Assembly: GCA_002714485.1 (NCBI GenBank)
Contig: PAXM01000019.1
Location: 1 to 35,048, forward strand
Origin: Acidimicrobiaceae bacterium
Lineage (GTDB): Bacteria > Actinomycetota > Acidimicrobiia > Acidimicrobiales > MedAcidi-G1
Reading direction: 5' to 3'
DNA: 35,048 nucleotides
Shown here: positions 1 to 35,048 of the stretch, piece by piece
How the letters are laid out: each line of letters begins with the position of its first letter
Numbering within the stretch: position 1 is the first letter of the stretch
Translations under genes and position numbers: made by a program
Notes under the pieces: model-generated
The model's input: only the letters and a program-made list of their open reading frames with translations
What the model was told of the DNA's origin: nothing
Databases searched by the model: none

Positions 1-20
1 CGCAATTCCAAGGCCTTCAT
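1..20 (-). CDS. 5' end of an unidentified gene running off the left edge (MKALEL...)
   Basis: ATG at 20..18 on the minus strand, preceded by AGGGAGGA (33..26) with a 5-nt spacer. Only 6 codons are visible, so no product call. Confidence 0.3.
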
Positions 21-135
21 GAGGTTCCTCCCTTGGTCGCCACCTGTCGTGAATTCACCAGGGGCTTGCAGCAGATCCAGTAAATCGCCCCAACGCCACA
101 CAAAGGTTGCGCCAACGATGAAATGTACCCAGCCG

Positions 136-348
136 TCAGCATTCAGGGAGTTCCGTGTAGACGAGCGGACTCGGCGTGTACAAGGTTCTGGGGTCGAATC
201 GCTCCGGAGCACGGCCATCGGCGAACCCGGCTGGCAGGTCAGTGGCGTTGCCATCCACCTCAGTACGCGAGCACGTCATGGGTGCCATCACAACCCGGTT
301 GGCCAGATCAATGGCGCCAAAGCTAACCGGTTCCAAAAGAGTCGACAC
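136..348 (-). pseudogene. N-terminal remnant of an Old-Yellow-Enzyme / NADH:flavin oxidoreductase gene
   Basis: The first ~30 aa (MSTLLEPVSFGAIDLANRVVMAPMTCSRTEVDG) match the OYE N-terminus pattern (LxNRxVMAPMTxxR). Similarity is then lost and the ORF stops at 70 aa. My translations of the other minus frames downstream did not restore OYE-like sequence. Confidence 0.4.
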
Positions 349-425
349 CCGCTGAATCTAGGTGCGCCGGCCCCGACTACCGTCAGCCCCGCTCACCAAT
401 TCGCAACCCCTACACAGGAGACTTC

Positions 426-1223
426 GTGCCCTTCGCCGCCGTAAACGGCCAGACCATCCACTACCAGGACTCAGTCCCAGAGGCTGGGACCGACGCTGAT
501 GCCATCATCCTCAGCCATGGCTTCGCCATGGGTCATGAGATGTGGGAGCACCAAGTCAGCCCGCTTGTATCCGCCGGCTGGCGGGTTGTCGCCTACGACG
601 AACGGGGTTGGGGCCAGACCAGCTACACCGCCCCTTTCGACTACTGGGATCTGGCCGTCGACGTCCTGAGTCTCATGGACTACCTGGGAATCGAGCGGGC
701 CGTGCTCGGCGGCATGTCACAGGGAGGATTTTTGTCGCTGCGCGCAGCCCTGACCGCCCCTGAGCGAGTGCGGGCTCTGGTTCTGGTCGACTCCGAAGCA
801 GGGGTCTTCTCAGATGAGGGGCGCGCAGGCTTTCAGGCGCTATTCGACGCGGGCATGACCATGGGAATGAGTGGCGAGATGGGTGATGCCCTCCAGATGG
901 CGCTCTTCGGACCTGGCTTCGATGCCAGTTGGTGGAGGGCCAGATGGACGGCCCGGCCACTCGTGCAGTGGACCGACGCCAAAGAATGCCTGTTTGAACG
1001 GGATTCAATCGTGGACAGGATCGGCGAGATCACCTGTCCGGCCATCACGTTCCACGGTGACGTGGACATGGGAATCGATATCGCTGAGGGTCGGGCATTA
1101 GCTGAAGGACTGGGTGGCCCATCGGAATTCGTCGTAGTGCACGGTGCCGGGCACAGCGCCAACCTCGAGAAGCCGGAGGTAGTCAACGCTGCAATGCTGG
1201 CATTCCTCGCTGACCTGGCCTGA
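426..1223 (+). CDS. alpha/beta-fold hydrolase (Ser nucleophile)
   Basis: GTG start 5 nt after AGGAG. HGF oxyanion motif, GMSQGG nucleophile elbow and C-terminal GAGHSANLEKPE His motif. Confidence 0.85.
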   Translation: MPFAAVNGQTIHYQDSVPEAGTDADAIILSHGFAMGHEMWEHQVSPLVSAGWRVVAYDERGWGQTSYTAPFDYWDLAVDVLSLMDYLGIERAVLGGMSQGGFLSLRAALTAPERVRALVLVDSEAGVFSDEGRAGFQALFDAGMTMGMSGEMGDALQMALFGPGFDASWWRARWTARPLVQWTDAKECLFERDSIVDRIGEITCPAITFHGDVDMGIDIAEGRALAEGLGGPSEFVVVHGAGHSANLEKPEVVNAAMLAFLADLA

Positions 1224-1231
1224 GATCTTGC

Positions 1232-1504
1232 TCAGACGCCCAGAACGGGCTTCATGGCGGTGATGACCACCGACTCAAACAGGCCCGCCAGCGCGTATGG
1301 ATCACCAGCGGCGAATGCCTCAGCGGCCGCGCGGTTCTCGGTTTGCACCACGATCAGCGAACCGCACATCGCACCGTCATCGTCAAGCATCGGACCGCCG
1401 AAGGTGATGTCGAATCCGCCCAAGTAGTCAAGGTGGGCAGGCCGAATTTGCGACCGCAGACTGCCCGCGTCTGATCGGTCGATGGCATGGATCACGAAGT
1501 GCAT
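1232..1504 (-). CDS. YciI family protein
   Basis: 90 aa. Shows RPAHLDYL, GGPM and GDPY...AGLFE...KPV, the pattern of E. coli YciI-like proteins. Confidence 0.8.
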   Translation of the reverse strand: MHFVIHAIDRSDAGSLRSQIRPAHLDYLGGFDITFGGPMLDDDGAMCGSLIVVQTENRAAAEAFAAGDPYALAGLFESVVITAMKPVLGV

Positions 1505-1539
1505 GAGGTTCCCCCAAGAGTGTTGGCGCAGCCGTGTTG

Positions 1540-2727
1540 CTAGGGACGAGTGGTTGGAACCTTGCCGGTCTCACCCACCTGCCAGATCAACCAGATCAAC
1601 CCCGCGGCCATGACGGTAGCCAGAACCACGGCAGCGGCGTCCAGCCCCCACCATGTGGCAGCCATGCCGACTAGGAGCGGACCTAGAAACCGACCCATGT
1701 CAGTTAGGAGCGCCACACCCGAGAGGAACGACGCCGTGCCCTTCGACGGTGCCAGGTCGCTGCTGAGAGTGAAGAGCGAACCAGCACTCAGGCCGTTGCC
1801 GAGACCCATTACCAATCCGGCTACTAGTACGCCGCTGGCCGAGTCTGCGGCCAACAGGGAGAGGAAGCCCACAACGAGGAGGCCGTAGGCGGGAACCATG
1901 GCGGCCAAGCGCCCAAACCGGTCCATGACCGACCCGGATAGCGGGAAGAGGGCCAGGTCGGCGGCATAGCCCGCTGCCACCAGTATCCCAATAGTCGATG
2001 GCCGGAGGTCTAGAGCCACCCCTACCAGGGGAAGGAGGACCATTCGCCCCTCCCGTGCGGTCATGGCCGTCATACCGAACAATCCGGCATGCAGGAGGCG
2101 CTGACGATTGGCCCGAAGTACCTCTATGAGGCCGGGTCCAGCGGCACCGATGGGGGCCACTTCCCAACCAGGAGTGCGAGCACCAGGCAGTACTGCAGGA
2201 ATGCCGATCGCCGCACCGAGACCAGCCGCCAGGAAGCTCCACCGGGCACCAGCAAGGTCGACCAATACGCCACCTGCGACCGTCCCCATAAGGACCGAGA
2301 ACCGCAGGGTGCCGCCCATCAGTGACATAGCTCGGCCACGCAGAGCAACTGGGATGCGGCGGGTCAGGTCGGCTTGCCGAGACAACATCACTGCAAGGGA
2401 GCTGCCGCCGAACACGAGGTGGGCCGCTCCGAGCACCAGCGGCCGGGTAGTGGACGCCATAATGGTGGCGGTCACGACCATGGTCCCCAGTGCGGCCACT
2501 CCAACCCGAGCCGGTCCCCAACGATCAGTTGCCCACCCCACTGGCAGAGCAAAGACCGCCGCACCGGCACCTCCGGCACCTGCCACTAGGGCTGCCAACG
2601 CGTAGCCGTGGCCGTCGACCACGAGGACAATAGGTAGGGACACCAGGAGGATGCTCATCCCAAGGCTGGCTGACATCCATGGCCCATAAATCGGCCAGAC
2701 GTATGGCACCAGCGAACGAAAACCCAT
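1540..2727 (-). CDS. MFS transporter
   Basis: 395 aa, uniformly hydrophobic with about 12 predicted helices. Has a DRWGP-type loop motif after TM2. Confidence 0.8.
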   Translation of the reverse strand: MGFRSLVPYVWPIYGPWMSASLGMSILLVSLPIVLVVDGHGYALAALVAGAGGAGAAVFALPVGWATDRWGPARVGVAALGTMVVTATIMASTTRPLVLGAAHLVFGGSSLAVMLSRQADLTRRIPVALRGRAMSLMGGTLRFSVLMGTVAGGVLVDLAGARWSFLAAGLGAAIGIPAVLPGARTPGWEVAPIGAAGPGLIEVLRANRQRLLHAGLFGMTAMTAREGRMVLLPLVGVALDLRPSTIGILVAAGYAADLALFPLSGSVMDRFGRLAAMVPAYGLLVVGFLSLLAADSASGVLVAGLVMGLGNGLSAGSLFTLSSDLAPSKGTASFLSGVALLTDMGRFLGPLLVGMAATWWGLDAAAVVLATVMAAGLIWLIWQVGETGKVPTTRP

Positions 2728-2869
2728 GAGGTCGGCAGGCTAGGTGCCGCCCACTGACAGTCGTGTCACCGGAGCAACCACGACGGCTTTGCATCTAGAT
2801 CACCGCCCACCTCGGCTGGGGGCTCTCGTCAAACCTAGATTCCTGAAACCCCGTCGGATGGAGGATCCA

Positions 2870-3733
2870 ATGCACGAACCCACGCTGTTGATCGATGGCT
2901 TGGACTTCGGCGAAGGCCCGCGCTGGCACGACGGGCGGCTCTGGTACAGCGACTTCCACCAACACAGGGTCTATGCCGTCGATTCGATCGGTAATCGGGA
3001 GGCGATGGTCGAGATGGGCGAGGAGCGTCCCTCCGGGCTCGGTTGGCTCCCCGACGGCGACCTGCTCGTAGTGGCCATGACGGCCCGTCAGGTCTGGCGT
3101 GTCACTGCTGGCCAGATTTCCGTACACACCGACCTAGCCGAGATAGCCACCTGGCACTGCAATGACATGGTAGTGGGAGCCGAGGGTACGGCCTATGTAG
3201 GTAACTTCGGCTTCGACATCGAGACCGATCGCGCCAACCCGGTGGCGGCAGCCTTGGCCATCGTCCAGCCCGATGGCACGGCCACGGCTGGTCCCGCCGG
3301 ACTCGACTTTCCGAATGGAACGGTCATCACCCCGGACGGGGCGACGCTCATCGTGGGCGAGACCTTCGGTTCGCGAATGACCGCCTTTCCGATTCTAAAA
3401 GGTGGCCTCCTAGGCGACCCTCGGGTCTGGGCTGAGGCACCCGGGGTCTATCCGGACGGGTGCTGCCTGGACGAGGCAGGCGGCATCTGGGTCGCCGATG
3501 CGGGCGGCGGTGACGTGATCCGGATCCTTGAGGGCGGTGAGATCACCGACCGCATACCCATGCCGGACCTCGGACGATCCCAGAAGGCCTACGCCTGCAT
3601 GCTGGGCGGTGACGACGGCCGCATCCTCCACTGCATCACCGCACCAGGCGCTAGGGAAATCGACACAGTCGGCGTGGGCGGTGGGGCCATCTGGACAGTG
3701 CGCGTCGAGTATCCACGGGCGGGGCTGCCTTAG
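2870..3733 (+). CDS. SMP-30/gluconolactonase/LRE family protein
   Basis: GEGPRWHDGRLWYSD, PNG and PDG repeats typical of the six-bladed propeller lactonases. I prefer the ATG at 2870 (GGAGGA 4 nt upstream). The ATG at 2858 is an alternative. The 2744 start in the track is an upstream extension. Confidence 0.8.
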   Translation: MHEPTLLIDGLDFGEGPRWHDGRLWYSDFHQHRVYAVDSIGNREAMVEMGEERPSGLGWLPDGDLLVVAMTARQVWRVTAGQISVHTDLAEIATWHCNDMVVGAEGTAYVGNFGFDIETDRANPVAAALAIVQPDGTATAGPAGLDFPNGTVITPDGATLIVGETFGSRMTAFPILKGGLLGDPRVWAEAPGVYPDGCCLDEAGGIWVADAGGGDVIRILEGGEITDRIPMPDLGRSQKAYACMLGGDDGRILHCITAPGAREIDTVGVGGGAIWTVRVEYPRAGLP

Positions 3734-3837
3734 GGACAACCTGACGATGAGTCCCACCCAGCCGAGGATCACTCCATGAGGAGTCACCATTCCGGGTCTC
3801 CATCGGCCGAGTGGCCCGGACCCGATAGGTCATGGCG

Positions 3838-4338
3838 TCAGTCAGAGATGGCCTCGGTTTCGGCTAGGCGCACCAGCGGGATCGTCCGATCGGTCTTCGA
3901 CTGATAATTGGCGTACCAGGCACGGTCGAGCAGCATGGCCGACCATTGGGCGTCTCGGTCCGCCCCCTCGTCGAGTACCTCGTGCTCCGACCAGTACATT
4001 CCTCCCTGAATTCGGACCTTCACGCGCGGATTGGCGTCTCGATCTCGAAGGTTCAGCACCCAGGCTGGATCGTTATGGGCGCCGGCAAAGGAACCGACCA
4101 CGATCCGGTGGCCCTCAGCGTCACGCCAGAACGGCAGGGCCACCTTATGTTCGTTGCCCGACCGGCGACCGATGGTGTGCAGCAGGATGTGGTGCATCCC
4201 TGCCACGCGCCAGACAGCATCGTCGTCAGTCATTTCAAGACCGACGACATGACTCTTGGAGATCTCGATGATCTCATCGTGGGAGGGCGTCTCCCACTCC
4301 ATTTCGACCCGTTGGCTTATTCCCTCGTTCTCGTCCAT
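3838..4338 (-). CDS. deazaflavin(F420)-dependent nitroreductase family protein (DUF385)
   Basis: LLHTIGRRSGNEHKVALPFWRD...HNDPAWVLNL...NPRVKV...YQSKTDRTIPLVRL. I trimmed the start to the ATG at 4338 because the 321-aa track ORF would overlap the divergent sulfatase gene. Confidence 0.8.
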   Translation of the reverse strand: MDENEGISQRVEMEWETPSHDEIIEISKSHVVGLEMTDDDAVWRVAGMHHILLHTIGRRSGNEHKVALPFWRDAEGHRIVVGSFAGAHNDPAWVLNLRDRDANPRVKVRIQGGMYWSEHEVLDEGADRDAQWSAMLLDRAWYANYQSKTDRTIPLVRLAETEAISD

Positions 4339-4422
4339 GGGGCGACCGTAGCGGGACACCCGGACCGGCCCCGATTCGGCAGACGGACGCCTGGCCCACG
4401 ATGATCGACTCGGAGGTTCGAC

Positions 4423-5859
4423 ATGACCCAACGGCCCAACGTCATCCTCATCAACTGCGACGATCTCGGCTGGGGAGACCTGTCGTGTTACGGCTCTGAT
4501 CAGCACCACACTCCGACACTGGACCGCATGGCCGACGAGGGCGCCCGGTTCACCAATTTCTATATGGCCTCGCCGCTCTGCTCGCCGTCGCGGGCTGCCA
4601 TGCTGACCGGCAGCTACCCGTTGAGGGTTGGATTTGGCGGTCGAAGCATTGACAACGCCCCTGTCCTTTTCCCTGGCCAGGCTCAGGGTCTGCACCCTGA
4701 TGAGATCACCATCGCCCGTCTCCTGCAGGAATCGGGGTACGCAACACGCATCGTCGGCAAGTGGCACTGCGGCGATCAACCCGACTTTCTCCCGACTCGC
4801 CACGGCTTCGACGGCTGGTTCGGGCTCCCGTACAGCAACGACATGGGACGACAGGCCTCTCCGGAAATGGTCGGTCCGTACAGGGAGACGATGGCGGCAC
4901 TCGGTACGCCAGTGCCCAAGGACGCGCCAATGCTGGCGGAACGACCGCCACTACCCCTCATGCTCGACGAGGAAGTGGTGGCCGAGCAGCCCGACCAAGC
5001 GGCCCTGACTGAACGTTACGTGGCCGACGCAGTGCAGTTCCTCCGCCACAATCGGGACCGTCCGTTCTTTCTGTACCTGGCCCACCTGTACGTGCACTTG
5101 CCTATCTACGTTCAGGATCGGTTCGTACGGACATCCTCAAATGGTCGGTACGGGGCCGCTGTGCACTGCATCGACTGGTCGACCGCGGTCCTACTACGTG
5201 AGCTGGAATCTTTGGGGCTTGACCACGACACCGTCGTGGTCTTCACGAGCGACAACGGTGCGCTGATCCGCGATGGGGGCGGCAGTAACGGGCCCCTGCG
5301 TGCGGCTAAAGGCACCACGTGGGAAGGCGGCCAGCGGGTGCCCTGCATCGTGCGCTGGCCCGGCCGAGTTTCGGCTGGGCGAATCATCGAGGACGTCGTC
5401 AACGCCATGGACCTCTACCCGACCATCGCTGGCTGGTGCGAGGTTGACGTTCCTGACGATCGGACGCTTGACGGCCGGGATCTGGGCAGCCTGCTGTATG
5501 GCGGCGATGGCCCTGACGAGGCACCATTTTTCTACATGCTGGGCGGCAACGTGGAGGCGGTCCGGTTGGGCCGCTGGAAGCTCCATGTTCGCAAGTGGAA
5601 CGAGGAGCGGGTCCGGCTCTATGACCTAGTGCACGACATCGGCGAACGCCACGACCTCGTCGATGAACACCCCGAAGTGGTGGCTGAGTTGCTGACCTTG
5701 ATCAGCGCGGCTCGTTCAGAGTTTGGTGACGACGCCAGCGAAATAGCTGGCAGCGGCGTCCGCCCGGTCGGCCGGGTATCGGACCCGATCACCCTGACTA
5801 CCTTCGACGAGGACGCCCCGTACTACATGGCCGAATACGACCTTCCCGAGCGGGGCTAG
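4423..5859 (+). CDS. formylglycine-dependent (Cys-type) sulfatase, no signal peptide
   Basis: NCDDLGWGD metal site, CSPSRAAMLTG FGly motif, GKWH and SDNG motifs. GGAGG lies upstream of the ATG. Confidence 0.9.
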   Translation: MTQRPNVILINCDDLGWGDLSCYGSDQHHTPTLDRMADEGARFTNFYMASPLCSPSRAAMLTGSYPLRVGFGGRSIDNAPVLFPGQAQGLHPDEITIARLLQESGYATRIVGKWHCGDQPDFLPTRHGFDGWFGLPYSNDMGRQASPEMVGPYRETMAALGTPVPKDAPMLAERPPLPLMLDEEVVAEQPDQAALTERYVADAVQFLRHNRDRPFFLYLAHLYVHLPIYVQDRFVRTSSNGRYGAAVHCIDWSTAVLLRELESLGLDHDTVVVFTSDNGALIRDGGGSNGPLRAAKGTTWEGGQRVPCIVRWPGRVSAGRIIEDVVNAMDLYPTIAGWCEVDVPDDRTLDGRDLGSLLYGGDGPDEAPFFYMLGGNVEAVRLGRWKLHVRKWNEERVRLYDLVHDIGERHDLVDEHPEVVAELLTLISAARSEFGDDASEIAGSGVRPVGRVSDPITLTTFDEDAPYYMAEYDLPERG

Positions 5860-5904
5860 AGGTTCGCCAACTGTTCTCGTAGCGAGAGGAGAGGAATTAA
5901 TCCG

Positions 5905-6666
5905 ATGACCATCGCATTCGTACACGGCAACCCTGAGACCGACGCCATCTGGGACGACTTGGTTGAAGAACTCGCTGGCAGCGGCGCAGCCGACATGGTC
6001 CTACTCGAACCACCCGGCTTTGGTGCTCCGATCCCTGAGGGCTGGGGCGCGACCCGAGAGGAGTATCGAGACTGGCTGGTCGACCAGATTATCCGTCTCA
6101 ACCCCCGCGGGCCGGTCGACGTCGTGGGGCACGACTGGGGAGCGGGTCATGTCTTCGGTCTTCTCCAGGCTCGGCCCGACCTGGTGAGATCATGGGCGTG
6201 CGACTGCATCGGTCTCATCCACCCGGACTACGTCTGGCATGACATGGCGCAACTCTGGCAGACGCCTGAAATCGGCGAGGAGATCGTGTTGGGCATGCGG
6301 GCAGCGTCCCGGGAGGAGACGATCGCCATGATGACGGCGGCTGGCATGGGTCCCGTCGCTGCGGCCGATGTTGCCGACTCGCTGGACGGGATCGCCGACT
6401 GCATTCTGCCGCTGTATCGGTCCGGAGCCCAGCCAGCGGTATCGGATCTCGGGTTGGCCCTGTCCTCCATGGACCTCCCCCCGGGGCTGGCCATAGATCC
6501 GTCAGAGGATCCTTACGTTGGACCGGCCGGCCGCGCCGCCGAGATGGCTCTACGCCTTGGAGCTCACCACGTACCGCTGAATGGGGCTGGCCACTGGTGG
6601 ATGTGTGAACGGCCAGCTGAGGCGGCGGTGGTTCTTGCAGAGTTCTGGGCCAGCCTCGACGCCTGA
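5905..6666 (+). CDS. alpha/beta-fold hydrolase with Asp nucleophile (epoxide-hydrolase / dehalogenase-like)
   Basis: HGNP oxyanion motif, VVGHDWGAG nucleophile elbow and C-terminal GAGHWW His. GAGAGGAGAGG RBS. Confidence 0.75.
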   Translation: MTIAFVHGNPETDAIWDDLVEELAGSGAADMVLLEPPGFGAPIPEGWGATREEYRDWLVDQIIRLNPRGPVDVVGHDWGAGHVFGLLQARPDLVRSWACDCIGLIHPDYVWHDMAQLWQTPEIGEEIVLGMRAASREETIAMMTAAGMGPVAAADVADSLDGIADCILPLYRSGAQPAVSDLGLALSSMDLPPGLAIDPSEDPYVGPAGRAAEMALRLGAHHVPLNGAGHWWMCERPAEAAVVLAEFWASLDA

Positions 6667-6753
6667 AGGTTGTTCCGCTGAGGGCCACGGGCGCCGCGCG
6701 TTGGCCCCGGCAGGCGTCGAGGGCGATGATGGCCGGGATCGACCCCGGTCTGA

Positions 6754-7848
6754 ATGGAGTACGCCATGCAGGGACTCATCCAAGAAGGCGACGGAGAAGA
6801 ATACGTCCGCCTCTCCGACGACCTTGAACACGCTGCACCCCTCGAACCCCGGCAGGTCCGGGTGGAAGTCATGGCCGCCGGGGTGTGTGGCAGCGACCTG
6901 AGTTGCATTCACGGCAAGTACTACATGCCAACGCCGCTGGTCCCTGGTCACGAGGCGGCTGGTGTCGTGGCCGAGGTTGGAGACGCAGTGACCTACTGTC
7001 AGGTTGGAGATCATGTCGTCCTGTCGACCTTCGGCAACTGTGGTCACTGCGCGACGTGTGAGGACGGTGAACCCGGCAACTGTGGTTTCGGAGGGCTGCG
7101 TTACACCCACACCGAGGGTGAGCAGGCGCTATGGGGCTTCGCCAACCTGGGGGCCTTCGCTCAGGAGACCATCGTGCACGAGAACCAGGCCGTGCCCATT
7201 CCGAAGGAGGTACCCCTCCCTTCAGCCGCCCTCATCGGATGTGGTGTCATGACGGGTGCCGGTGCGGTGTTCAATCGCGCTCGTGTGGGTATCGGCGACA
7301 GCTGTGTGGTCATCGGCGCCGGTGGCGTCGGTCTGAACGTCATTCAGGCAGCCTCGCTGGCCGGTGCCTCGCAGGTAATTGCTGTGGATCGTGCGGCATC
7401 CAAGGAACGGATGGCTCTCGAGTTTGGTGCTACCGACTTCCTACTGGCCGACGGCGACGACTTCGACTCGGTGGCTGCCGTCCAGCAACTCAGCGGTGGC
7501 GGAGTAGACCACTCATTTGAAGTGGTGGGATCCACCAAGCTGCTAGCTGACTGCCTGCCTATGACGAAGGCAGGTGGCAACATCTGCGCAGTGGGCGTAC
7601 CGGACCTGACGGCTACGGTCACCTATCCGTTCCAGGCCCTTCACCAAAACAAGAGCCTGCTTGGAATCCGGGCCGGTGGCGGCAAGCCTCGCAGAGACTT
7701 CCGGCTCATCGCCGACCTCTACCTGAAAGGCCGGTTTAAGCTCGACGAATTGGTGTCTCACACGGCCGGTCTAGACGGCCTCCAGGGAGCGTTCGAGGCC
7801 CTGAAGGCTGGTGCCGAGGCGCGAACCGTGCTGCTCCCCAACGGCTGA
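6754..7848 (+). CDS. zinc-dependent alcohol dehydrogenase (MDR family)
   Basis: GVCGSDL, GHEAAG, structural Zn motif CGHCATCEDGEPGNC and VIGAGGVG Rossmann motif. An alternative ATG at 6766 has GGAG 6 nt upstream. Confidence 0.85.
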   Translation: MEYAMQGLIQEGDGEEYVRLSDDLEHAAPLEPRQVRVEVMAAGVCGSDLSCIHGKYYMPTPLVPGHEAAGVVAEVGDAVTYCQVGDHVVLSTFGNCGHCATCEDGEPGNCGFGGLRYTHTEGEQALWGFANLGAFAQETIVHENQAVPIPKEVPLPSAALIGCGVMTGAGAVFNRARVGIGDSCVVIGAGGVGLNVIQAASLAGASQVIAVDRAASKERMALEFGATDFLLADGDDFDSVAAVQQLSGGGVDHSFEVVGSTKLLADCLPMTKAGGNICAVGVPDLTATVTYPFQALHQNKSLLGIRAGGGKPRRDFRLIADLYLKGRFKLDELVSHTAGLDGLQGAFEALKAGAEARTVLLPNG

Positions 7849-7891
7849 ATTGGCCAGTCGCCCAACACTTCGACGCGTTCAGGAGGCCTCC

Positions 7892-8671
7892 ATGGCCAGA
7901 ATCGATCTCAACGGAAGTTCCTCACTTGTGACCGGCGGCGCCTCGGGTATTGGCGAGGCCAGCGCCCGGCAGTTGGCATCTGCCGGAAGCCGGGTCGTTA
8001 TTGCCGACCTGAATGAGGAACGCGGCCAGGCCGTTGCCTCAGAACTGGGTGGCCTGTTCGTAAGGTGCGACGTGACCAGTGTCGAGGATGCGGATACCGC
8101 CGTGGCCGCTGCTTCGGAGATGGGCCCGCTACGGGCACTCGTCAACTCGGCTGGTCTCGGGCATCCGGGTCGGACCATCAACCGGGACAACGAACCAATG
8201 GAGTTGAAGCACTTCGAGTTCGTTATCCGGGTCAACCTGATCGGCTCATTCAACGTACTGAGTCGGGCCGCCGGTGCGATGGCTAAGACCGAGCCGCTGG
8301 ACGACGACGGGCAACGTGGTGCCGTGGTCAACATGGCCTCGGTTGCTGCCTTCGACGGTCAGATAGGTCAGGCCGCCTACTCGGCCTCCAAGGGGGGCAT
8401 CGTCGGAATGACCCTCCCCGTGGCGCGGGACCTTTCTGCGGTCGGCGTGCGGGTCAACACCATCGCCCCTGGCCTGATCGACACCCCGATCTACGGAGAA
8501 GGTGAGCAGAGCGATGCGTTCAAAGCTCATCTTGGCCAATCGGTCCTGTACCCGAGGCGTCTGGGATCAGGCGAGGAACTGGCCTTCATGGTCATGGAAC
8601 TCCTCACTAACCCGTATATGAATGCCGAAGTCATCCGGGTCGACGGCGGCATCCGGATGCCACCAAAGTAG
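7892..8671 (+). CDS. short-chain dehydrogenase/reductase, 3-hydroxyacyl-CoA dehydrogenase-like
   Basis: TGGASGIGEA cofactor motif and YSASKGG catalytic motif. ATG at 7892 lies 5 nt after AGGAGG. The track start 7811 overlaps the ADH gene. Confidence 0.85.
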   Translation: MARIDLNGSSSLVTGGASGIGEASARQLASAGSRVVIADLNEERGQAVASELGGLFVRCDVTSVEDADTAVAAASEMGPLRALVNSAGLGHPGRTINRDNEPMELKHFEFVIRVNLIGSFNVLSRAAGAMAKTEPLDDDGQRGAVVNMASVAAFDGQIGQAAYSASKGGIVGMTLPVARDLSAVGVRVNTIAPGLIDTPIYGEGEQSDAFKAHLGQSVLYPRRLGSGEELAFMVMELLTNPYMNAEVIRVDGGIRMPPK

Positions 8672-8678
8672 GAGCGAC

Positions 8679-9455
8679 ATGAGCCACGAGACCACCACCC
8701 CGGACCCTCCGGCCGTCCTGACCGAGCGCAGAGACCGAGTTCTGGTCATCACGCTGAACCGCCCCGAGGCGATGAATGCCATCAATGGCCCCCTATCCCA
8801 CGGGCTGTGGGCGGCGGTCGGCGAACTCAATGCAGATCCAGAGTTAACGGCCGGTGTGCTCACCGGCGCTGGAAAGGGCTTCTGTTCCGGCATGGACCTC
8901 AAGGCGTTCGCTCGCGGTGAGGACATCGGTCCGATGCTGGAGTACGTCAGCAAGGGTGCCGATAAACCCCTAATCGGCGCCATCGAGGGATTCGCCCTGG
9001 CTGGCGGCCTCGAGTTGGCTCTGACATGTGACCTGCTGGTAGCCGCAGAGGGAGCAAAGCTCGGTATCCCTGAGGTCGGCGTCGGCCTCTTCGCCGCCGG
9101 TGCCGGATTGTTCCGTCTACCTTCGCGCGTGGGCTATGCCAAGGCTATGGAGATGGCTGTTACCGGCGATCCGATTACCGCACAGGAGGCAGCGGATCGC
9201 GGCCTCGTTTCCCGAGTCACCGCTGTCGGCGGTGCGCTAGACGAGGCGATCGCGTTGGCCGAACGAATCGCCCAGAACGCACCGCTCGCCGTGGCGGCAT
9301 CCAAGGCCCTGATCCGCGCCACGCAGGGCGCCACCGAGGAGGAGTTGTGGGCCGCCCAGCAACCCCTCTTGAAAACGGTCTGGGCCTCTCAGGACGCTAA
9401 GGAGGGCCCGCGTGCGTTTGCCGAGAAGCGTGCCCCCGAGTGGACGGGAACCTGA
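8679..9455 (+). CDS. enoyl-CoA hydratase/isomerase (crotonase) family
   Basis: GKGFCSGMDLK, GFALAGGLELALTCD and EGPRAFAEKR. I chose the ATG at 8679, just after the SDR stop. Confidence 0.85.
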   Translation: MSHETTTPDPPAVLTERRDRVLVITLNRPEAMNAINGPLSHGLWAAVGELNADPELTAGVLTGAGKGFCSGMDLKAFARGEDIGPMLEYVSKGADKPLIGAIEGFALAGGLELALTCDLLVAAEGAKLGIPEVGVGLFAAGAGLFRLPSRVGYAKAMEMAVTGDPITAQEAADRGLVSRVTAVGGALDEAIALAERIAQNAPLAVAASKALIRATQGATEEELWAAQQPLLKTVWASQDAKEGPRAFAEKRAPEWTGT

Positions 9456-9491
9456 TCGGAAATCTGGGTCCTATTCGACCCCTGAGGCCAA

Positions 9492-9725
9492 TTAGCGAAG
9501 CCCCGGACGGGCATCGCCGAACTGGCCATTGCGTATGACCGGTGAGCCACCCACGACCACGTGGTCTACGCCCAGGGCCTCAAGATAGGGCTCCAAGTAG
9601 GTGGCGCGATCCTCGATTGACGAGGCGTCGAATACCACGAGGTCAGCATCGCACCCCACACCTAGGCACCCCCCGGCAATCACCAGGTCGTGCACATGCT
9701 CGGCTCCGTCTGTTGCTCCATTCAT
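9492..9725 (-). pseudogene. C-terminal remnant of a D-aminoacylase-like amidohydrolase
   Basis: The 77-aa ORF ends in CDADLVVFD...DRATY...VVVGGSPVIRNGQFGDARPGL. This matches the C-terminal segment of N-acyl-D-amino-acid deacylase-type amidohydrolases. The whole metal-binding barrel is missing. Its ATG overlaps the thioesterase stop (ATGA). Confidence 0.45.
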
Positions 9726-10549
9726 GAACTGGTGTCAGCGTGGGGTAGGAGCATCGCCAACTGCCGGGACCGGGCCACCAGCGTGCCCTCTGAGTCCCAT
9801 AGCCAACCGTCTTCCACCATGCGGCCGTCGTAGAGGTCTTCGGTCACGAAGCGGCCCAGCATCCAACCCGGTGCCGGTCGGCGACGCACGTGGACGGTCA
9901 GTTCGATGGTTGGCACCCAGCCCACCCGCCCGAGCCGGGTGAATATCGATGGAGCAAAGGCGTCGCTGAAAAGGACGGACCCCAGGGCGTCGGGTTCCCG
10001 TCCGTCGACGAAACGGATCCAGGCGAGGGTCTCGGCCTCGGTGGACCTCCCGGCCATGGACGTATCCGGGTGGACCCGCAGGTCGACCCGACTGGCGATG
10101 AACAGCTTCACGCCCTGCTCGAGTCCGTCGCGTTCCACACATGCCTCGGGCGGTGGCATTTCAACTGGTTGTGCAATGGTGATCTCATTGTCGTGTCCTG
10201 ACTGCCCCGAGAGGTCCCCCATGGCTGCCAACACCTCAATTCGGGGCCTGCCGTTCTGGATGAGGGTTGCCCGACCGGTAGTGACCGACCGTCCGGATCG
10301 CACCAACTCGGTGGTGACCACGCCGGGCTGCCCTCCTGAGCCGGGCCGGAGGTAGTGGGTGGTTACCGAGATGGGGTCGCCGTGTGGTCCCAGCTTCCGG
10401 AGGGCCTGCAGCGCGATGGCGGTCAAATAGCCACCATTCGGATTGTCGCCGATGTTCCACTGGTCACTGACGTCGACGGCGAACCGTCCGTCGTCAAAGG
10501 GTTCGACGGCCGTCTCAAGGTCGAACTGGCCTTTCCCAATCTCAGTCAT
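9722..10549 (-). CDS. acyl-CoA thioesterase (TesB-like double hot-dog) family protein
   Basis: 275 aa. N-terminal NPNGGYLTAIAL motif, with size and two-lobed pattern typical of thioesterase II-like proteins. Confidence 0.7.
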   Translation of the reverse strand: MTEIGKGQFDLETAVEPFDDGRFAVDVSDQWNIGDNPNGGYLTAIALQALRKLGPHGDPISVTTHYLRPGSGGQPGVVTTELVRSGRSVTTGRATLIQNGRPRIEVLAAMGDLSGQSGHDNEITIAQPVEMPPPEACVERDGLEQGVKLFIASRVDLRVHPDTSMAGRSTEAETLAWIRFVDGREPDALGSVLFSDAFAPSIFTRLGRVGWVPTIELTVHVRRRPAPGWMLGRFVTEDLYDGRMVEDGWLWDSEGTLVARSRQLAMLLPHADTSS

Positions 10550-11901
10550 TGGAGGAGGTCCTCACAGACGTCGAGGTACAGTCCCGTGGTCAGGCTCAGC
10601 GATTCCACGTCGATCCGTTCGTCGTTGCCGTGGAACCGACGGGAGAACTCGCCGGCACTCACCGCGGGGCTCAACAGGCCTGCACCGTAGGCCACTGCCC
10701 CCTTTTCCCGGTATACCCGGGAGTCAGTGAAGCCCACTATGAATTGGGGGTTGAGGCGGGCGGATGGGAAGGGTCTGGAAATCGCCCGCTCCAAGGAGTC
10801 CCACAGGGCTGTATCGATTCGACTGGATGAAGCCGGATCATCCATCAGTATCTCAGTCTCCACTTGGTCTGCAAGGTCGCCGAGCGCTTCACGTAGATGG
10901 GCGGCCACTTCCTCAGCGGATTCTCCAGGCATGGTCCGGATATCGACGTCGAGGCTGACTCGGTCCGGGATGGTGTTGGTCTTGCCGGGTGACACGACGA
11001 CGTTGGGCGAGAACGTCGTGTGTGTGCAGGCGTGCATGTGCCCGGCTAGCCAGTTAACCACCGGAGTCTGCGGTAGGCCGGCCAGGTAATCGTCGATCCG
11101 GTCCTCGTCCAGCAACTGGTCCCGATGTTCCTCCGTAAGTCCCATGGCCTCGACCTGAGCCCGCCAGAGTTCGTGAAAATGGGGTTCCGGGGAGTAGTCG
11201 GCGAGGCGCTGGGCTACGGCCGCCGCCTTCACCAGGGCGTTGTCGCTTCGGTACGGCGCCGAGCCGTGTCCCGGAACGCCTCGTACGGTCAGGCGACGCC
11301 ACGCCACTCCCTTCTCGGCCACGTTGATTCCGATGGCTGGGGCGTCAGGATCACCTGAGTGCAGTCCTCCGTTCTCAGTCAGAACGTAGTCAGCGGCGAT
11401 GGCGTCCCACTCGTGGTCGGCCATCCAGCGGGCCCCGTGGGCACTCCCTGACTCCTCGTCGGCTACCGCGAAGAAAATCAGGTCTCCACGGGGACGGAAA
11501 CCTCGATCAGCCAGGGACCGAAACACTACGGCCTGGGCTGCCGTCAGGTTCAGCATGTCGACGGCACCTCTCCCCCACACCTCGCCGTCCACCAGCTCTC
11601 CGCCGAACGGGTCCCGGGACCATCCTTGGGGTGACACCGGCACCACGTCGGTGTGGCCCATGAGGCACAACGATGGTGCCGACGAGTCGGATCCCTCGAT
11701 ACGCGCTACCAGCGAGGTCCGCCCCGGTGTGGGCTCATAACGCTGAAGGTCCAGGCCCGACCCCTCCAGCCAGGTTGCCAGAAGGTCGGCGTTGCGGACC
11801 TCCTGCCCAGACCCCGGAGTCCCGTCGTTGACGCACTGGTTACGGATGAGCGCCTGGAGTAGGTCGACGGTCTGGTTGGTGAGTTCTTCAGTTCCGGCCA
11901 T
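10546..11901 (-). CDS. M20/M25/M40 family metallopeptidase
   Basis: MGHTDVVP, ADEESG and GHGSAP motifs. The stop overlaps the thioesterase start (ATGA). Confidence 0.85.
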   Translation of the reverse strand: MAGTEELTNQTVDLLQALIRNQCVNDGTPGSGQEVRNADLLATWLEGSGLDLQRYEPTPGRTSLVARIEGSDSSAPSLCLMGHTDVVPVSPQGWSRDPFGGELVDGEVWGRGAVDMLNLTAAQAVVFRSLADRGFRPRGDLIFFAVADEESGSAHGARWMADHEWDAIAADYVLTENGGLHSGDPDAPAIGINVAEKGVAWRRLTVRGVPGHGSAPYRSDNALVKAAAVAQRLADYSPEPHFHELWRAQVEAMGLTEEHRDQLLDEDRIDDYLAGLPQTPVVNWLAGHMHACTHTTFSPNVVVSPGKTNTIPDRVSLDVDIRTMPGESAEEVAAHLREALGDLADQVETEILMDDPASSSRIDTALWDSLERAISRPFPSARLNPQFIVGFTDSRVYREKGAVAYGAGLLSPAVSAGEFSRRFHGNDERIDVESLSLTTGLYLDVCEDLLQ

Positions 11902-12049
11902 CAGTAGGTCAGTTCACTGTCCTGCAGGCGTCCAGTTCGGCGCCCAGGGCAGGCCGCGTAGTGGCCGCTAGGGAAGCAAATACGGCAGGTCTCATAGGTT
12001 CGAGCGTGGTCCAGATCGACGCCCGGGTCGTCACCGGGCCGGAAACCGG

Positions 12050-13138
12050 TCAAGAGACGGGGTCGACGCTTGTCTGGTCAGAGCGCTGGCGGCCCTTGAG
12101 TCGAAGATGGGTGGTCCGGGTGCCGTCGTGCCAGGTACCGGTCCACCAGTCGATCGGCATCTGGGTATTGCCGTAGTTGACCTCGAAGAACCGGTGATGA
12201 AGTTGGTGGAACAGGTCCCCGGCTGGCACCGACCATCGCCCCAACCGAACTCGAGCGAAGCCTGAATGCGAAGGCGCAGGCCCGGGCCCGTCGTAGAACA
12301 CGAACATCAGTATGACTAGGGGGTGGACGGGGATCACCCACCAGACCAGGAATCCCGAGAAATAGACGATGTGTTCCAAGGGATGCATCGAGATTCCGGT
12401 CCACGGCGTGGGGTTTGGGTTGCGGTGGTGGAGGCCATGGATCCGGCGGTACAGCGGCACGGTGTGGATTATTCGGTGATTCAGCCAAAAGTGGCCCGTA
12501 GATACGAACACCACCCCTAGGGTCGCCATCAGGACGACCACCACCGGGTTGGAACTCCATCCGGGACGGTGCACCAGGCCGCTGGAGTAGGCCCAGTGGG
12601 TGAGCGACTCGTAGGCGGTGAGGAACGCCACGCCGCTCGTCATCGTCCAGAAGGCGTTGTCACGGACCTGACTCCCGAATGTGAACTTTGATCCGGTGCC
12701 CGGCCAGCGTGGATTGAACTTGAAGTCCTCGCCCTGGGCGCGACGTACGTAGAGCCACCAGTGCAGACCGCCGGCGATAAGGGCCACGATGACGAGATTG
12801 CGGAGCCAGATGCCAGCGATCCAGCCGAGTTCAAGGGAGGACATGGTCGCCTCGCTCGGGAGCAGCCACTTCCAGATCACTACGGACATGGTGAGGTAGA
12901 GCAGTACCCATGGGTAGAGGATCATCCGGAGCGTCCACTCGATGGCGGCGAGTGGGCGAGGTGGCCACGCAAAGACTGCGGGGACCTCCAGGGGCACTGG
13001 GTGTTCGTAGGAGCCGCTGACTAGGCCCCGGTAGCCACTAGGTGCGACGCTCGGCATGTTGTCAGACCGCCTCACGGCAGTCGATGGTGGCATCGTCCAG
13101 TTCCGCCGATAGATCCAGACCTTGTACCTCGGCTCCAA
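12050..13138 (-). CDS. fatty acid hydroxylase / sterol desaturase superfamily membrane protein
   Basis: Hydrophobic N-terminal half. Three His boxes: HRIIH, HGLHHRN and HQLHHRF. The start is uncertain; alternative ATGs at 13093 and 13057. Confidence 0.75.
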   Translation of the reverse strand: MEPRYKVWIYRRNWTMPPSTAVRRSDNMPSVAPSGYRGLVSGSYEHPVPLEVPAVFAWPPRPLAAIEWTLRMILYPWVLLYLTMSVVIWKWLLPSEATMSSLELGWIAGIWLRNLVIVALIAGGLHWWLYVRRAQGEDFKFNPRWPGTGSKFTFGSQVRDNAFWTMTSGVAFLTAYESLTHWAYSSGLVHRPGWSSNPVVVVLMATLGVVFVSTGHFWLNHRIIHTVPLYRRIHGLHHRNPNPTPWTGISMHPLEHIVYFSGFLVWWVIPVHPLVILMFVFYDGPGPAPSHSGFARVRLGRWSVPAGDLFHQLHHRFFEVNYGNTQMPIDWWTGTWHDGTRTTHLRLKGRQRSDQTSVDPVS

Positions 13139-13197
13139 TAGCAGGCTTCAGGCGGATCAACTCGAACGGTCTAGCCCCTTGGCGCATGGCCCGGACC

Positions 13198-14685
13198 CTA
13201 CGCCCAGTCGAATGTTCGCTGGACGGCCTCGGTCCAACGGGCGGTTAGGCGGTCGCGTTCCTCGACTGTCATGGAAGGGGACCATCGACCTCCCTCATGC
13301 CAGGTGGCTCTGAGGTCGGCCTCCTCGGCCCACACTCCCTCGGCCAGGCCCGCTGCTTGGGCAGCACCTAGGGCAGTGGCTTCGGCAATCTCAGGACGGA
13401 CCACGTCGACGCGCAACAGGTCGGCCTGAAACTGCATGAGCAGATCGTTGGCCACCATTCCTCCGTCCACCCGGAGTTCAGCAAGGTCGATACCGCTGTC
13501 GGCCCGCATGGCGGCCAGTAGTTCATGGGTCTGGAATGCCGTCGACTCCAGCGCGGCCCGGGCCACGTGCCCACGGTTGGCGGATCGAGTCAGACCCACC
13601 AACGCTCCCCGGGCGTCAGATCGCCAGTGCGGGGCGAAGAGCCCTGAGAATGCCGGAACGAGGTACACATCTCCGTTGTCGTCGACCGTCCGAGCCAGAG
13701 CTTCAACTTCGGCCGAGTCGTCAATCAGTCCCAATCCGTCGCGCAACCACTGAACGGTTGCACCAGCCATGGCCACTGAACCCTCCAGCGCATAGGTCGG
13801 TGGTCGGCCGGTAGCCTGGGCTGCCACCGTGGTGAGAAGCCCATTCGTGGAAACCACCTGCTCGGTGCCGGTGTTCATCAGTAGGAAGCATCCGGTGCCG
13901 TACGTGTTCTTGGCTTGACCGGCAGCGTGGCAGCCCTGTCCAAATAGGGCTGCTTGCTGGTCCCCGAGGATTCCCGAAATGGGTACACCGGCCAACGGGC
14001 CCACACCGACACCCAGGCGCCCGATCGATGGAACGATCTGGGGCAGCATGGCTGCCGGAACGTCCATGGCGTCTAGCAGATTCGGATCCCAGTCCAGGGT
14101 GGTTAGGTCCATAAGGAGGGTTCTTGAGGCGTTGGTGACGTCGGTTGCATGACGGCCACCGTCCGCTCCACCGGTGAGGTTCCAGAGCAACCAGGAGTCG
14201 AGGGTGCCCAGGACCGCCCCACCGCTCTCGCCGAGTTCCCGTAGTCCGTCCACGTGCTCGAGCAGCCAGGTGGCCCGTGGTCCACTGAAGTAGGTGGCGA
14301 GGGGAAGACCGGTGGCCGCCCGAAAGCGGTCAGGGTTTCCATCGGCGAGTCGATCAACGATCCCAGCGGTACGGGTGTCCTGCCACACGATCGCCCGGTG
14401 CAGTGGCTGTCCGGTTGTCGGGTCCCAGACGACGAGGGTCTCACGCTGGTTGGTGATTCCCACCGCAGCCAGGTCGGCGGCGGCCAGATCGACTGTGTCG
14501 AGTGCCGCGTCGATCACCGTCCAGGTGTTCGCGAGGATCTCGACGGCATCGTGCTCGACCCACCCGGGCCTCGGAAAGTGTTGTGCGTGGGGTCGCTGTG
14601 CAGATGCCACCACTCCCCCTGCCTCGTCGACCACCAGGAATCGGGTACTGGTAGTTCCCTGGTCAAGGGCGCCGACAAGAACCAC
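13198..14685 (-). CDS. glpK: glycerol kinase
   Basis: [26 protein letters not shown] and [15 protein letters not shown] are full-length FGGY/GlpK signatures. GTG start. Confidence 0.95.
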
Positions 14686-14687
14686 GA

Positions 14688-15380
14688 TCAGTTCGTTCTC
14701 TCTGGATCCACCGGTCGCCCGTTGAGCTGACCGGGGCCGCGCGACCAGAAGGCCACGTGGCCGGGAACCGTTTCGCCGATCGAGCCCTCGTCAGGCTGGG
14801 GCTCCCCGACGGCTACACCGACCGGGATCAGGCCTGCCCACGCCGGGTCATCCAGATCGTCCGGATCGTCTACCACCCCAGTAGTTCGGGCCTTCATGGA
14901 GCATTCGTCCAGCGATAGAACAAGGACCGTGGTGCCTTTCACCTCAGCTTCGTGCGCGGCGCGGATCTGTGCGGATCGCCCGGGGATCGTGTGGTCGACG
15001 AGACGATCGAGGGCGGCCACCTTTTCCCCGTAATCGCTGACCTCGATAGCGGTACCCATGACGACCACCGATCGGTAGTTCATCGAGTGGTGAAGACCGG
15101 AACGGGCCAGGACCAATGCGTCAAGGAGTGTCACTGTCACGCAGACCTCAGCGCCGCCCTTGGCCATCCGCAGGAGTCGACTGGCCGGTGAGCCGTGCAG
15201 GTACATCACGTTCCCGTCCCGGGCGTAGAGCATCGGGATGACCACGGGGTGAGCCGTGTCACCAGTATCCGAAATCAGGCCGACGTGGGCGACCAGGCCC
15301 TCGTCGAGAATGGCGTGGATGGCATCGCTGTCCGTGACGGCGCGAGCCGGCTTTCGCTGCAGTTCGGTTCGCTCGCTCAT
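14688..15380 (-). CDS. pyridoxamine 5'-phosphate oxidase (PNPOx-like FMN/F420-binding split barrel) family protein
   Basis: [12 protein letters not shown]...[19 protein letters not shown] pattern. The stop lies 2 nt before the glpK start. Confidence 0.75.
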
Positions 15381-15389
15381 CCGACCTCC

Positions 15390-16199
15390 CTAGGCCAGGA
15401 GCATCCCACGGGCGACGGTTACGGCACGACCCGTTAGATGGACTCGGTCTCCCACCAACTCGACGTCCATCTCGCCGCCACGGGCCGATGCTTGCTCGGC
15501 CCGAAAGATCAATCCGAGGCGTGGCGCCCACCAGGCTGCCAGTGTCGTATGGGCCGAGCCGGTCACAGGGTCTTCCACGATCCCCCCGTTCGGGGCGAAG
15601 AACCGCGACACCACATCGACGTGCCTCTGGTCGTCACACGCTGAGGTCACGATGACCCCACGCGGCGCCAATCCTCCGATGATCTCGATGTTGGGATTGC
15701 ACTGGCGTACCTCGGCGGCTGTTGCGACTTCGAGTAGAAGATCGGTGGCTCCACGGCCCGCGGCCACGACCTCGGTTCCGACGGCATCGTCCATTGCCTG
15801 GGTCACGTCACGTGCCTCGATCAGGTCCACCGGAAGGTCGAGTCGGATTCCGTCGTCACCAGAAACCGCTGACAGACGACCTGACCGGGTGTGGAAACCG
15901 ATCTCACCGGTGATCCCGTGTTCACTGGCCAGTACATGGGCTGTGGCAAGTGTGGCGTGGCCACAGAGGTCAACCTCGGAAACCGGGGTGAACCAACGGA
16001 GATTCCACTCTGCCGTGCCAGTTCCACTGTGGTTGTCCGACGGGTGACAAAACGCTGTCTCCGAGAGGTTCATCTCGCATGCCACCGACTGCATCCATAG
16101 CTCGTCCACGGGGTCGGCGAGCACCACCACGGCGGCCGGGTTACCCCGAAACGGCTGCTCGGTGAAGGCGTCAACCTGGATGAAATCGATGTTGGACAT
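15390..16199 (-). CDS. PhzF family isomerase
   Basis: VDAFT..PFRGNPAAVV, ETAF, CGHATLA and GSAH motifs. Confidence 0.9.
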   Translation of the reverse strand: MSNIDFIQVDAFTEQPFRGNPAAVVVLADPVDELWMQSVACEMNLSETAFCHPSDNHSGTGTAEWNLRWFTPVSEVDLCGHATLATAHVLASEHGITGEIGFHTRSGRLSAVSGDDGIRLDLPVDLIEARDVTQAMDDAVGTEVVAAGRGATDLLLEVATAAEVRQCNPNIEIIGGLAPRGVIVTSACDDQRHVDVVSRFFAPNGGIVEDPVTGSAHTTLAAWWAPRLGLIFRAEQASARGGEMDVELVGDRVHLTGRAVTVARGMLLA

Positions 16200-16234
16200 A
16201 GTGTGGGATTCCGCTTCGTCGGGAGGTTTGGCTG

Positions 16235-16268
16235 ACCTTGATTACGCAGGGAGCAGGTGGATCAAGGT
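16235..16268. repeat. inverted repeat (8-bp arms ACCTTGAT/ATCAAGGT, 18-nt spacer), function unknown
   Basis: Read directly from the 98-nt gap between the 175-aa ORF stop and the PhzF start. Confidence 0.5.
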
Positions 16269-16297
16269 TTGAGGCAACTCAGGCCGGAGGACCTGCA

Positions 16298-16825
16298 TCA
16301 GCCATCTTCCGTAGTTGGTTGTAGGGCTGCAACGTTGGTTGGGTCCGTCTCCGAGGGGGCGAGGTGTTCGAGCTTCGCTGTATATCCGAGGTAGTCCCAT
16401 ACCATTTGCTCCCCCTCCCGTCGGCGCCGGACCTCGATCGGAATGCCCTCCGGCCGCAAGACGTGTTCTCCGTTCTCGTAGGTGGCCACCACGTGGATCT
16501 CAGTGGCCTTGTCGAACTCGGCAACATCGTGCACTCCGCGCTCCCGGGTGCCGTCGCAGCGCATGTCATGGACGATGCCGCCCCCGGTGACGACCACTCG
16601 GTCGCCGCGCTGTTCCACCCGCTGGACGTGGCCCAGTCCCGGGTGGTCAGGTTGGGTCAGGTTGTCGACTAGGACTTCGACCGTGCGCCAGTAGCCATCG
16701 AGGTCCGGAGCGTCGGTGGGGGTGGGCTCAGCGCAGCCCGTCAGGACCGGGGCCGGCCATGTGGTCCATCCACCGGGAGGAGTGTGGGAGACAGGGATGT
16801 CGTCGATGGTGTGTCGTTCATTCAT
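16298..16825 (-). CDS. hypothetical protein (175 aa), translationally coupled to the sulfatase
   Basis: The ORF has GC-rich third positions. Its ATG overlaps the sulfatase stop by 4 nt. I recognise no family motif. Confidence 0.6.
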   Translation of the reverse strand: MNERHTIDDIPVSHTPPGGWTTWPAPVLTGCAEPTPTDAPDLDGYWRTVEVLVDNLTQPDHPGLGHVQRVEQRGDRVVVTGGGIVHDMRCDGTRERGVHDVAEFDKATEIHVVATYENGEHVLRPEGIPIEVRRRREGEQMVWDYLGYTAKLEHLAPSETDPTNVAALQPTTEDG

Positions 16826-19113
16826 TGACGCGACATCTCCGCTCTGGCTGTAGCCGTCGTTTCGCTGGCTACCGAACTGGCGCCCTCGGTCCCGCCCTTG
16901 CGTTGGAGCCGCTGGATCACGACCTCGTGCAGAGTTCCGGTGAATCCGAACGGTGCCGAGTAGCGGTTCGACACTCCCGAGCCGTGGTCCTCGCCGACAC
17001 TGGCGCCCACCGAGGAGATAATCCTCATGTAGGAAGGAATAGGTGCCCGACCACAGGCCTGACCGTCGATAGCTACCTCGACCCAGCCGGAGGTACGACT
17101 ATCGCGTTCAAAGTGGACACCAAGCGAGCTATCGCCGGGGGGTACTTCAATGGTCGATTCGACGATTGTGTGGTTGTCGAAGGAGTTGTAGTCGACGACT
17201 AGCCGCCCATTCTGCAAGAAGACCGAAACGCCTGAGTTCTCGGTTCCGGTTGCCCACAGGACACCCTCGTCACCTGCAGCACTGGTGATTCGTGCGGTGA
17301 GGTCGACGGCTCGGCCTCCGAGCCCTGCGGATGCTCCTGCAGGGATCGGCGACATCGGCGGCCGGTACACGTAGCGACGATCGAGCCTGTGTGGTGAGTG
17401 GTCGCTTGGATGGGCGCCGAACAACTCCAGTGTCCGGTCGTCGAGTGGTAGGACACCGTGGCGTTCGGCTTCCTCCCACCAAAGGTCGACCAACCCCGCG
17501 AGCAATTGGGGCTCTGCCGCAGCCAGATCGATGCACTCCGACGGGTCGCAGGTGAGATCGTAGAGTTCCCAGGGCTCGGAGTCGAAGTCGTCGCCCTGGT
17601 TGTGTTTAGTTACCGCCTTCCACCACACGCCTTCGCATTCGGCTATCAATGCCCGACTGCCGGCGTTCTCGAAGTACTGAAGCTTGTTTGTGGATGGTGC
17701 CCTTTCATCACCTAGGACGGCTTGGAACGAGTGGCCCGTGACTGGCATCTGTTCGATTCCCCGGTACACCTCCGGGGGCGTGACTCCGAGTAGTCCATAA
17801 ATCGTCGGGCTGATGTCGGACACGTTCACGAACTGCGACCGCTTGGTGCCAACCTGCTCTGCGCCGAAGCCGTTGGGCCAATGCATGACCAGAGGCACGT
17901 GAACGCCACCCTCATGGGTGTTCTGCTTGTACCACCGGAACGGAGAGTTACCGCACTGGGCCCAGCCCCACGGGTAGTTCGTGTGGCTGTGTGGACCTCC
18001 AATGTCGTCGATGCGCTCGATGGCTTCGTCTGGCGATTCGAGCATGCCGTTGAAGAACTTCATCTCGTGCATTACTCCGAACGGCCCACCTTCCTGTGAC
18101 GCGCCGTTGTCGGCAAGCACCACGAGGATCGTGTTGTTCAGTTCATCCAGGTGTCGCAGCCCCGCCACCAGTCGGCCGATCTGGTCGTCAGCGTGATCCA
18201 AGAAGGCCGCGAAGGCCTCCTGAAGCCGGCAGGCAAGTCGGCGTTGGTTTTCGGGCAGGTCATCCCAGGCTTCGACACCGGGATTGCGGGGGGCGAGTTC
18301 TGTGCCGGGAGGGATGACCCCAAGCTCGAGTTGGCGCTGGTGCCAACGCTGCCGGACTACGTCCCAGCCCTCGTCATAATGACCCCGGTACTTGTCGAGG
18401 TAGGCCTGAGGGGCCTGGTGTGGGGCGTGGGTGGCACCGAACGGGAGGTAGGCGAAGAACGGCCGGTCCGGGCGCACACCTTTGCTGTCGTTGATCATCT
18501 GAAGCAGCTGGTCGACCAAGTCTTCGCTCAGGTGGTAGCCGTCTTTAGGTGTTGACGGTGGATCAATGTGGGTGTTGTCGCGGACTAGTTCGGGGTGGAA
18601 CTGGTCGGTCTCCCCCTCCAAGAACCCGTAGAACCGGTCGAAGCCGCGCGCCAGCGGCCACTGGTCAAATGGCCCGGCCGCCGAAGTGTCCTGCGTCGGT
18701 GCCAAGTGCCACTTTCCGGCGCAGAAGGTGGCGTACCCCTCGGCATGGAGCACCTCTGCGATAGTGGATGCCGAGTCCGAGATATGGCCTAGTTGGTGCG
18801 GGAACCCTGTACGCCAATTGGAAACGCCTCTCAATCCGACTGCGTGTTGCGACCTGCCGGTCAGCAGCGCTGCACGCGTCGGTGAGCACAGTGGCGTCAC
18901 GTGGAAGTTCGTGAACTGGATGCCACCAACAGCGAGAGCGTCCACGTTGGGGGTGGCGATGTCGGAGCCGTAGCAGCCGAGTTGAGCGAAGCCCGTGTCG
19001 TCAAGGAGGACGATGACCACGTTGGGCGCGGCCTCACCGGGGTGGGGCGGTTCCATGTAGTCCGGCTCGGAGTCCGCCAGCGTCCGGCCGATCCTTCCCT
19101 TGAACTCAGTCAT
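16822..19113 (-). CDS. large formylglycine-dependent arylsulfatase (AtsA-like) with C-terminal extra domain
   Basis: LLDDTGF, CSPTRAALLTG, GKWH and ADNG motifs. There is a ~250-aa C-terminal extension beyond the catalytic core. AGGAG RBS. No signal peptide. Confidence 0.9.
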   Translation of the reverse strand: MTEFKGRIGRTLADSEPDYMEPPHPGEAAPNVVIVLLDDTGFAQLGCYGSDIATPNVDALAVGGIQFTNFHVTPLCSPTRAALLTGRSQHAVGLRGVSNWRTGFPHQLGHISDSASTIAEVLHAEGYATFCAGKWHLAPTQDTSAAGPFDQWPLARGFDRFYGFLEGETDQFHPELVRDNTHIDPPSTPKDGYHLSEDLVDQLLQMINDSKGVRPDRPFFAYLPFGATHAPHQAPQAYLDKYRGHYDEGWDVVRQRWHQRQLELGVIPPGTELAPRNPGVEAWDDLPENQRRLACRLQEAFAAFLDHADDQIGRLVAGLRHLDELNNTILVVLADNGASQEGGPFGVMHEMKFFNGMLESPDEAIERIDDIGGPHSHTNYPWGWAQCGNSPFRWYKQNTHEGGVHVPLVMHWPNGFGAEQVGTKRSQFVNVSDISPTIYGLLGVTPPEVYRGIEQMPVTGHSFQAVLGDERAPSTNKLQYFENAGSRALIAECEGVWWKAVTKHNQGDDFDSEPWELYDLTCDPSECIDLAAAEPQLLAGLVDLWWEEAERHGVLPLDDRTLELFGAHPSDHSPHRLDRRYVYRPPMSPIPAGASAGLGGRAVDLTARITSAAGDEGVLWATGTENSGVSVFLQNGRLVVDYNSFDNHTIVESTIEVPPGDSSLGVHFERDSRTSGWVEVAIDGQACGRAPIPSYMRIISSVGASVGEDHGSGVSNRYSAPFGFTGTLHEVVIQRLQRKGGTEGASSVASETTATARAEMSRQ

Positions 19114-19126
19114 TGGATCTCCTAGT

Positions 19127-19948
19127 TCAGACGGTGATGGTGGTGAAGTCGTCGCCGATGATGACCTCTCCGGAGTAGTGCTCGGCAGCGATAGCTATCC
19201 ACTCCGGGTACTGCTCGGGCGTGGGTGCCGGGACCATGTGAGTGAGAGCGAGTCGCTTGGCCCCCACCCGTTCAGCAGTTTGGGCTGCCTCCACAACGCC
19301 GGAGTGGTAGTCCAGGATGTCTTGCGCCATTTCGCCAGGAAGCAGCTCGATAATGTCGCGACGGAGGACGGTCTGCACGTACACGTCGGCACCTGCGGCA
19401 AGTTCGTCGACCCCGTCACACGGAACGGTGTCTCCGACGAGCGCCGCTGTTCTGCCGTCATGCTCGAGGCGGAAGCCGACTGTCGGCCGTACGGGTGCGT
19501 GTTCGGTCGCCGCCGTGGCGATCTGGACCTCACCGAGTGCGAACGAGTCGCCGGGTACCAATTCGGTGACGTCCACCTTGGGTGGATTGGTGAGCACGTC
19601 GTGATGCTCGATCCGGTAACCGATATCTGGTTCGAGTGCATGTAGTTGTCGATCAACAAACTCGGCCATGCCCACCGGACCATAGATCTGAAGTGTCGCG
19701 TTGCCCTGCGACATCACCCAGTGGGTGGTGATGACGTCGTTGAGCGCGCATATGTGATCACTGTGCAGGTGGGTGACGAGTACCCCGGCGAGCAGCCCCG
19801 GAAGCGATCCGGCACCAGCCATTCGCATCACCACCCCCCTACCGGCATCCACGAGGATCTGGGTCTCGCCGGCCTTCACCAGCGTGGACGGGCCAGCTCG
19901 GTTGGCGTCGGGCAGGGGCGAACCGGTCCCGGTAAGGATGACCTCCAT
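19127..19948 (-). CDS. MBL-fold metallo-hydrolase (RNase Z/ElaC-like architecture)
   Basis: THLHSDH Zn motif plus downstream H and D ligands (EHAP, GDT, LTH). The start overlaps the stop of the upstream gene (TAATG). Confidence 0.85.
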   Translation of the reverse strand: MEVILTGTGSPLPDANRAGPSTLVKAGETQILVDAGRGVVMRMAGAGSLPGLLAGVLVTHLHSDHICALNDVITTHWVMSQGNATLQIYGPVGMAEFVDRQLHALEPDIGYRIEHHDVLTNPPKVDVTELVPGDSFALGEVQIATAATEHAPVRPTVGFRLEHDGRTAALVGDTVPCDGVDELAAGADVYVQTVLRRDIIELLPGEMAQDILDYHSGVVEAAQTAERVGAKRLALTHMVPAPTPEQYPEWIAIAAEHYSGEVIIGDDFTTITV

Positions 19949-20775
19949 TACGGCCCCTCTTCTAGATCGACGGAGGCCTCCAGTCGATTAACGATTGGCC
20001 GGGTCACCAAGGTGTAGGTATCGGCGATAGCTGGTTCTCGGTACTGGCGTTGGGCGGCAAGACGATCCGGGTCCATGACAACGGCCATGAAGGCCCGCCG
20101 GCTCGGAAAGGTATTGAAACGAACCTGATCCCAGCGCCGGCCGTCACCGATGATCGTGCCCTCGACAGCGAACCATCCTGTGACGCGAGCCCCATGCGGG
20201 GCCGCGACCTCTCCAGCATGGCTGGAGTAGGACTCCATGTCTGCCGGCGACTGGGGTCCGGCGTCGTTATGGAAGGACAACACGTGGACCACCATCACCT
20301 CGCCGTCATCGGTGGTCGGCGGGTGGGGCACCTCGCTCCAGTCGGGAAGGTCGAACACGCCCCAATTGGCTCCCAACATCGGCTGGGTCCCCATGACAAT
20401 CGTCTTAGCCATTCCCGCATCCTTATGTTCGTGGAGGCGCTGAAAGTCATCACGTTGTTGCATGTCGATGAAGCTGCGGCGCGTCGGGTACTTGACCACC
20501 GCTACTCGGTCCCACTTCGGGTCAGCCCCGAGGAACTGGTCCTGCACGTCACCTACGAAAACGATTTCGGCACCCACGGCGGCCAACGGACCCGTCGGGG
20601 TGTACATATCGTCGGCCTCGCGTCCGCTGATGGCTGAGTCGCGACCATCTGCGTAGTCGGCTGCCGTTCGGTAGCTCATGAGGTTCACCATCCACAACGG
20701 GCCTTCTTCGTCCGGTGGGGTGGATGCCAGACGCCGGCCATACCTGGTGTCGATCTGCCCGTAGCGAGGACTCAT
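19948..20775 (-). CDS. protein with two tandem DUF1330-like (dimeric alpha/beta-barrel) domains
   Basis: There is an internal duplication. WDRVAVVKYPTRRSFIDMQQRDDFQ...H..AGMAKTIVMGTQP is echoed by WDQVRFNTFPSRRAFMAVVMDPDRL...REPAIADTYTLVTRP. Both copies fit the DUF1330 pattern. Confidence 0.55.
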   Translation of the reverse strand: MSPRYGQIDTRYGRRLASTPPDEEGPLWMVNLMSYRTAADYADGRDSAISGREADDMYTPTGPLAAVGAEIVFVGDVQDQFLGADPKWDRVAVVKYPTRRSFIDMQQRDDFQRLHEHKDAGMAKTIVMGTQPMLGANWGVFDLPDWSEVPHPPTTDDGEVMVVHVLSFHNDAGPQSPADMESYSSHAGEVAAPHGARVTGWFAVEGTIIGDGRRWDQVRFNTFPSRRAFMAVVMDPDRLAAQRQYREPAIADTYTLVTRPIVNRLEASVDLEEGP

Positions 20776-20907
20776 AGGAGTTGCCCCACCCTGAAATGGT
20801 CCTTCATCGTTGCCTTGCTCGAGTCTCGTTCGGTTACGAGGTCGCTACTAACGATCCAACGATTTGCCATGGCGTCCCACCGTCCGGCTCCTGTCCTGGA
20901 ACCACGC

Positions 20908-21843
20908 TCACGTGAGGCGGCCTCCCACGAAGTCGTCGACGAGCTGGGCGAGATCGGGGCCACAGTCCTCTTGTACAAAGTGTCCGCCACCTTCGATAGT
21001 GCGGTGGGGTTGCCCTTGGGCGCCGGGAACAAGGGCCCGGAACGGTTTATCGCCACCTCGGGTGACCGGGTCCTGGTCGCTGAAGCAACACAAGAGCGGC
21101 TTCTCCCAGGCCTTCAAGATCTCCCACGCAACGGCGTTCTCGGCACCCTCAGGTCCGTCCGGTGACGTGACCACAAGTGATGGCCAGATGCGGGCCCCTG
21201 CCTTGTACGAGTCGTCAGGGAATGGTGCGTCGTAAGCGGCGATCTCGGTCGGCGAGAGGTCGCTAACGCATGCCCGGTTGATCAGTTCGCCGATCGGGAA
21301 CACCGGCGAGTCCTGCGAGAACTTCTGCCAGGCCATGAAAGCCTCCCCCGGTGGGGGTGTTCCGGTAGGAAGGCCGGTGTTGGACAAGATGATCCGGGAG
21401 AACCGCTCAGGTTCGGCGGTGACCAATCGCAGTCCGATCAGTCCACCCCAGTCCTGTCCGAAGAATGTGATGTCGTTGAGGTCGAGGTGTTCGAACACCA
21501 GGCTCGACATCCAAGCGACGTGACGGGCGTAGGTGTAGTCAGCCATCTCTGTGGGCTTGTCACTGCGGCCGAAGCCGATCTGGTCGGGTACGACCACCCG
21601 GTGCCCGGCAGCAACCAGTGGTGGAATCATGTGCCGGTACAGGTACCCCCATGACGGTTCGCCGTGCAGGAGCAGCACTGGCGCAGCACCAGTCGGCCCC
21701 TCGTCGAGGTAGTGCACCCGCAACTTCTCGTCGTCGGTCTGATCGCCTTCTACGGGCGTAGCCGGGATCTCGACGTAGTGGGACTCGAACGGAAAATCGG
21801 GTAGGTCGACGAAGCGTTCGTCGGGGGTACGAAGTGCTCTCAT
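20908..21843 (-). CDS. haloalkane dehalogenase (HLD-I, DhlA-like)
   Basis: Similar to Xanthobacter DhlA from N-terminus to C-terminus: RTPDERF..LPDFPF, HYLDEGP, LLLHGEPSWGYLYRHMIP, GFGRSDKP, GQDWGG, AYDAPFPD.SYKAG and GGHFVQE. Confidence 0.85.
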   Translation of the reverse strand: MRALRTPDERFVDLPDFPFESHYVEIPATPVEGDQTDDEKLRVHYLDEGPTGAAPVLLLHGEPSWGYLYRHMIPPLVAAGHRVVVPDQIGFGRSDKPTEMADYTYARHVAWMSSLVFEHLDLNDITFFGQDWGGLIGLRLVTAEPERFSRIILSNTGLPTGTPPPGEAFMAWQKFSQDSPVFPIGELINRACVSDLSPTEIAAYDAPFPDDSYKAGARIWPSLVVTSPDGPEGAENAVAWEILKAWEKPLLCCFSDQDPVTRGGDKPFRALVPGAQGQPHRTIEGGGHFVQEDCGPDLAQLVDDFVGGRLT

Positions 21844-21852
21844 TGGGTCTCC

Positions 21853-22992
21853 TCAGGGATGTTCTAGGAGAGGTAGAGGTTCCATGTTCAGCATCCGCCG
21901 ATAGGTCCCGTGGTAGTGGTGTAGGGCGGGTTCGTTACGGCCGAACACCACGTGGTCGATGGCCCCTGACGAGGCGGTGCGTTGCTGGCTCGCACTCACC
22001 ACGTAGTCCTCATCGCGGATGATCGACCCGAAGCCCCTCGAGATCATCGTCAACATTTCGCGGAACTGTGGGTCCGCAGCTGGGCCGGGTCGCAGGTACC
22101 AGGTAATTCGACTCACGTGACGTCCAGGATCAGTGGAGCTCGGGTAGGCCCGAACCAGGTGAATTCCCTCGGCGAAGGGCATGAGTTGGACATTGGGGAA
22201 CAACCAGTAAACGGGGAGGGCTGCGGTGGTGATCTGCCACTCGTCCTCCGGTAGGTCTCGCAGCCCGTCGATGTCACGCTTGCACAGCAGCATCCGGTGG
22301 TTTCGTCCGTAGGTGTCATAGCACTGGACGTTCCCGTAGAAGTTCAGGTGGATCGTTTCCGAATGGAGTGAAGGAAAGTGATAGGTCTCTCCGAAGGTGT
22401 CCATGGCCAACTTCCAGTTGCAAGCCACGTCGTAGTCGTCCCTGCCGAGATACGCCAGCTCGTCGAGGTTCCACGAGGCCAGCTCGGCCTGAAGTTCAGG
22501 TCCCAGTTGCTCCTCGAGATCAATGGTGCCCTCAGGGTCGGGGTGGACCCACAACAGGCCGGCCTCCTCTAGGGCGGGCAATTCAACCAGGCCGAGGCAG
22601 GCCTTGTCCGGGTCACCGAAGTGGTCCGCATTGGGTATACCAACGAGAGCACCTCCGATGTCGTACGACCATCGGTGGAACGGGCAGGTGAAGCGCCTGG
22701 CCCCACCCCGGTCACGCTCCTCGAGCACCACGCCCCGGTGTCGACAGGCGTTAACGAAGGCCCGTAAGCGACCGTCATCGTCGCGGGTGGCTAAAAGTGG
22801 TGTGGGTAGGTCGTCAGACGTCAGGAAGGCCCCGGGCTCAGGCAGGTCACCGGTTAGACCGACGAGGTGAGGATGGCCAGCGAAGAAGGCTTGGCGCTCA
22901 CGCTCGGCCAGGTCAGGGTCTGCGTAGACACTCGTTGGATTGCGACAGAATCCCCCGGCATCGACATTCAGCCCGTCGTCGAGGCGCGACAT
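21853..22992 (-). CDS. Rieske [2Fe-2S] non-heme iron oxygenase, alpha subunit
   Basis: CRHRG...CPFHRW Rieske motif and DTFGETYHFPSLH mononuclear iron motif. I trimmed the start to the ATG at 22992, with 23100 as an alternative. The 511-aa track ORF would overlap the divergent gene. Confidence 0.85.
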   Translation of the reverse strand: MSRLDDGLNVDAGGFCRNPTSVYADPDLAERERQAFFAGHPHLVGLTGDLPEPGAFLTSDDLPTPLLATRDDDGRLRAFVNACRHRGVVLEERDRGGARRFTCPFHRWSYDIGGALVGIPNADHFGDPDKACLGLVELPALEEAGLLWVHPDPEGTIDLEEQLGPELQAELASWNLDELAYLGRDDYDVACNWKLAMDTFGETYHFPSLHSETIHLNFYGNVQCYDTYGRNHRMLLCKRDIDGLRDLPEDEWQITTAALPVYWLFPNVQLMPFAEGIHLVRAYPSSTDPGRHVSRITWYLRPGPAADPQFREMLTMISRGFGSIIRDEDYVVSASQQRTASSGAIDHVVFGRNEPALHHYHGTYRRMLNMEPLPLLEHP

Positions 22993-23132
22993 TAACAACC
23001 TGATCTGGGAAACCTGTTCGCTTCGATCCACGATTCTCCCGGAAGTCTGCTTGACTGGCCCGCTCCGAGTGTTCTCCCAACCTGGCAACGCTGCCAACAT
23101 GGCCGGCTGCCGACACCGGCTAGGAGGTTGCT

Positions 23133-24053
23133 GTGATTCCTCTAGACGAGACCTACGAAGGAACGTTCCCGTTCGCACCTCAGACGTTCGATGGCTGTGG
23201 CTTCGTCCAGCACTACGTAGACGAAGGGCCACGTGGCGCCGAGCCGATCGTGCTCCTGCACGGTGAACCGACTTGGGGCTACCTGTATCGGCACATGATT
23301 GGTCCACTATCGGAACACCACCGCGTGGTCGTCCCCGACCACATGGGCTTCGGCAAATCTGAGACACCACAGGACCGCGAGTACACACTCCAGACCCACA
23401 CCGAGAACCTGGTCGCGCTGGTGGAGCACCTCGACCTGTCAGACATCACGTTCTTCGGTCAAGACTGGGGCGGTCCAATCGCCACGGCTTTTACGGTACG
23501 CCACCCTCAGCGGGTCAAACGAATGGTGTATGCAAACTCGCTGGCCGGATACGGCCGAATCGGCGATGAAGACGCAACCCCGATGGCCCAATCGCGCTGG
23601 TTCACCTGGATCGGTGGTGGCCTGGAATCAGGCCGGACCGCCGACGTCCTGTTGAACCTGGGGTCGACCGTTCTCTCGGTCATGAAGTTGACGGGTTTCA
23701 CCAACTCGGCAGCCGTGGACGACACGTGGATTCGGGCTTACTCGGATCCCTTCCCGGACCGAGCGTCTGCCATCGGCGGGCTTGAGTTCCCCCTCGACGC
23801 ATACCTGGGCCGCATTGCCGAATACGTCATCGCCGGGGCCGAAGGGGTGCCCGATCTGGTGTCCAAGCCGGCGATACTTCTGGAAGGCTTGGAGGACGGG
23901 GCGATTCCCCCCGACCGGGCCATCGCCGATTTCCGGGCGCTGTGGCCCGACGGTCCGGTGGTCGAACTACCCGGGGTAGGCCACTACTGCCAGGAGGACG
24001 CCCCCGAGGCCCTGGTGGCCCACGTCAGGGACTTCCTCCAGGCCAACCCCTAG
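23133..24053 (+). CDS. haloalkane dehalogenase-like alpha/beta hydrolase (paralogue of 20908..21843)
   Basis: HYVDEGP, LLHGEPTWGYLYRHMI, GFGKSETP, GQDWGG, YSDPFPD and VGHYCQED motifs. GTG start 6 nt after AGGAGG. Confidence 0.8.
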   Translation: MIPLDETYEGTFPFAPQTFDGCGFVQHYVDEGPRGAEPIVLLHGEPTWGYLYRHMIGPLSEHHRVVVPDHMGFGKSETPQDREYTLQTHTENLVALVEHLDLSDITFFGQDWGGPIATAFTVRHPQRVKRMVYANSLAGYGRIGDEDATPMAQSRWFTWIGGGLESGRTADVLLNLGSTVLSVMKLTGFTNSAAVDDTWIRAYSDPFPDRASAIGGLEFPLDAYLGRIAEYVIAGAEGVPDLVSKPAILLEGLEDGAIPPDRAIADFRALWPDGPVVELPGVGHYCQEDAPEALVAHVRDFLQANP

Positions 24054-24065
24054 GGAACCGCCTAA

Positions 24066-25034
24066 TCAGTCAATTCCGCCCAGGTGGCTGTGGGTGTCGG
24101 CTGCCGCCTCGTCGGGCCAGTTGGTGCGCCAGACCTCTGACTGCACATAGCCCATGGGAATCGATCGGGTCTCAAAGCCATCTACTGGCTCGATCATCGG
24201 CTCGGCCACAACCCGGTGGTTGGGCACCGCGAAGAATGGGGCGCTGTACCGCTCGACCCCGTTGGAGATGACCACCCGGTGGGGTGTAGAGACGAGTCGA
24301 CCCCCCGACCAAACCTCCAAGACGTCACCTACGTTCACCAAAAGTGCCCCCTCGGGACAGCTGGCTTCAACCCATCGACCGTTGCGCTTCCGTACCTCGA
24401 GGCCGCCCACTGGATCGGGGTCAAGCACGGTGACCACGGTGATGTCCTTGTGAGGGTGGAACCCCGGCGCCGGGTCGTCGGCTCGCCTGGCCGGGTAGTG
24501 GAGCAGGGTCGTGTTGGTCAGTGGTGCCGCCATGGCTTCGGTTAGAACGGATCGGTCCAACTCCATCTCGTCGGCCAGCACGTCCAGGAGTCGGTCGACA
24601 AGGCCTTCCATGGACGCCCACCAGGACTCCACGATCTGTGGCATTTCCACCGGGCACTCAGGCCACCGGTTCGGTCCGTACAGGTCGCACTCATTCCTGA
24701 CCGGATGTTCCGGCGGGCATTCCCAGTGAAGCTTGTAGCCCTCGAAAGCATCGGCTTTAGCCGCACCTTCCAATGCACCTGAGTCTCGGTTCGGGGTGAA
24801 AAAGTGCAGCGGGATGAAGCCCCGGTAGTTCTCCCGGGTGATGGCCTGCCGGGCCTTGGAGGCCTTGTCCAGCGCGAACAGGTCGACTAGTAGTTGCCTC
24901 ATTGCCGACAGGTCGGCTTCTGGCACCCCGTGCTCACGTAACGCCACAAACCCGACGGTCGAGAGTGCGGCGATCACGCCGGGTCCGTCGACCAAGTCGA
25001 CCACCGGGACGTCAGGGGCCGAAGCTCCCTCCAT
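24066..25034 (-). CDS. Fe(II)/2-oxoglutarate oxygenase, isopenicillin-N-synthase-like family
   Basis: HPHKDITVVTVL (HxD), STPHRV distal His and RYSAPFF (RxS). The ATG at 25034 overlaps the stop of the M24 gene (TAATG). The track's longer ORF is an extension. Confidence 0.85.
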   Translation of the reverse strand: MEGASAPDVPVVDLVDGPGVIAALSTVGFVALREHGVPEADLSAMRQLLVDLFALDKASKARQAITRENYRGFIPLHFFTPNRDSGALEGAAKADAFEGYKLHWECPPEHPVRNECDLYGPNRWPECPVEMPQIVESWWASMEGLVDRLLDVLADEMELDRSVLTEAMAAPLTNTTLLHYPARRADDPAPGFHPHKDITVVTVLDPDPVGGLEVRKRNGRWVEASCPEGALLVNVGDVLEVWSGGRLVSTPHRVVISNGVERYSAPFFAVPNHRVVAEPMIEPVDGFETRSIPMGYVQSEVWRTNWPDEAAADTHSHLGGID

Positions 25035-26215
25035 TAGATGATCGGCAACTCGGGCGGGGCCCGGCGGGACAGCATTTCGGGCCCGTCGGCCCGTAGGACC
25101 AGGTTCTCTTCGTGGACCATCATTCGACCGGGTGCCCACGTGAGACCTGGCTCGAGAGTTAGGACCATCCCCTCCTCCAGGACAGTGGCGTCGTCTGCGG
25201 TATTGGAAGGCCACTCGGTGACCTGCATACCCAGTCCGTGGCCGAGTCGTCCTACCGAGTTCCCGAGCGACCCCCCGGCGTCGAGCACTGCGGCCATGGC
25301 TCGCCACAGATCGCTGGTGGTGGCTCCCGGCTTAGCTGCGGCGAAACCGGCCTCGGTCGCCTCCCACACCGTCCGGTAGGCCCGTTTGGCATCGGCATCG
25401 GCCCGTCCGAAGGCCACATAGCGGTCGAAGTCGCTGGAGTAGCCGTCAAAGACCGATCCGGTGTCGAACATGAGCAGGTCGCCCGGCTCGATCACCCGGT
25501 CCGAGGGCTGCTTGATGATGTCGTCGAAACCCGGGCCGGTGGCCCCCACGAGGTACGGCACGTCATCGGCACCGCGCTCGAGGAGGTCGATGCGGAACGC
25601 CCGAAAGGCCTCTCTCTCGGTCATGCCTACTGACAACAGGTCGCCGATTTCTTCGAAGGCCCCCGAGACCACGTCGCAGATGTGAGCCACTTTTGCGATC
25701 TCACGGTCGGACTTGACCATCCGCAGGCCGCGGACCACATCGGTTGCGTCCACGAAGCTCGCCGGGGCGATCCGTTCCCGTAGGACATCGAGGTCGGTGA
25801 GGGGCATGCGTACGTGGGTTTCGTGGCCCATAGGCAGGCCGATCCTCACCGGTGTCCTGCCACCACCCCCGGTCAGTTCGGTCAGCGTGTCGACCAGGAG
25901 GATGAGACCGTCGTCGGTCGGCCGTGGTGCGGGCCAGGTCCGAATGTCGTTTACCCACGTGGTACCCATGGCTGAGGCGCCGATGCCCGGGATCACGGCC
26001 ACCGGTCGCCCCGCGGCGGGCAGGATCACGAACCATGGACGGGTAGGGCTCTGCCAGAACGGGGTGTGGAACCCCGTCAGGTACCGGACTTCTGGTTCGG
26101 TGCAGACCAGTAGGGCGTCGAGGTCGCGCTCAGCCATCATTGCCTGTGCCCGGGCGGCCCGGGCCACGAACTCCGCATCGGGGAATCCCCGTTCGGGAAG
26201 GGCTTTCTCCGTCAT
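25034..26215 (-). CDS. M24 family metallohydrolase (creatinase / Xaa-Pro peptidase / ectoine-hydrolase-like)
   Basis: Creatinase-type N-terminal domain. Metal ligands lie in FDTGSVFDGYSSDFDR, GHGLG, LEPG and VHEEN. The ATG at 26215 overlaps the upstream stop (ATGA). Confidence 0.85.
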   Translation of the reverse strand: MTEKALPERGFPDAEFVARAARAQAMMAERDLDALLVCTEPEVRYLTGFHTPFWQSPTRPWFVILPAAGRPVAVIPGIGASAMGTTWVNDIRTWPAPRPTDDGLILLVDTLTELTGGGGRTPVRIGLPMGHETHVRMPLTDLDVLRERIAPASFVDATDVVRGLRMVKSDREIAKVAHICDVVSGAFEEIGDLLSVGMTEREAFRAFRIDLLERGADDVPYLVGATGPGFDDIIKQPSDRVIEPGDLLMFDTGSVFDGYSSDFDRYVAFGRADADAKRAYRTVWEATEAGFAAAKPGATTSDLWRAMAAVLDAGGSLGNSVGRLGHGLGMQVTEWPSNTADDATVLEEGMVLTLEPGLTWAPGRMMVHEENLVLRADGPEMLSRRAPPELPII

Positions 26216-27000
26216 CTTTCGAGCCCTAGGGAAAACAGTCTCCCCAGACCCGTTAACTGGTCGTTGATCCCCGCTAGGCGAAGGAGATGCCACCCAAAGG
26301 CCAGGTTGCTGGATACCACCGCTACCCCGAGTTCGGATTCCAAGTCGGCGGCTACTCCGCAGGCCCGAAGGCTGGTGCACGACACGAACACTGCGTCCAA
26401 TGCTTCTGCATCCGGATCGCCGGCGGAGTTACACACCATTTCTCGCACGGCGTCGGCCACCGCAGCTTCGGTTATACGAGCCACGGTGGCGTCGCTCTCC
26501 TCGAGGAAGGAGCCAGCGGCGGCCACGTCAAGCCCGCGGTCCTCTAGCAGACTCACAATGCCAGTTGTCACCTGTGCGTTGTAGGGCGTTATGACGGCAA
26601 TCCGACTCGCCCCCAGTGCCTCCATGGCGGCCAGAACGGCACTGATGGGGTTGGTGTTGGCTACTTCGGGATGGGCCCGATCCAGTGCGGCCGATACCCG
26701 CTCCTCCCCGATCAGGGTGGCCGCCGAGGTACAGCCGTAGCCGATGACATCAAAACCCATGATTTCCGGAAGCAGGCCGGCCGCCTCGGGAATCCGGGTC
26801 TCCATGGCCAGGAGGGACTCGGCGGTCACCCGGTCCCCCATGGGGATCCTGGTGGCGAAAGCGGCCACCCCCTCGGGCCATAGCGTGGCCAACTCCGCCT
26901 CTACGGTCTGATCGTTCTCCAGCACAACCAGGCCGATCCGGGCTCGACTGCCGAAACCGGCATCGGTTTCGAATGGGAGCTCTTTCAGTTCGACGGTCAT
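26212..27000 (-). CDS. Asp/Glu/hydantoin racemase superfamily protein (maleate isomerase / arylmalonate decarboxylase / EutA-like)
   Basis: 262 aa with two pseudo-symmetric Cys motifs, GYGCTSA and VSCTSLRA. The ATG overlaps the upstream stop (ATGA). Confidence 0.8.
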   Translation of the reverse strand: MTVELKELPFETDAGFGSRARIGLVVLENDQTVEAELATLWPEGVAAFATRIPMGDRVTAESLLAMETRIPEAAGLLPEIMGFDVIGYGCTSAATLIGEERVSAALDRAHPEVANTNPISAVLAAMEALGASRIAVITPYNAQVTTGIVSLLEDRGLDVAAAGSFLEESDATVARITEAAVADAVREMVCNSAGDPDAEALDAVFVSCTSLRACGVAADLESELGVAVVSSNLAFGWHLLRLAGINDQLTGLGRLFSLGLER

Positions 27001-27878
27001 TCTGGGGTCACCTGGGCCTGCTGGTCGAAGAACGATGCGGTTGAAGGCATCTCCCCGAGAGACATCTCGTAGGGCGCGGCACGAATCCGGCCTGTTGGTG
27101 CACCGCGCACCACCTCCCCTTCGTTGACGCTGGGTATGTGGTTGGGGTGCAGGATCCGACTGTCTTCGGATCGGTAACTAAATATGGCCAACGTCCGAGG
27201 CGCCTCGGTCAGATTGGGCGCCGAGCCATGGACGAGGCGGGTGTGCATCAGGCACGCCGAACCCGCCGTTCCATAGCAGGCAACCGGCTTACCGAGGTGG
27301 GCAAGGTCCTCGTCAATGACTGTCCCGGTAAATACCCCGTTCTGCCAGTGCTCGAATACTGGTCCTCGGTGGGTGCCAGGGATGACTTCGAGGGGCCCGT
27401 TTTCTGGGGTCACGTCGTCCACGAATAGCAGGACGGCCAACATGTCGTCGTTGCTGTGGGCCTCGTAGGCGAAGTCCTGGTGGAACTTGACCACCGTATT
27501 GCTACCCGGTTGCTTGCAATTGGTCTTTACGTTGTTGACCGCGAGGTTGGGGCCAACCAGCTGGGCCGCCGCGTCCACCAACGGACTGTTTCGCATGATC
27601 CGTAGGTGGACGTCGCACACCTCCTGTGGAGACGCCACGCGCCGTAGCGCCGGCTGTTCCGCGCTGTGGCCGGGTTGCACGTCGAACCGTGCCCGCCCGT
27701 CCATCGTCGTGCCGAACGGGCCAGCATGGTTCCGGCTCTCCTCCACCCAACAGGCGATCGAGGCTTGGAGGTCGACCAAGTCCATGGCTGACACGGCGTC
27801 GTCCATCATCACGTAACCCTCGGACCAAAAGGCTGCGACCTGCTCGTCGGTAAGAGGCAGCCAGGCCGAAGTGCTCAT
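26997..27878 (-). CDS. phytanoyl-CoA dioxygenase (PhyH) family Fe(II)/2OG oxygenase
   Basis: FHQDFAY (HxD), GPLEVIPGTH and LMHTRLVHGSAPN. I trimmed the start to the ATG at 27878, because the track ORF extends through the upstream gene. Confidence 0.85.
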   Translation of the reverse strand: MSTSAWLPLTDEQVAAFWSEGYVMMDDAVSAMDLVDLQASIACWVEESRNHAGPFGTTMDGRARFDVQPGHSAEQPALRRVASPQEVCDVHLRIMRNSPLVDAAAQLVGPNLAVNNVKTNCKQPGSNTVVKFHQDFAYEAHSNDDMLAVLLFVDDVTPENGPLEVIPGTHRGPVFEHWQNGVFTGTVIDEDLAHLGKPVACYGTAGSACLMHTRLVHGSAPNLTEAPRTLAIFSYRSEDSRILHPNHIPSVNEGEVVRGAPTGRIRAAPYEMSLGEMPSTASFFDQQAQVTPE

Positions 27879-27891
27879 AACGGGGATCCTG

Positions 27892-28890
27892 TCATTCAAC
27901 GTCGCGTTCGTAGTGTTCCGTGGGCGGCGGGTCTGTGCGGAGATCCCGAATAGCCTGTTGTACGTCGATGATTGCCTCTTCCAGTCGATCGGCCGCCCAC
28001 TCGTTGTCGATGCCGAAAGGTAGGTCGTCAACGATTTTCTGCAGTCTGCCGACCCCCCGCCAGGCGGCATGCCGGGCCCACTCGGTGGCCAGCACCGCGG
28101 GATCATCCACTCCGACCAGATCGAGTGAGCGGGACTGATCGTCACCATTGCGGTCCAGACACACGTAGCCATTGACCATTGTGATGCGCTCGGCTGTCGA
28201 GTCCAAAGGCCCACCACGATGAACAACCATGTTGCCGTGCAGCGCGATAGCCCATCCGGGGCCTGGAAAGTCGGGAACCAGGACCTGATCGGTCGGAGGA
28301 CGCTTTCCGGCCGCGGCAAGTGCCGCGGCGTCGTCCTTCGTGCCCAGAAAGATCTCGAAGCGACCACCCGGGAGGGCCGTCGGGTCGCTGACCATCATCA
28401 CGTAGTCCAGAGCCAGGGTGTCGTGATGCCATTTGTCGACAGCATCTCCCACGCTGCTGGGTTCATAGTTGAGGTGCCCGAGGTGAACCGGCATGGTGTG
28501 GGGTGCCACGGCCGTGCCGTACACCTCCACCATCATGTCGGTGACCTCTGGTGAGAGGCATAAGTCCCGAAGCCACCGAGACCGGTAGCAGCCGCCACGG
28601 ACCGTGTTCTCGACGCGATCTCGGGCGTTGGTCTGGAACACTCGTAGTCGGCGGGCGGTGTCCACTAGGACCGCTGCCCCTTCATCGGACAAGATGCGGA
28701 GCGGGGTCGAGAAAGCCACCGGTGTGGCCGTCACGGCGATCTCCTCGCGCTGGTAGCCGAGCTCGGTCAACATGGTGACCCCGGTGGGTGGTCGGAGATC
28801 CAAGTGAAGCGTCGGATCGAAGGCTGGCTCGTCGTCTAGCCAGTCGTACCCGTCGGGTCGGATCTCGGGAAATGGCACCGCTACTGACAT
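27892..28890 (-). CDS. divergent Fe(II)/2OG-oxygenase-like protein (family not recognised)
   Basis: WHHDT (HxD), then VVHRGG 66 residues later, then ERIT (RxS/T-like) 11 residues after that His. This spacing fits a double-stranded beta-helix oxygenase. GAGGAG RBS. Confidence 0.5.
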   Translation of the reverse strand: MSVAVPFPEIRPDGYDWLDDEPAFDPTLHLDLRPPTGVTMLTELGYQREEIAVTATPVAFSTPLRILSDEGAAVLVDTARRLRVFQTNARDRVENTVRGGCYRSRWLRDLCLSPEVTDMMVEVYGTAVAPHTMPVHLGHLNYEPSSVGDAVDKWHHDTLALDYVMMVSDPTALPGGRFEIFLGTKDDAAALAAAGKRPPTDQVLVPDFPGPGWAIALHGNMVVHRGGPLDSTAERITMVNGYVCLDRNGDDQSRSLDLVGVDDPAVLATEWARHAAWRGVGRLQKIVDDLPFGIDNEWAADRLEEAIIDVQQAIRDLRTDPPPTEHYERDVE

Positions 28891-28936
28891 CTTTTGGACT
28901 CCTCAATGCTTTCGACGGTCACCGGCCATTCACCTC

Positions 28937-28954
28937 TCCAAGCCGCAACTTGGA
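28937..28954. repeat. inverted repeat TCCAAG-ccgcaa-CTTGGA in an intercistronic gap
   Basis: Read directly. Lies 15 nt downstream (minus strand) of the flavoenzyme stop. Confidence 0.5.
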
Positions 28955-28968
28955 ATCATGGGCCACGC

Positions 28969-31026
28969 TTAGAGGTGCTGCAAGAGCCGCCGGGCGTCAA
29001 GTAGGGCTGAGGCCACGTCACGACTGGCCACACAGTCGCCGACTCGATACAGCAGGTAGCCACCGTCGGTCGCGGTGAACGCCGGTTGGGCCCGACCTCC
29101 GATGAGCGCCTCCAGGTCCACGACACCGTTGTTGACGGAACCCTCTCGTAACGCCACGTAGAGTTCTGCGTCCGGAGCCACGCCGTGCTCGACAATCACG
29201 GAATCCACCATCCGGTTCATCTGCACCCGGGTGTACTCGTTGCGCATCACTGTCTGAAGAGACCCACCGTCAGTGAGCTCGACTGCGACCAGACGGTGAT
29301 CTGGCGTGATTGCCACGCCGCCCTCGTAGAGCATCCGTAGGTACGCAGGCCCCAATGGTGTAGCTAGGTCTAGGCCGACATGCCGATCAGGTGTCACCAC
29401 TTCGATATCCGACACACCGAGGACCTTGGCCTTTTCCACCAAGAACTCAACGACAGCTAGACCCCGTTCGGCACCATGGTCGTCGTAAACCAGCACCCGG
29501 CCCCCGGGTCGGGCCGAGCCACCCAACACGTCCCATGCTGTGTACACCAGGTCTGCACCCGCCTCCAGATAAGAGACCTCAGGCGATCCACCCGTGGCCA
29601 CAATTACAACGTCGGGCACTTCGGCCAAAACGTCACTTGCATCGACCGGTGTGGACAGCCGAACGTCGACGCCGATCAGCGCCACCTCGTTGACCAGCCA
29701 GTCCAAGAGACCGGCCACCTCGCGCTGACGCTCACCCGCCCGTGCCATAAGTACCAGCTGTCCTCCAAGTCGGTCTTGCGCCTCGAACAGAACCACCGTG
29801 TGGCCCCGCTCGGCAGCCGTTCGTGCTGCCTCTAGGCCACCAGGACCACCACCTACTACGACGACCCGGCGAGCCTGGCCATCAGATCGCACCACCACCT
29901 GCGGCACCGTCCCCTCACGGCCGGTAGCGGGATTCTGGATGCACACCGAATCCAATCCGAGATGTAGTCGATTAATGCACAGCGACGCCCCCACGCAGGC
30001 GCGTATTCGCTGCGGCTCACCCCGCTCCAGCTTGGCCACCAGATGGGGGTCAGCGAAGTGCGCTCGAGTCATTCCCACCAGGTCGACGGCACCGGACTCC
30101 ACGGCGTGTCTGGCCGTGGCCGGGTCGATGATCCGGGTGGCGTGCAGGAGCGGCAGGTCGGTTGCCGAGCGCACAGCAGCAGCGACTGGCAAGTACGGCG
30201 CCAAGGGTGTGCCAGCCGGCGGAATGGCCCGCGACAGGCCTTGGTCGGTAGCAAGTGCCGGTCCAGCCACGTTCAGGAAGTCCAACAGACTTGATCCGGC
30301 CAGGTGCACCGCGATGGCGCAGCAGTCCTCCTCGTCAAGGCCCCCAGCCTGATCCTCGGTGCCCAGCATCCGTATGCCCACTAGGAGCCGCCCGTCGACA
30401 GCCTCCCGGACGGCCTCCAGGACCTCGATCGTTAATCGCAGCCGGTTGTCCAGCGAACCGCCGTATCCGTCGGTCCGGCGGTTTACCAGCGGCGACCAGA
30501 ACTGGTCCAGGAGGTGGCTGGTGGCCAGCAACTCGATCCCATCCAGCCCACTGTCAGCGACCCGTCGGGCAGCGGCAGCGAAGTCAGCCACTACCCGAGC
30601 CAGGTCCGATGGTTCAGCCTCTTTGGGCCAGAACCGGTGCATGGGTTCCCGGATGGGCGATGGGGCGATGGTGGGCAGCCAGTCGCCATCATTGGATACG
30701 TTTCGGCGCCCCATGTGCGTCAGTTGGCACATGATCGCGGTGCCGTGTACGTGGACCCGCTCAGCCATCGCTGCCAGTGGGTCGACGACGGCGTCGGTGG
30801 CGAAATTTAACTGGCCCCAGAGTGAGGCCGAGTCGACCGAGACGTTTGACGATCCACCAATCATGGTCAGTCCGATACCGCCCCGGGCCTTCTCCTCGTG
30901 GTATCGGACATACCGGTCGCTGGGGGTTCCATCGACGTTGTACCCCGGTGAATGGCTGCTGGAGAAGATCCGGTTTCGCAGGCGCAGCCCTGCCAAGTCG
31001 AATGGTTGGAGCAGCGGGTCGTTCAC
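28969..31026 (-). CDS. two-domain flavoenzyme: OYE-like FMN TIM barrel fused to FAD/NAD(P)-binding domain
   Basis: 685 aa. The family includes 2,4-dienoyl-CoA reductase, trimethylamine dehydrogenase and N-methylproline demethylase. N-terminal LRLRNRI...SSH OYE start. Central CVGASLCINR...CIQNPATGRE segment. VVVVGGGPGGLEAA and VVIVATGG dinucleotide motifs. GTG start. Confidence 0.9.
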   Translation of the reverse strand: MNDPLLQPFDLAGLRLRNRIFSSSHSPGYNVDGTPSDRYVRYHEEKARGGIGLTMIGGSSNVSVDSASLWGQLNFATDAVVDPLAAMAERVHVHGTAIMCQLTHMGRRNVSNDGDWLPTIAPSPIREPMHRFWPKEAEPSDLARVVADFAAAARRVADSGLDGIELLATSHLLDQFWSPLVNRRTDGYGGSLDNRLRLTIEVLEAVREAVDGRLLVGIRMLGTEDQAGGLDEEDCCAIAVHLAGSSLLDFLNVAGPALATDQGLSRAIPPAGTPLAPYLPVAAAVRSATDLPLLHATRIIDPATARHAVESGAVDLVGMTRAHFADPHLVAKLERGEPQRIRACVGASLCINRLHLGLDSVCIQNPATGREGTVPQVVVRSDGQARRVVVVGGGPGGLEAARTAAERGHTVVLFEAQDRLGGQLVLMARAGERQREVAGLLDWLVNEVALIGVDVRLSTPVDASDVLAEVPDVVIVATGGSPEVSYLEAGADLVYTAWDVLGGSARPGGRVLVYDDHGAERGLAVVEFLVEKAKVLGVSDIEVVTPDRHVGLDLATPLGPAYLRMLYEGGVAITPDHRLVAVELTDGGSLQTVMRNEYTRVQMNRMVDSVIVEHGVAPDAELYVALREGSVNNGVVDLEALIGGRAQPAFTATDGGYLLYRVGDCVASRDVASALLDARRLLQHL

Positions 31027-31052
31027 GGGCCAGGAGGCCTAGTTGAGTCCAC

Positions 31053-31072
31053 GGTCTAGATCTCGCTAGACC
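31053..31072. repeat. inverted repeat GGTCTAG-atctcg-CTAGACC between cysC and the flavoenzyme gene
   Basis: Read directly. It is AT-richer than its surroundings and lies in one of only two real gaps (79 nt here, 78 nt at 28891..28968) in the 11-gene array. Confidence 0.5.
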
Positions 31073-31105
31073 TTGAGCGAGGTACAACCCACAAGGTCAG
31101 GGACA

Positions 31106-31756
31106 TCAGGAGTAGGTCCCATCAGGGAACAAAAGGTCGAGTACGGCGTCCACGCAATCTTGGAGAGGTCGACCAGTGTCGATCCGCAAGTCAGGCGAGA
31201 TGGGCGTTTCGTATGGTGCCGAGATGCCACTGAAGTCGGGAATCTCTCCCGCCCGAGCCCGGGAGTACAAGCCCTTGACGTCCCGCTCCTCGCAGACCTC
31301 TAGCGGCGTGTCCACGAAGACCTCGATGAAAGTTCCGTCCGGGTGCATGGCCCGCACGGCCTCCCGGTCGGCGCGGTAGGGCGAAATGAATGCGCTGAAC
31401 ACCACCAGACCAGCATCCTGGAACAGCCGGCACACCTCACCGATACGGCGCACGTTCTCAGTTCGGTCATCGGGCGAGAATCCAAGGTCGCGGTTAAGGC
31501 CCATGCGGACGTTGTCTCCATCCAAGACGTATGCAGCCACACCGCGGGCCACCAAGGCGTCCTCCACCGCGAATGCCAGCGTGGACTTCCCGGAGCCGGA
31601 AAGTCCGGTAAGCCAGACCGTCCTGCCATCGTGGCCGGTCAGCGCAGTCCGTCGGGCCCGGTTCACGTGCCCCTCCGCTCGGGTGAGGTCCTGGGACACC
31701 GGTCCGTTATTCCTCGAAGAGTCGAATTCAGCCACGGAGCACACCCCGATCCTCAA
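31106..31756 (-). CDS. cysC: adenylylsulfate (APS) kinase, stand-alone and canonical
   Basis: [23 protein letters not shown] and [11 protein letters not shown]. The ATG at 31756 overlaps the cysNC end by 29 nt. An in-frame GTG at 31699 is an alternative start. Confidence 0.9.
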
Positions 31757-33647
31757 GTAACGTGAAGATGGCGTCTACGCATTCATCGATGTCCTGCACC
31801 GAGGTGTCGAGTCGAAGATCCATGTCGGTGGGCTGTTCATAGGCCGATGACACACCCGGGTAGTCCTCAATTTCTCCCCTATCGGCCGCTTCGTACTGGC
31901 CACTTGAGTCGCGCTGCCGGCAGACCCCAATCGGAGTGTCAACAAACACTTCCACGAAGCGGTGGTCGCCAATGAGTTCGCGGGCACGAGTTCGAACATT
32001 GGCCTCGGGAGCCACCAGTGCGGCAATGGCTATCAGGCCTTGCCGATTGGCTAGCAGCGCCACCTCGGCCACACGACGCAGGTTCTCCGAACGGTCCCGG
32101 GCGCTGAAACCAAGGTCTCGGCTTATGCCGAGACGTACGTTCTCCCCGTCGAGCCGAATGGTGGCGTGGCCGCGATCGAACAAACGGCGCTCCAAGCCCG
32201 CTGCAATGGTTGACTTGCCTGCCGCTGTCAAGCCGGTCAGCAGGACCGTGCAGGGTCGTTGGCCAAACCGTGCCACTCGCTCCTCCGGCGTGATCTCTGA
32301 TCGGTGGCGGACTAGGCCGACAGCAGGGCTCCGATCCCAGACCGAGGAGGCGCACAGAATCATTCCGGCGGCTACCGTCGCATTGTCCATCCGATCCACG
32401 AGGACGAACGAGCCAGTCCGCCGGTTGGTGGAATAGGGGTCAAATAGCAACTCGCGTTCAGCGGTGATCGTGCAACGGGCGATGTCGTTGAGGGCCAGCT
32501 CTGTGGCTGCCACGTGCTCTAGCGAGTTGACGTCCACCCGATAGTCGATGGCGGCCACCGATACGCCAACGAGGCCGTTAGCCGACTGCAGGAGGTATTG
32601 GCGACCGGGCCGCATTTCCTCGTGGGCCATCCAGACCAGCATGGCGTCGACCTCGTGGGACCGAGTCGGCTGGTCGTCGTTTCCCACCAGGAGGTCACCC
32701 CGGCTGACGTCGATCTCATCGGCCAGGGTCAGCGTCACCGCATCGCCGGGCCCGACCTCGTCAAGGTCACCATCGAAGGACACGATGCGGTCAACAGTGG
32801 ATGCCACCCCCGACGGGAGTGACACCACGGGATCCCCGGGCCGCAGCACTCCGGAGACCACCGTGCCAGCGAACCCTCGGAAGTCGCCGTCTGGACGAAT
32901 CACCAACTGCACTGGCAGGCGGAACCGGTCCAGATCGACGCCGGCGGCCACGTCGACAGTCTCGAGGTACTCCATCAAGGGCGGTCCATCGAACCAGGTG
33001 AGGTTGTCCCCACGTTCCACCACGTTGTCGCCCAGTAGGGCCGACATGGGCAGGAAGTACGGGTCGACCAGCTGCAGACCGGTGGCGAAGGCCTGGTAGT
33101 CGGCCCGGATCTCGTCGAACCGATCCTCGGACCAGGCCACCAGGTCCATTTTGTTTACGGCCACTACCACCTTATGGATGCCAAGCAGGCTGGCGATGTG
33201 GCTGTGTCGGCGGGTCTGGTCAAGTACGCCGTGCCGGGCGTCCACGAGGATCACCGCCAGCTCACATGTCGAAGCCCCGGTGGCCATGTTGCGGGTGTAC
33301 TGCTCGTGACCAGGGGTATCAGCCACGATGAACTTGCGACGGGCTGTCGAGAAGTAGCGGTAAGCCACGTCAATGGTGATGCCCTGTTCCCGTTCAGCCT
33401 TTAGGCCGTCCATGAGCAATGACAGATCGAGATGGTCGCCTGCGGACCCCACAACCGTTGAGTCGACCTCTAGACCGGCAAGCTGATCCTCGTAGATCAT
33501 GCGTGAGTCGTGGAGTAGGCGCCCGATGAGGGTCGACTTGCCGTCGTCGACACTGCCGCAGGTCAGGAGCCGTAGTAGGTCCTTACGCTCGTGTTCGGCT
33601 AGGTAGGCCTCAATGTCGGTGGCGATGAGCTCGGAGGCGTGAGACAT
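31728..33647 (-). CDS. cysNC: sulfate adenylyltransferase subunit 1 (GTPase) fused to an APS-kinase-like C-terminal domain
   Basis: [17 protein letters not shown] and NKMD GTPase motifs. The C-terminal ~190 aa are homologous to CysC but with altered motifs (see findings). Confidence 0.9.
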
Positions 33648-34564
33648 CAGAAGTACCCCTCGCGTTTCTTGTCCTCCATGGAGCCAGCCTGATCGTGGTC
33701 GATGACTCGCCCCTCGCGCTCGGACCGGGTGGCCAACAGCATCTCCTGGATGATCTCAGGCAGCGTGGTGGCCGTCGACTCCACTGCACCCGAAAGCGGG
33801 TAGCAGCCGAGGGTGCGAAAACGCACCGACCGCATCTGAGGCTCTTCCCCGTCGGAGAACCGGAAGCGATCGTCATCGACCATGATGAGGGTTCCATCGC
33901 GTTCCACAACAGGCCGTACCTTGGACCGGTATAGGGGCACGATGTCGATGCCTTCCAGGTGGATGTACTGCCAGACGTCCAACTCGGTCCAGTTGCTAAT
34001 CGGAAACACTCGGATGCTCTCACCCCTGTGGATCCGGCCGTTGTAGAGGTTCCAGAGCTCAGGTCGCTGGTTCTTCGGATCCCATCGGTGGTTCCGGTCC
34101 CGAAAACTGAATTCCCGCTCCTTGGCCCGGGACCGTTCCTCGTCGCGCCGAGCACCCCCGAACGCCGCATCGAAACCACCGGCGTCCAACGCCTGGCGCA
34201 GGGCCACAGTCTTCATGATGTCGGTGTAGTTCCTCGACCCGTGGTCGAACGGGTTGATCCCTTCGGCTACACCAGCGGTGTTGGTGTGGACGATCAGGTC
34301 CAGATCCAGTTTTGCGGCTGTCTGGTCACGGAACTCGATCATTTCCTGGAACTTCCAGGTGGTGTCGACGTGGAGCAGCGGGAACGGAATGGGTCCCGGG
34401 TGGAACGCCTTACGGGACAGATGCAGGAGCACTGACGAGTCCTTACCGATCGAGTAGAGCATGACCGGCCTCTCGAACTGGGCAACGACCTCACGCATCA
34501 CGTGGATGGCCTCGGCCTCCAGTTGCTGGAGGTGGGTCCGCTGCTGTGCTGTGTTCGACGCCAC
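33647..34564 (-). CDS. cysD: sulfate adenylyltransferase subunit 2
   Basis: [15 protein letters not shown]-loop. Full-length CysD pattern ending in [11 protein letters not shown] start 3 nt after the TetR stop. The stop overlaps the cysNC ATG. Confidence 0.95.
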
Positions 34565-34567
34565 GGT

Positions 34568-35048
34568 TCAGCCATCACCTAGGGCGATGGCCTCGCAGCG
34601 TTGCAGGCCGCGCTCCAGCGCCTCCCGGTCCCCGAAACGGGCCCAGTTGAGCCAAAGCCCATTCTGGGTGAGTGACACGTCGACAGCTCGTTCTCGTGCT
34701 CCGGTCGCGGAGAGTTCGGGACGGGCCTGCAAAATCATTTCAGTCATCCGGTCCACGTACTCGCAGTAAAACTTCAGATCGGTCTTGCCGATCTCCGGGT
34801 CTAGCCGGCCCGCCGCCCAAATAACTAGCCGGAGCCGACGGTTCTCCGACGACAAGAATTCTTCGGCCATCGTCCCCCGGATAAACGTCCTTACCCGCTC
34901 GTCAGCACCTGTCACCCCATCTATGGAAACCATGGACTCGACCAGAAGGCGATCACAGGCCACCTGTAACGCCGCGCCAATTAGGGCCTGCTTGCCCGAG
35001 AAGTGATAGTTGAGCAGCCCCAGGGACACATCCGCTTCGGTTGCCACG
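34568..35048 (-). CDS. TetR/AcrR family transcriptional regulator (N-terminus beyond window edge)
   Basis: ATEADVSLGLLNYHFSGKQAL is the recognition-helix end of a TetR HTH. It is followed by a helical ligand-binding domain. The ORF is open to the window edge. Confidence 0.75.
   Translation of the reverse strand, partial: VATEADVSLGLLNYHFSGKQALIGAALQVACDRLLVESMVSIDGVTGADERVRTFIRGTMAEEFLSSENRRLRLVIWAAGRLDPEIGKTDLKFYCEYVDRMTEMILQARPELSATGARERAVDVSLTQNGLWLNWARFGDREALERGLQRCEAIALGDG

Follow-up and report, generated by a model that had tools for sequence, protein, structure and literature searches.

The window, a stretch of 35,048 nucleotides from an Acidimicrobiaceae bacterium, probably carries a conserved marine sulfation cluster in degenerate form; this kind of cluster is undescribed but recognisable. 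On the minus strand lie ten intact co-directional genes and one TetR gene truncated at the window edge, which bears out the array of eleven reported in the initial annotation. Gene families were assigned by Pfam and NCBIfam profile searches, and the features referred to below are:

34568..>35048, minus strand: TetR family, BetI-type C-terminal domain (Pfam TetR_C_6 and partial TetR_N, profile positions 23-46 only)
33647..34564, minus strand: cysD, sulfate adenylyltransferase small subunit (NCBIfam NF009214, 516 bits against a cutoff of 413)
31728..33647, minus strand: cysN fused to an APS-kinase-like domain, cysNC (NF004035, 920 bits)
31106..31744, minus strand: cysC, stand-alone canonical APS kinase (NF003013, 264 bits; motifs)
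31056..31106, minus strand: putative PF19798 sulfotransferase remnant, 16 codons (match to sulfotransferase residues 1-14, MFLTLWATPRSTST)
28969..31026, minus strand: flavoenzyme with OYE-type FMN domain and FAD/NAD(P) domain (Pfam Oxidored_FMN and Pyr_redox_2)
27892..28890, minus strand: predicted BesD/HalD-like Fe(II)/2-oxoglutarate hydroxylase, HxD type, 332 aa (conserved triad and fold)
26997..27878, minus strand: PhyH-family 2OG oxygenase (Pfam PhyH)
26212..27000, minus strand: Asp/Glu-racemase-superfamily protein, EutA-like (Pfam Amdase)
25034..26215, minus strand: M24 metallohydrolase with Creatinase_N domain (Pfam)
24066..25034, minus strand: DIOX_N/2OG-FeII_Oxy oxygenase, IPNS/ACCO/EFE class (Pfam)
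12050..13138, minus strand: FA_hydroxylase-family membrane oxygenase (Pfam)
16822..19113 and 4423..5859: two FGly-type sulfatases (CSPTR and CSPSR motifs)

Spacings were read from the gene calls on the public contig L081, which is 99.77% identical to the window, and these calls reproduce the gaps and overlaps given earlier. TetR is separated from cysD by 3 nt, cysD and cysNC overlap by 1 nt and cysNC and cysC by 17 nt; downstream of cysC there are gaps of 79, 78 and 13 nt followed by overlaps of 4, 4 and 1 nt. The 79-nt gap had been correctly measured, but it is not empty and contains the remnant of a sulfotransferase (ST) gene. The remnant, whose start ATG overlaps the stop codon of cysC, can be aligned with the 5' end of the L089 ST gene; in that relative, too, the ST gene begins at the cysC stop. 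Nine of 14 residues of the remnant are identical to the ST N-terminus. No other site in the window reaches at least 9/14 matches to this N-terminus, and 9 was reached in one of 200 shuffles. When the ST profile was run against 1170 six-frame fragments, the remnant ranked first with an E-value of 0.2, the next fragment having an E-value of 3.6. With so few residues, and with an E-value that is weak by itself, the case for the remnant rests on position and sequence together. Because the stub matches the ST N-terminus and lies at the cysC stop, where relatives hold an intact ST, the gene appears to have been deleted at this locus down to 16 codons.

The profile searches found no sulfotransferase domain among the real ORFs of the window, as the initial annotation had observed, and none in the 3.8 kb past its right edge (contig L081). 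Three explanations had been offered for this absence, namely transfer encoded elsewhere, transfer by an unassigned protein, or a different purpose such as sulfur recovery; none of them is the main answer, which would be a local deletion with a persisting remnant. It is extremely improbable that a protein of the window, such as the 332-aa protein or the EutA-like protein, acts as a non-canonical ST, a reading whose sole point is that the canonical enzyme is absent. The 332-aa protein had no Pfam match above threshold (HalD, 13.7 bits), and in its family H155-x-D157...H224 and R235 are invariant. Its AlphaFold model best matches BesD, HalA, HalB, HalD and the BesD-like lysine hydroxylase 7jsd. 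The triad and the fold point to a BesD/HalD-like 2OG hydroxylase rather than a hidden ST, and the original call of an HxD..H oxygenase-like protein was right. Every other gene is confidently assigned to a family, and the relatives have a canonical ST on top of all these genes.

The two halves of the array do co-occur elsewhere, since the order cysD-cysNC-cysC-OYE-HalD-like-PhyH-Amdase-M24 is the same in the relatives L003-L009 and L088-L093. In the marine Acidimicrobiales contigs L006, L009 and L088-L091 an intact PF19798 ST gene separates cysC from the OYE gene, in line with the suggested tie of the PAPS genes to sulfation, and in L092 and L093 the ST gene is directly upstream of the OYE gene. 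The Pfam PF19798 scores of these proteins exceed the cutoff, the motifs TPRSTST and IRDP are conserved, and the predicted model (pLDDT 92.6) matches TPST2, the CurM ST, SULT2A1 and StaL, all of which argues for a real PAPS-type enzyme. With a second racemase-like gene (Amd2), but without cysDNC or OYE, the order Amd2-ST-HalD-like-PhyH-Amdase-M24 is found in L066, L094, L095, L097-L099 and L127 and is the older arrangement. At least four further arrangements (L011, L104, L118, L128/L131, L169 and L170) also place the ST family beside cysDNC or cysC, among them a proteobacterial operon HalD-like/Amd2/ST/cysD/cysNC/FA_hydroxylase (L011) and an Amd-ST-cysC operon (L170). Cys genes are present at 6 of the 35 ST loci that have at least 6 kb of flank. 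ST, PAPS genes, Amd2 and the BesD/HalD-like hydroxylase form an uncharacterised sulfation module that occurs in several arrangements and in two phyla. The gene ending the L011 operon is 54% identical to the FA_hydroxylase gene of the window, which possibly belongs to the same functional set.

On the tree of HalD-like, PhyH, Amdase and M24 proteins the ST-positive lineages are scattered and the basal clade is entirely ST-positive, which implies that ST was ancestrally present and was lost independently at least five times. Alternatively, the pathway could be intact, ST (and Amd2) having moved elsewhere in the genome while PAPS from the operon still serves to sulfate what the six downstream genes produce. 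We consider this rather unlikely. The family does occur in other Acidimicrobiales contexts, with an FA_hydroxylase paralogue directly upstream of ST (L087, L104 and L169) or as M24-Amd2-ST (L168), and the inspected sequence amounts to no more than about 39 kb of the genome. After the local loss cysC is also still under purifying selection, as are the PAPS genes overall; for cysC, differences inside the population amount to 8 synonymous and 0 nonsynonymous changes. However, PAPS has other possible consumers, a decayed stub lies at the original site with no ST throughout the window or L081, and losses at this site in at least five lineages resemble dispensability more than relocation.

A second sign of decay, besides the probable deletion of ST, concerns the regulator. 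In two independent assemblies (L081 and L082) the HTH-coding part of TetR carries a 5-nt frameshifting deletion relative to the intact TetR of L006, about 40 nt past the window edge, and TetR is probably a pseudogene in this population. The gene is absent from most relatives (L003, L004, L005, L007 and L091), and the description of the module as TetR-controlled does not hold.

A competing possibility, doubtful but the most serious of those considered, is that the housekeeping operon for assimilatory sulfate activation, cysD-cysNC-cysC, and an unrelated operon of the six downstream genes for the catabolism of an osmolyte-like compound are kept adjacent by shared descent. Marine planktonic Acidimicrobiales reportedly reduce sulfate through PAPS synthase and CysH (PMC10205998). 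In an unbiased HalD-seeded sample ST occupies the junction in only two of eight lineages; the ST-less form is therefore the common one and clearly viable, so that ST may be an accessory component, or the cys genes may at no time have been reserved for it. The older arrangement has no cys genes at all, housekeeping glpK lies within the conserved block, so that plain collinearity accounts for some of the synteny, and the 79-nt and 78-nt gaps could house promoters to which a sigma-70 scan is blind in an actinobacterium. Against incidental adjacency, the cys genes of the crown clade immediately adjoin the ST gene, the gaps being short or the stops overlapping, and several unrelated arrangements, also in Proteobacteria, bring the family next to cysDNC or cysC. 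Moreover, a separate canonical APS kinase is required only when the product is PAPS and not APS. The fused domain of cysNC has LDGEN in place of LDGDN, a variant kept in all Acidimicrobiales loci. An ordinary assimilation operon had been expected to show cysH, sir and cysK just past the right edge, but neither the window nor the 3.8 kb that follow it (contig L081) yielded any of these. The premise that cysDN(C) normally lies beside them is itself weak for Actinobacteria, as the cysDNC genes of Mycobacterium tuberculosis stand alone.

Recovery of sulfur, with cytoplasmic sulfatases freeing sulfate from imported organosulfates and CysDNC/CysC re-activating it, is highly unlikely. Both sulfatases of the window are without an obvious signal peptide, and L011 likewise pairs a sulfatase with the module. 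Seawater, however, contains about 28 mM sulfate, which leaves no obvious gain from scavenging; the 763-aa sulfatase sits in a lineage-specific four-gene insertion missing from relatives, and the ST at their junction would be left without explanation.

We therefore return to a degenerate sulfation cluster. In the intact relatives CysD/CysN would make APS, the stand-alone CysC would convert it to PAPS, and the PF19798 ST, often accompanied by Amd2, would pass sulfate to a small amino-acid-like substrate, most probably on a hydroxyl introduced by the adjacent BesD/HalD-like or PhyH 2OG hydroxylase. The EutA-like, M24 and OYE/FAD enzymes may act on the same molecule. By sequence, the nearest solved structures of the flavoenzyme are NCR, 2,4-dienoyl-CoA reductase, trimethylamine dehydrogenase and histamine dehydrogenase. 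The DIOX_N/2OG-FeII_Oxy protein, whose PDB matches are EFE-like enzymes, is a variable member found in some relatives only (39-72% identity). With ST deleted and TetR frameshifted, the sulfate-transfer step at the window locus would be gone. The PAPS genes are kept under purifying selection, presumably for general sulfate activation in cysteine synthesis or for other sulfotransferases, and the oxidative and hydrolytic genes would go on without sulfation. The gene identities, the ST at this junction in relatives, the remnant, the TetR frameshift and the recurring link between ST and PAPS genes are observed, whereas the acceptor, the present use of PAPS and whether the pathway runs towards synthesis or breakdown are what we infer here.

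Dedicated CysD/CysNC paralogues accompany a sulfotransferase in nodPQ-nodH (rhizobial Nod-factor sulfation) and raxPQ-raxST (tyrosine sulfation of Xanthomonas RaxX). The intact relatives (L006, L009, L088-L091 and L011) resemble these systems in having CysD and a CysN-APS-kinase fusion beside a PAPS-dependent ST. They differ in that their ST is a member of the uncharacterised family PF19798, sulfate is probably accepted by a small amino-acid-like molecule, and the fusion carries the variant LDGEN kinase-like domain with a separate CysC in addition; in the window itself, ST appears deleted. The cysD-cysN(C) operon of M. tuberculosis, also actinobacterial, lies apart from cysH/sirA and feeds both reductive assimilation and sulfation, whereas the window operon adds a stand-alone cysC and runs into oxygenase and hydrolase genes.

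The free-amino-acid halogenases BesD, HalA, HalB and HalD and their hydroxylase homologues have the closest fold to the 332-aa protein, and its HxD triad agrees with the hydroxylase members. Identities are 12-17% and TM-scores only 0.43-0.57, and with additional N- and C-terminal segments and about 950 marine homologues it is a separate family. The ectoine/hydroxyectoine proteins EctD, EutA and DoeA are best or near-best named relatives of the adjacent PhyH, racemase-like and M24 proteins. The PhyH protein has ectoine hydroxylase as its top NCBIfam match and EctD as its top PDB match, the racemase-like protein matches NCBIfam EutA and, in the PDB, 4ix1, maleate isomerase and AMDase, and the M24 protein, in which five of five metal ligands can be read from the sequence, matches prolidases and the ectoine hydrolase DoeA. 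The scores are nevertheless far under the cutoffs (50 versus 336, 173 versus 318 and 68 versus 613 bits), no homologue of eutB, eutC or eutE/doeB is present, and the three genes appear to be paralogues, not orthologues, of the ectoine genes.

Finally, activating sulfotransferases install sulfate as a leaving group, as in the CurM and OLS ST domains, retinol dehydratase and sulfation-dependent aziridine formation. The top fold matches of the relatives' ST include the CurM ST, the OLS ST and retinol dehydratase, although TM-scores do not separate activating from ordinary sulfotransferases. The relatives' ST is also tightly paired with a racemase-superfamily protein and accompanied by haloalkane/haloacid dehalogenase-type enzymes, which act on leaving-group substrates. 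An activating ST with elimination or displacement chemistry is offered as a lead that these predicted folds and neighbours suggest.

The minus-strand array in the window was recovered by ORF listing and Pfam/NCBIfam scans in the order given by the initial annotation, and its intergenic spacings were reproduced when genes were called independently on a public contig (L081) that is 99.77% identical and reaches past the right edge of the window.

Features of the array and associated elements (window positions)
34568..35048, minus strand, TetR regulator gene, truncated by the window edge (ORF listing, Pfam/NCBIfam)
33647..34564, minus strand, cysD (NCBIfam CysD, 516 bits, above cutoff)
31728..33647, minus strand, cysN with a fused APS-kinase-like domain (NCBIfam CysN/NC, 920 bits, above cutoff)
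31106..31744, minus strand, separate cysC (NCBIfam, 264 bits)
31056..31106, minus strand, 16-codon sulfotransferase remnant, its ATG overlapping the cysC stop codon (TGATG)
28969..31026, minus strand, two-domain OYE/FAD flavoenzyme (Pfam/NCBIfam scans)
27892..28890, minus strand, HalD-like protein of 332 aa without a Pfam family
26997..27878, minus strand, PhyH protein (Pfam/NCBIfam scans)
26212..27000, minus strand, Amdase/EutA-like protein of the racemase superfamily (Pfam/NCBIfam scans)
25034..26215, minus strand, M24/Creatinase_N hydrolase (Pfam/NCBIfam scans)
24066..25034, minus strand, DIOX_N/2OG-FeII_Oxy oxygenase (Pfam/NCBIfam scans)
12050..13138, minus strand, FA_hydroxylase-family membrane oxygenase, which recurs with the sulfotransferase of relatives

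The window derives from a marine planktonic Acidimicrobiales population that turns up in a number of metagenome assemblies, those of TARA Oceans among them. Neither terminator-like nor promoter-like (sigma-70-like) sites are found in the 79-nt gap (cysC to OYE) or the 78-nt gap (OYE to the HalD-like gene), a weak result. The assimilatory genes cysH, sir and cysK, whose presence just past the right edge had been thought capable of making this an ordinary assimilation operon, are found neither among the window ORFs nor in the 3.8 kb beyond the edge, which hold FMO-like, CN_hydrolase and Oxidored_FMN genes.

Related loci (L numbers) were compared in a sample of 80 genome loci seeded with the HalD-like hydroxylase, using tblastn of the window proteins. 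The genes cysD-cysNC-cysC-OYE-HalD-like-PhyH-Amdase-M24 lie in the same order in L003-L009 with 68-90% amino-acid identity, and the PAPS-synthesis half and the downstream genes thus do co-occur. Part of this conservation is plain collinearity, since the housekeeping gene glpK sits within the conserved downstream block.

In L006 and L009 a gene of family PF19798 (Sulfotransfer_5; hereafter ST) sits exactly between cysC and OYE. A metagenome scan seeded with the ST of these relatives retrieved further arrangements, namely cysD-cysNC-cysC-[Amd2]-ST-OYE-HalD-like-PhyH-Amdase-M24 in L088-L093, where Amd2 is a second racemase-like protein, and Amd2-ST-HalD-like-PhyH-Amdase-M24, with neither cys genes nor OYE, in L094, L095, L097-L099 and L127. 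The proteobacterial locus L011 has the operon HalD-like/Amd2/ST/cysD/cysNC/FA_hydroxylase. The ST proteins score 50-61 bits against PF19798 (cutoff 23.2) and conserve the TPRSTST and IRDP motifs of the 5'-PSB and 3'-PB type; the model of the protein (pLDDT 92.6) matches the folds of TPST2, the CurM and OLS ST domains, retinol dehydratase, SULT2A1 and StaL. Score, motifs and this confident model mark the ST of the relatives as a genuine PAPS-type enzyme. Searching the PDB by sequence with this profile gave no significant match; fold comparison alone succeeded.

The ST family comprises ~1,700-2,000 homologs. Its tightest partner is Amd2, present at 59 of 81 ST loci; among solved structures the best relative of Amd2 is 4ix1, whose function is unknown. 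ST also adjoins cysDNC or cysC in several unrelated arrangements (L104, L118, L128, L131, L169 and L170), of which L170 is an Amd-ST-cysC operon and L169 carries a second enzyme, Sulfotransfer_3. Of the 35 ST loci whose flanks extend for 6 kb or more, six contain cys genes, far above the expectation for a random gene, which we roughly estimate at ~0.5%. FA_hydroxylase paralogs lie directly upstream of ST in L087, L104 and L169, and another ends the L011 operon. Literature searches on the ST family, on ST together with ectoine genes and on marine Acidimicrobiia with PAPS found PF19798 mentioned only where Pfam families are listed, and no study of its function.

The window itself was said to lack a recognisable sulfotransferase, and a Pfam search of every substantial ORF indeed finds no such domain in any real ORF. 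A hidden copy was also sought by tblastn with three ST sequences and with the ST profile on six-frame fragments; only the 16-codon stub in the 79-nt gap was returned. Compared with the ST consensus N-terminus, MFLTLWATPRSTSTAFEWMM, this stub is the sole site in the six frames of the window to reach 9 or more of 14 matches, a number attained anywhere in only 1 of 200 shuffled windows. It is also the top match to the ST profile among 1170 six-frame fragments (profile positions 1-14, E 0.2; next E 3.6), and its DNA aligns across the end of cysC and the start of ST in L089, which is the closest of the ST-bearing relatives. Since the match falls in the exact interval that holds ST in relatives, on the correct strand and starting at residue 1, a chance origin appears very unlikely. 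The 79-nt gap is common to all contigs of the window's population. It contains no significant RNA structure (z = -0.96) and no Rfam match, both weak results. When nhmmer was run on the window and on the ST-less junctions of L003, L004, L005, L007 and L008, no further remnant was convincing; a weak match at 1112..1188, within a hydrolase gene that is unrelated and runs on the opposite strand, was judged compositional.

Whether ST was lost or gained was addressed with a neighbour-joining tree built from concatenated HalD-like, PhyH, Amdase and M24 protein sequences. ST-positive loci form a basal clade and are scattered across the crown clade, and the ST-negative lineages (the window, L003, L007, L004/5 and L008) are interspersed among them. 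Together with the remnant, this distribution indicates that ST was ancestrally present and was lost at least five times independently. In the unbiased hydroxylase-seeded sample, ST is kept at the junction in only 2 of 8 lineages. What the window teaches is a point of method: an enzyme 'missing' from a coherent cluster can be a recent deletion, detectable only as a short intergenic stub.

The regulator has fared similarly. The array had been described as TetR-controlled; the TetR of L081, however, is 164 aa as called and starts inside the helix-turn-helix. Relative to the intact TetR of L006, a 5-nt deletion in the region coding for this motif (L081 ~3795..3810, ~40 nt past the right edge of the window) causes a frame shift and a premature stop in both L081 and L082, independent assemblies of the same population. 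The window TetR matches Pfam TetR_N only at profile positions 23-46, and the population's TetR lacks an intact N-terminal helix-turn-helix. TetR is absent from L003, L004, L005, L007 and L091, where an FMO-like gene is directly divergent from cysD. Given the frameshift and these five absences, TetR control is unsupported for the window lineage. The TetR and ST deletions are two decay events within one putative operon.

The stand-alone CysC has a canonical P-loop and LDGDN; an APS kinase is thus predicted to be encoded, and hence PAPS rather than APS as the product. In every Acidimicrobiales locus (L003-L009, L091, L104, L118 and L169) the kinase-like domain fused to CysN (window 31728..32327) has LDGEN for the canonical LDGDN and is followed by a separate canonical CysC; the proteobacterial CysNC (L011 and L128) retains LDGDN, with no separate cysC. 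The altered motif and the constant presence of the separate gene suggest that the functional APS kinase is the stand-alone CysC, and the fused LDGEN domain may lack activity or have a regulatory role. Among members of the population, cysC differs at 8 synonymous and 0 nonsynonymous sites and the pN/pS of cysNC is 0.14, so PAPS synthesis remains under selection even after the loss of ST.

It had also been proposed that one of the unassigned proteins might carry out sulfate transfer. The HalD-like protein does not fit this role. Its ~950 homologs come chiefly from marine and sponge-associated Acidimicrobiales, with some from Proteobacteria and SAR324. The HxD..H motif read by the initial annotation is borne out: H155-x-D157, H224 and R235 are invariant, and H155-H156-D157 is invariant or nearly so in 22 homologs. 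The AlphaFold model (pLDDT 77.8) has a double-stranded beta-helix fold with the BesD/HalD family as nearest structural neighbours; its best matches are BesD, HalA/B/D and a BesD-like lysine hydroxylase (Foldseek top matches 6nie, 7jsd, 7u6j, 9oer and 7u6h, E ~1e-5). The window protein scores 13.7 bits on Pfam PF23169, below the cutoff of 26, and one homolog (P0052) reaches 25.3. The halogenase signature, Gly or Ala in place of the HxD Asp, is absent from the 22 homologs, and retention of this Asp marks the hydroxylase type. The invariant residues and the modelled fold identify the protein as a hydroxylase-type Fe(II)/2OG oxygenase akin to the free-amino-acid halogenase family, rather than a concealed sulfotransferase. 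A likeness between its N-terminus and an MR/MLE gene of L006 was judged spurious (gappy alignment, 30% identity, 27% gaps).

The HalD-like gene has no universal partner over the 80 loci, lying in unrelated contexts in ~70 of them, and its substrate is not inferable from its neighbours. In eight loci (L042, L046, L048, L053, L054, L061, L068 and L071) an MttB-family gene (non-pyrrolysine trimethylamine-methyltransferase-like) is directly 3' of it, and another lies at L168 1999..3552, near an M24-Amd2-ST operon. This adjacency hints at quaternary-amine substrates.

Several further observations concern the rest of the window. A four-gene insertion (16298..20775) is seen relative to L006, L008 and L088, where a haloalkane dehalogenase gene runs directly into PhzF. 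It encodes a DUF1330-like protein, an MBL/RNase-Z-like hydrolase, an FGly-type sulfatase of 763 aa that bears a CSPTR motif and no evident signal peptide, and a 175-aa protein of unknown function; in the window lineage the loss of a sulfotransferase is thus accompanied by the gain of a sulfatase. A Rieske oxygenase, related best among named proteins to the glycine-betaine monooxygenase GbcA, is flanked by two haloalkane-dehalogenase-type genes, one for a true haloalkane dehalogenase (NF002043, 445 bits) and the other for a second, HLD-like hydrolase (the three genes at 20908..21843, minus; 21853..~23100, minus; 23133..24053, plus). Proteobacterial ST loci have a type II haloacid dehalogenase in place of the haloalkane type. 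A domain of the F420H2-dependent quinone-reductase family (3838..4803, minus) fits an actinobacterial origin. In the proteobacterial L011, positions 6163..16553 bring together PhzF, a sulfatase, two HalD-like genes, Amd2, ST, cysD, cysNC and FA_hydroxylase, families spread over 12-35 kb of the window. These shared families, with identities of 50-70% for HalD-like, cysD, cysNC and FA_hydroxylase, suggest that the module was transferred between phyla.

The nearest named relatives of the downstream genes are EctD, EutA, prolidase/DoeA and 2,4-dienoyl-CoA reductase/amine dehydrogenases, all far below family cutoffs. Ectoine catabolism was considered and rejected, as the window genes, unlike true ectoine proteins (EutA, EutD/DoeA and EctD), fall far under the NCBIfam equivalog cutoffs (EutA 173 versus 318, EutD 68 versus 613, EctD 50 versus 336). 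Neighbours at other loci include MttB methyltransferases, PotABCD-type transporters, a LysE exporter and a type II haloacid dehalogenase. We read the substrate as probably a small amino-acid-like or osmolyte-like zwitterion that would be hydroxylated and then O-sulfated. A more specific scheme for the intact clusters, to which we give little credence, is cryptic sulfation. The 2OG hydroxylase would place a hydroxyl on the amino-acid-like or osmolyte-like molecule, the PF19798 enzyme would sulfate it with locally made PAPS, the paired racemase-superfamily protein (or nearby dehalogenase-type hydrolases) would expel the sulfate as a leaving group in an elimination, cyclisation or inversion, and the OYE/FAD enzyme would reduce the resulting product. 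If true, cryptic sulfation would run in abundant marine Acidimicrobiia and Gammaproteobacteria.

Altogether, the observed gene array is confirmed, and the suggestion of an undescribed pathway stands in part. The juxtaposition of PAPS and tailoring genes is a real, undescribed sulfation cluster in relatives; it is of a known general kind, and the window holds a degenerate copy, in which ST is gone through deletion and the regulator gene is out of frame. Most of the biological interest lies in the intact relatives. ST has many homologs, almost invariably comes with an uncharacterised racemase-like partner and is linked time and again with genes for PAPS synthesis. Marine bacterioplankton and the symbionts of sponges could thus use it to produce or modify organosulfates, a widespread and so far unstudied route with relevance to the cycling of organic sulfur in the sea. 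For joint expression, the comparison singles out ST, Amd2, the HalD-like hydroxylase and CysC, with natural ST-minus variants, the window's population included, as built-in controls. As in nodPQ-nodH, where PAPS supply is encoded beside the sulfotransferase, an ST gene is present in the clusters of L006, L009, L088-L093 and L011, and the window retains only the stub. The proposed cryptic sulfation would be the sulfate counterpart of the cryptic chlorination of BesD/CmaB.

Follow-up and report, generated by a model that had tools for sequence, protein, structure and literature searches.

Among described systems, those closest to the genes discussed here belong to the metabolism of ectoine, in which DoeA/EutD opens the ring by hydrolysing a C–N bond, and to a wider set of Fe(II)/2OG enzymes that act on free amino acids. 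In Actinomycetota, ectoine catabolism has been proposed only recently (PMC13188858). The locus that we describe comes from an abundant marine actinobacterium, and was analysed within one stretch of 35,048 nucleotides, which we call the window. A sequence-only reading of this DNA had picked out resemblances to EutA, EutD/DoeA and EctD in a cluster that fitted no pathway it knew; the resemblances are real, these being top or near-top named matches of the proteins C, B and D, and our synteny search likewise found no characterised operon orthologous to the block.

Organisation of the locus

The interval 24066–31026 is filled by six genes running in the same direction on the minus strand in the order F-E-D-C-B-A, each where the sequence-only reading had placed it. 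Gene models were refined using start-codon context and domain limits, the longest open reading frames being too long in four of the six genes. The features, from the upstream end, are as follows:

34568–35047, minus strand: TetR-type regulator, C-terminal part, truncated by the window end
33647–34564, minus strand: cysD, sulfate adenylyltransferase small subunit; Pfam PAPS_reduct, 188 bits; 86–93% identity to relatives
31728–33647, minus strand: cysN fused to a second APS-kinase-like domain; Pfam GTP_EFTU and APS_kinase; synteny conserved
31106–31756, minus strand: cysC, stand-alone APS kinase; Pfam APS_kinase, 223 bits; 79 nt upstream of F
28969–31026, minus strand: F, OYE/FAD flavoenzyme, 685 aa; Pfam Oxidored_FMN and Pyr_redox_2
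27892–28890, minus strand: E, Fe(II)/2OG oxygenase, 332 aa; fold from an AlphaFold model
26997–27878, minus strand: D, PhyH-family Fe(II)/2OG oxygenase, 293 aa; Pfam PhyH
26212–27000, minus strand: C, EutA-like two-Cys racemase-fold protein, 262 aa; Pfam Amdase, NCBIfam top match EutA
25034–26215, minus strand: B, predicted metal-dependent M24 hydrolase, 393 aa; Pfam Creatinase_N and Peptidase_M24
24066–25034, minus strand: A, Fe(II)/2OG oxygenase of the IPNS/ACCO/EFE class, 322 aa; Pfam DIOX_N and 2OG-FeII_Oxy

Within the block, D and C share 4 nt, as do C and B, and B and A share 1 nt (TAATG), while 13 nt separate E from D and 78 nt separate F from E. These start/stop overlaps, together with the lack of any excess of terminator-like sites (six observed, against a mean of 6.0 in shuffled sequence), support an operon reading, and the six genes most likely form a single transcription unit that is probably continuous with the upstream TetR-cysD-cysN-cysC genes. 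In a compact window where small intergenic gaps are usual, adjacency is weaker evidence than it would be in larger genomes. The 3′ limit of the unit is set by an alpha/beta-hydrolase gene (23133–24053, plus strand) that converges on the end of A; a Rieske oxygenase gene lies 1 kb downstream of the block, in its own, divergently started unit.

The sequence-only interval ended at 31026, leaving outside it both the TetR-cysD-cysN-cysC genes and the sulfotransferase of the relatives. The truncated regulator has a BetI-type C-terminal domain, with a Pfam TetR_C_6 score of 25 bits that falls just under the cut-off of 27, and in the relative L005 the same array is headed by a full TetR.

Conservation and partner genes

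A synteny check of the six families, as suggested by the sequence-only reading, found the whole block, headed by TetR-cysD-cysN-cysC, in at least 11 species-level marine Acidimicrobiales genomes (loci L003, L005, L007, L010, L014–L017 and L019–L023; C identity 65–90%). Synteny on this scale, with C identity down to 65%, puts the arrangement beyond chance, and the cluster is confirmed as a real, conserved six-gene operon. It is also wired to the sulfate-activation genes: cysC keeps its position upstream of F in relatives, at a distance of about 5–13 nt in L010, and the cys genes stand beside the block in this clade only, as A occurs in the block in this clade only. Four relatives carry a sulfotransferase gene (Sulfotransfer_5) beside the block or its genes, lying between cysC and F in L005 and L017 and directly before E-D-C(-B) in L032 and L045, and a Sulfotransfer_3 gene adjoins the AT5–trio unit in six Aldehydirespiratoraceae loci. 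The 35-kb window itself contains no sulfotransferase, though its PAPS-synthesis genes are kept. Gene order in the clade is held for more than 20 kb round the block, taking in alpha/beta-hydrolase, PhzF, Pyridox_ox_2, FGGY, FA_hydroxylase and sulfatase genes.

The six genes are not an indivisible unit, and the D-C-B trio, present in more than 60 genomes, forms their conserved core. Matches by tblastn to D, C and B together occur at 49 of the 80 GTDB loci. After de-duplication, a C gene is called at 65 loci; 46 of these have B no more than 6 kb away from it, and 40 have D in that range. In other clades the trio is accompanied by F but no cys genes (L035, L036, L039 and L090), or by E with neither F nor cys genes (L032 and L045), which argues that each was recruited independently. 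The trio's neighbours include DoeB-type deacetylases, M20/amidohydrolase deacylases, cysteine-desulfurase/C-S-lyase-type PLP enzymes and N-demethylases. More specifically, a DoeB/EutE equivalog adjoins it in L061 (419 bits; cut-off 402.7), with members of that family also in L026, L033 and L051; SufS/EgtE-like class-V PLP enzymes are divergent from it in 14 loci; Cys/Met PLP enzymes lie near it in six and an aldehyde dehydrogenase in eight; and a DAO/GCV_T N-demethylase directly follows C in Alphaproteobacteria. On plasmids of cultured strains, an AsnC regulator accompanies the order M20 or amidohydrolase, diaminopropionate ammonia-lyase, B, C, and the same operons carry TRAP, ABC or BCCT transporters; across cultured Proteobacteria, B and C are found with diaminopropionate ammonia-lyase, transporters and AsnC, GntR or LysR regulators. 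Because these partners vary by clade between DABA-, DAP- and Cys-type enzymes, the substrate of the block cannot be transferred from them.

The encoded proteins

The families assigned earlier to the six genes hold up in Pfam, NCBIfam and PDB searches, with E placed by its structure model, and with it the earlier count of three Fe(II)/2OG oxygenases stands. E matched nothing in the Pfam and NCBIfam searches or in a PDB sequence search, and a few of its homologues, of which there are at least 948, are flagged PF23169. Its AlphaFold model (pLDDT 81.6, pTM 0.84) matches HalB, BesD, HalD and EctD with Foldseek E-values of about 6e-6 and probability 1.0, and 23 homologues all keep H155-x-D157, H224 and R235, so that E is predicted to be an Fe(II)/2OG oxygenase of an unnamed family, remotely HalD/BesD-like and of the hydroxylase (HxD) type. 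D scores 76 bits against PhyH, its PDB matches are led by EctD (4mhr, 7.7e-13), with GriE and proline hydroxylases next, and its HxD...H...R is invariant in 64/64 sequences. For A the top PDB match is an ethylene/succinate-forming-enzyme-type protein (9ovh, 6e-29); HxD...H and the Arg of RxS are kept in 15/15 sequences, and the Ser of RxS in 14.

C (Amdase, 80 bits) finds maleate isomerase and AMDase in the PDB, and both members of its catalytic cysteine pair, C90 and C208, are invariant in 69/69 sequences; it is a EutA-like member of the Asp/Glu-racemase/maleate-isomerase/AMDase fold, with its activity predicted from these features. B is a 'pita-bread' M24 hydrolase with a Creatinase_N domain (Peptidase_M24, 137 bits), predicted to be metal-dependent: all five metal ligands (D, D, H, E, E) are present and are kept in 64–65 of 65 sequences. 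In the PDB, prolidases align to its C-terminal domain with 119 bits, and DoeA (6twk) aligns along the whole protein with 62 bits. An M24-Amdase fusion reading frame in L064 acts as a Rosetta stone that links B-type and C-type enzymes.

F combines an OYE-type FMN barrel (Oxidored_FMN, 155 bits) with an FAD/NAD(P) Rossmann domain, and its top NCBIfam match is the mycofactocin-type OYE_2 (499.5 bits; cut-off 793). A three-cysteine motif, C-x2-A-x2-C-x11-C, has the same pattern in 16/16 homologues. The earlier placing of F among demethylases survives at superfamily level only, its solved relatives being ene-reductases and amine dehydrogenases alike: 2-naphthoyl-CoA-reductase-like NCR, 2,4-dienoyl-CoA reductase, trimethylamine dehydrogenase and histamine dehydrogenase.

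What might the operon do?

Whereas the preceding sections show what the genes are, how their products fold, which catalytic residues they keep and what surrounds them, the substrate class, the order of steps, the direction and the role of PAPS are our inferences. Our best reading, to which we give a probability of about 0.5, is that the operon degrades a small cyclic amidine, ureide or imino-acid solute through epimerisation, ring or amide hydrolysis and oxidative processing of C–N and C–H bonds; this retains the earlier idea of oxidative and hydrolytic processing of a cyclic or N-substituted amino-acid-like compound. C would epimerise the alpha-carbon or an equivalent centre, and B would open the ring or cleave an amide or amidine C–N bond, much as DoeA/EutD does with ectoine. 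D and E, which resemble hydroxylases of free amino acids and ectoine, could hydroxylate C–H positions, whether in the substrate itself or in the opened product, and the EFE-like A might hydroxylate next to nitrogen, with collapse of the C–N bond. F may either oxidise a C–N bond in an N-dealkylation, like trimethylamine dehydrogenase or StcD, or reduce a C=C or C=N intermediate, like OYE or dienoyl-CoA reductase. In relatives with a PAPS-dependent sulfotransferase within the operon, one new hydroxyl is probably sulfated. The direction, which had been left open, is no longer fully so, since the uptake systems, AsnC/GntR/LysR regulators, deacylases and ammonia-lyase beside proteobacterial B and C favour catabolism. 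Against this, a deacylase, a PLP enzyme, an aldehyde dehydrogenase and a transporter are all missing from the block in this window, which makes the pathway incomplete as read, and to our knowledge PAPS synthesis and sulfotransferases are rare in catabolic operons, given the ATP cost of sulfation.

Three oxygenases and a sulfotransferase would suit a tailoring pathway too, and it is conceivable, if unlikely, that the array TetR-cysDNC-cysC-(sulfotransferase)-F-E-D-C-B-A instead builds a hydroxylated, sulfated metabolite derived from an amino acid, for instance a solute, a signalling compound or a natural product. Hydroxyls would come from the 2OG oxygenases, and PAPS with a sulfotransferase would esterify one of them; the sulfate would either be retained in the finished molecule or depart in a cyclisation or elimination, and aziridine and terminal-alkene biosynthesis are known to use sulfation with later displacement. 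An active stand-alone cysC beside cysDN suggests PAPS production on behalf of sulfotransferases, and both the Sulfotransfer_5 and Sulfotransfer_3 placements and the cysC–F gap of just a few nucleotides in L010 speak for such a scheme. However, the window lacks a sulfotransferase, the block has no ligase, NRPS, methyltransferase or exporter, sulfatases are frequent neighbours, and elsewhere the B/C family keeps the catabolic company described above. Still less probable is that gene order has simply been held by vertical inheritance in one family, joining a sulfate-activation operon to unrelated detoxification or scavenging enzymes with no single pathway. The conserved order over more than 20 kb does suggest general synteny, E homologues are solitary in other genomes, and A and the cys genes are tied to the block in this clade only; yet translational coupling joins D, C, B and A, the M24-Amdase fusion is known, and other clades, with other gene orders, have independently added F, E and sulfotransferases to the trio. 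We regard this as the least likely of the alternatives.

Two further readings name a substrate, and both are improbable, the proline-type one slightly more so. In non-orthologous catabolism of ectoine or 5-hydroxyectoine, D would hydroxylate the ectoine ring, C and B would take the EutA and EutD roles, and the N-acetyl-diaminobutyrate produced would be processed by genes elsewhere in the genome. The top named matches of D (EctD) and C (EutA), the full-length DoeA alignment to B, the DoeB/EutE genes flanking the trio and the recency of the actinomycetotal proposal (PMC13188858) are all consistent with it. On the other side, D, C and B fall far under the equivalog cut-offs and the whole C family stands apart from EutA; DoeB, DoeC, DoeD, EutB and EutC are missing from the window; the PLP partners at most trio loci are of cysteine type and not DABA enzymes; and the diaminopropionate ammonia-lyase of proteobacterial members points to another carbon skeleton. 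Degradation of proline betaine, hydroxyproline betaine, N-methylproline or Xaa-Pro/Xaa-Hyp dipeptides would make B a prolidase, F an N-methylproline-demethylase-type enzyme, D and E proline hydroxylase-like and C an epimerase. Prolidases are indeed B's strongest PDB matches, and D and E have proline hydroxylases among their matches. An enolase-superfamily insert between F and E in L005 best matches cis-3-hydroxy-L-proline dehydratase (305 bits; cut-off 500), Aldehydirespiratoraceae loci hold a homologue of the Caulobacter-type Xaa-Pro dipeptidase (355 bits; cut-off 500), and there is the downstream Rieske oxygenase. But where prolidases carry the His-Asp/Glu pair of their signature, 64 of 65 B-family members have Thr-Glu, hydroxyproline-pathway genes are not present, the Rieske gene sits in a separate unit, and DoeB, diaminopropionate ammonia-lyase and C-S lyase partners misfit proline chemistry.

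Comparison with ectoine systems

The preferred reading, catabolism of a small cyclic solute, can be set against the ectoine pathway in more quantitative terms. As the sequence-only reading had noted, profile matches over the genes of the window include no EutB, EutC, DoeB, DoeC, DoeD or transporter. In NCBIfam, B scores 67.9 bits against the DoeA equivalog (cut-off 613), C 173 bits against EutA (cut-off 318) and D 49.7 bits against EctD (cut-off 336.5), and these shortfalls led us to reject a degenerate ectoine cluster. Across 10 loci in two phyla the whole C family scores 188–204 against the EutA cut-off of 318. Together, the sub-threshold scores of B, C and D and the separate C family argue for a sister system to the ectoine enzymes, in which the closest named relative of D is ectoine hydroxylase itself, and E is predicted to share its fold with EctD and with the amino-acid halogenases/hydroxylases BesD and HalB. 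The candidate substrate most likely belongs to ectoine's class of molecule, and is not ectoine by orthology.

What does the gene array contain?

The array at 24066-31026 does consist of six genes, as the sequence-only reading had it, and all six lie on the minus strand. Their models were set by start-codon context and domain limits, the longest ORFs being too long for four of the six, and in order of transcription they are as follows.

F, 28969-31026, minus strand: 685 aa, flavoenzyme with Oxidored_FMN and a pyridine-nucleotide/FAD domain
E, 27892-28890, minus strand: 332 aa, without a Pfam or NCBIfam match
D, 26997-27878, minus strand: 293 aa, PhyH oxygenase
C, 26212-27000, minus strand: 262 aa, Amdase fold, top NCBIfam match EutA
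B, 25034-26215, minus strand: 393 aa, Creatinase_N plus Peptidase_M24
A, 24066-25034, minus strand: 322 aa, DIOX_N plus 2OG-FeII_Oxy

D and C overlap by 4 nt, as do C and B, and B overlaps A by 1 nt, with gaps of 13 nt between E and D and 78 nt between F and E. The 3' end of the unit is placed at A because this gene converges on a plus-strand alpha/beta-hydrolase gene. Terminator-like sites in the window were no commoner than in shuffled sequence, and a promoter scan of the window found nothing. Related fragments of 90-95% identity occur in one poly-A metatranscriptome, which tells us that relatives of several of the genes are transcribed and does not inform operon structure.

Several other gene sets share the window. 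A downstream set, separate from the six-gene block, occupies 16298-23031 (minus strand) and 23133-24053 (plus strand), and comprises a Rieske oxygenase between two haloalkane-dehalogenase-like hydrolases, then a tandem-DUF1330 protein, an RNase-Z-like MBL hydrolase, a sulfatase of 763 aa and an orphan of 175 aa; one relative (L022) has the whole run at 82-94% identity. Further away lie a second sulfatase of 478 aa (4423-5859, plus strand), an M20 peptidase (10546-11901, minus strand) and an FA_hydroxylase, FGGY kinase, Pyridox_ox_2 and PhzF run (12050-16199, minus strand), the last of which is conserved and also follows the block in L007-L010, L014 and L019.

What kinds of enzyme are encoded?

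The sequence-only reading had counted three HxD...H oxygenases, and the count is correct: A, D and E each have the facial triad and the 2OG-binding basic residue of Fe(II)/2OG oxygenases on a double-stranded beta-helix. For D, a Pfam match is joined by an HxD...H...R set that is invariant in the family alignment of related loci, and for A, which also has a Pfam match, HxD...H and the RxS arginine never vary and the RxS serine is present in 14 of 15 sequences; the closest solved relative of A is an ethylene/succinate-forming-type enzyme. For E, a sequence search of the PDB found no match, and its case was settled by a model, a fold match and invariant residues. The AlphaFold model (pLDDT 81.6, pTM 0.84, from an alignment of 23 homologues) finds by Foldseek the 2OG amino-acid halogenases/hydroxylases HalB, BesD and HalD in addition to the ectoine hydroxylase EctD, and H155-x-D157, H224 and R235 are invariant among the homologues aligned. 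The 2OG amino-acid halogenases are recognised by a triad whose carboxylate ligand is swapped for Gly or Ala (HxG/A), so that a halogenase of the BesD/HalB/HalD type was rejected for E, in which Asp157 of the H-H-D triad is kept and invariant; because this H-x-D is intact, E is predicted to be a hydroxylase-type Fe(II)/2OG enzyme.

The E family is a large one, with at least 948 homologues. Stand-alone members with at most 68% identity are found in other Acidimicrobiia genomes (61-68% at L001:10001-11008 and L002:10001-10990), one of them near a DAO/GCV_T demethylase and peptide-type binding proteins, and the family is thus broader than this operon. A tblastn match between the N-terminus of E and an enolase-superfamily protein of L005 was set aside as spurious (29% identity, very gappy, from a tiny database).

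B is an M24 enzyme by its metal ligands, D, D, H, E and E, which are invariant in 64-65 of 65 sequences and were assigned by motif (FDTG, SDF, GHGLG, LEPG, HEE) rather than from a solved complex. In C, both catalytic cysteines, those of GCTS (C90) and SCTS (C208), are invariant in all 69 sequences. Arylmalonate decarboxylase has one catalytic Cys only, whereas racemase/isomerase chemistry uses a Cys pair, and the invariant pair in C therefore makes racemase or isomerase chemistry possible and decarboxylase chemistry unlikely; an arylmalonate decarboxylase proper was rejected, since both cysteines are present. F combines, by Pfam, an FMN barrel with an FAD/NAD(P) domain, aligns over its full length with NCR, DCR, TMADH and histamine dehydrogenase, and has as its top NCBIfam match a mycofactocin-associated OYE of unknown function. 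The four-Cys 4Fe-4S motif CxxCxxC...C is absent from F and from its homologues (16/16), all of which read C-x2-A-x2-C-x11-C (29941-29997 in the window), with three cysteines rather than four; an Ala replaces the second Cys throughout, and is thus a conserved feature and not a lesion.

Is this an ectoine pathway?

The sequence-only reading had been struck by a resemblance to ectoine utilisation, and its interpretation is borne out in part and extended here. Among named enzymes, D, C and B come closest to EctD, EutA and DoeA respectively; the equivalog cut-offs, on the other hand, are not reached. B scores 67.9 and 57.4 against cut-offs of 613 and 575 for the ectoine hydrolase EutD/DoeA (TIGR02993/NF038259), C scores 173.2 against 318 for EutA (TIGR02990), and D scores 49.7 against 336.5 for EctD (TIGR02408), even though EctD is still its top PDB match. 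Ten members of the C family from two phyla all score between 188 and 204 against the same EutA cut-off of 318, which makes this family a sister of EutA and not EutA itself. Judged by its sequences, then, the cluster is ectoine-like in outline but not a member of the ectoine system, and a recent survey of ectoine catabolism (PMC13188858) does not describe its arrangement.

How widespread are the genes, and what are their partners?

The closest genomes to the window are marine Acidimicrobiales MAGs, and 56-92% of the window's sampled words were found in each of twenty marine plankton and seawater metagenome runs. Conserved synteny, which the sequence-only reading had suggested looking for, is indeed found: the array cysD-cysN-cysC-F-(E)-D-C-B-A, which begins with the PAPS-synthesis genes upstream of F, recurs on contigs with E or C homologues at 65-90% identity and is kept in at least 11 species-level genomes. 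It is headed by a TetR gene in L005 and is without E in L010, L016 and L022. Divergent from the cysD-headed array in L003 and L007-L010 are an FMO-like monooxygenase, a CN_hydrolase and an MFS transporter, the equivalent region of the source genome being past the end of the window.

A wider survey (tblastn of 80 GTDB loci and an all-against-all family census) indicates that A and the cys genes are tied to the block in this clade only, and that D, C and B, the hydroxylase/racemase-fold/M24 trio, co-occur in varied gene orders in nearly all Acidimicrobiia loci and in some Alphaproteobacteria. For B, identity lies at 64-92% among the Acidimicrobiia and falls to about 50-60% for the Proteobacteria. 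The trio is found with F and without cys genes in L035, L036, L039 and L090, and with E, but with neither F nor cys genes, in L032 and L045. In L064 (14023-15924, plus strand) a single 633-aa ORF contains Creatinase_N, Peptidase_M24 and Amdase, which ties the B-type and C-type enzymes functionally; two more M24 paralogues adjoin this ORF.

The commonest neighbour of the trio is a divergent class-V PLP enzyme (14 loci), whose best named matches are EgtE and SufS. A DoeB/EutE-type family lies beside the trio in four loci, including L061, where the gene is an equivalog (419 bits against a cut-off of 402.7). Further neighbours are an Amidohydro_1 protein (best match a Caulobacter-type Xaa-Pro dipeptidase), an amidase, M20, Cys/Met PLP enzymes, an aldehyde dehydrogenase, a second PhyH and HalD-family oxygenases. 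In Alphaproteobacteria, an 816-aa DAO/GCV_T N-demethylase directly follows C behind a GntR regulator, and B is found with M20 and a diaminopropionate ammonia-lyase (473 bits, cut-off 276). RefSeq plasmids of cultured strains carry a recurrent operon in which an AsnC gene adjoins, in order, M20 or an amidohydrolase, diaminopropionate ammonia-lyase, B and C; an Aminobacter variant has LysR, then ABC transporter, C, B, M20 and cystathionine beta-lyase. The plasmid carriers (L094-L099) are Aminobacter sp. SR38, Vibrio cortegadensis, Phaeobacter sp. G2, Sinorhizobium alkalisoli, Photobacterium sp. TY1-4 and Aliiroseovarius crassostreae, and the B-C operons of cultured strains carry TRAP, ABC or BCCT transporters. 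These proteobacterial layouts are typical of catabolism. The common logic of the B and C contexts would be to epimerise, hydrolyse a C-N bond, deacylate and then dismantle the freed amino acid. Our literature search found no description of the gene combination or of the diaminopropionate-ammonia-lyase operon, and the proteobacterial B-C plasmid operon is apparently new to the literature.

Is there a link to sulfur?

The sequence-only reading closed the cluster at 31026. Just upstream, on the strand of F and ending 79 nt before it, lies an intact stand-alone cysC (APS kinase), preceded in turn by a cysN with a fused second APS-kinase-like domain, cysD and a TetR gene. Within 31106-33647 (minus strand) the fused cysN domain reads AALVAPE where SAFISPY is conserved, and the stand-alone cysC is intact; both score as APS_kinase, and the pairing is kept in relatives. 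An inverted repeat in the cysC-F gap (GGTCTAG-N6-CTAGACC, 31053-31072) was considered as an operator and dropped, since it is absent from all related loci.

This operonic tie to PAPS synthesis is unusual, and relatives strengthen it. The cysC-F spacing is about 5-13 nt in L010; in L005, Sulfotransfer_5 and Amidohydro_3 separate cysC from F, and a cis-3-hydroxyproline dehydratase-like gene stands between F and E; L017 has a second Amdase-fold gene and Sulfotransfer_5 between cysC and F; the same pair stands directly before E-D-C in L032, and Sulfotransfer_5 alone directly before E-D-C-B in L045. In addition, a Sulfotransfer_3 gene adjoins the unit of trio and divergent class-V PLP gene in six Aldehydirespiratoraceae genomes, and sulfatases are common neighbours, two of them in the window. 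With two sulfotransferase families in different arrangements, coincidence is unlikely. A Sulfotransfer_5 gene of Planktomarina (L077), beside sugar-uptake genes and 8 kb from C, was not counted as support. We put a functional PAPS link in the window itself at somewhat under an even chance, an estimate tempered because tblastn found no sulfotransferase in the window and because gaps are short throughout this compact genome. A literature search for Acidimicrobiia sulfation clusters found no description of them.

What might the cluster do?

From the gene models, folds, residues and gene contexts we infer a type of substrate, an order of steps and a direction, and our favoured reading, at a probability of about 0.5, has the block break down a small solute of amino-acid type, either cyclic or N-substituted. 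In such a unit C would epimerise the substrate, B would open a ring or cleave an amidine or amide bond, D and E would hydroxylate, and A would hydroxylate beside the nitrogen so that the C-N bond breaks. F might dealkylate nitrogen or reduce an unsaturated intermediate, since its solved relatives include enzymes of both kinds.

Other readings deserve to be weighed against this one. The cys genes and the sulfotransferases of relatives could instead belong to a biosynthetic route to a sulfated metabolite, which we regard as unlikely, the layouts in Proteobacteria being those of catabolism. True catabolism of ectoine or hydroxyectoine through non-orthologous enzymes, which the DoeB/EutE-type genes of relatives might recall, is distinctly unlikely: B, C and D all fall far under their cut-offs, and EutB, EutC, DoeB/EutE, DoeC and DoeD, and with them any DABA transaminase or semialdehyde dehydrogenase, are absent from the 35-kb window (Pfam over all larger ORFs; tblastn with DoeB, the class-V PLP family and ALDH). 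A proline-derivative or prolidase route, suggested by the dehydratase-like gene of L005 and the Xaa-Pro dipeptidase match, is very unlikely in our view. Juxtaposition alone seems the least probable of all.

A more adventurous idea, which we rate as improbable and worth stating, is a route in abundant marine Acidimicrobiales that would hydroxylate and sulfate a cyclic amino-acid-type solute and then cleave or eliminate. Here E or D, as 2OG oxygenase, would install a hydroxyl, and a PAPS-dependent sulfotransferase, in the operon in L005, L017, L032 and L045, would form the sulfate ester. The ester might be the product, a new sulfated marine solute, or else a leaving group, with the racemase-fold, M24 and flavoenzyme partners opening or desaturating the ring. 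Were this true, PAPS-dependent activation would be an integral step of small-molecule turnover, and for such activation within a catabolic operon we found no described precedent.

Why does it matter?

The trio is present in dozens of Acidimicrobiia species, the source organism and its close relatives are found in many marine plankton metagenomes, and the core genes are carried by cultured Roseobacter-group, Vibrio, Photobacterium and rhizobial strains, which makes the question of the substrate directly testable. Identifying the substrate would give a function to a widespread set of genes annotated 'Xaa-Pro peptidase family' or 'Asp/Glu racemase'. The marine turnover of nitrogen-rich, possibly sulfur-containing, solutes would gain a further route, and it could be judged whether PAPS-dependent sulfation has a part in small-molecule processing by planktonic actinobacteria.

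How does it compare with known systems?

The hydantoin route (hydantoin racemase, hydantoinase and N-carbamoyl-amino-acid amidohydrolase) and the thiazoline-type route (the Pseudomonas ATC-to-L-cysteine pathway) share with our loci a progression from racemase-fold enzyme to ring-opening C-N hydrolase to M20-type deacylase or decarbamoylase and a free amino acid, and in relatives M20 genes stand ahead of genes for diaminopropionate ammonia-lyase or C-S lyases. The putative ring opener here, however, is an M24 enzyme and not a dihydropyrimidinase-type amidohydrolase, and the window's block is without an M20 gene. Catabolism of proline betaine and hydroxyproline betaine (Stc2/StcD, HpbA-D) likewise has a two-domain OYE/FAD flavoenzyme, which N-demethylates there, and processes a cyclic imino acid with an epimerase and oxygenases, and the L005 operon includes an enolase-superfamily proline-derivative enzyme; in contrast, the nearby Rieske oxygenase here is in a separate unit, and the known pathway does without an M24 enzyme, a EutA-like protein or a set of three 2OG oxygenases. 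Actinobacterial modules for PAPS-dependent sulfation, with cysDNC and sulfotransferases, serve for example to make sulfolipids. They resemble our cluster in cysD, the cysN-cysC fusion and APS kinase, predicted to supply PAPS, with Sulfotransfer_5 or Sulfotransfer_3 alongside in relatives, and differ in that the window is without a sulfotransferase and that the coupling here is to small-molecule oxygenase and hydrolase genes, not to lipid or glycan synthesis.

Finally, the Eut/Doe systems of Ruegeria pomeroyi, Sinorhizobium meliloti and Halomonas elongata also pair a EutA-like protein with a creatinase-type M24 hydrolase; EctD is the nearest named relative of the PhyH oxygenase here, and a DoeB-type deacetylase, AsnC and TRAP, ABC or BCCT uptake genes are adjacent in some relatives. 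Unlike them, our block has two extra 2OG oxygenases and an OYE/FAD flavoenzyme, and is operonic with PAPS synthesis, with sulfotransferases added in relatives. The cluster is, in short, an ectoine-type catabolic design in a variant form that is widespread though uncharacterised, with a conserved hydroxylase/racemase-fold/M24 trio at its core.

What the first reader, a model, noticed from the sequence alone, without database searches (positions are those of the whole stretch)
31106..32315. The APS-kinase domain fused to CysN has degenerate catalytic motifs and is followed by an intact stand-alone CysC
The two CysC-homologous sequences are easy to align by eye. At the conserved positions they read (stand-alone CysC versus fused domain):
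- [10 protein letters not shown] versus [10 protein letters not shown]
- LDGDNVR versus LDGENVR
- AFISPYR versus ALVAPEA, so the conserved Ser is lost
- [11 protein letters not shown] versus [11 protein letters not shown]

The Walker A GxxxxGKS/T skeleton survives. The DGD Asp, the ISP Ser (reported as the phospho-acceptor Ser in E. coli CysC) and the lid-region KGLY..ARAG are all changed.

This suggests the fused domain is a pseudo-kinase, regulatory or structural, and that kinase activity is supplied by the downstream gene. There is a precedent in fungal ATP sulfurylase, whose C-terminal APS-kinase-like domain is an allosteric PAPS sensor. From memory, Mycobacterium tuberculosis CysNC keeps the canonical motifs.
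Basis: partly seen in the sequence, partly recalled or inferred. Interest (0 to 1): 0.6.

Follow-up and report, generated by a model that had tools for sequence, protein, structure and literature searches.

The report
Dead APS-kinase domain fused to CysN
In this marine actinobacterium's sulfate-activation operon, the GTPase subunit CysN carries a well-conserved copy of the next enzyme (APS kinase) that has lost its catalytic residues, and a normal stand-alone kinase gene follows it; the same "dead" domain defines a large bacterial lineage (including Pseudomonas) that databases label as a working two-in-one enzyme.

Summary
On the minus strand lie cysD (33647-34564), a 639-aa cysN-APS-kinase fusion (31728-33647) and a stand-alone cysC (31106-31744/31756).

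**What is changed.** By the M. tuberculosis CysC structure paper, the fused domain has lost:
- the proposed catalytic base (Asp480 to Glu502);
- the lid lysine that stabilises the transition state (Lys562 to Ser582).

A conserved lid arginine is also replaced (Asp589). The P-loop, the APS-contacting residues and the whole fold are kept (AlphaFold pLDDT 94, TM about 0.9 to solved APS kinases). The stand-alone CysC is fully canonical.

**Evidence it is not decaying.** Its dN/dS (0.07-0.17) equals that of cysC and of the GTPase part.

**Evidence it is not a local oddity.**
- 43 of 45 such variant domains form one clade (support 100/97).
- They ride on a matching deep CysN clade spanning Acidimicrobiia, Planctomycetota, Myxococcota and Gammaproteobacteria, including Pseudomonas.
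- All 10 loci of the Acidimicrobiia lineage examined keep cysD-cysN*-cysC. None of 40 canonical fusions has a second kinase nearby.

**Most likely reading.** A kinase-dead, ligand-binding regulatory or structural module, with PAPS made by CysC. This is unproven biochemically. I found no paper describing it. The closest precedent is the fungal ATP sulfurylase allosteric domain.

The parts
33647..34564 (-). cysD, the ATP sulfurylase small (catalytic) subunit, 305 aa. Its stop overlaps the cysN start by 1 nt.
   Evidence: NCBIfam NF009214 CysD 516 bits (cut-off 413) and Pfam PAPS_reduct 188 bits. ORF.
32316..33647 (-). CysN GTPase part (residues 1-444) of the 639-aa fusion protein.
   Evidence: TIGR02034 CysN 610 bits over residues 25-430. 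Pfam GTP_EFTU, GTP_EFTU_D2 and GTP-eEF1A_C.
31728..32315 (-). Variant ('type B') APS-kinase-like domain, CysN residues 445-639 plus the stop codon. Predicted to be kinase-dead but able to bind ligand.
   Evidence: PF01583 175 bits. AlphaFold pLDDT 94.1. TM 0.91-0.92 to human PAPSS1 and Arabidopsis APS kinases. dN/dS 0.07-0.17. Falls in the type-B clade, support 100/97.
32208..32234 (-). P-loop GLTAAGKST (residues 472-480). The Walker A Lys and Ser/Thr are retained.
   Evidence: K478, S479 and T480 correspond to Mtb K456, S457 and S458.
32133..32153 (-). LDGENVR (residues 499-505). Glu502 (32142-32144) replaces the proposed catalytic base Asp480. Asp500 (the Mg-water ligand) and Arg505 (APS contact) are retained.
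   Evidence: This position is D in 40/40 canonical fusions and E in 8/8 of this lineage's sampled loci; all 120 close relatives read LDGE.
32001..32024 (-). AALVAPEA (residues 542-549) in place of SFISPxR. Ile523 becomes Val545 and Ser524 becomes Ala546.
   Evidence: 'AFVAP/ALVAP' is the signature of the whole type-B clade.
31851..31922 (-). Lid, [24 protein letters not shown] (residues 576-599). Lys562 becomes Ser582 (31902-31904) and Arg569 becomes Asp589 (31881-31883). Cys576, Arg579, Tyr585 and Tyr596 are retained.
   Evidence: Position 582 varies even within this lineage (S3, N3, E1, H1), which is not the behaviour of a catalytic residue.
31106..31744 (-). Stand-alone canonical cysC (APS kinase), 212 aa from GTG 31744. 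The longest ORF starts at TTG 31756; another GTG lies at 31735. It overlaps the cysN stop by 17 nt.
   Evidence: PF01583 223 bits, TIGR00455 245 bits. E 4.5e-62 to the human PAPSS1 kinase domain. All catalytic residues are canonical. The gene call in the 96%-identical relatives L081 and L082 gives 212 aa. SD GAGGA seen.
34568..35047 (-). C-terminal part of a TetR-family regulator gene, ending 3 nt upstream of cysD. It is cut by the window end.
   Evidence: ORF. The orthologous 193-aa gene in L081-L083 hits PF00440 TetR_N.

Best explanation
The window carries a co-directional, overlapping cysD-cysN-cysC operon. The C-terminal domain of CysN is a pseudo-kinase.

**What the domain keeps and has lost.** It keeps the APS-kinase fold, the Walker-A P-loop and the residues that contact APS. 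It has lost the catalytic base (Asp to Glu502), the lid lysine that stabilises the transferring phosphate (Ser582), and a conserved lid arginine (Asp589).

**How the pathway most likely runs.**
- CysD and CysN make APS, driven by GTP hydrolysis.
- The canonical stand-alone CysC, whose start overlaps the cysN stop and which is probably translationally coupled, phosphorylates APS to PAPS.

**What the dead domain most likely does.** It is kept as a non-catalytic module of the sulfurylase. It probably acts as an APS/PAPS- or nucleotide-binding regulatory element, and possibly as a dimerisation element, that tunes or organises CysDN.

**Shown versus inferred.** Shown here: the substitutions, purifying selection, fold retention, clade membership and gene order. 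Inferred: loss of kinase activity, ligand binding and the regulatory or structural role.
For: **Residue roles.** The M. tuberculosis CysC structure paper gives these roles: Asp480 is the proposed base, essential in the mouse enzyme; Lys562 stabilises the gamma-phosphate in the transition state; Arg559 contacts the ATP adenine; Arg483, Arg497 and the Ile523 main-chain N bind APS.

**Mapping onto the window.**
- Changed: D480 to E, K562 to S, R569 to D.
- Retained: K456, S457, D478, R483, F492, R497, N500, C556, R559.
- In 40 canonical fusions, D480 and K562 are invariant (40/40).

**Relaxed constraint at the catalytic positions.**
- The D480-equivalent position is variable across the variant clade (Q, E, A, K).
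- The K562-equivalent position is also variable (S, N, E, H, D, Q). It varies even inside this lineage, while its neighbours stay invariant.

**Purifying selection (pairs with unsaturated dS).**

| Region | dN/dS |
|---|---|
| Fused domain | 0.084, 0.069, 0.090, 0.166 |
| cysC | 0.080, 0.099, 0.102, 0.138 |
| GTPase part | 0.118, 0.128, 0.111, 0.167 |

**Fold.** pLDDT 94.1, and TM 0.91-0.92 to solved APS kinases.

**Phylogeny.**
- The domain tree puts 43 of 45 variant domains in one clade, support 100/97.
- A tree built from the GTPase part alone gives a matching split, support 100/99.

**Gene order.**
- A canonical cysC lies directly downstream in all 10 loci of this lineage.
- None of 40 canonical fusions has a second APS kinase within 6 kb.
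- An 832-aa triple fusion, CysN-dead domain-canonical kinase, exists (P0125).
Against: - No biochemical data exist for any member.
- Glu could in principle act as a base, and it is strictly conserved in this lineage: all 120 close relatives read LDGE. That suggests it does something.
- The P-loop is intact, so ATP or ADP binding and some residual or altered phosphotransfer cannot be excluded.
- Most other variant-clade loci (35 of the 46 fetched) show no cysC within 6 kb. The pairing with CysC is therefore specific to this lineage and cannot explain why the domain is kept in general.
I could not determine whether the organism has an APS or a PAPS reductase, sulfotransferases, or other cysC copies.
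Confidence: 0.7

Rival explanations
1. The fused domain is still a working APS kinase. Glu502 serves as the base and another residue takes the place of the lid lysine. The operon would then encode two APS kinases that are redundant or differently regulated.
For: The P-loop, the Mg-water Asp500, the APS-contacting residues and the whole lid length are retained. Glu502 is strictly conserved: 8/8 in this lineage's sampled loci, and all 120 close relatives read LDGE. The protein scores above the NCBIfam 'bifunctional' cut-off, 920 against 715 bits.
Against: - Asp480 and Lys562 are invariant in all 40 canonical fusions and in the stand-alone CysCs sampled.
- The Lys562 position is not replaced by any conserved residue; it varies S/N/E/H within the lineage.
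- The lid Arg569 is charge-reversed to Asp or Glu.
- Sister lineages have Gln, Ala or Lys at the base position.
- A canonical cysC is retained in 10 of 10 loci of this lineage, but in 0 of 40 loci with a canonical fusion.
Confidence: 0.13
2. The domain has acquired a new activity. For example, it might be a kinase or phosphotransferase with a different acceptor or donor, or an enzyme that acts on PAPS or APS in another way.
For: The intact P-loop and strong purifying selection suggest that nucleotide binding matters. The type-B clade has its own conserved signature: GIS, RSENLRR, AFVAP, A[DE]xG, FPGV.
Against: - The retained pocket residues are exactly those that bind APS in canonical enzymes.
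- No new conserved polar or catalytic residue appears at the two lost positions.
- The Pseudomonas subclade has additionally lost APS-stacking residues and part of the lid, yet the domain is kept. That fits a structural role better than a shared new chemistry.
Confidence: 0.1
3. The domain is a decaying evolutionary relic of a former bifunctional CysNC. It became dispensable once a separate cysC was acquired.
For: Catalytic residues are lost and a canonical cysC lies next door.
Against: - dN/dS is as low as for the functional genes.
- There are no frameshifts, stops or truncations in more than 120 relatives of 639 aa.
- The model has high confidence throughout.
- The variant clade is deep, spans several phyla, and has its own invariant residues.
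Confidence: 0.03

Closest known systems
Bifunctional CysN/CysC of the sulfate-activating complex (M. tuberculosis Rv1286; Rhizobium NodQ; NCBIfam NF004035)
   Same: It has the same architecture: a CysN GTPase plus a C-terminal PF01583 domain, encoded after cysD. The full-length HMM match is above the curated cut-off. The fused domain aligns over almost the whole solved Mtb kinase domain (4bzp, E 9e-35), and the predicted structure superposes on it (TM 0.79-0.89, 42% identity).
   Different: In Mtb, LDGD 477-480 and Lys562 are present and the domain is an active kinase. Here Asp480 is Glu, Lys562 is Ser and Arg569 is Asp. The protein belongs to a separate deep clade in both the GTPase tree and the kinase-domain tree. 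A separate canonical cysC follows.
C-terminal APS-kinase-like allosteric domain of Penicillium chrysogenum ATP sulfurylase (PDB 1I2D, 1M8P)
   Same: It is an APS-kinase fold fused to a sulfate-activating enzyme. It is devoid of kinase activity and is used to bind PAPS as an allosteric effector (PMC3734648; bioRxiv 10.64898/2026.04.02.716029). The model aligns to 1I2D with TM 0.85 and 38% identity.
   Different: The fungal domain is fused to the homo-oligomeric Sat-type sulfurylase, not to the CysN GTPase of the CysDN enzyme, so the fusion is independent. Ligand binding and allostery are untested here.
Pseudomonas 'CysNC', annotated as a bifunctional enzyme
   Same: It belongs to the same variant clade in both trees. 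The catalytic Asp is replaced (LDGQNLR) and the lid Lys is replaced by Gln.
   Different: The Pseudomonas subclade is further decayed: LGF becomes LPQ, four residues are deleted from the lid, and the FTGI Phe is lost. No cysC lies within 6 kb in the 14 loci seen. The window's domain keeps a complete APS pocket and lid.
APS kinases carrying a dead ATP-sulfurylase-like domain (Thiobacillus denitrificans 3CR8, Entamoeba histolytica APSK)
   Same: They follow the same principle: a partner enzyme of the pathway is retained as an inactive fused domain with a structural or regulatory role.
   Different: The polarity is reversed. There the sulfurylase-like domain is dead and the kinase is active. They are also Sat-type, not CysDN-type.

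Membership tests
Catalytically competent APS kinase (EC 2.7.1.25; Pfam PF01583, TIGR00455), tested on the fused domain | Sequence and fold of the APS_kinase family | tested here: met
   PF01583 175 bits, TIGR00455 186 bits. Model pLDDT 94, TM 0.91-0.92 to 2OFX and 3UIE.
Catalytically competent APS kinase (EC 2.7.1.25; Pfam PF01583, TIGR00455), tested on the fused domain | Walker A P-loop GxxxxGK[ST] | tested here: met
   GLTAAGKST, residues 472-480.
Catalytically competent APS kinase (EC 2.7.1.25; Pfam PF01583, TIGR00455), tested on the fused domain | Second Asp of LDGD (Mtb Asp480, the proposed catalytic base) | tested here: not met
   Glu502. This position is D in 40/40 canonical fusions.
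Catalytically competent APS kinase (EC 2.7.1.25; Pfam PF01583, TIGR00455), tested on the fused domain | Lid Lys of KGLY (Mtb Lys562, transition-state stabiliser) | tested here: not met
   Ser582. It varies S/N/E/H within the lineage and is K in 40/40 canonical fusions.
Catalytically competent APS kinase (EC 2.7.1.25; Pfam PF01583, TIGR00455), tested on the fused domain | APS-contacting residues (Arg483, Phe492, Arg497, Asn500, Phe576) | tested here: met
   R505, F514, R519, N522 and Y596 are retained.
Catalytically competent APS kinase (EC 2.7.1.25; Pfam PF01583, TIGR00455), tested on the fused domain | Measured phosphorylation of APS to PAPS | not testable with these tools
   Needs an enzyme assay.
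Bifunctional CysN/CysC (NodQ type; NCBIfam NF004035) | Full-length HMM match above the curated cut-off | tested here: met
   920.5 bits against a cut-off of 715. Public sources name relatives 'bifunctional enzyme CysN/CysC'.
Bifunctional CysN/CysC (NodQ type; NCBIfam NF004035) | Both halves catalytically equipped (GTPase and kinase residues) | tested here: not met
   The kinase half lacks Asp480 and Lys562. The protein falls in clade II of the GTPase tree, separate from the canonical clade I, support 100/99.
Canonical APS kinase CysC, tested on the stand-alone gene 31106-31744 | P-loop, LDGDN.R, FISP, and a lid reading C..RD.KGLY..AR.G | tested here: met
   [39 protein letters not shown]. TIGR00455 245 bits. 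It groups with canonical kinases in the tree.
Fungal-type allosteric APS-kinase-like domain (P. chrysogenum ATP sulfurylase) | APS-kinase fold without catalytic equipment, fused to a sulfate-activating enzyme | tested here: met
   The description of the fungal domain is in PMC3734648.
Fungal-type allosteric APS-kinase-like domain (P. chrysogenum ATP sulfurylase) | Fusion partner is the Sat-type (PF01747) ATP sulfurylase | tested here: not met
   The partner is the CysN GTPase: TIGR02034 and GTP_EFTU.
Fungal-type allosteric APS-kinase-like domain (P. chrysogenum ATP sulfurylase) | Binds PAPS and allosterically inhibits the sulfurylase | not testable with these tools
   Needs binding and kinetic experiments.
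GTP-dependent ATP sulfurylase CysDN | A CysD (PAPS_reduct fold) gene adjacent to a CysN (EF-Tu-like GTPase) gene | tested here: met
   NF009214 CysD 516 bits and TIGR02034 CysN 610 bits. The genes overlap by 1 nt.

The most novel reading that the evidence does not exclude
The variant CysN-fused domain is a general product or intermediate sensor and hand-off module of the GTP-driven ATP sulfurylase. It binds APS or PAPS in its preserved pocket. Through the old kinase dimer interface, it either gates the CysN GTPase and CysD (feedback like the fungal enzyme, but evolved independently on a G-protein-coupled sulfurylase), or it pairs with the stand-alone CysC to channel APS. If so, a whole bacterial clade across several phyla, including Pseudomonas, regulates sulfate activation by a mechanism that has not been described, and its members are wrongly annotated as PAPS producers.
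Probability: 0.3. Interest if true: 0.7.

Novelty: new variant of a known kind. Interest (0 to 1): 0.5.

Why it matters
**Annotation.** Pipelines call these proteins "bifunctional CysN/CysC": the NCBIfam score is above cut-off and public sources use that name. If the domain is dead, PAPS synthesis, and hence sulfation capacity and the APS-versus-PAPS route of assimilation, is mis-predicted. The error would affect a large clade that includes marine Acidimicrobiia, Planctomycetota, Myxococcota and Pseudomonas.

**Mechanism.** This would be a second, independent case of an APS-kinase fold being recycled as a non-catalytic module of a sulfate-activating enzyme. Here the module sits on the G-protein-coupled CysDN type.

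**Testability.** The Acidimicrobiia operon has the dead domain and the live kinase side by side, and probably translationally coupled. That makes it a clean natural system for testing what the dead domain does.

Tried and rejected
- **Relic hypothesis.** Rejected by dN/dS and by uniform length conservation.
- **Local peculiarity.** Rejected by the survey of 80 loci and by two trees.
- **Linking the variant domain to APS-type or PAPS-type CysH.** I scanned the 6-kb flanks for the ECG[LIVM]H and Fe-S signatures. Only 2 of 85 loci had a cysH nearby, so this was uninformative.
- **Window context.** Pfam annotation of the rest of the window found no sulfotransferase, cysH or cysQ. The fate of PAPS in this organism stays open.
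- **Papers not held.** Mougous 2006 (P. syringae CysDN structure), Bick 2000, Ravilious & Jez 2012 and Sekulic 2007 were not available. I could not check whether those papers comment on the Pseudomonas domain, or read the primary mutagenesis data for the Asp and the Lys.
- **dN/dS caveat.** dS is saturated (above 1) for most pairs. Only four pairs with dS of about 0.2-1.0 are relied on.
- **Sampling caveat.** The 47:40 ratio of variant to canonical fusions is not a prevalence estimate. The 80 loci were the best matches to a variant-type query.
Full report
**What is there**

The minus strand of the window's right end carries a co-directional gene row.
- A TetR-family gene, cut by the window end (34568-35047).
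- cysD (33647-34564, 305 aa).
- A 639-aa cysN fusion (31728-33647).
- A stand-alone cysC (longest ORF 31106-31756).
- An Old-Yellow-Enzyme-type flavoprotein (28969-31026).

cysD and cysN overlap by 1 nt. The cysC ORF overlaps the cysN stop codon. A GAGGA lies 5 nt before the GTG at 31744. The gene called in 96%-identical relatives also has 212 aa. I therefore take 31744 as the likely start, giving a 17-nt overlap and probable translational coupling.

Family scans identify the genes.
- CysD: NF009214, 516 bits.
- CysN: TIGR02034, 610 bits over residues 25-430.
- APS_kinase PF01583 appears twice: residues 464-614 of the fusion (175 bits) and the stand-alone protein (223 bits).

Public names of near-identical proteins place the organism in uncultured, partly marine (TARA) Acidimicrobiales.

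**Checking the observation**

To judge which differences matter, I took residue roles from the M. tuberculosis CysC crystal-structure paper (PMC4373884).
- Lys456 and Ser458 of the P-loop bind the phosphates.
- Asp478 holds a Mg-bound water.
- Asp480 (the second Asp of the invariant LDGD) lies next to the APS 3'-OH. It is the proposed catalytic base and was reported essential in the mouse enzyme.
- Arg483, Arg497 and the main-chain N of Ile523 bind the phosphosulfate.
- Arg559 of the lid contacts the ATP adenine.

The spacing between anchors lets Mtb numbers be transferred without ambiguity. The fused domain compares as follows.

| Status | Residues (Mtb number to window residue) |
|---|---|
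| Kept | K456, S457, T458, D478, R483, F492, R497, N500, C556, R559, Y565; an aromatic at F576 (Tyr) |
| Changed | D480 to E502; K562 to S582; lid R569 to D589; I523/S524 to V545/A546; N487 to S509 |

The stand-alone CysC is canonical at every one of these positions.

From memory, and unverified here, replacing it in the Penicillium enzyme left activity. The Asp and the Lys are the meaningful losses.

**More than chance, and not a local accident**

All 120 closest database relatives (72-100% identical in the domain) read LDGE, and 111 of them carry the same [11 protein letters not shown]-loop.

A scan of one genome per species returned 80 CysN-kinase fusions from many phyla. In the alignment of these plus the window's lineage, two sharply different types appear.

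*Type A, 40 sequences.* GLSG[SA]GKST, LDGDN[VI]R, GLN, DR[VI]ENIRR, SFISPF, RD.KGLYKKAR.G, FTGI. D480 and K562 are present in 40 of 40.

*Type B, 47 sequences including the window.* GLT..GK, LDG[QEAKR], GIS, RSENLRR, AFVAP, RD...G.Y..A[DE].G, FPGV.
- None has the Asp480-plus-Lys562 pair; Asp480 itself is absent from every type-B subgroup tallied.
- The replacement differs between lineages: Q, E, A or K at the base position; S, N, E, H, D or Q at the lysine position.
- The lysine position varies even inside the window's own lineage (S3, N3, E1, H1), while flanking residues are invariant.

This is the pattern of relaxed constraint at exactly the catalytic positions, within an otherwise constrained domain.

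**Phylogeny**

A tree of the GTPase part alone, which is independent of the kinase domain, splits the proteins with 100/99 support.
- Clade I: 35 of 35 are type A.
- Clade II: 44 type B plus 4 type A.

A tree of the kinase domains puts 43 of 45 type-B domains in a single clade with 100/97 support. The window's domain is inside it. The stand-alone CysCs of the window's lineage sit among the canonical kinases.

So the variant domain is old, essentially of single origin, and has co-evolved with its own CysN lineage. That lineage covers Acidimicrobiia, Planctomycetota, Myxococcota and many Gammaproteobacteria, including 13 Pseudomonas and 1 Halopseudomonas genome.

The Pseudomonas subclade is more decayed: LGF has become LPQ, the lid has a four-residue deletion, and the FTGI Phe is lost.

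In the library of 50%-identity representatives, roughly the best 25-35 hits to the fused domain carry variant LDG[EQ...] motifs. Canonical LDGD sequences take over below that.

**Is the domain still doing something?**

Yes. For pairs with unsaturated dS, the values are:

| Pair | Fused-domain core | cysC core | GTPase part |
|---|---|---|---|
| W-L082 | 0.084 | 0.080 | 0.118 |
| W-L083 | 0.069 | 0.099 | 0.128 |
| L082-L083 | 0.090 | 0.102 | 0.111 |
| L083-L085 | 0.166 | 0.138 | 0.167 |

Among the 120 listed relatives, nearly all full-length proteins are exactly 639 aa; the shorter entries come from short contigs.

An AlphaFold model built on 25 type-B sequences is confident throughout, with mean pLDDT 94.1, pTM 0.90, and no segment below 50. 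It superposes on solved APS kinases with TM 0.91-0.92 (2OFX, 3UIE, 4FXP) and on the P. chrysogenum ATP-sulfurylase allosteric domain with TM 0.85.

The type-B family has 26 invariant residues of its own. These include the P-loop Gly and Lys, and residues of the LDG.N.R loop, the RSENLRR helix and the FPGV turn.

**Gene-order evidence**

All 10 loci of the window's lineage have a canonical cysC directly after the fusion. These are the window, L081-L086 and L001-L003, and they range down to 69% full-length identity. The arrangement holds even where the flanks are otherwise different (L086).

None of the 40 type-A loci has a second APS-kinase gene within 6 kb. Among them, four actinobacterial loci carry type-A fusions without an adjacent cysC (three Acidimicrobiia-lineage, L056, L061 and L066, plus a Frankiales MAG, L075). 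Related organisms therefore show the complementary pattern.

An 832-aa representative (P0125) is a triple fusion. It has CysN, then a strongly degenerate kinase-like domain (GLPGCGKEE, LDAATMR), then a canonical kinase ([29 protein letters not shown]). The dead and live domains thus coexist even in one chain.

Against a CysC-dependent role, only 2 of the other 35 type-B loci (L016, L043) have a canonical cysC within 6 kb.

**Interpretation**

The best-supported reading, at about 0.7, has three parts.
- CysD and CysN make APS.
- The stand-alone CysC makes PAPS.
- The fused domain is a kinase-dead but ligand-competent module.

Because its APS pocket and P-loop are preserved in this lineage, I favour a sensor or regulatory role, or an APS-retention role. 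The fungal ATP sulfurylase is the model: its APS-kinase-like domain lacks activity and binds PAPS allosterically (PMC3734648). A dimerisation or scaffold function is an overlapping possibility. The Pseudomonas subclade, which has lost pocket residues too, suggests that a structural contribution is at least part of why the domain is kept.

The rivals are as follows.
- Residual true kinase activity with Glu as base, about 0.13. The strict conservation of Glu502 in this lineage is the best argument for it.
- A new activity, about 0.1.
- A decaying relic, about 0.03, rejected by selection and length conservation.

**Comparison with what is known**

The protein passes the HMM test for "bifunctional CysN/CysC" (920 against 715 bits), and public sources name it so. 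It fails the residue-level test for the kinase half, and it belongs to a different deep clade from the characterised M. tuberculosis enzyme.

It works like the fungal allosteric domain, but it is not a member of that family because the fusion partner is the CysN GTPase, not a Sat-type sulfurylase. The reverse arrangement, a dead sulfurylase-like domain on a live kinase, is known from T. denitrificans and E. histolytica.

I found no paper describing a dead kinase domain on CysN in nine full-text searches. Several key subscription papers were not held. I therefore cannot exclude that the Pseudomonas case has been remarked on.

Earlier AI notes of this scan report the same theme in other genomes. 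I treated them as leads only. The conclusions here rest on my own alignments, trees and selection tests.

**Limits**

The organism's cysH type, its sulfotransferases and any other cysC copies are unknown.
- The window itself has two sulfatases (4423-5859 and 16822-19113) but no sulfotransferase, cysH or cysQ.
- Loss of kinase activity and ligand binding are inferences that need the assays listed under next steps.

Noticed in passing
window 4423-5859 (+) and 16822-19113 (-): Two Sulfatase-family (PF00884) genes, 478 aa and 763 aa, lie in the same 35-kb window as the sulfate-activation operon. Sulfate-ester hydrolysis and sulfate activation are therefore encoded close together.
   Followed up: no
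window 27892-28890 (-): A 332-aa ORF with no Pfam hit lies between the OYE-type flavoprotein and the PhyH dioxygenase. Orthologues of 332 aa and 328 aa, also without a Pfam hit, sit at the same place in L082 and L085. It is a conserved gene of unknown family.
   Followed up: partly
window 24066-31026 (-), also L081-L085: Downstream of cysC is a conserved row of genes: OYE/2,4-dienoyl-CoA-reductase-like flavoprotein, PhyH dioxygenase, arylmalonate-decarboxylase/Asp-Glu-racemase-like protein, creatinase/prolidase M24, and 2OG-Fe(II) oxygenase. The row travels with the cysDNC genes in several relatives but is absent in L086. Whether it is functionally linked to PAPS is unknown.
   Followed up: partly
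P0125 (832-aa representative protein): A triple fusion: CysN, then a strongly degenerate APS-kinase-like domain without a P-loop Ser/Thr or LDGD, then a canonical APS kinase.
   Followed up: partly
L037, L039, L051, L053: Four fusions sit inside the variant CysN clade by their GTPase part, yet carry canonical kinase domains that group with canonical kinases. This suggests either domain replacement or independent degeneration events within clade II.
   Followed up: no
L019, L021, L023-L025, L027-L033, L035, L042 (Pseudomonas and Halopseudomonas): The CysN-fused domain of Pseudomonas is even more decayed than the window's. It reads LDGQNLR, LGF has become LPQ, and the lid has a four-residue deletion. 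These proteins are still generally annotated as bifunctional CysN/CysC.
   Followed up: partly
window 26997-28367 (-): The longest ORF here is 456 aa, but only the C-terminal ~283-293 aa is the PhyH gene. The PhyH match starts at residue 10 of the 283-aa translation of 26997-27848, and the relatives' genes are 288-293 aa. The long N-terminal extension overlaps the neighbouring 332-aa gene and is probably not translated.
   Followed up: no
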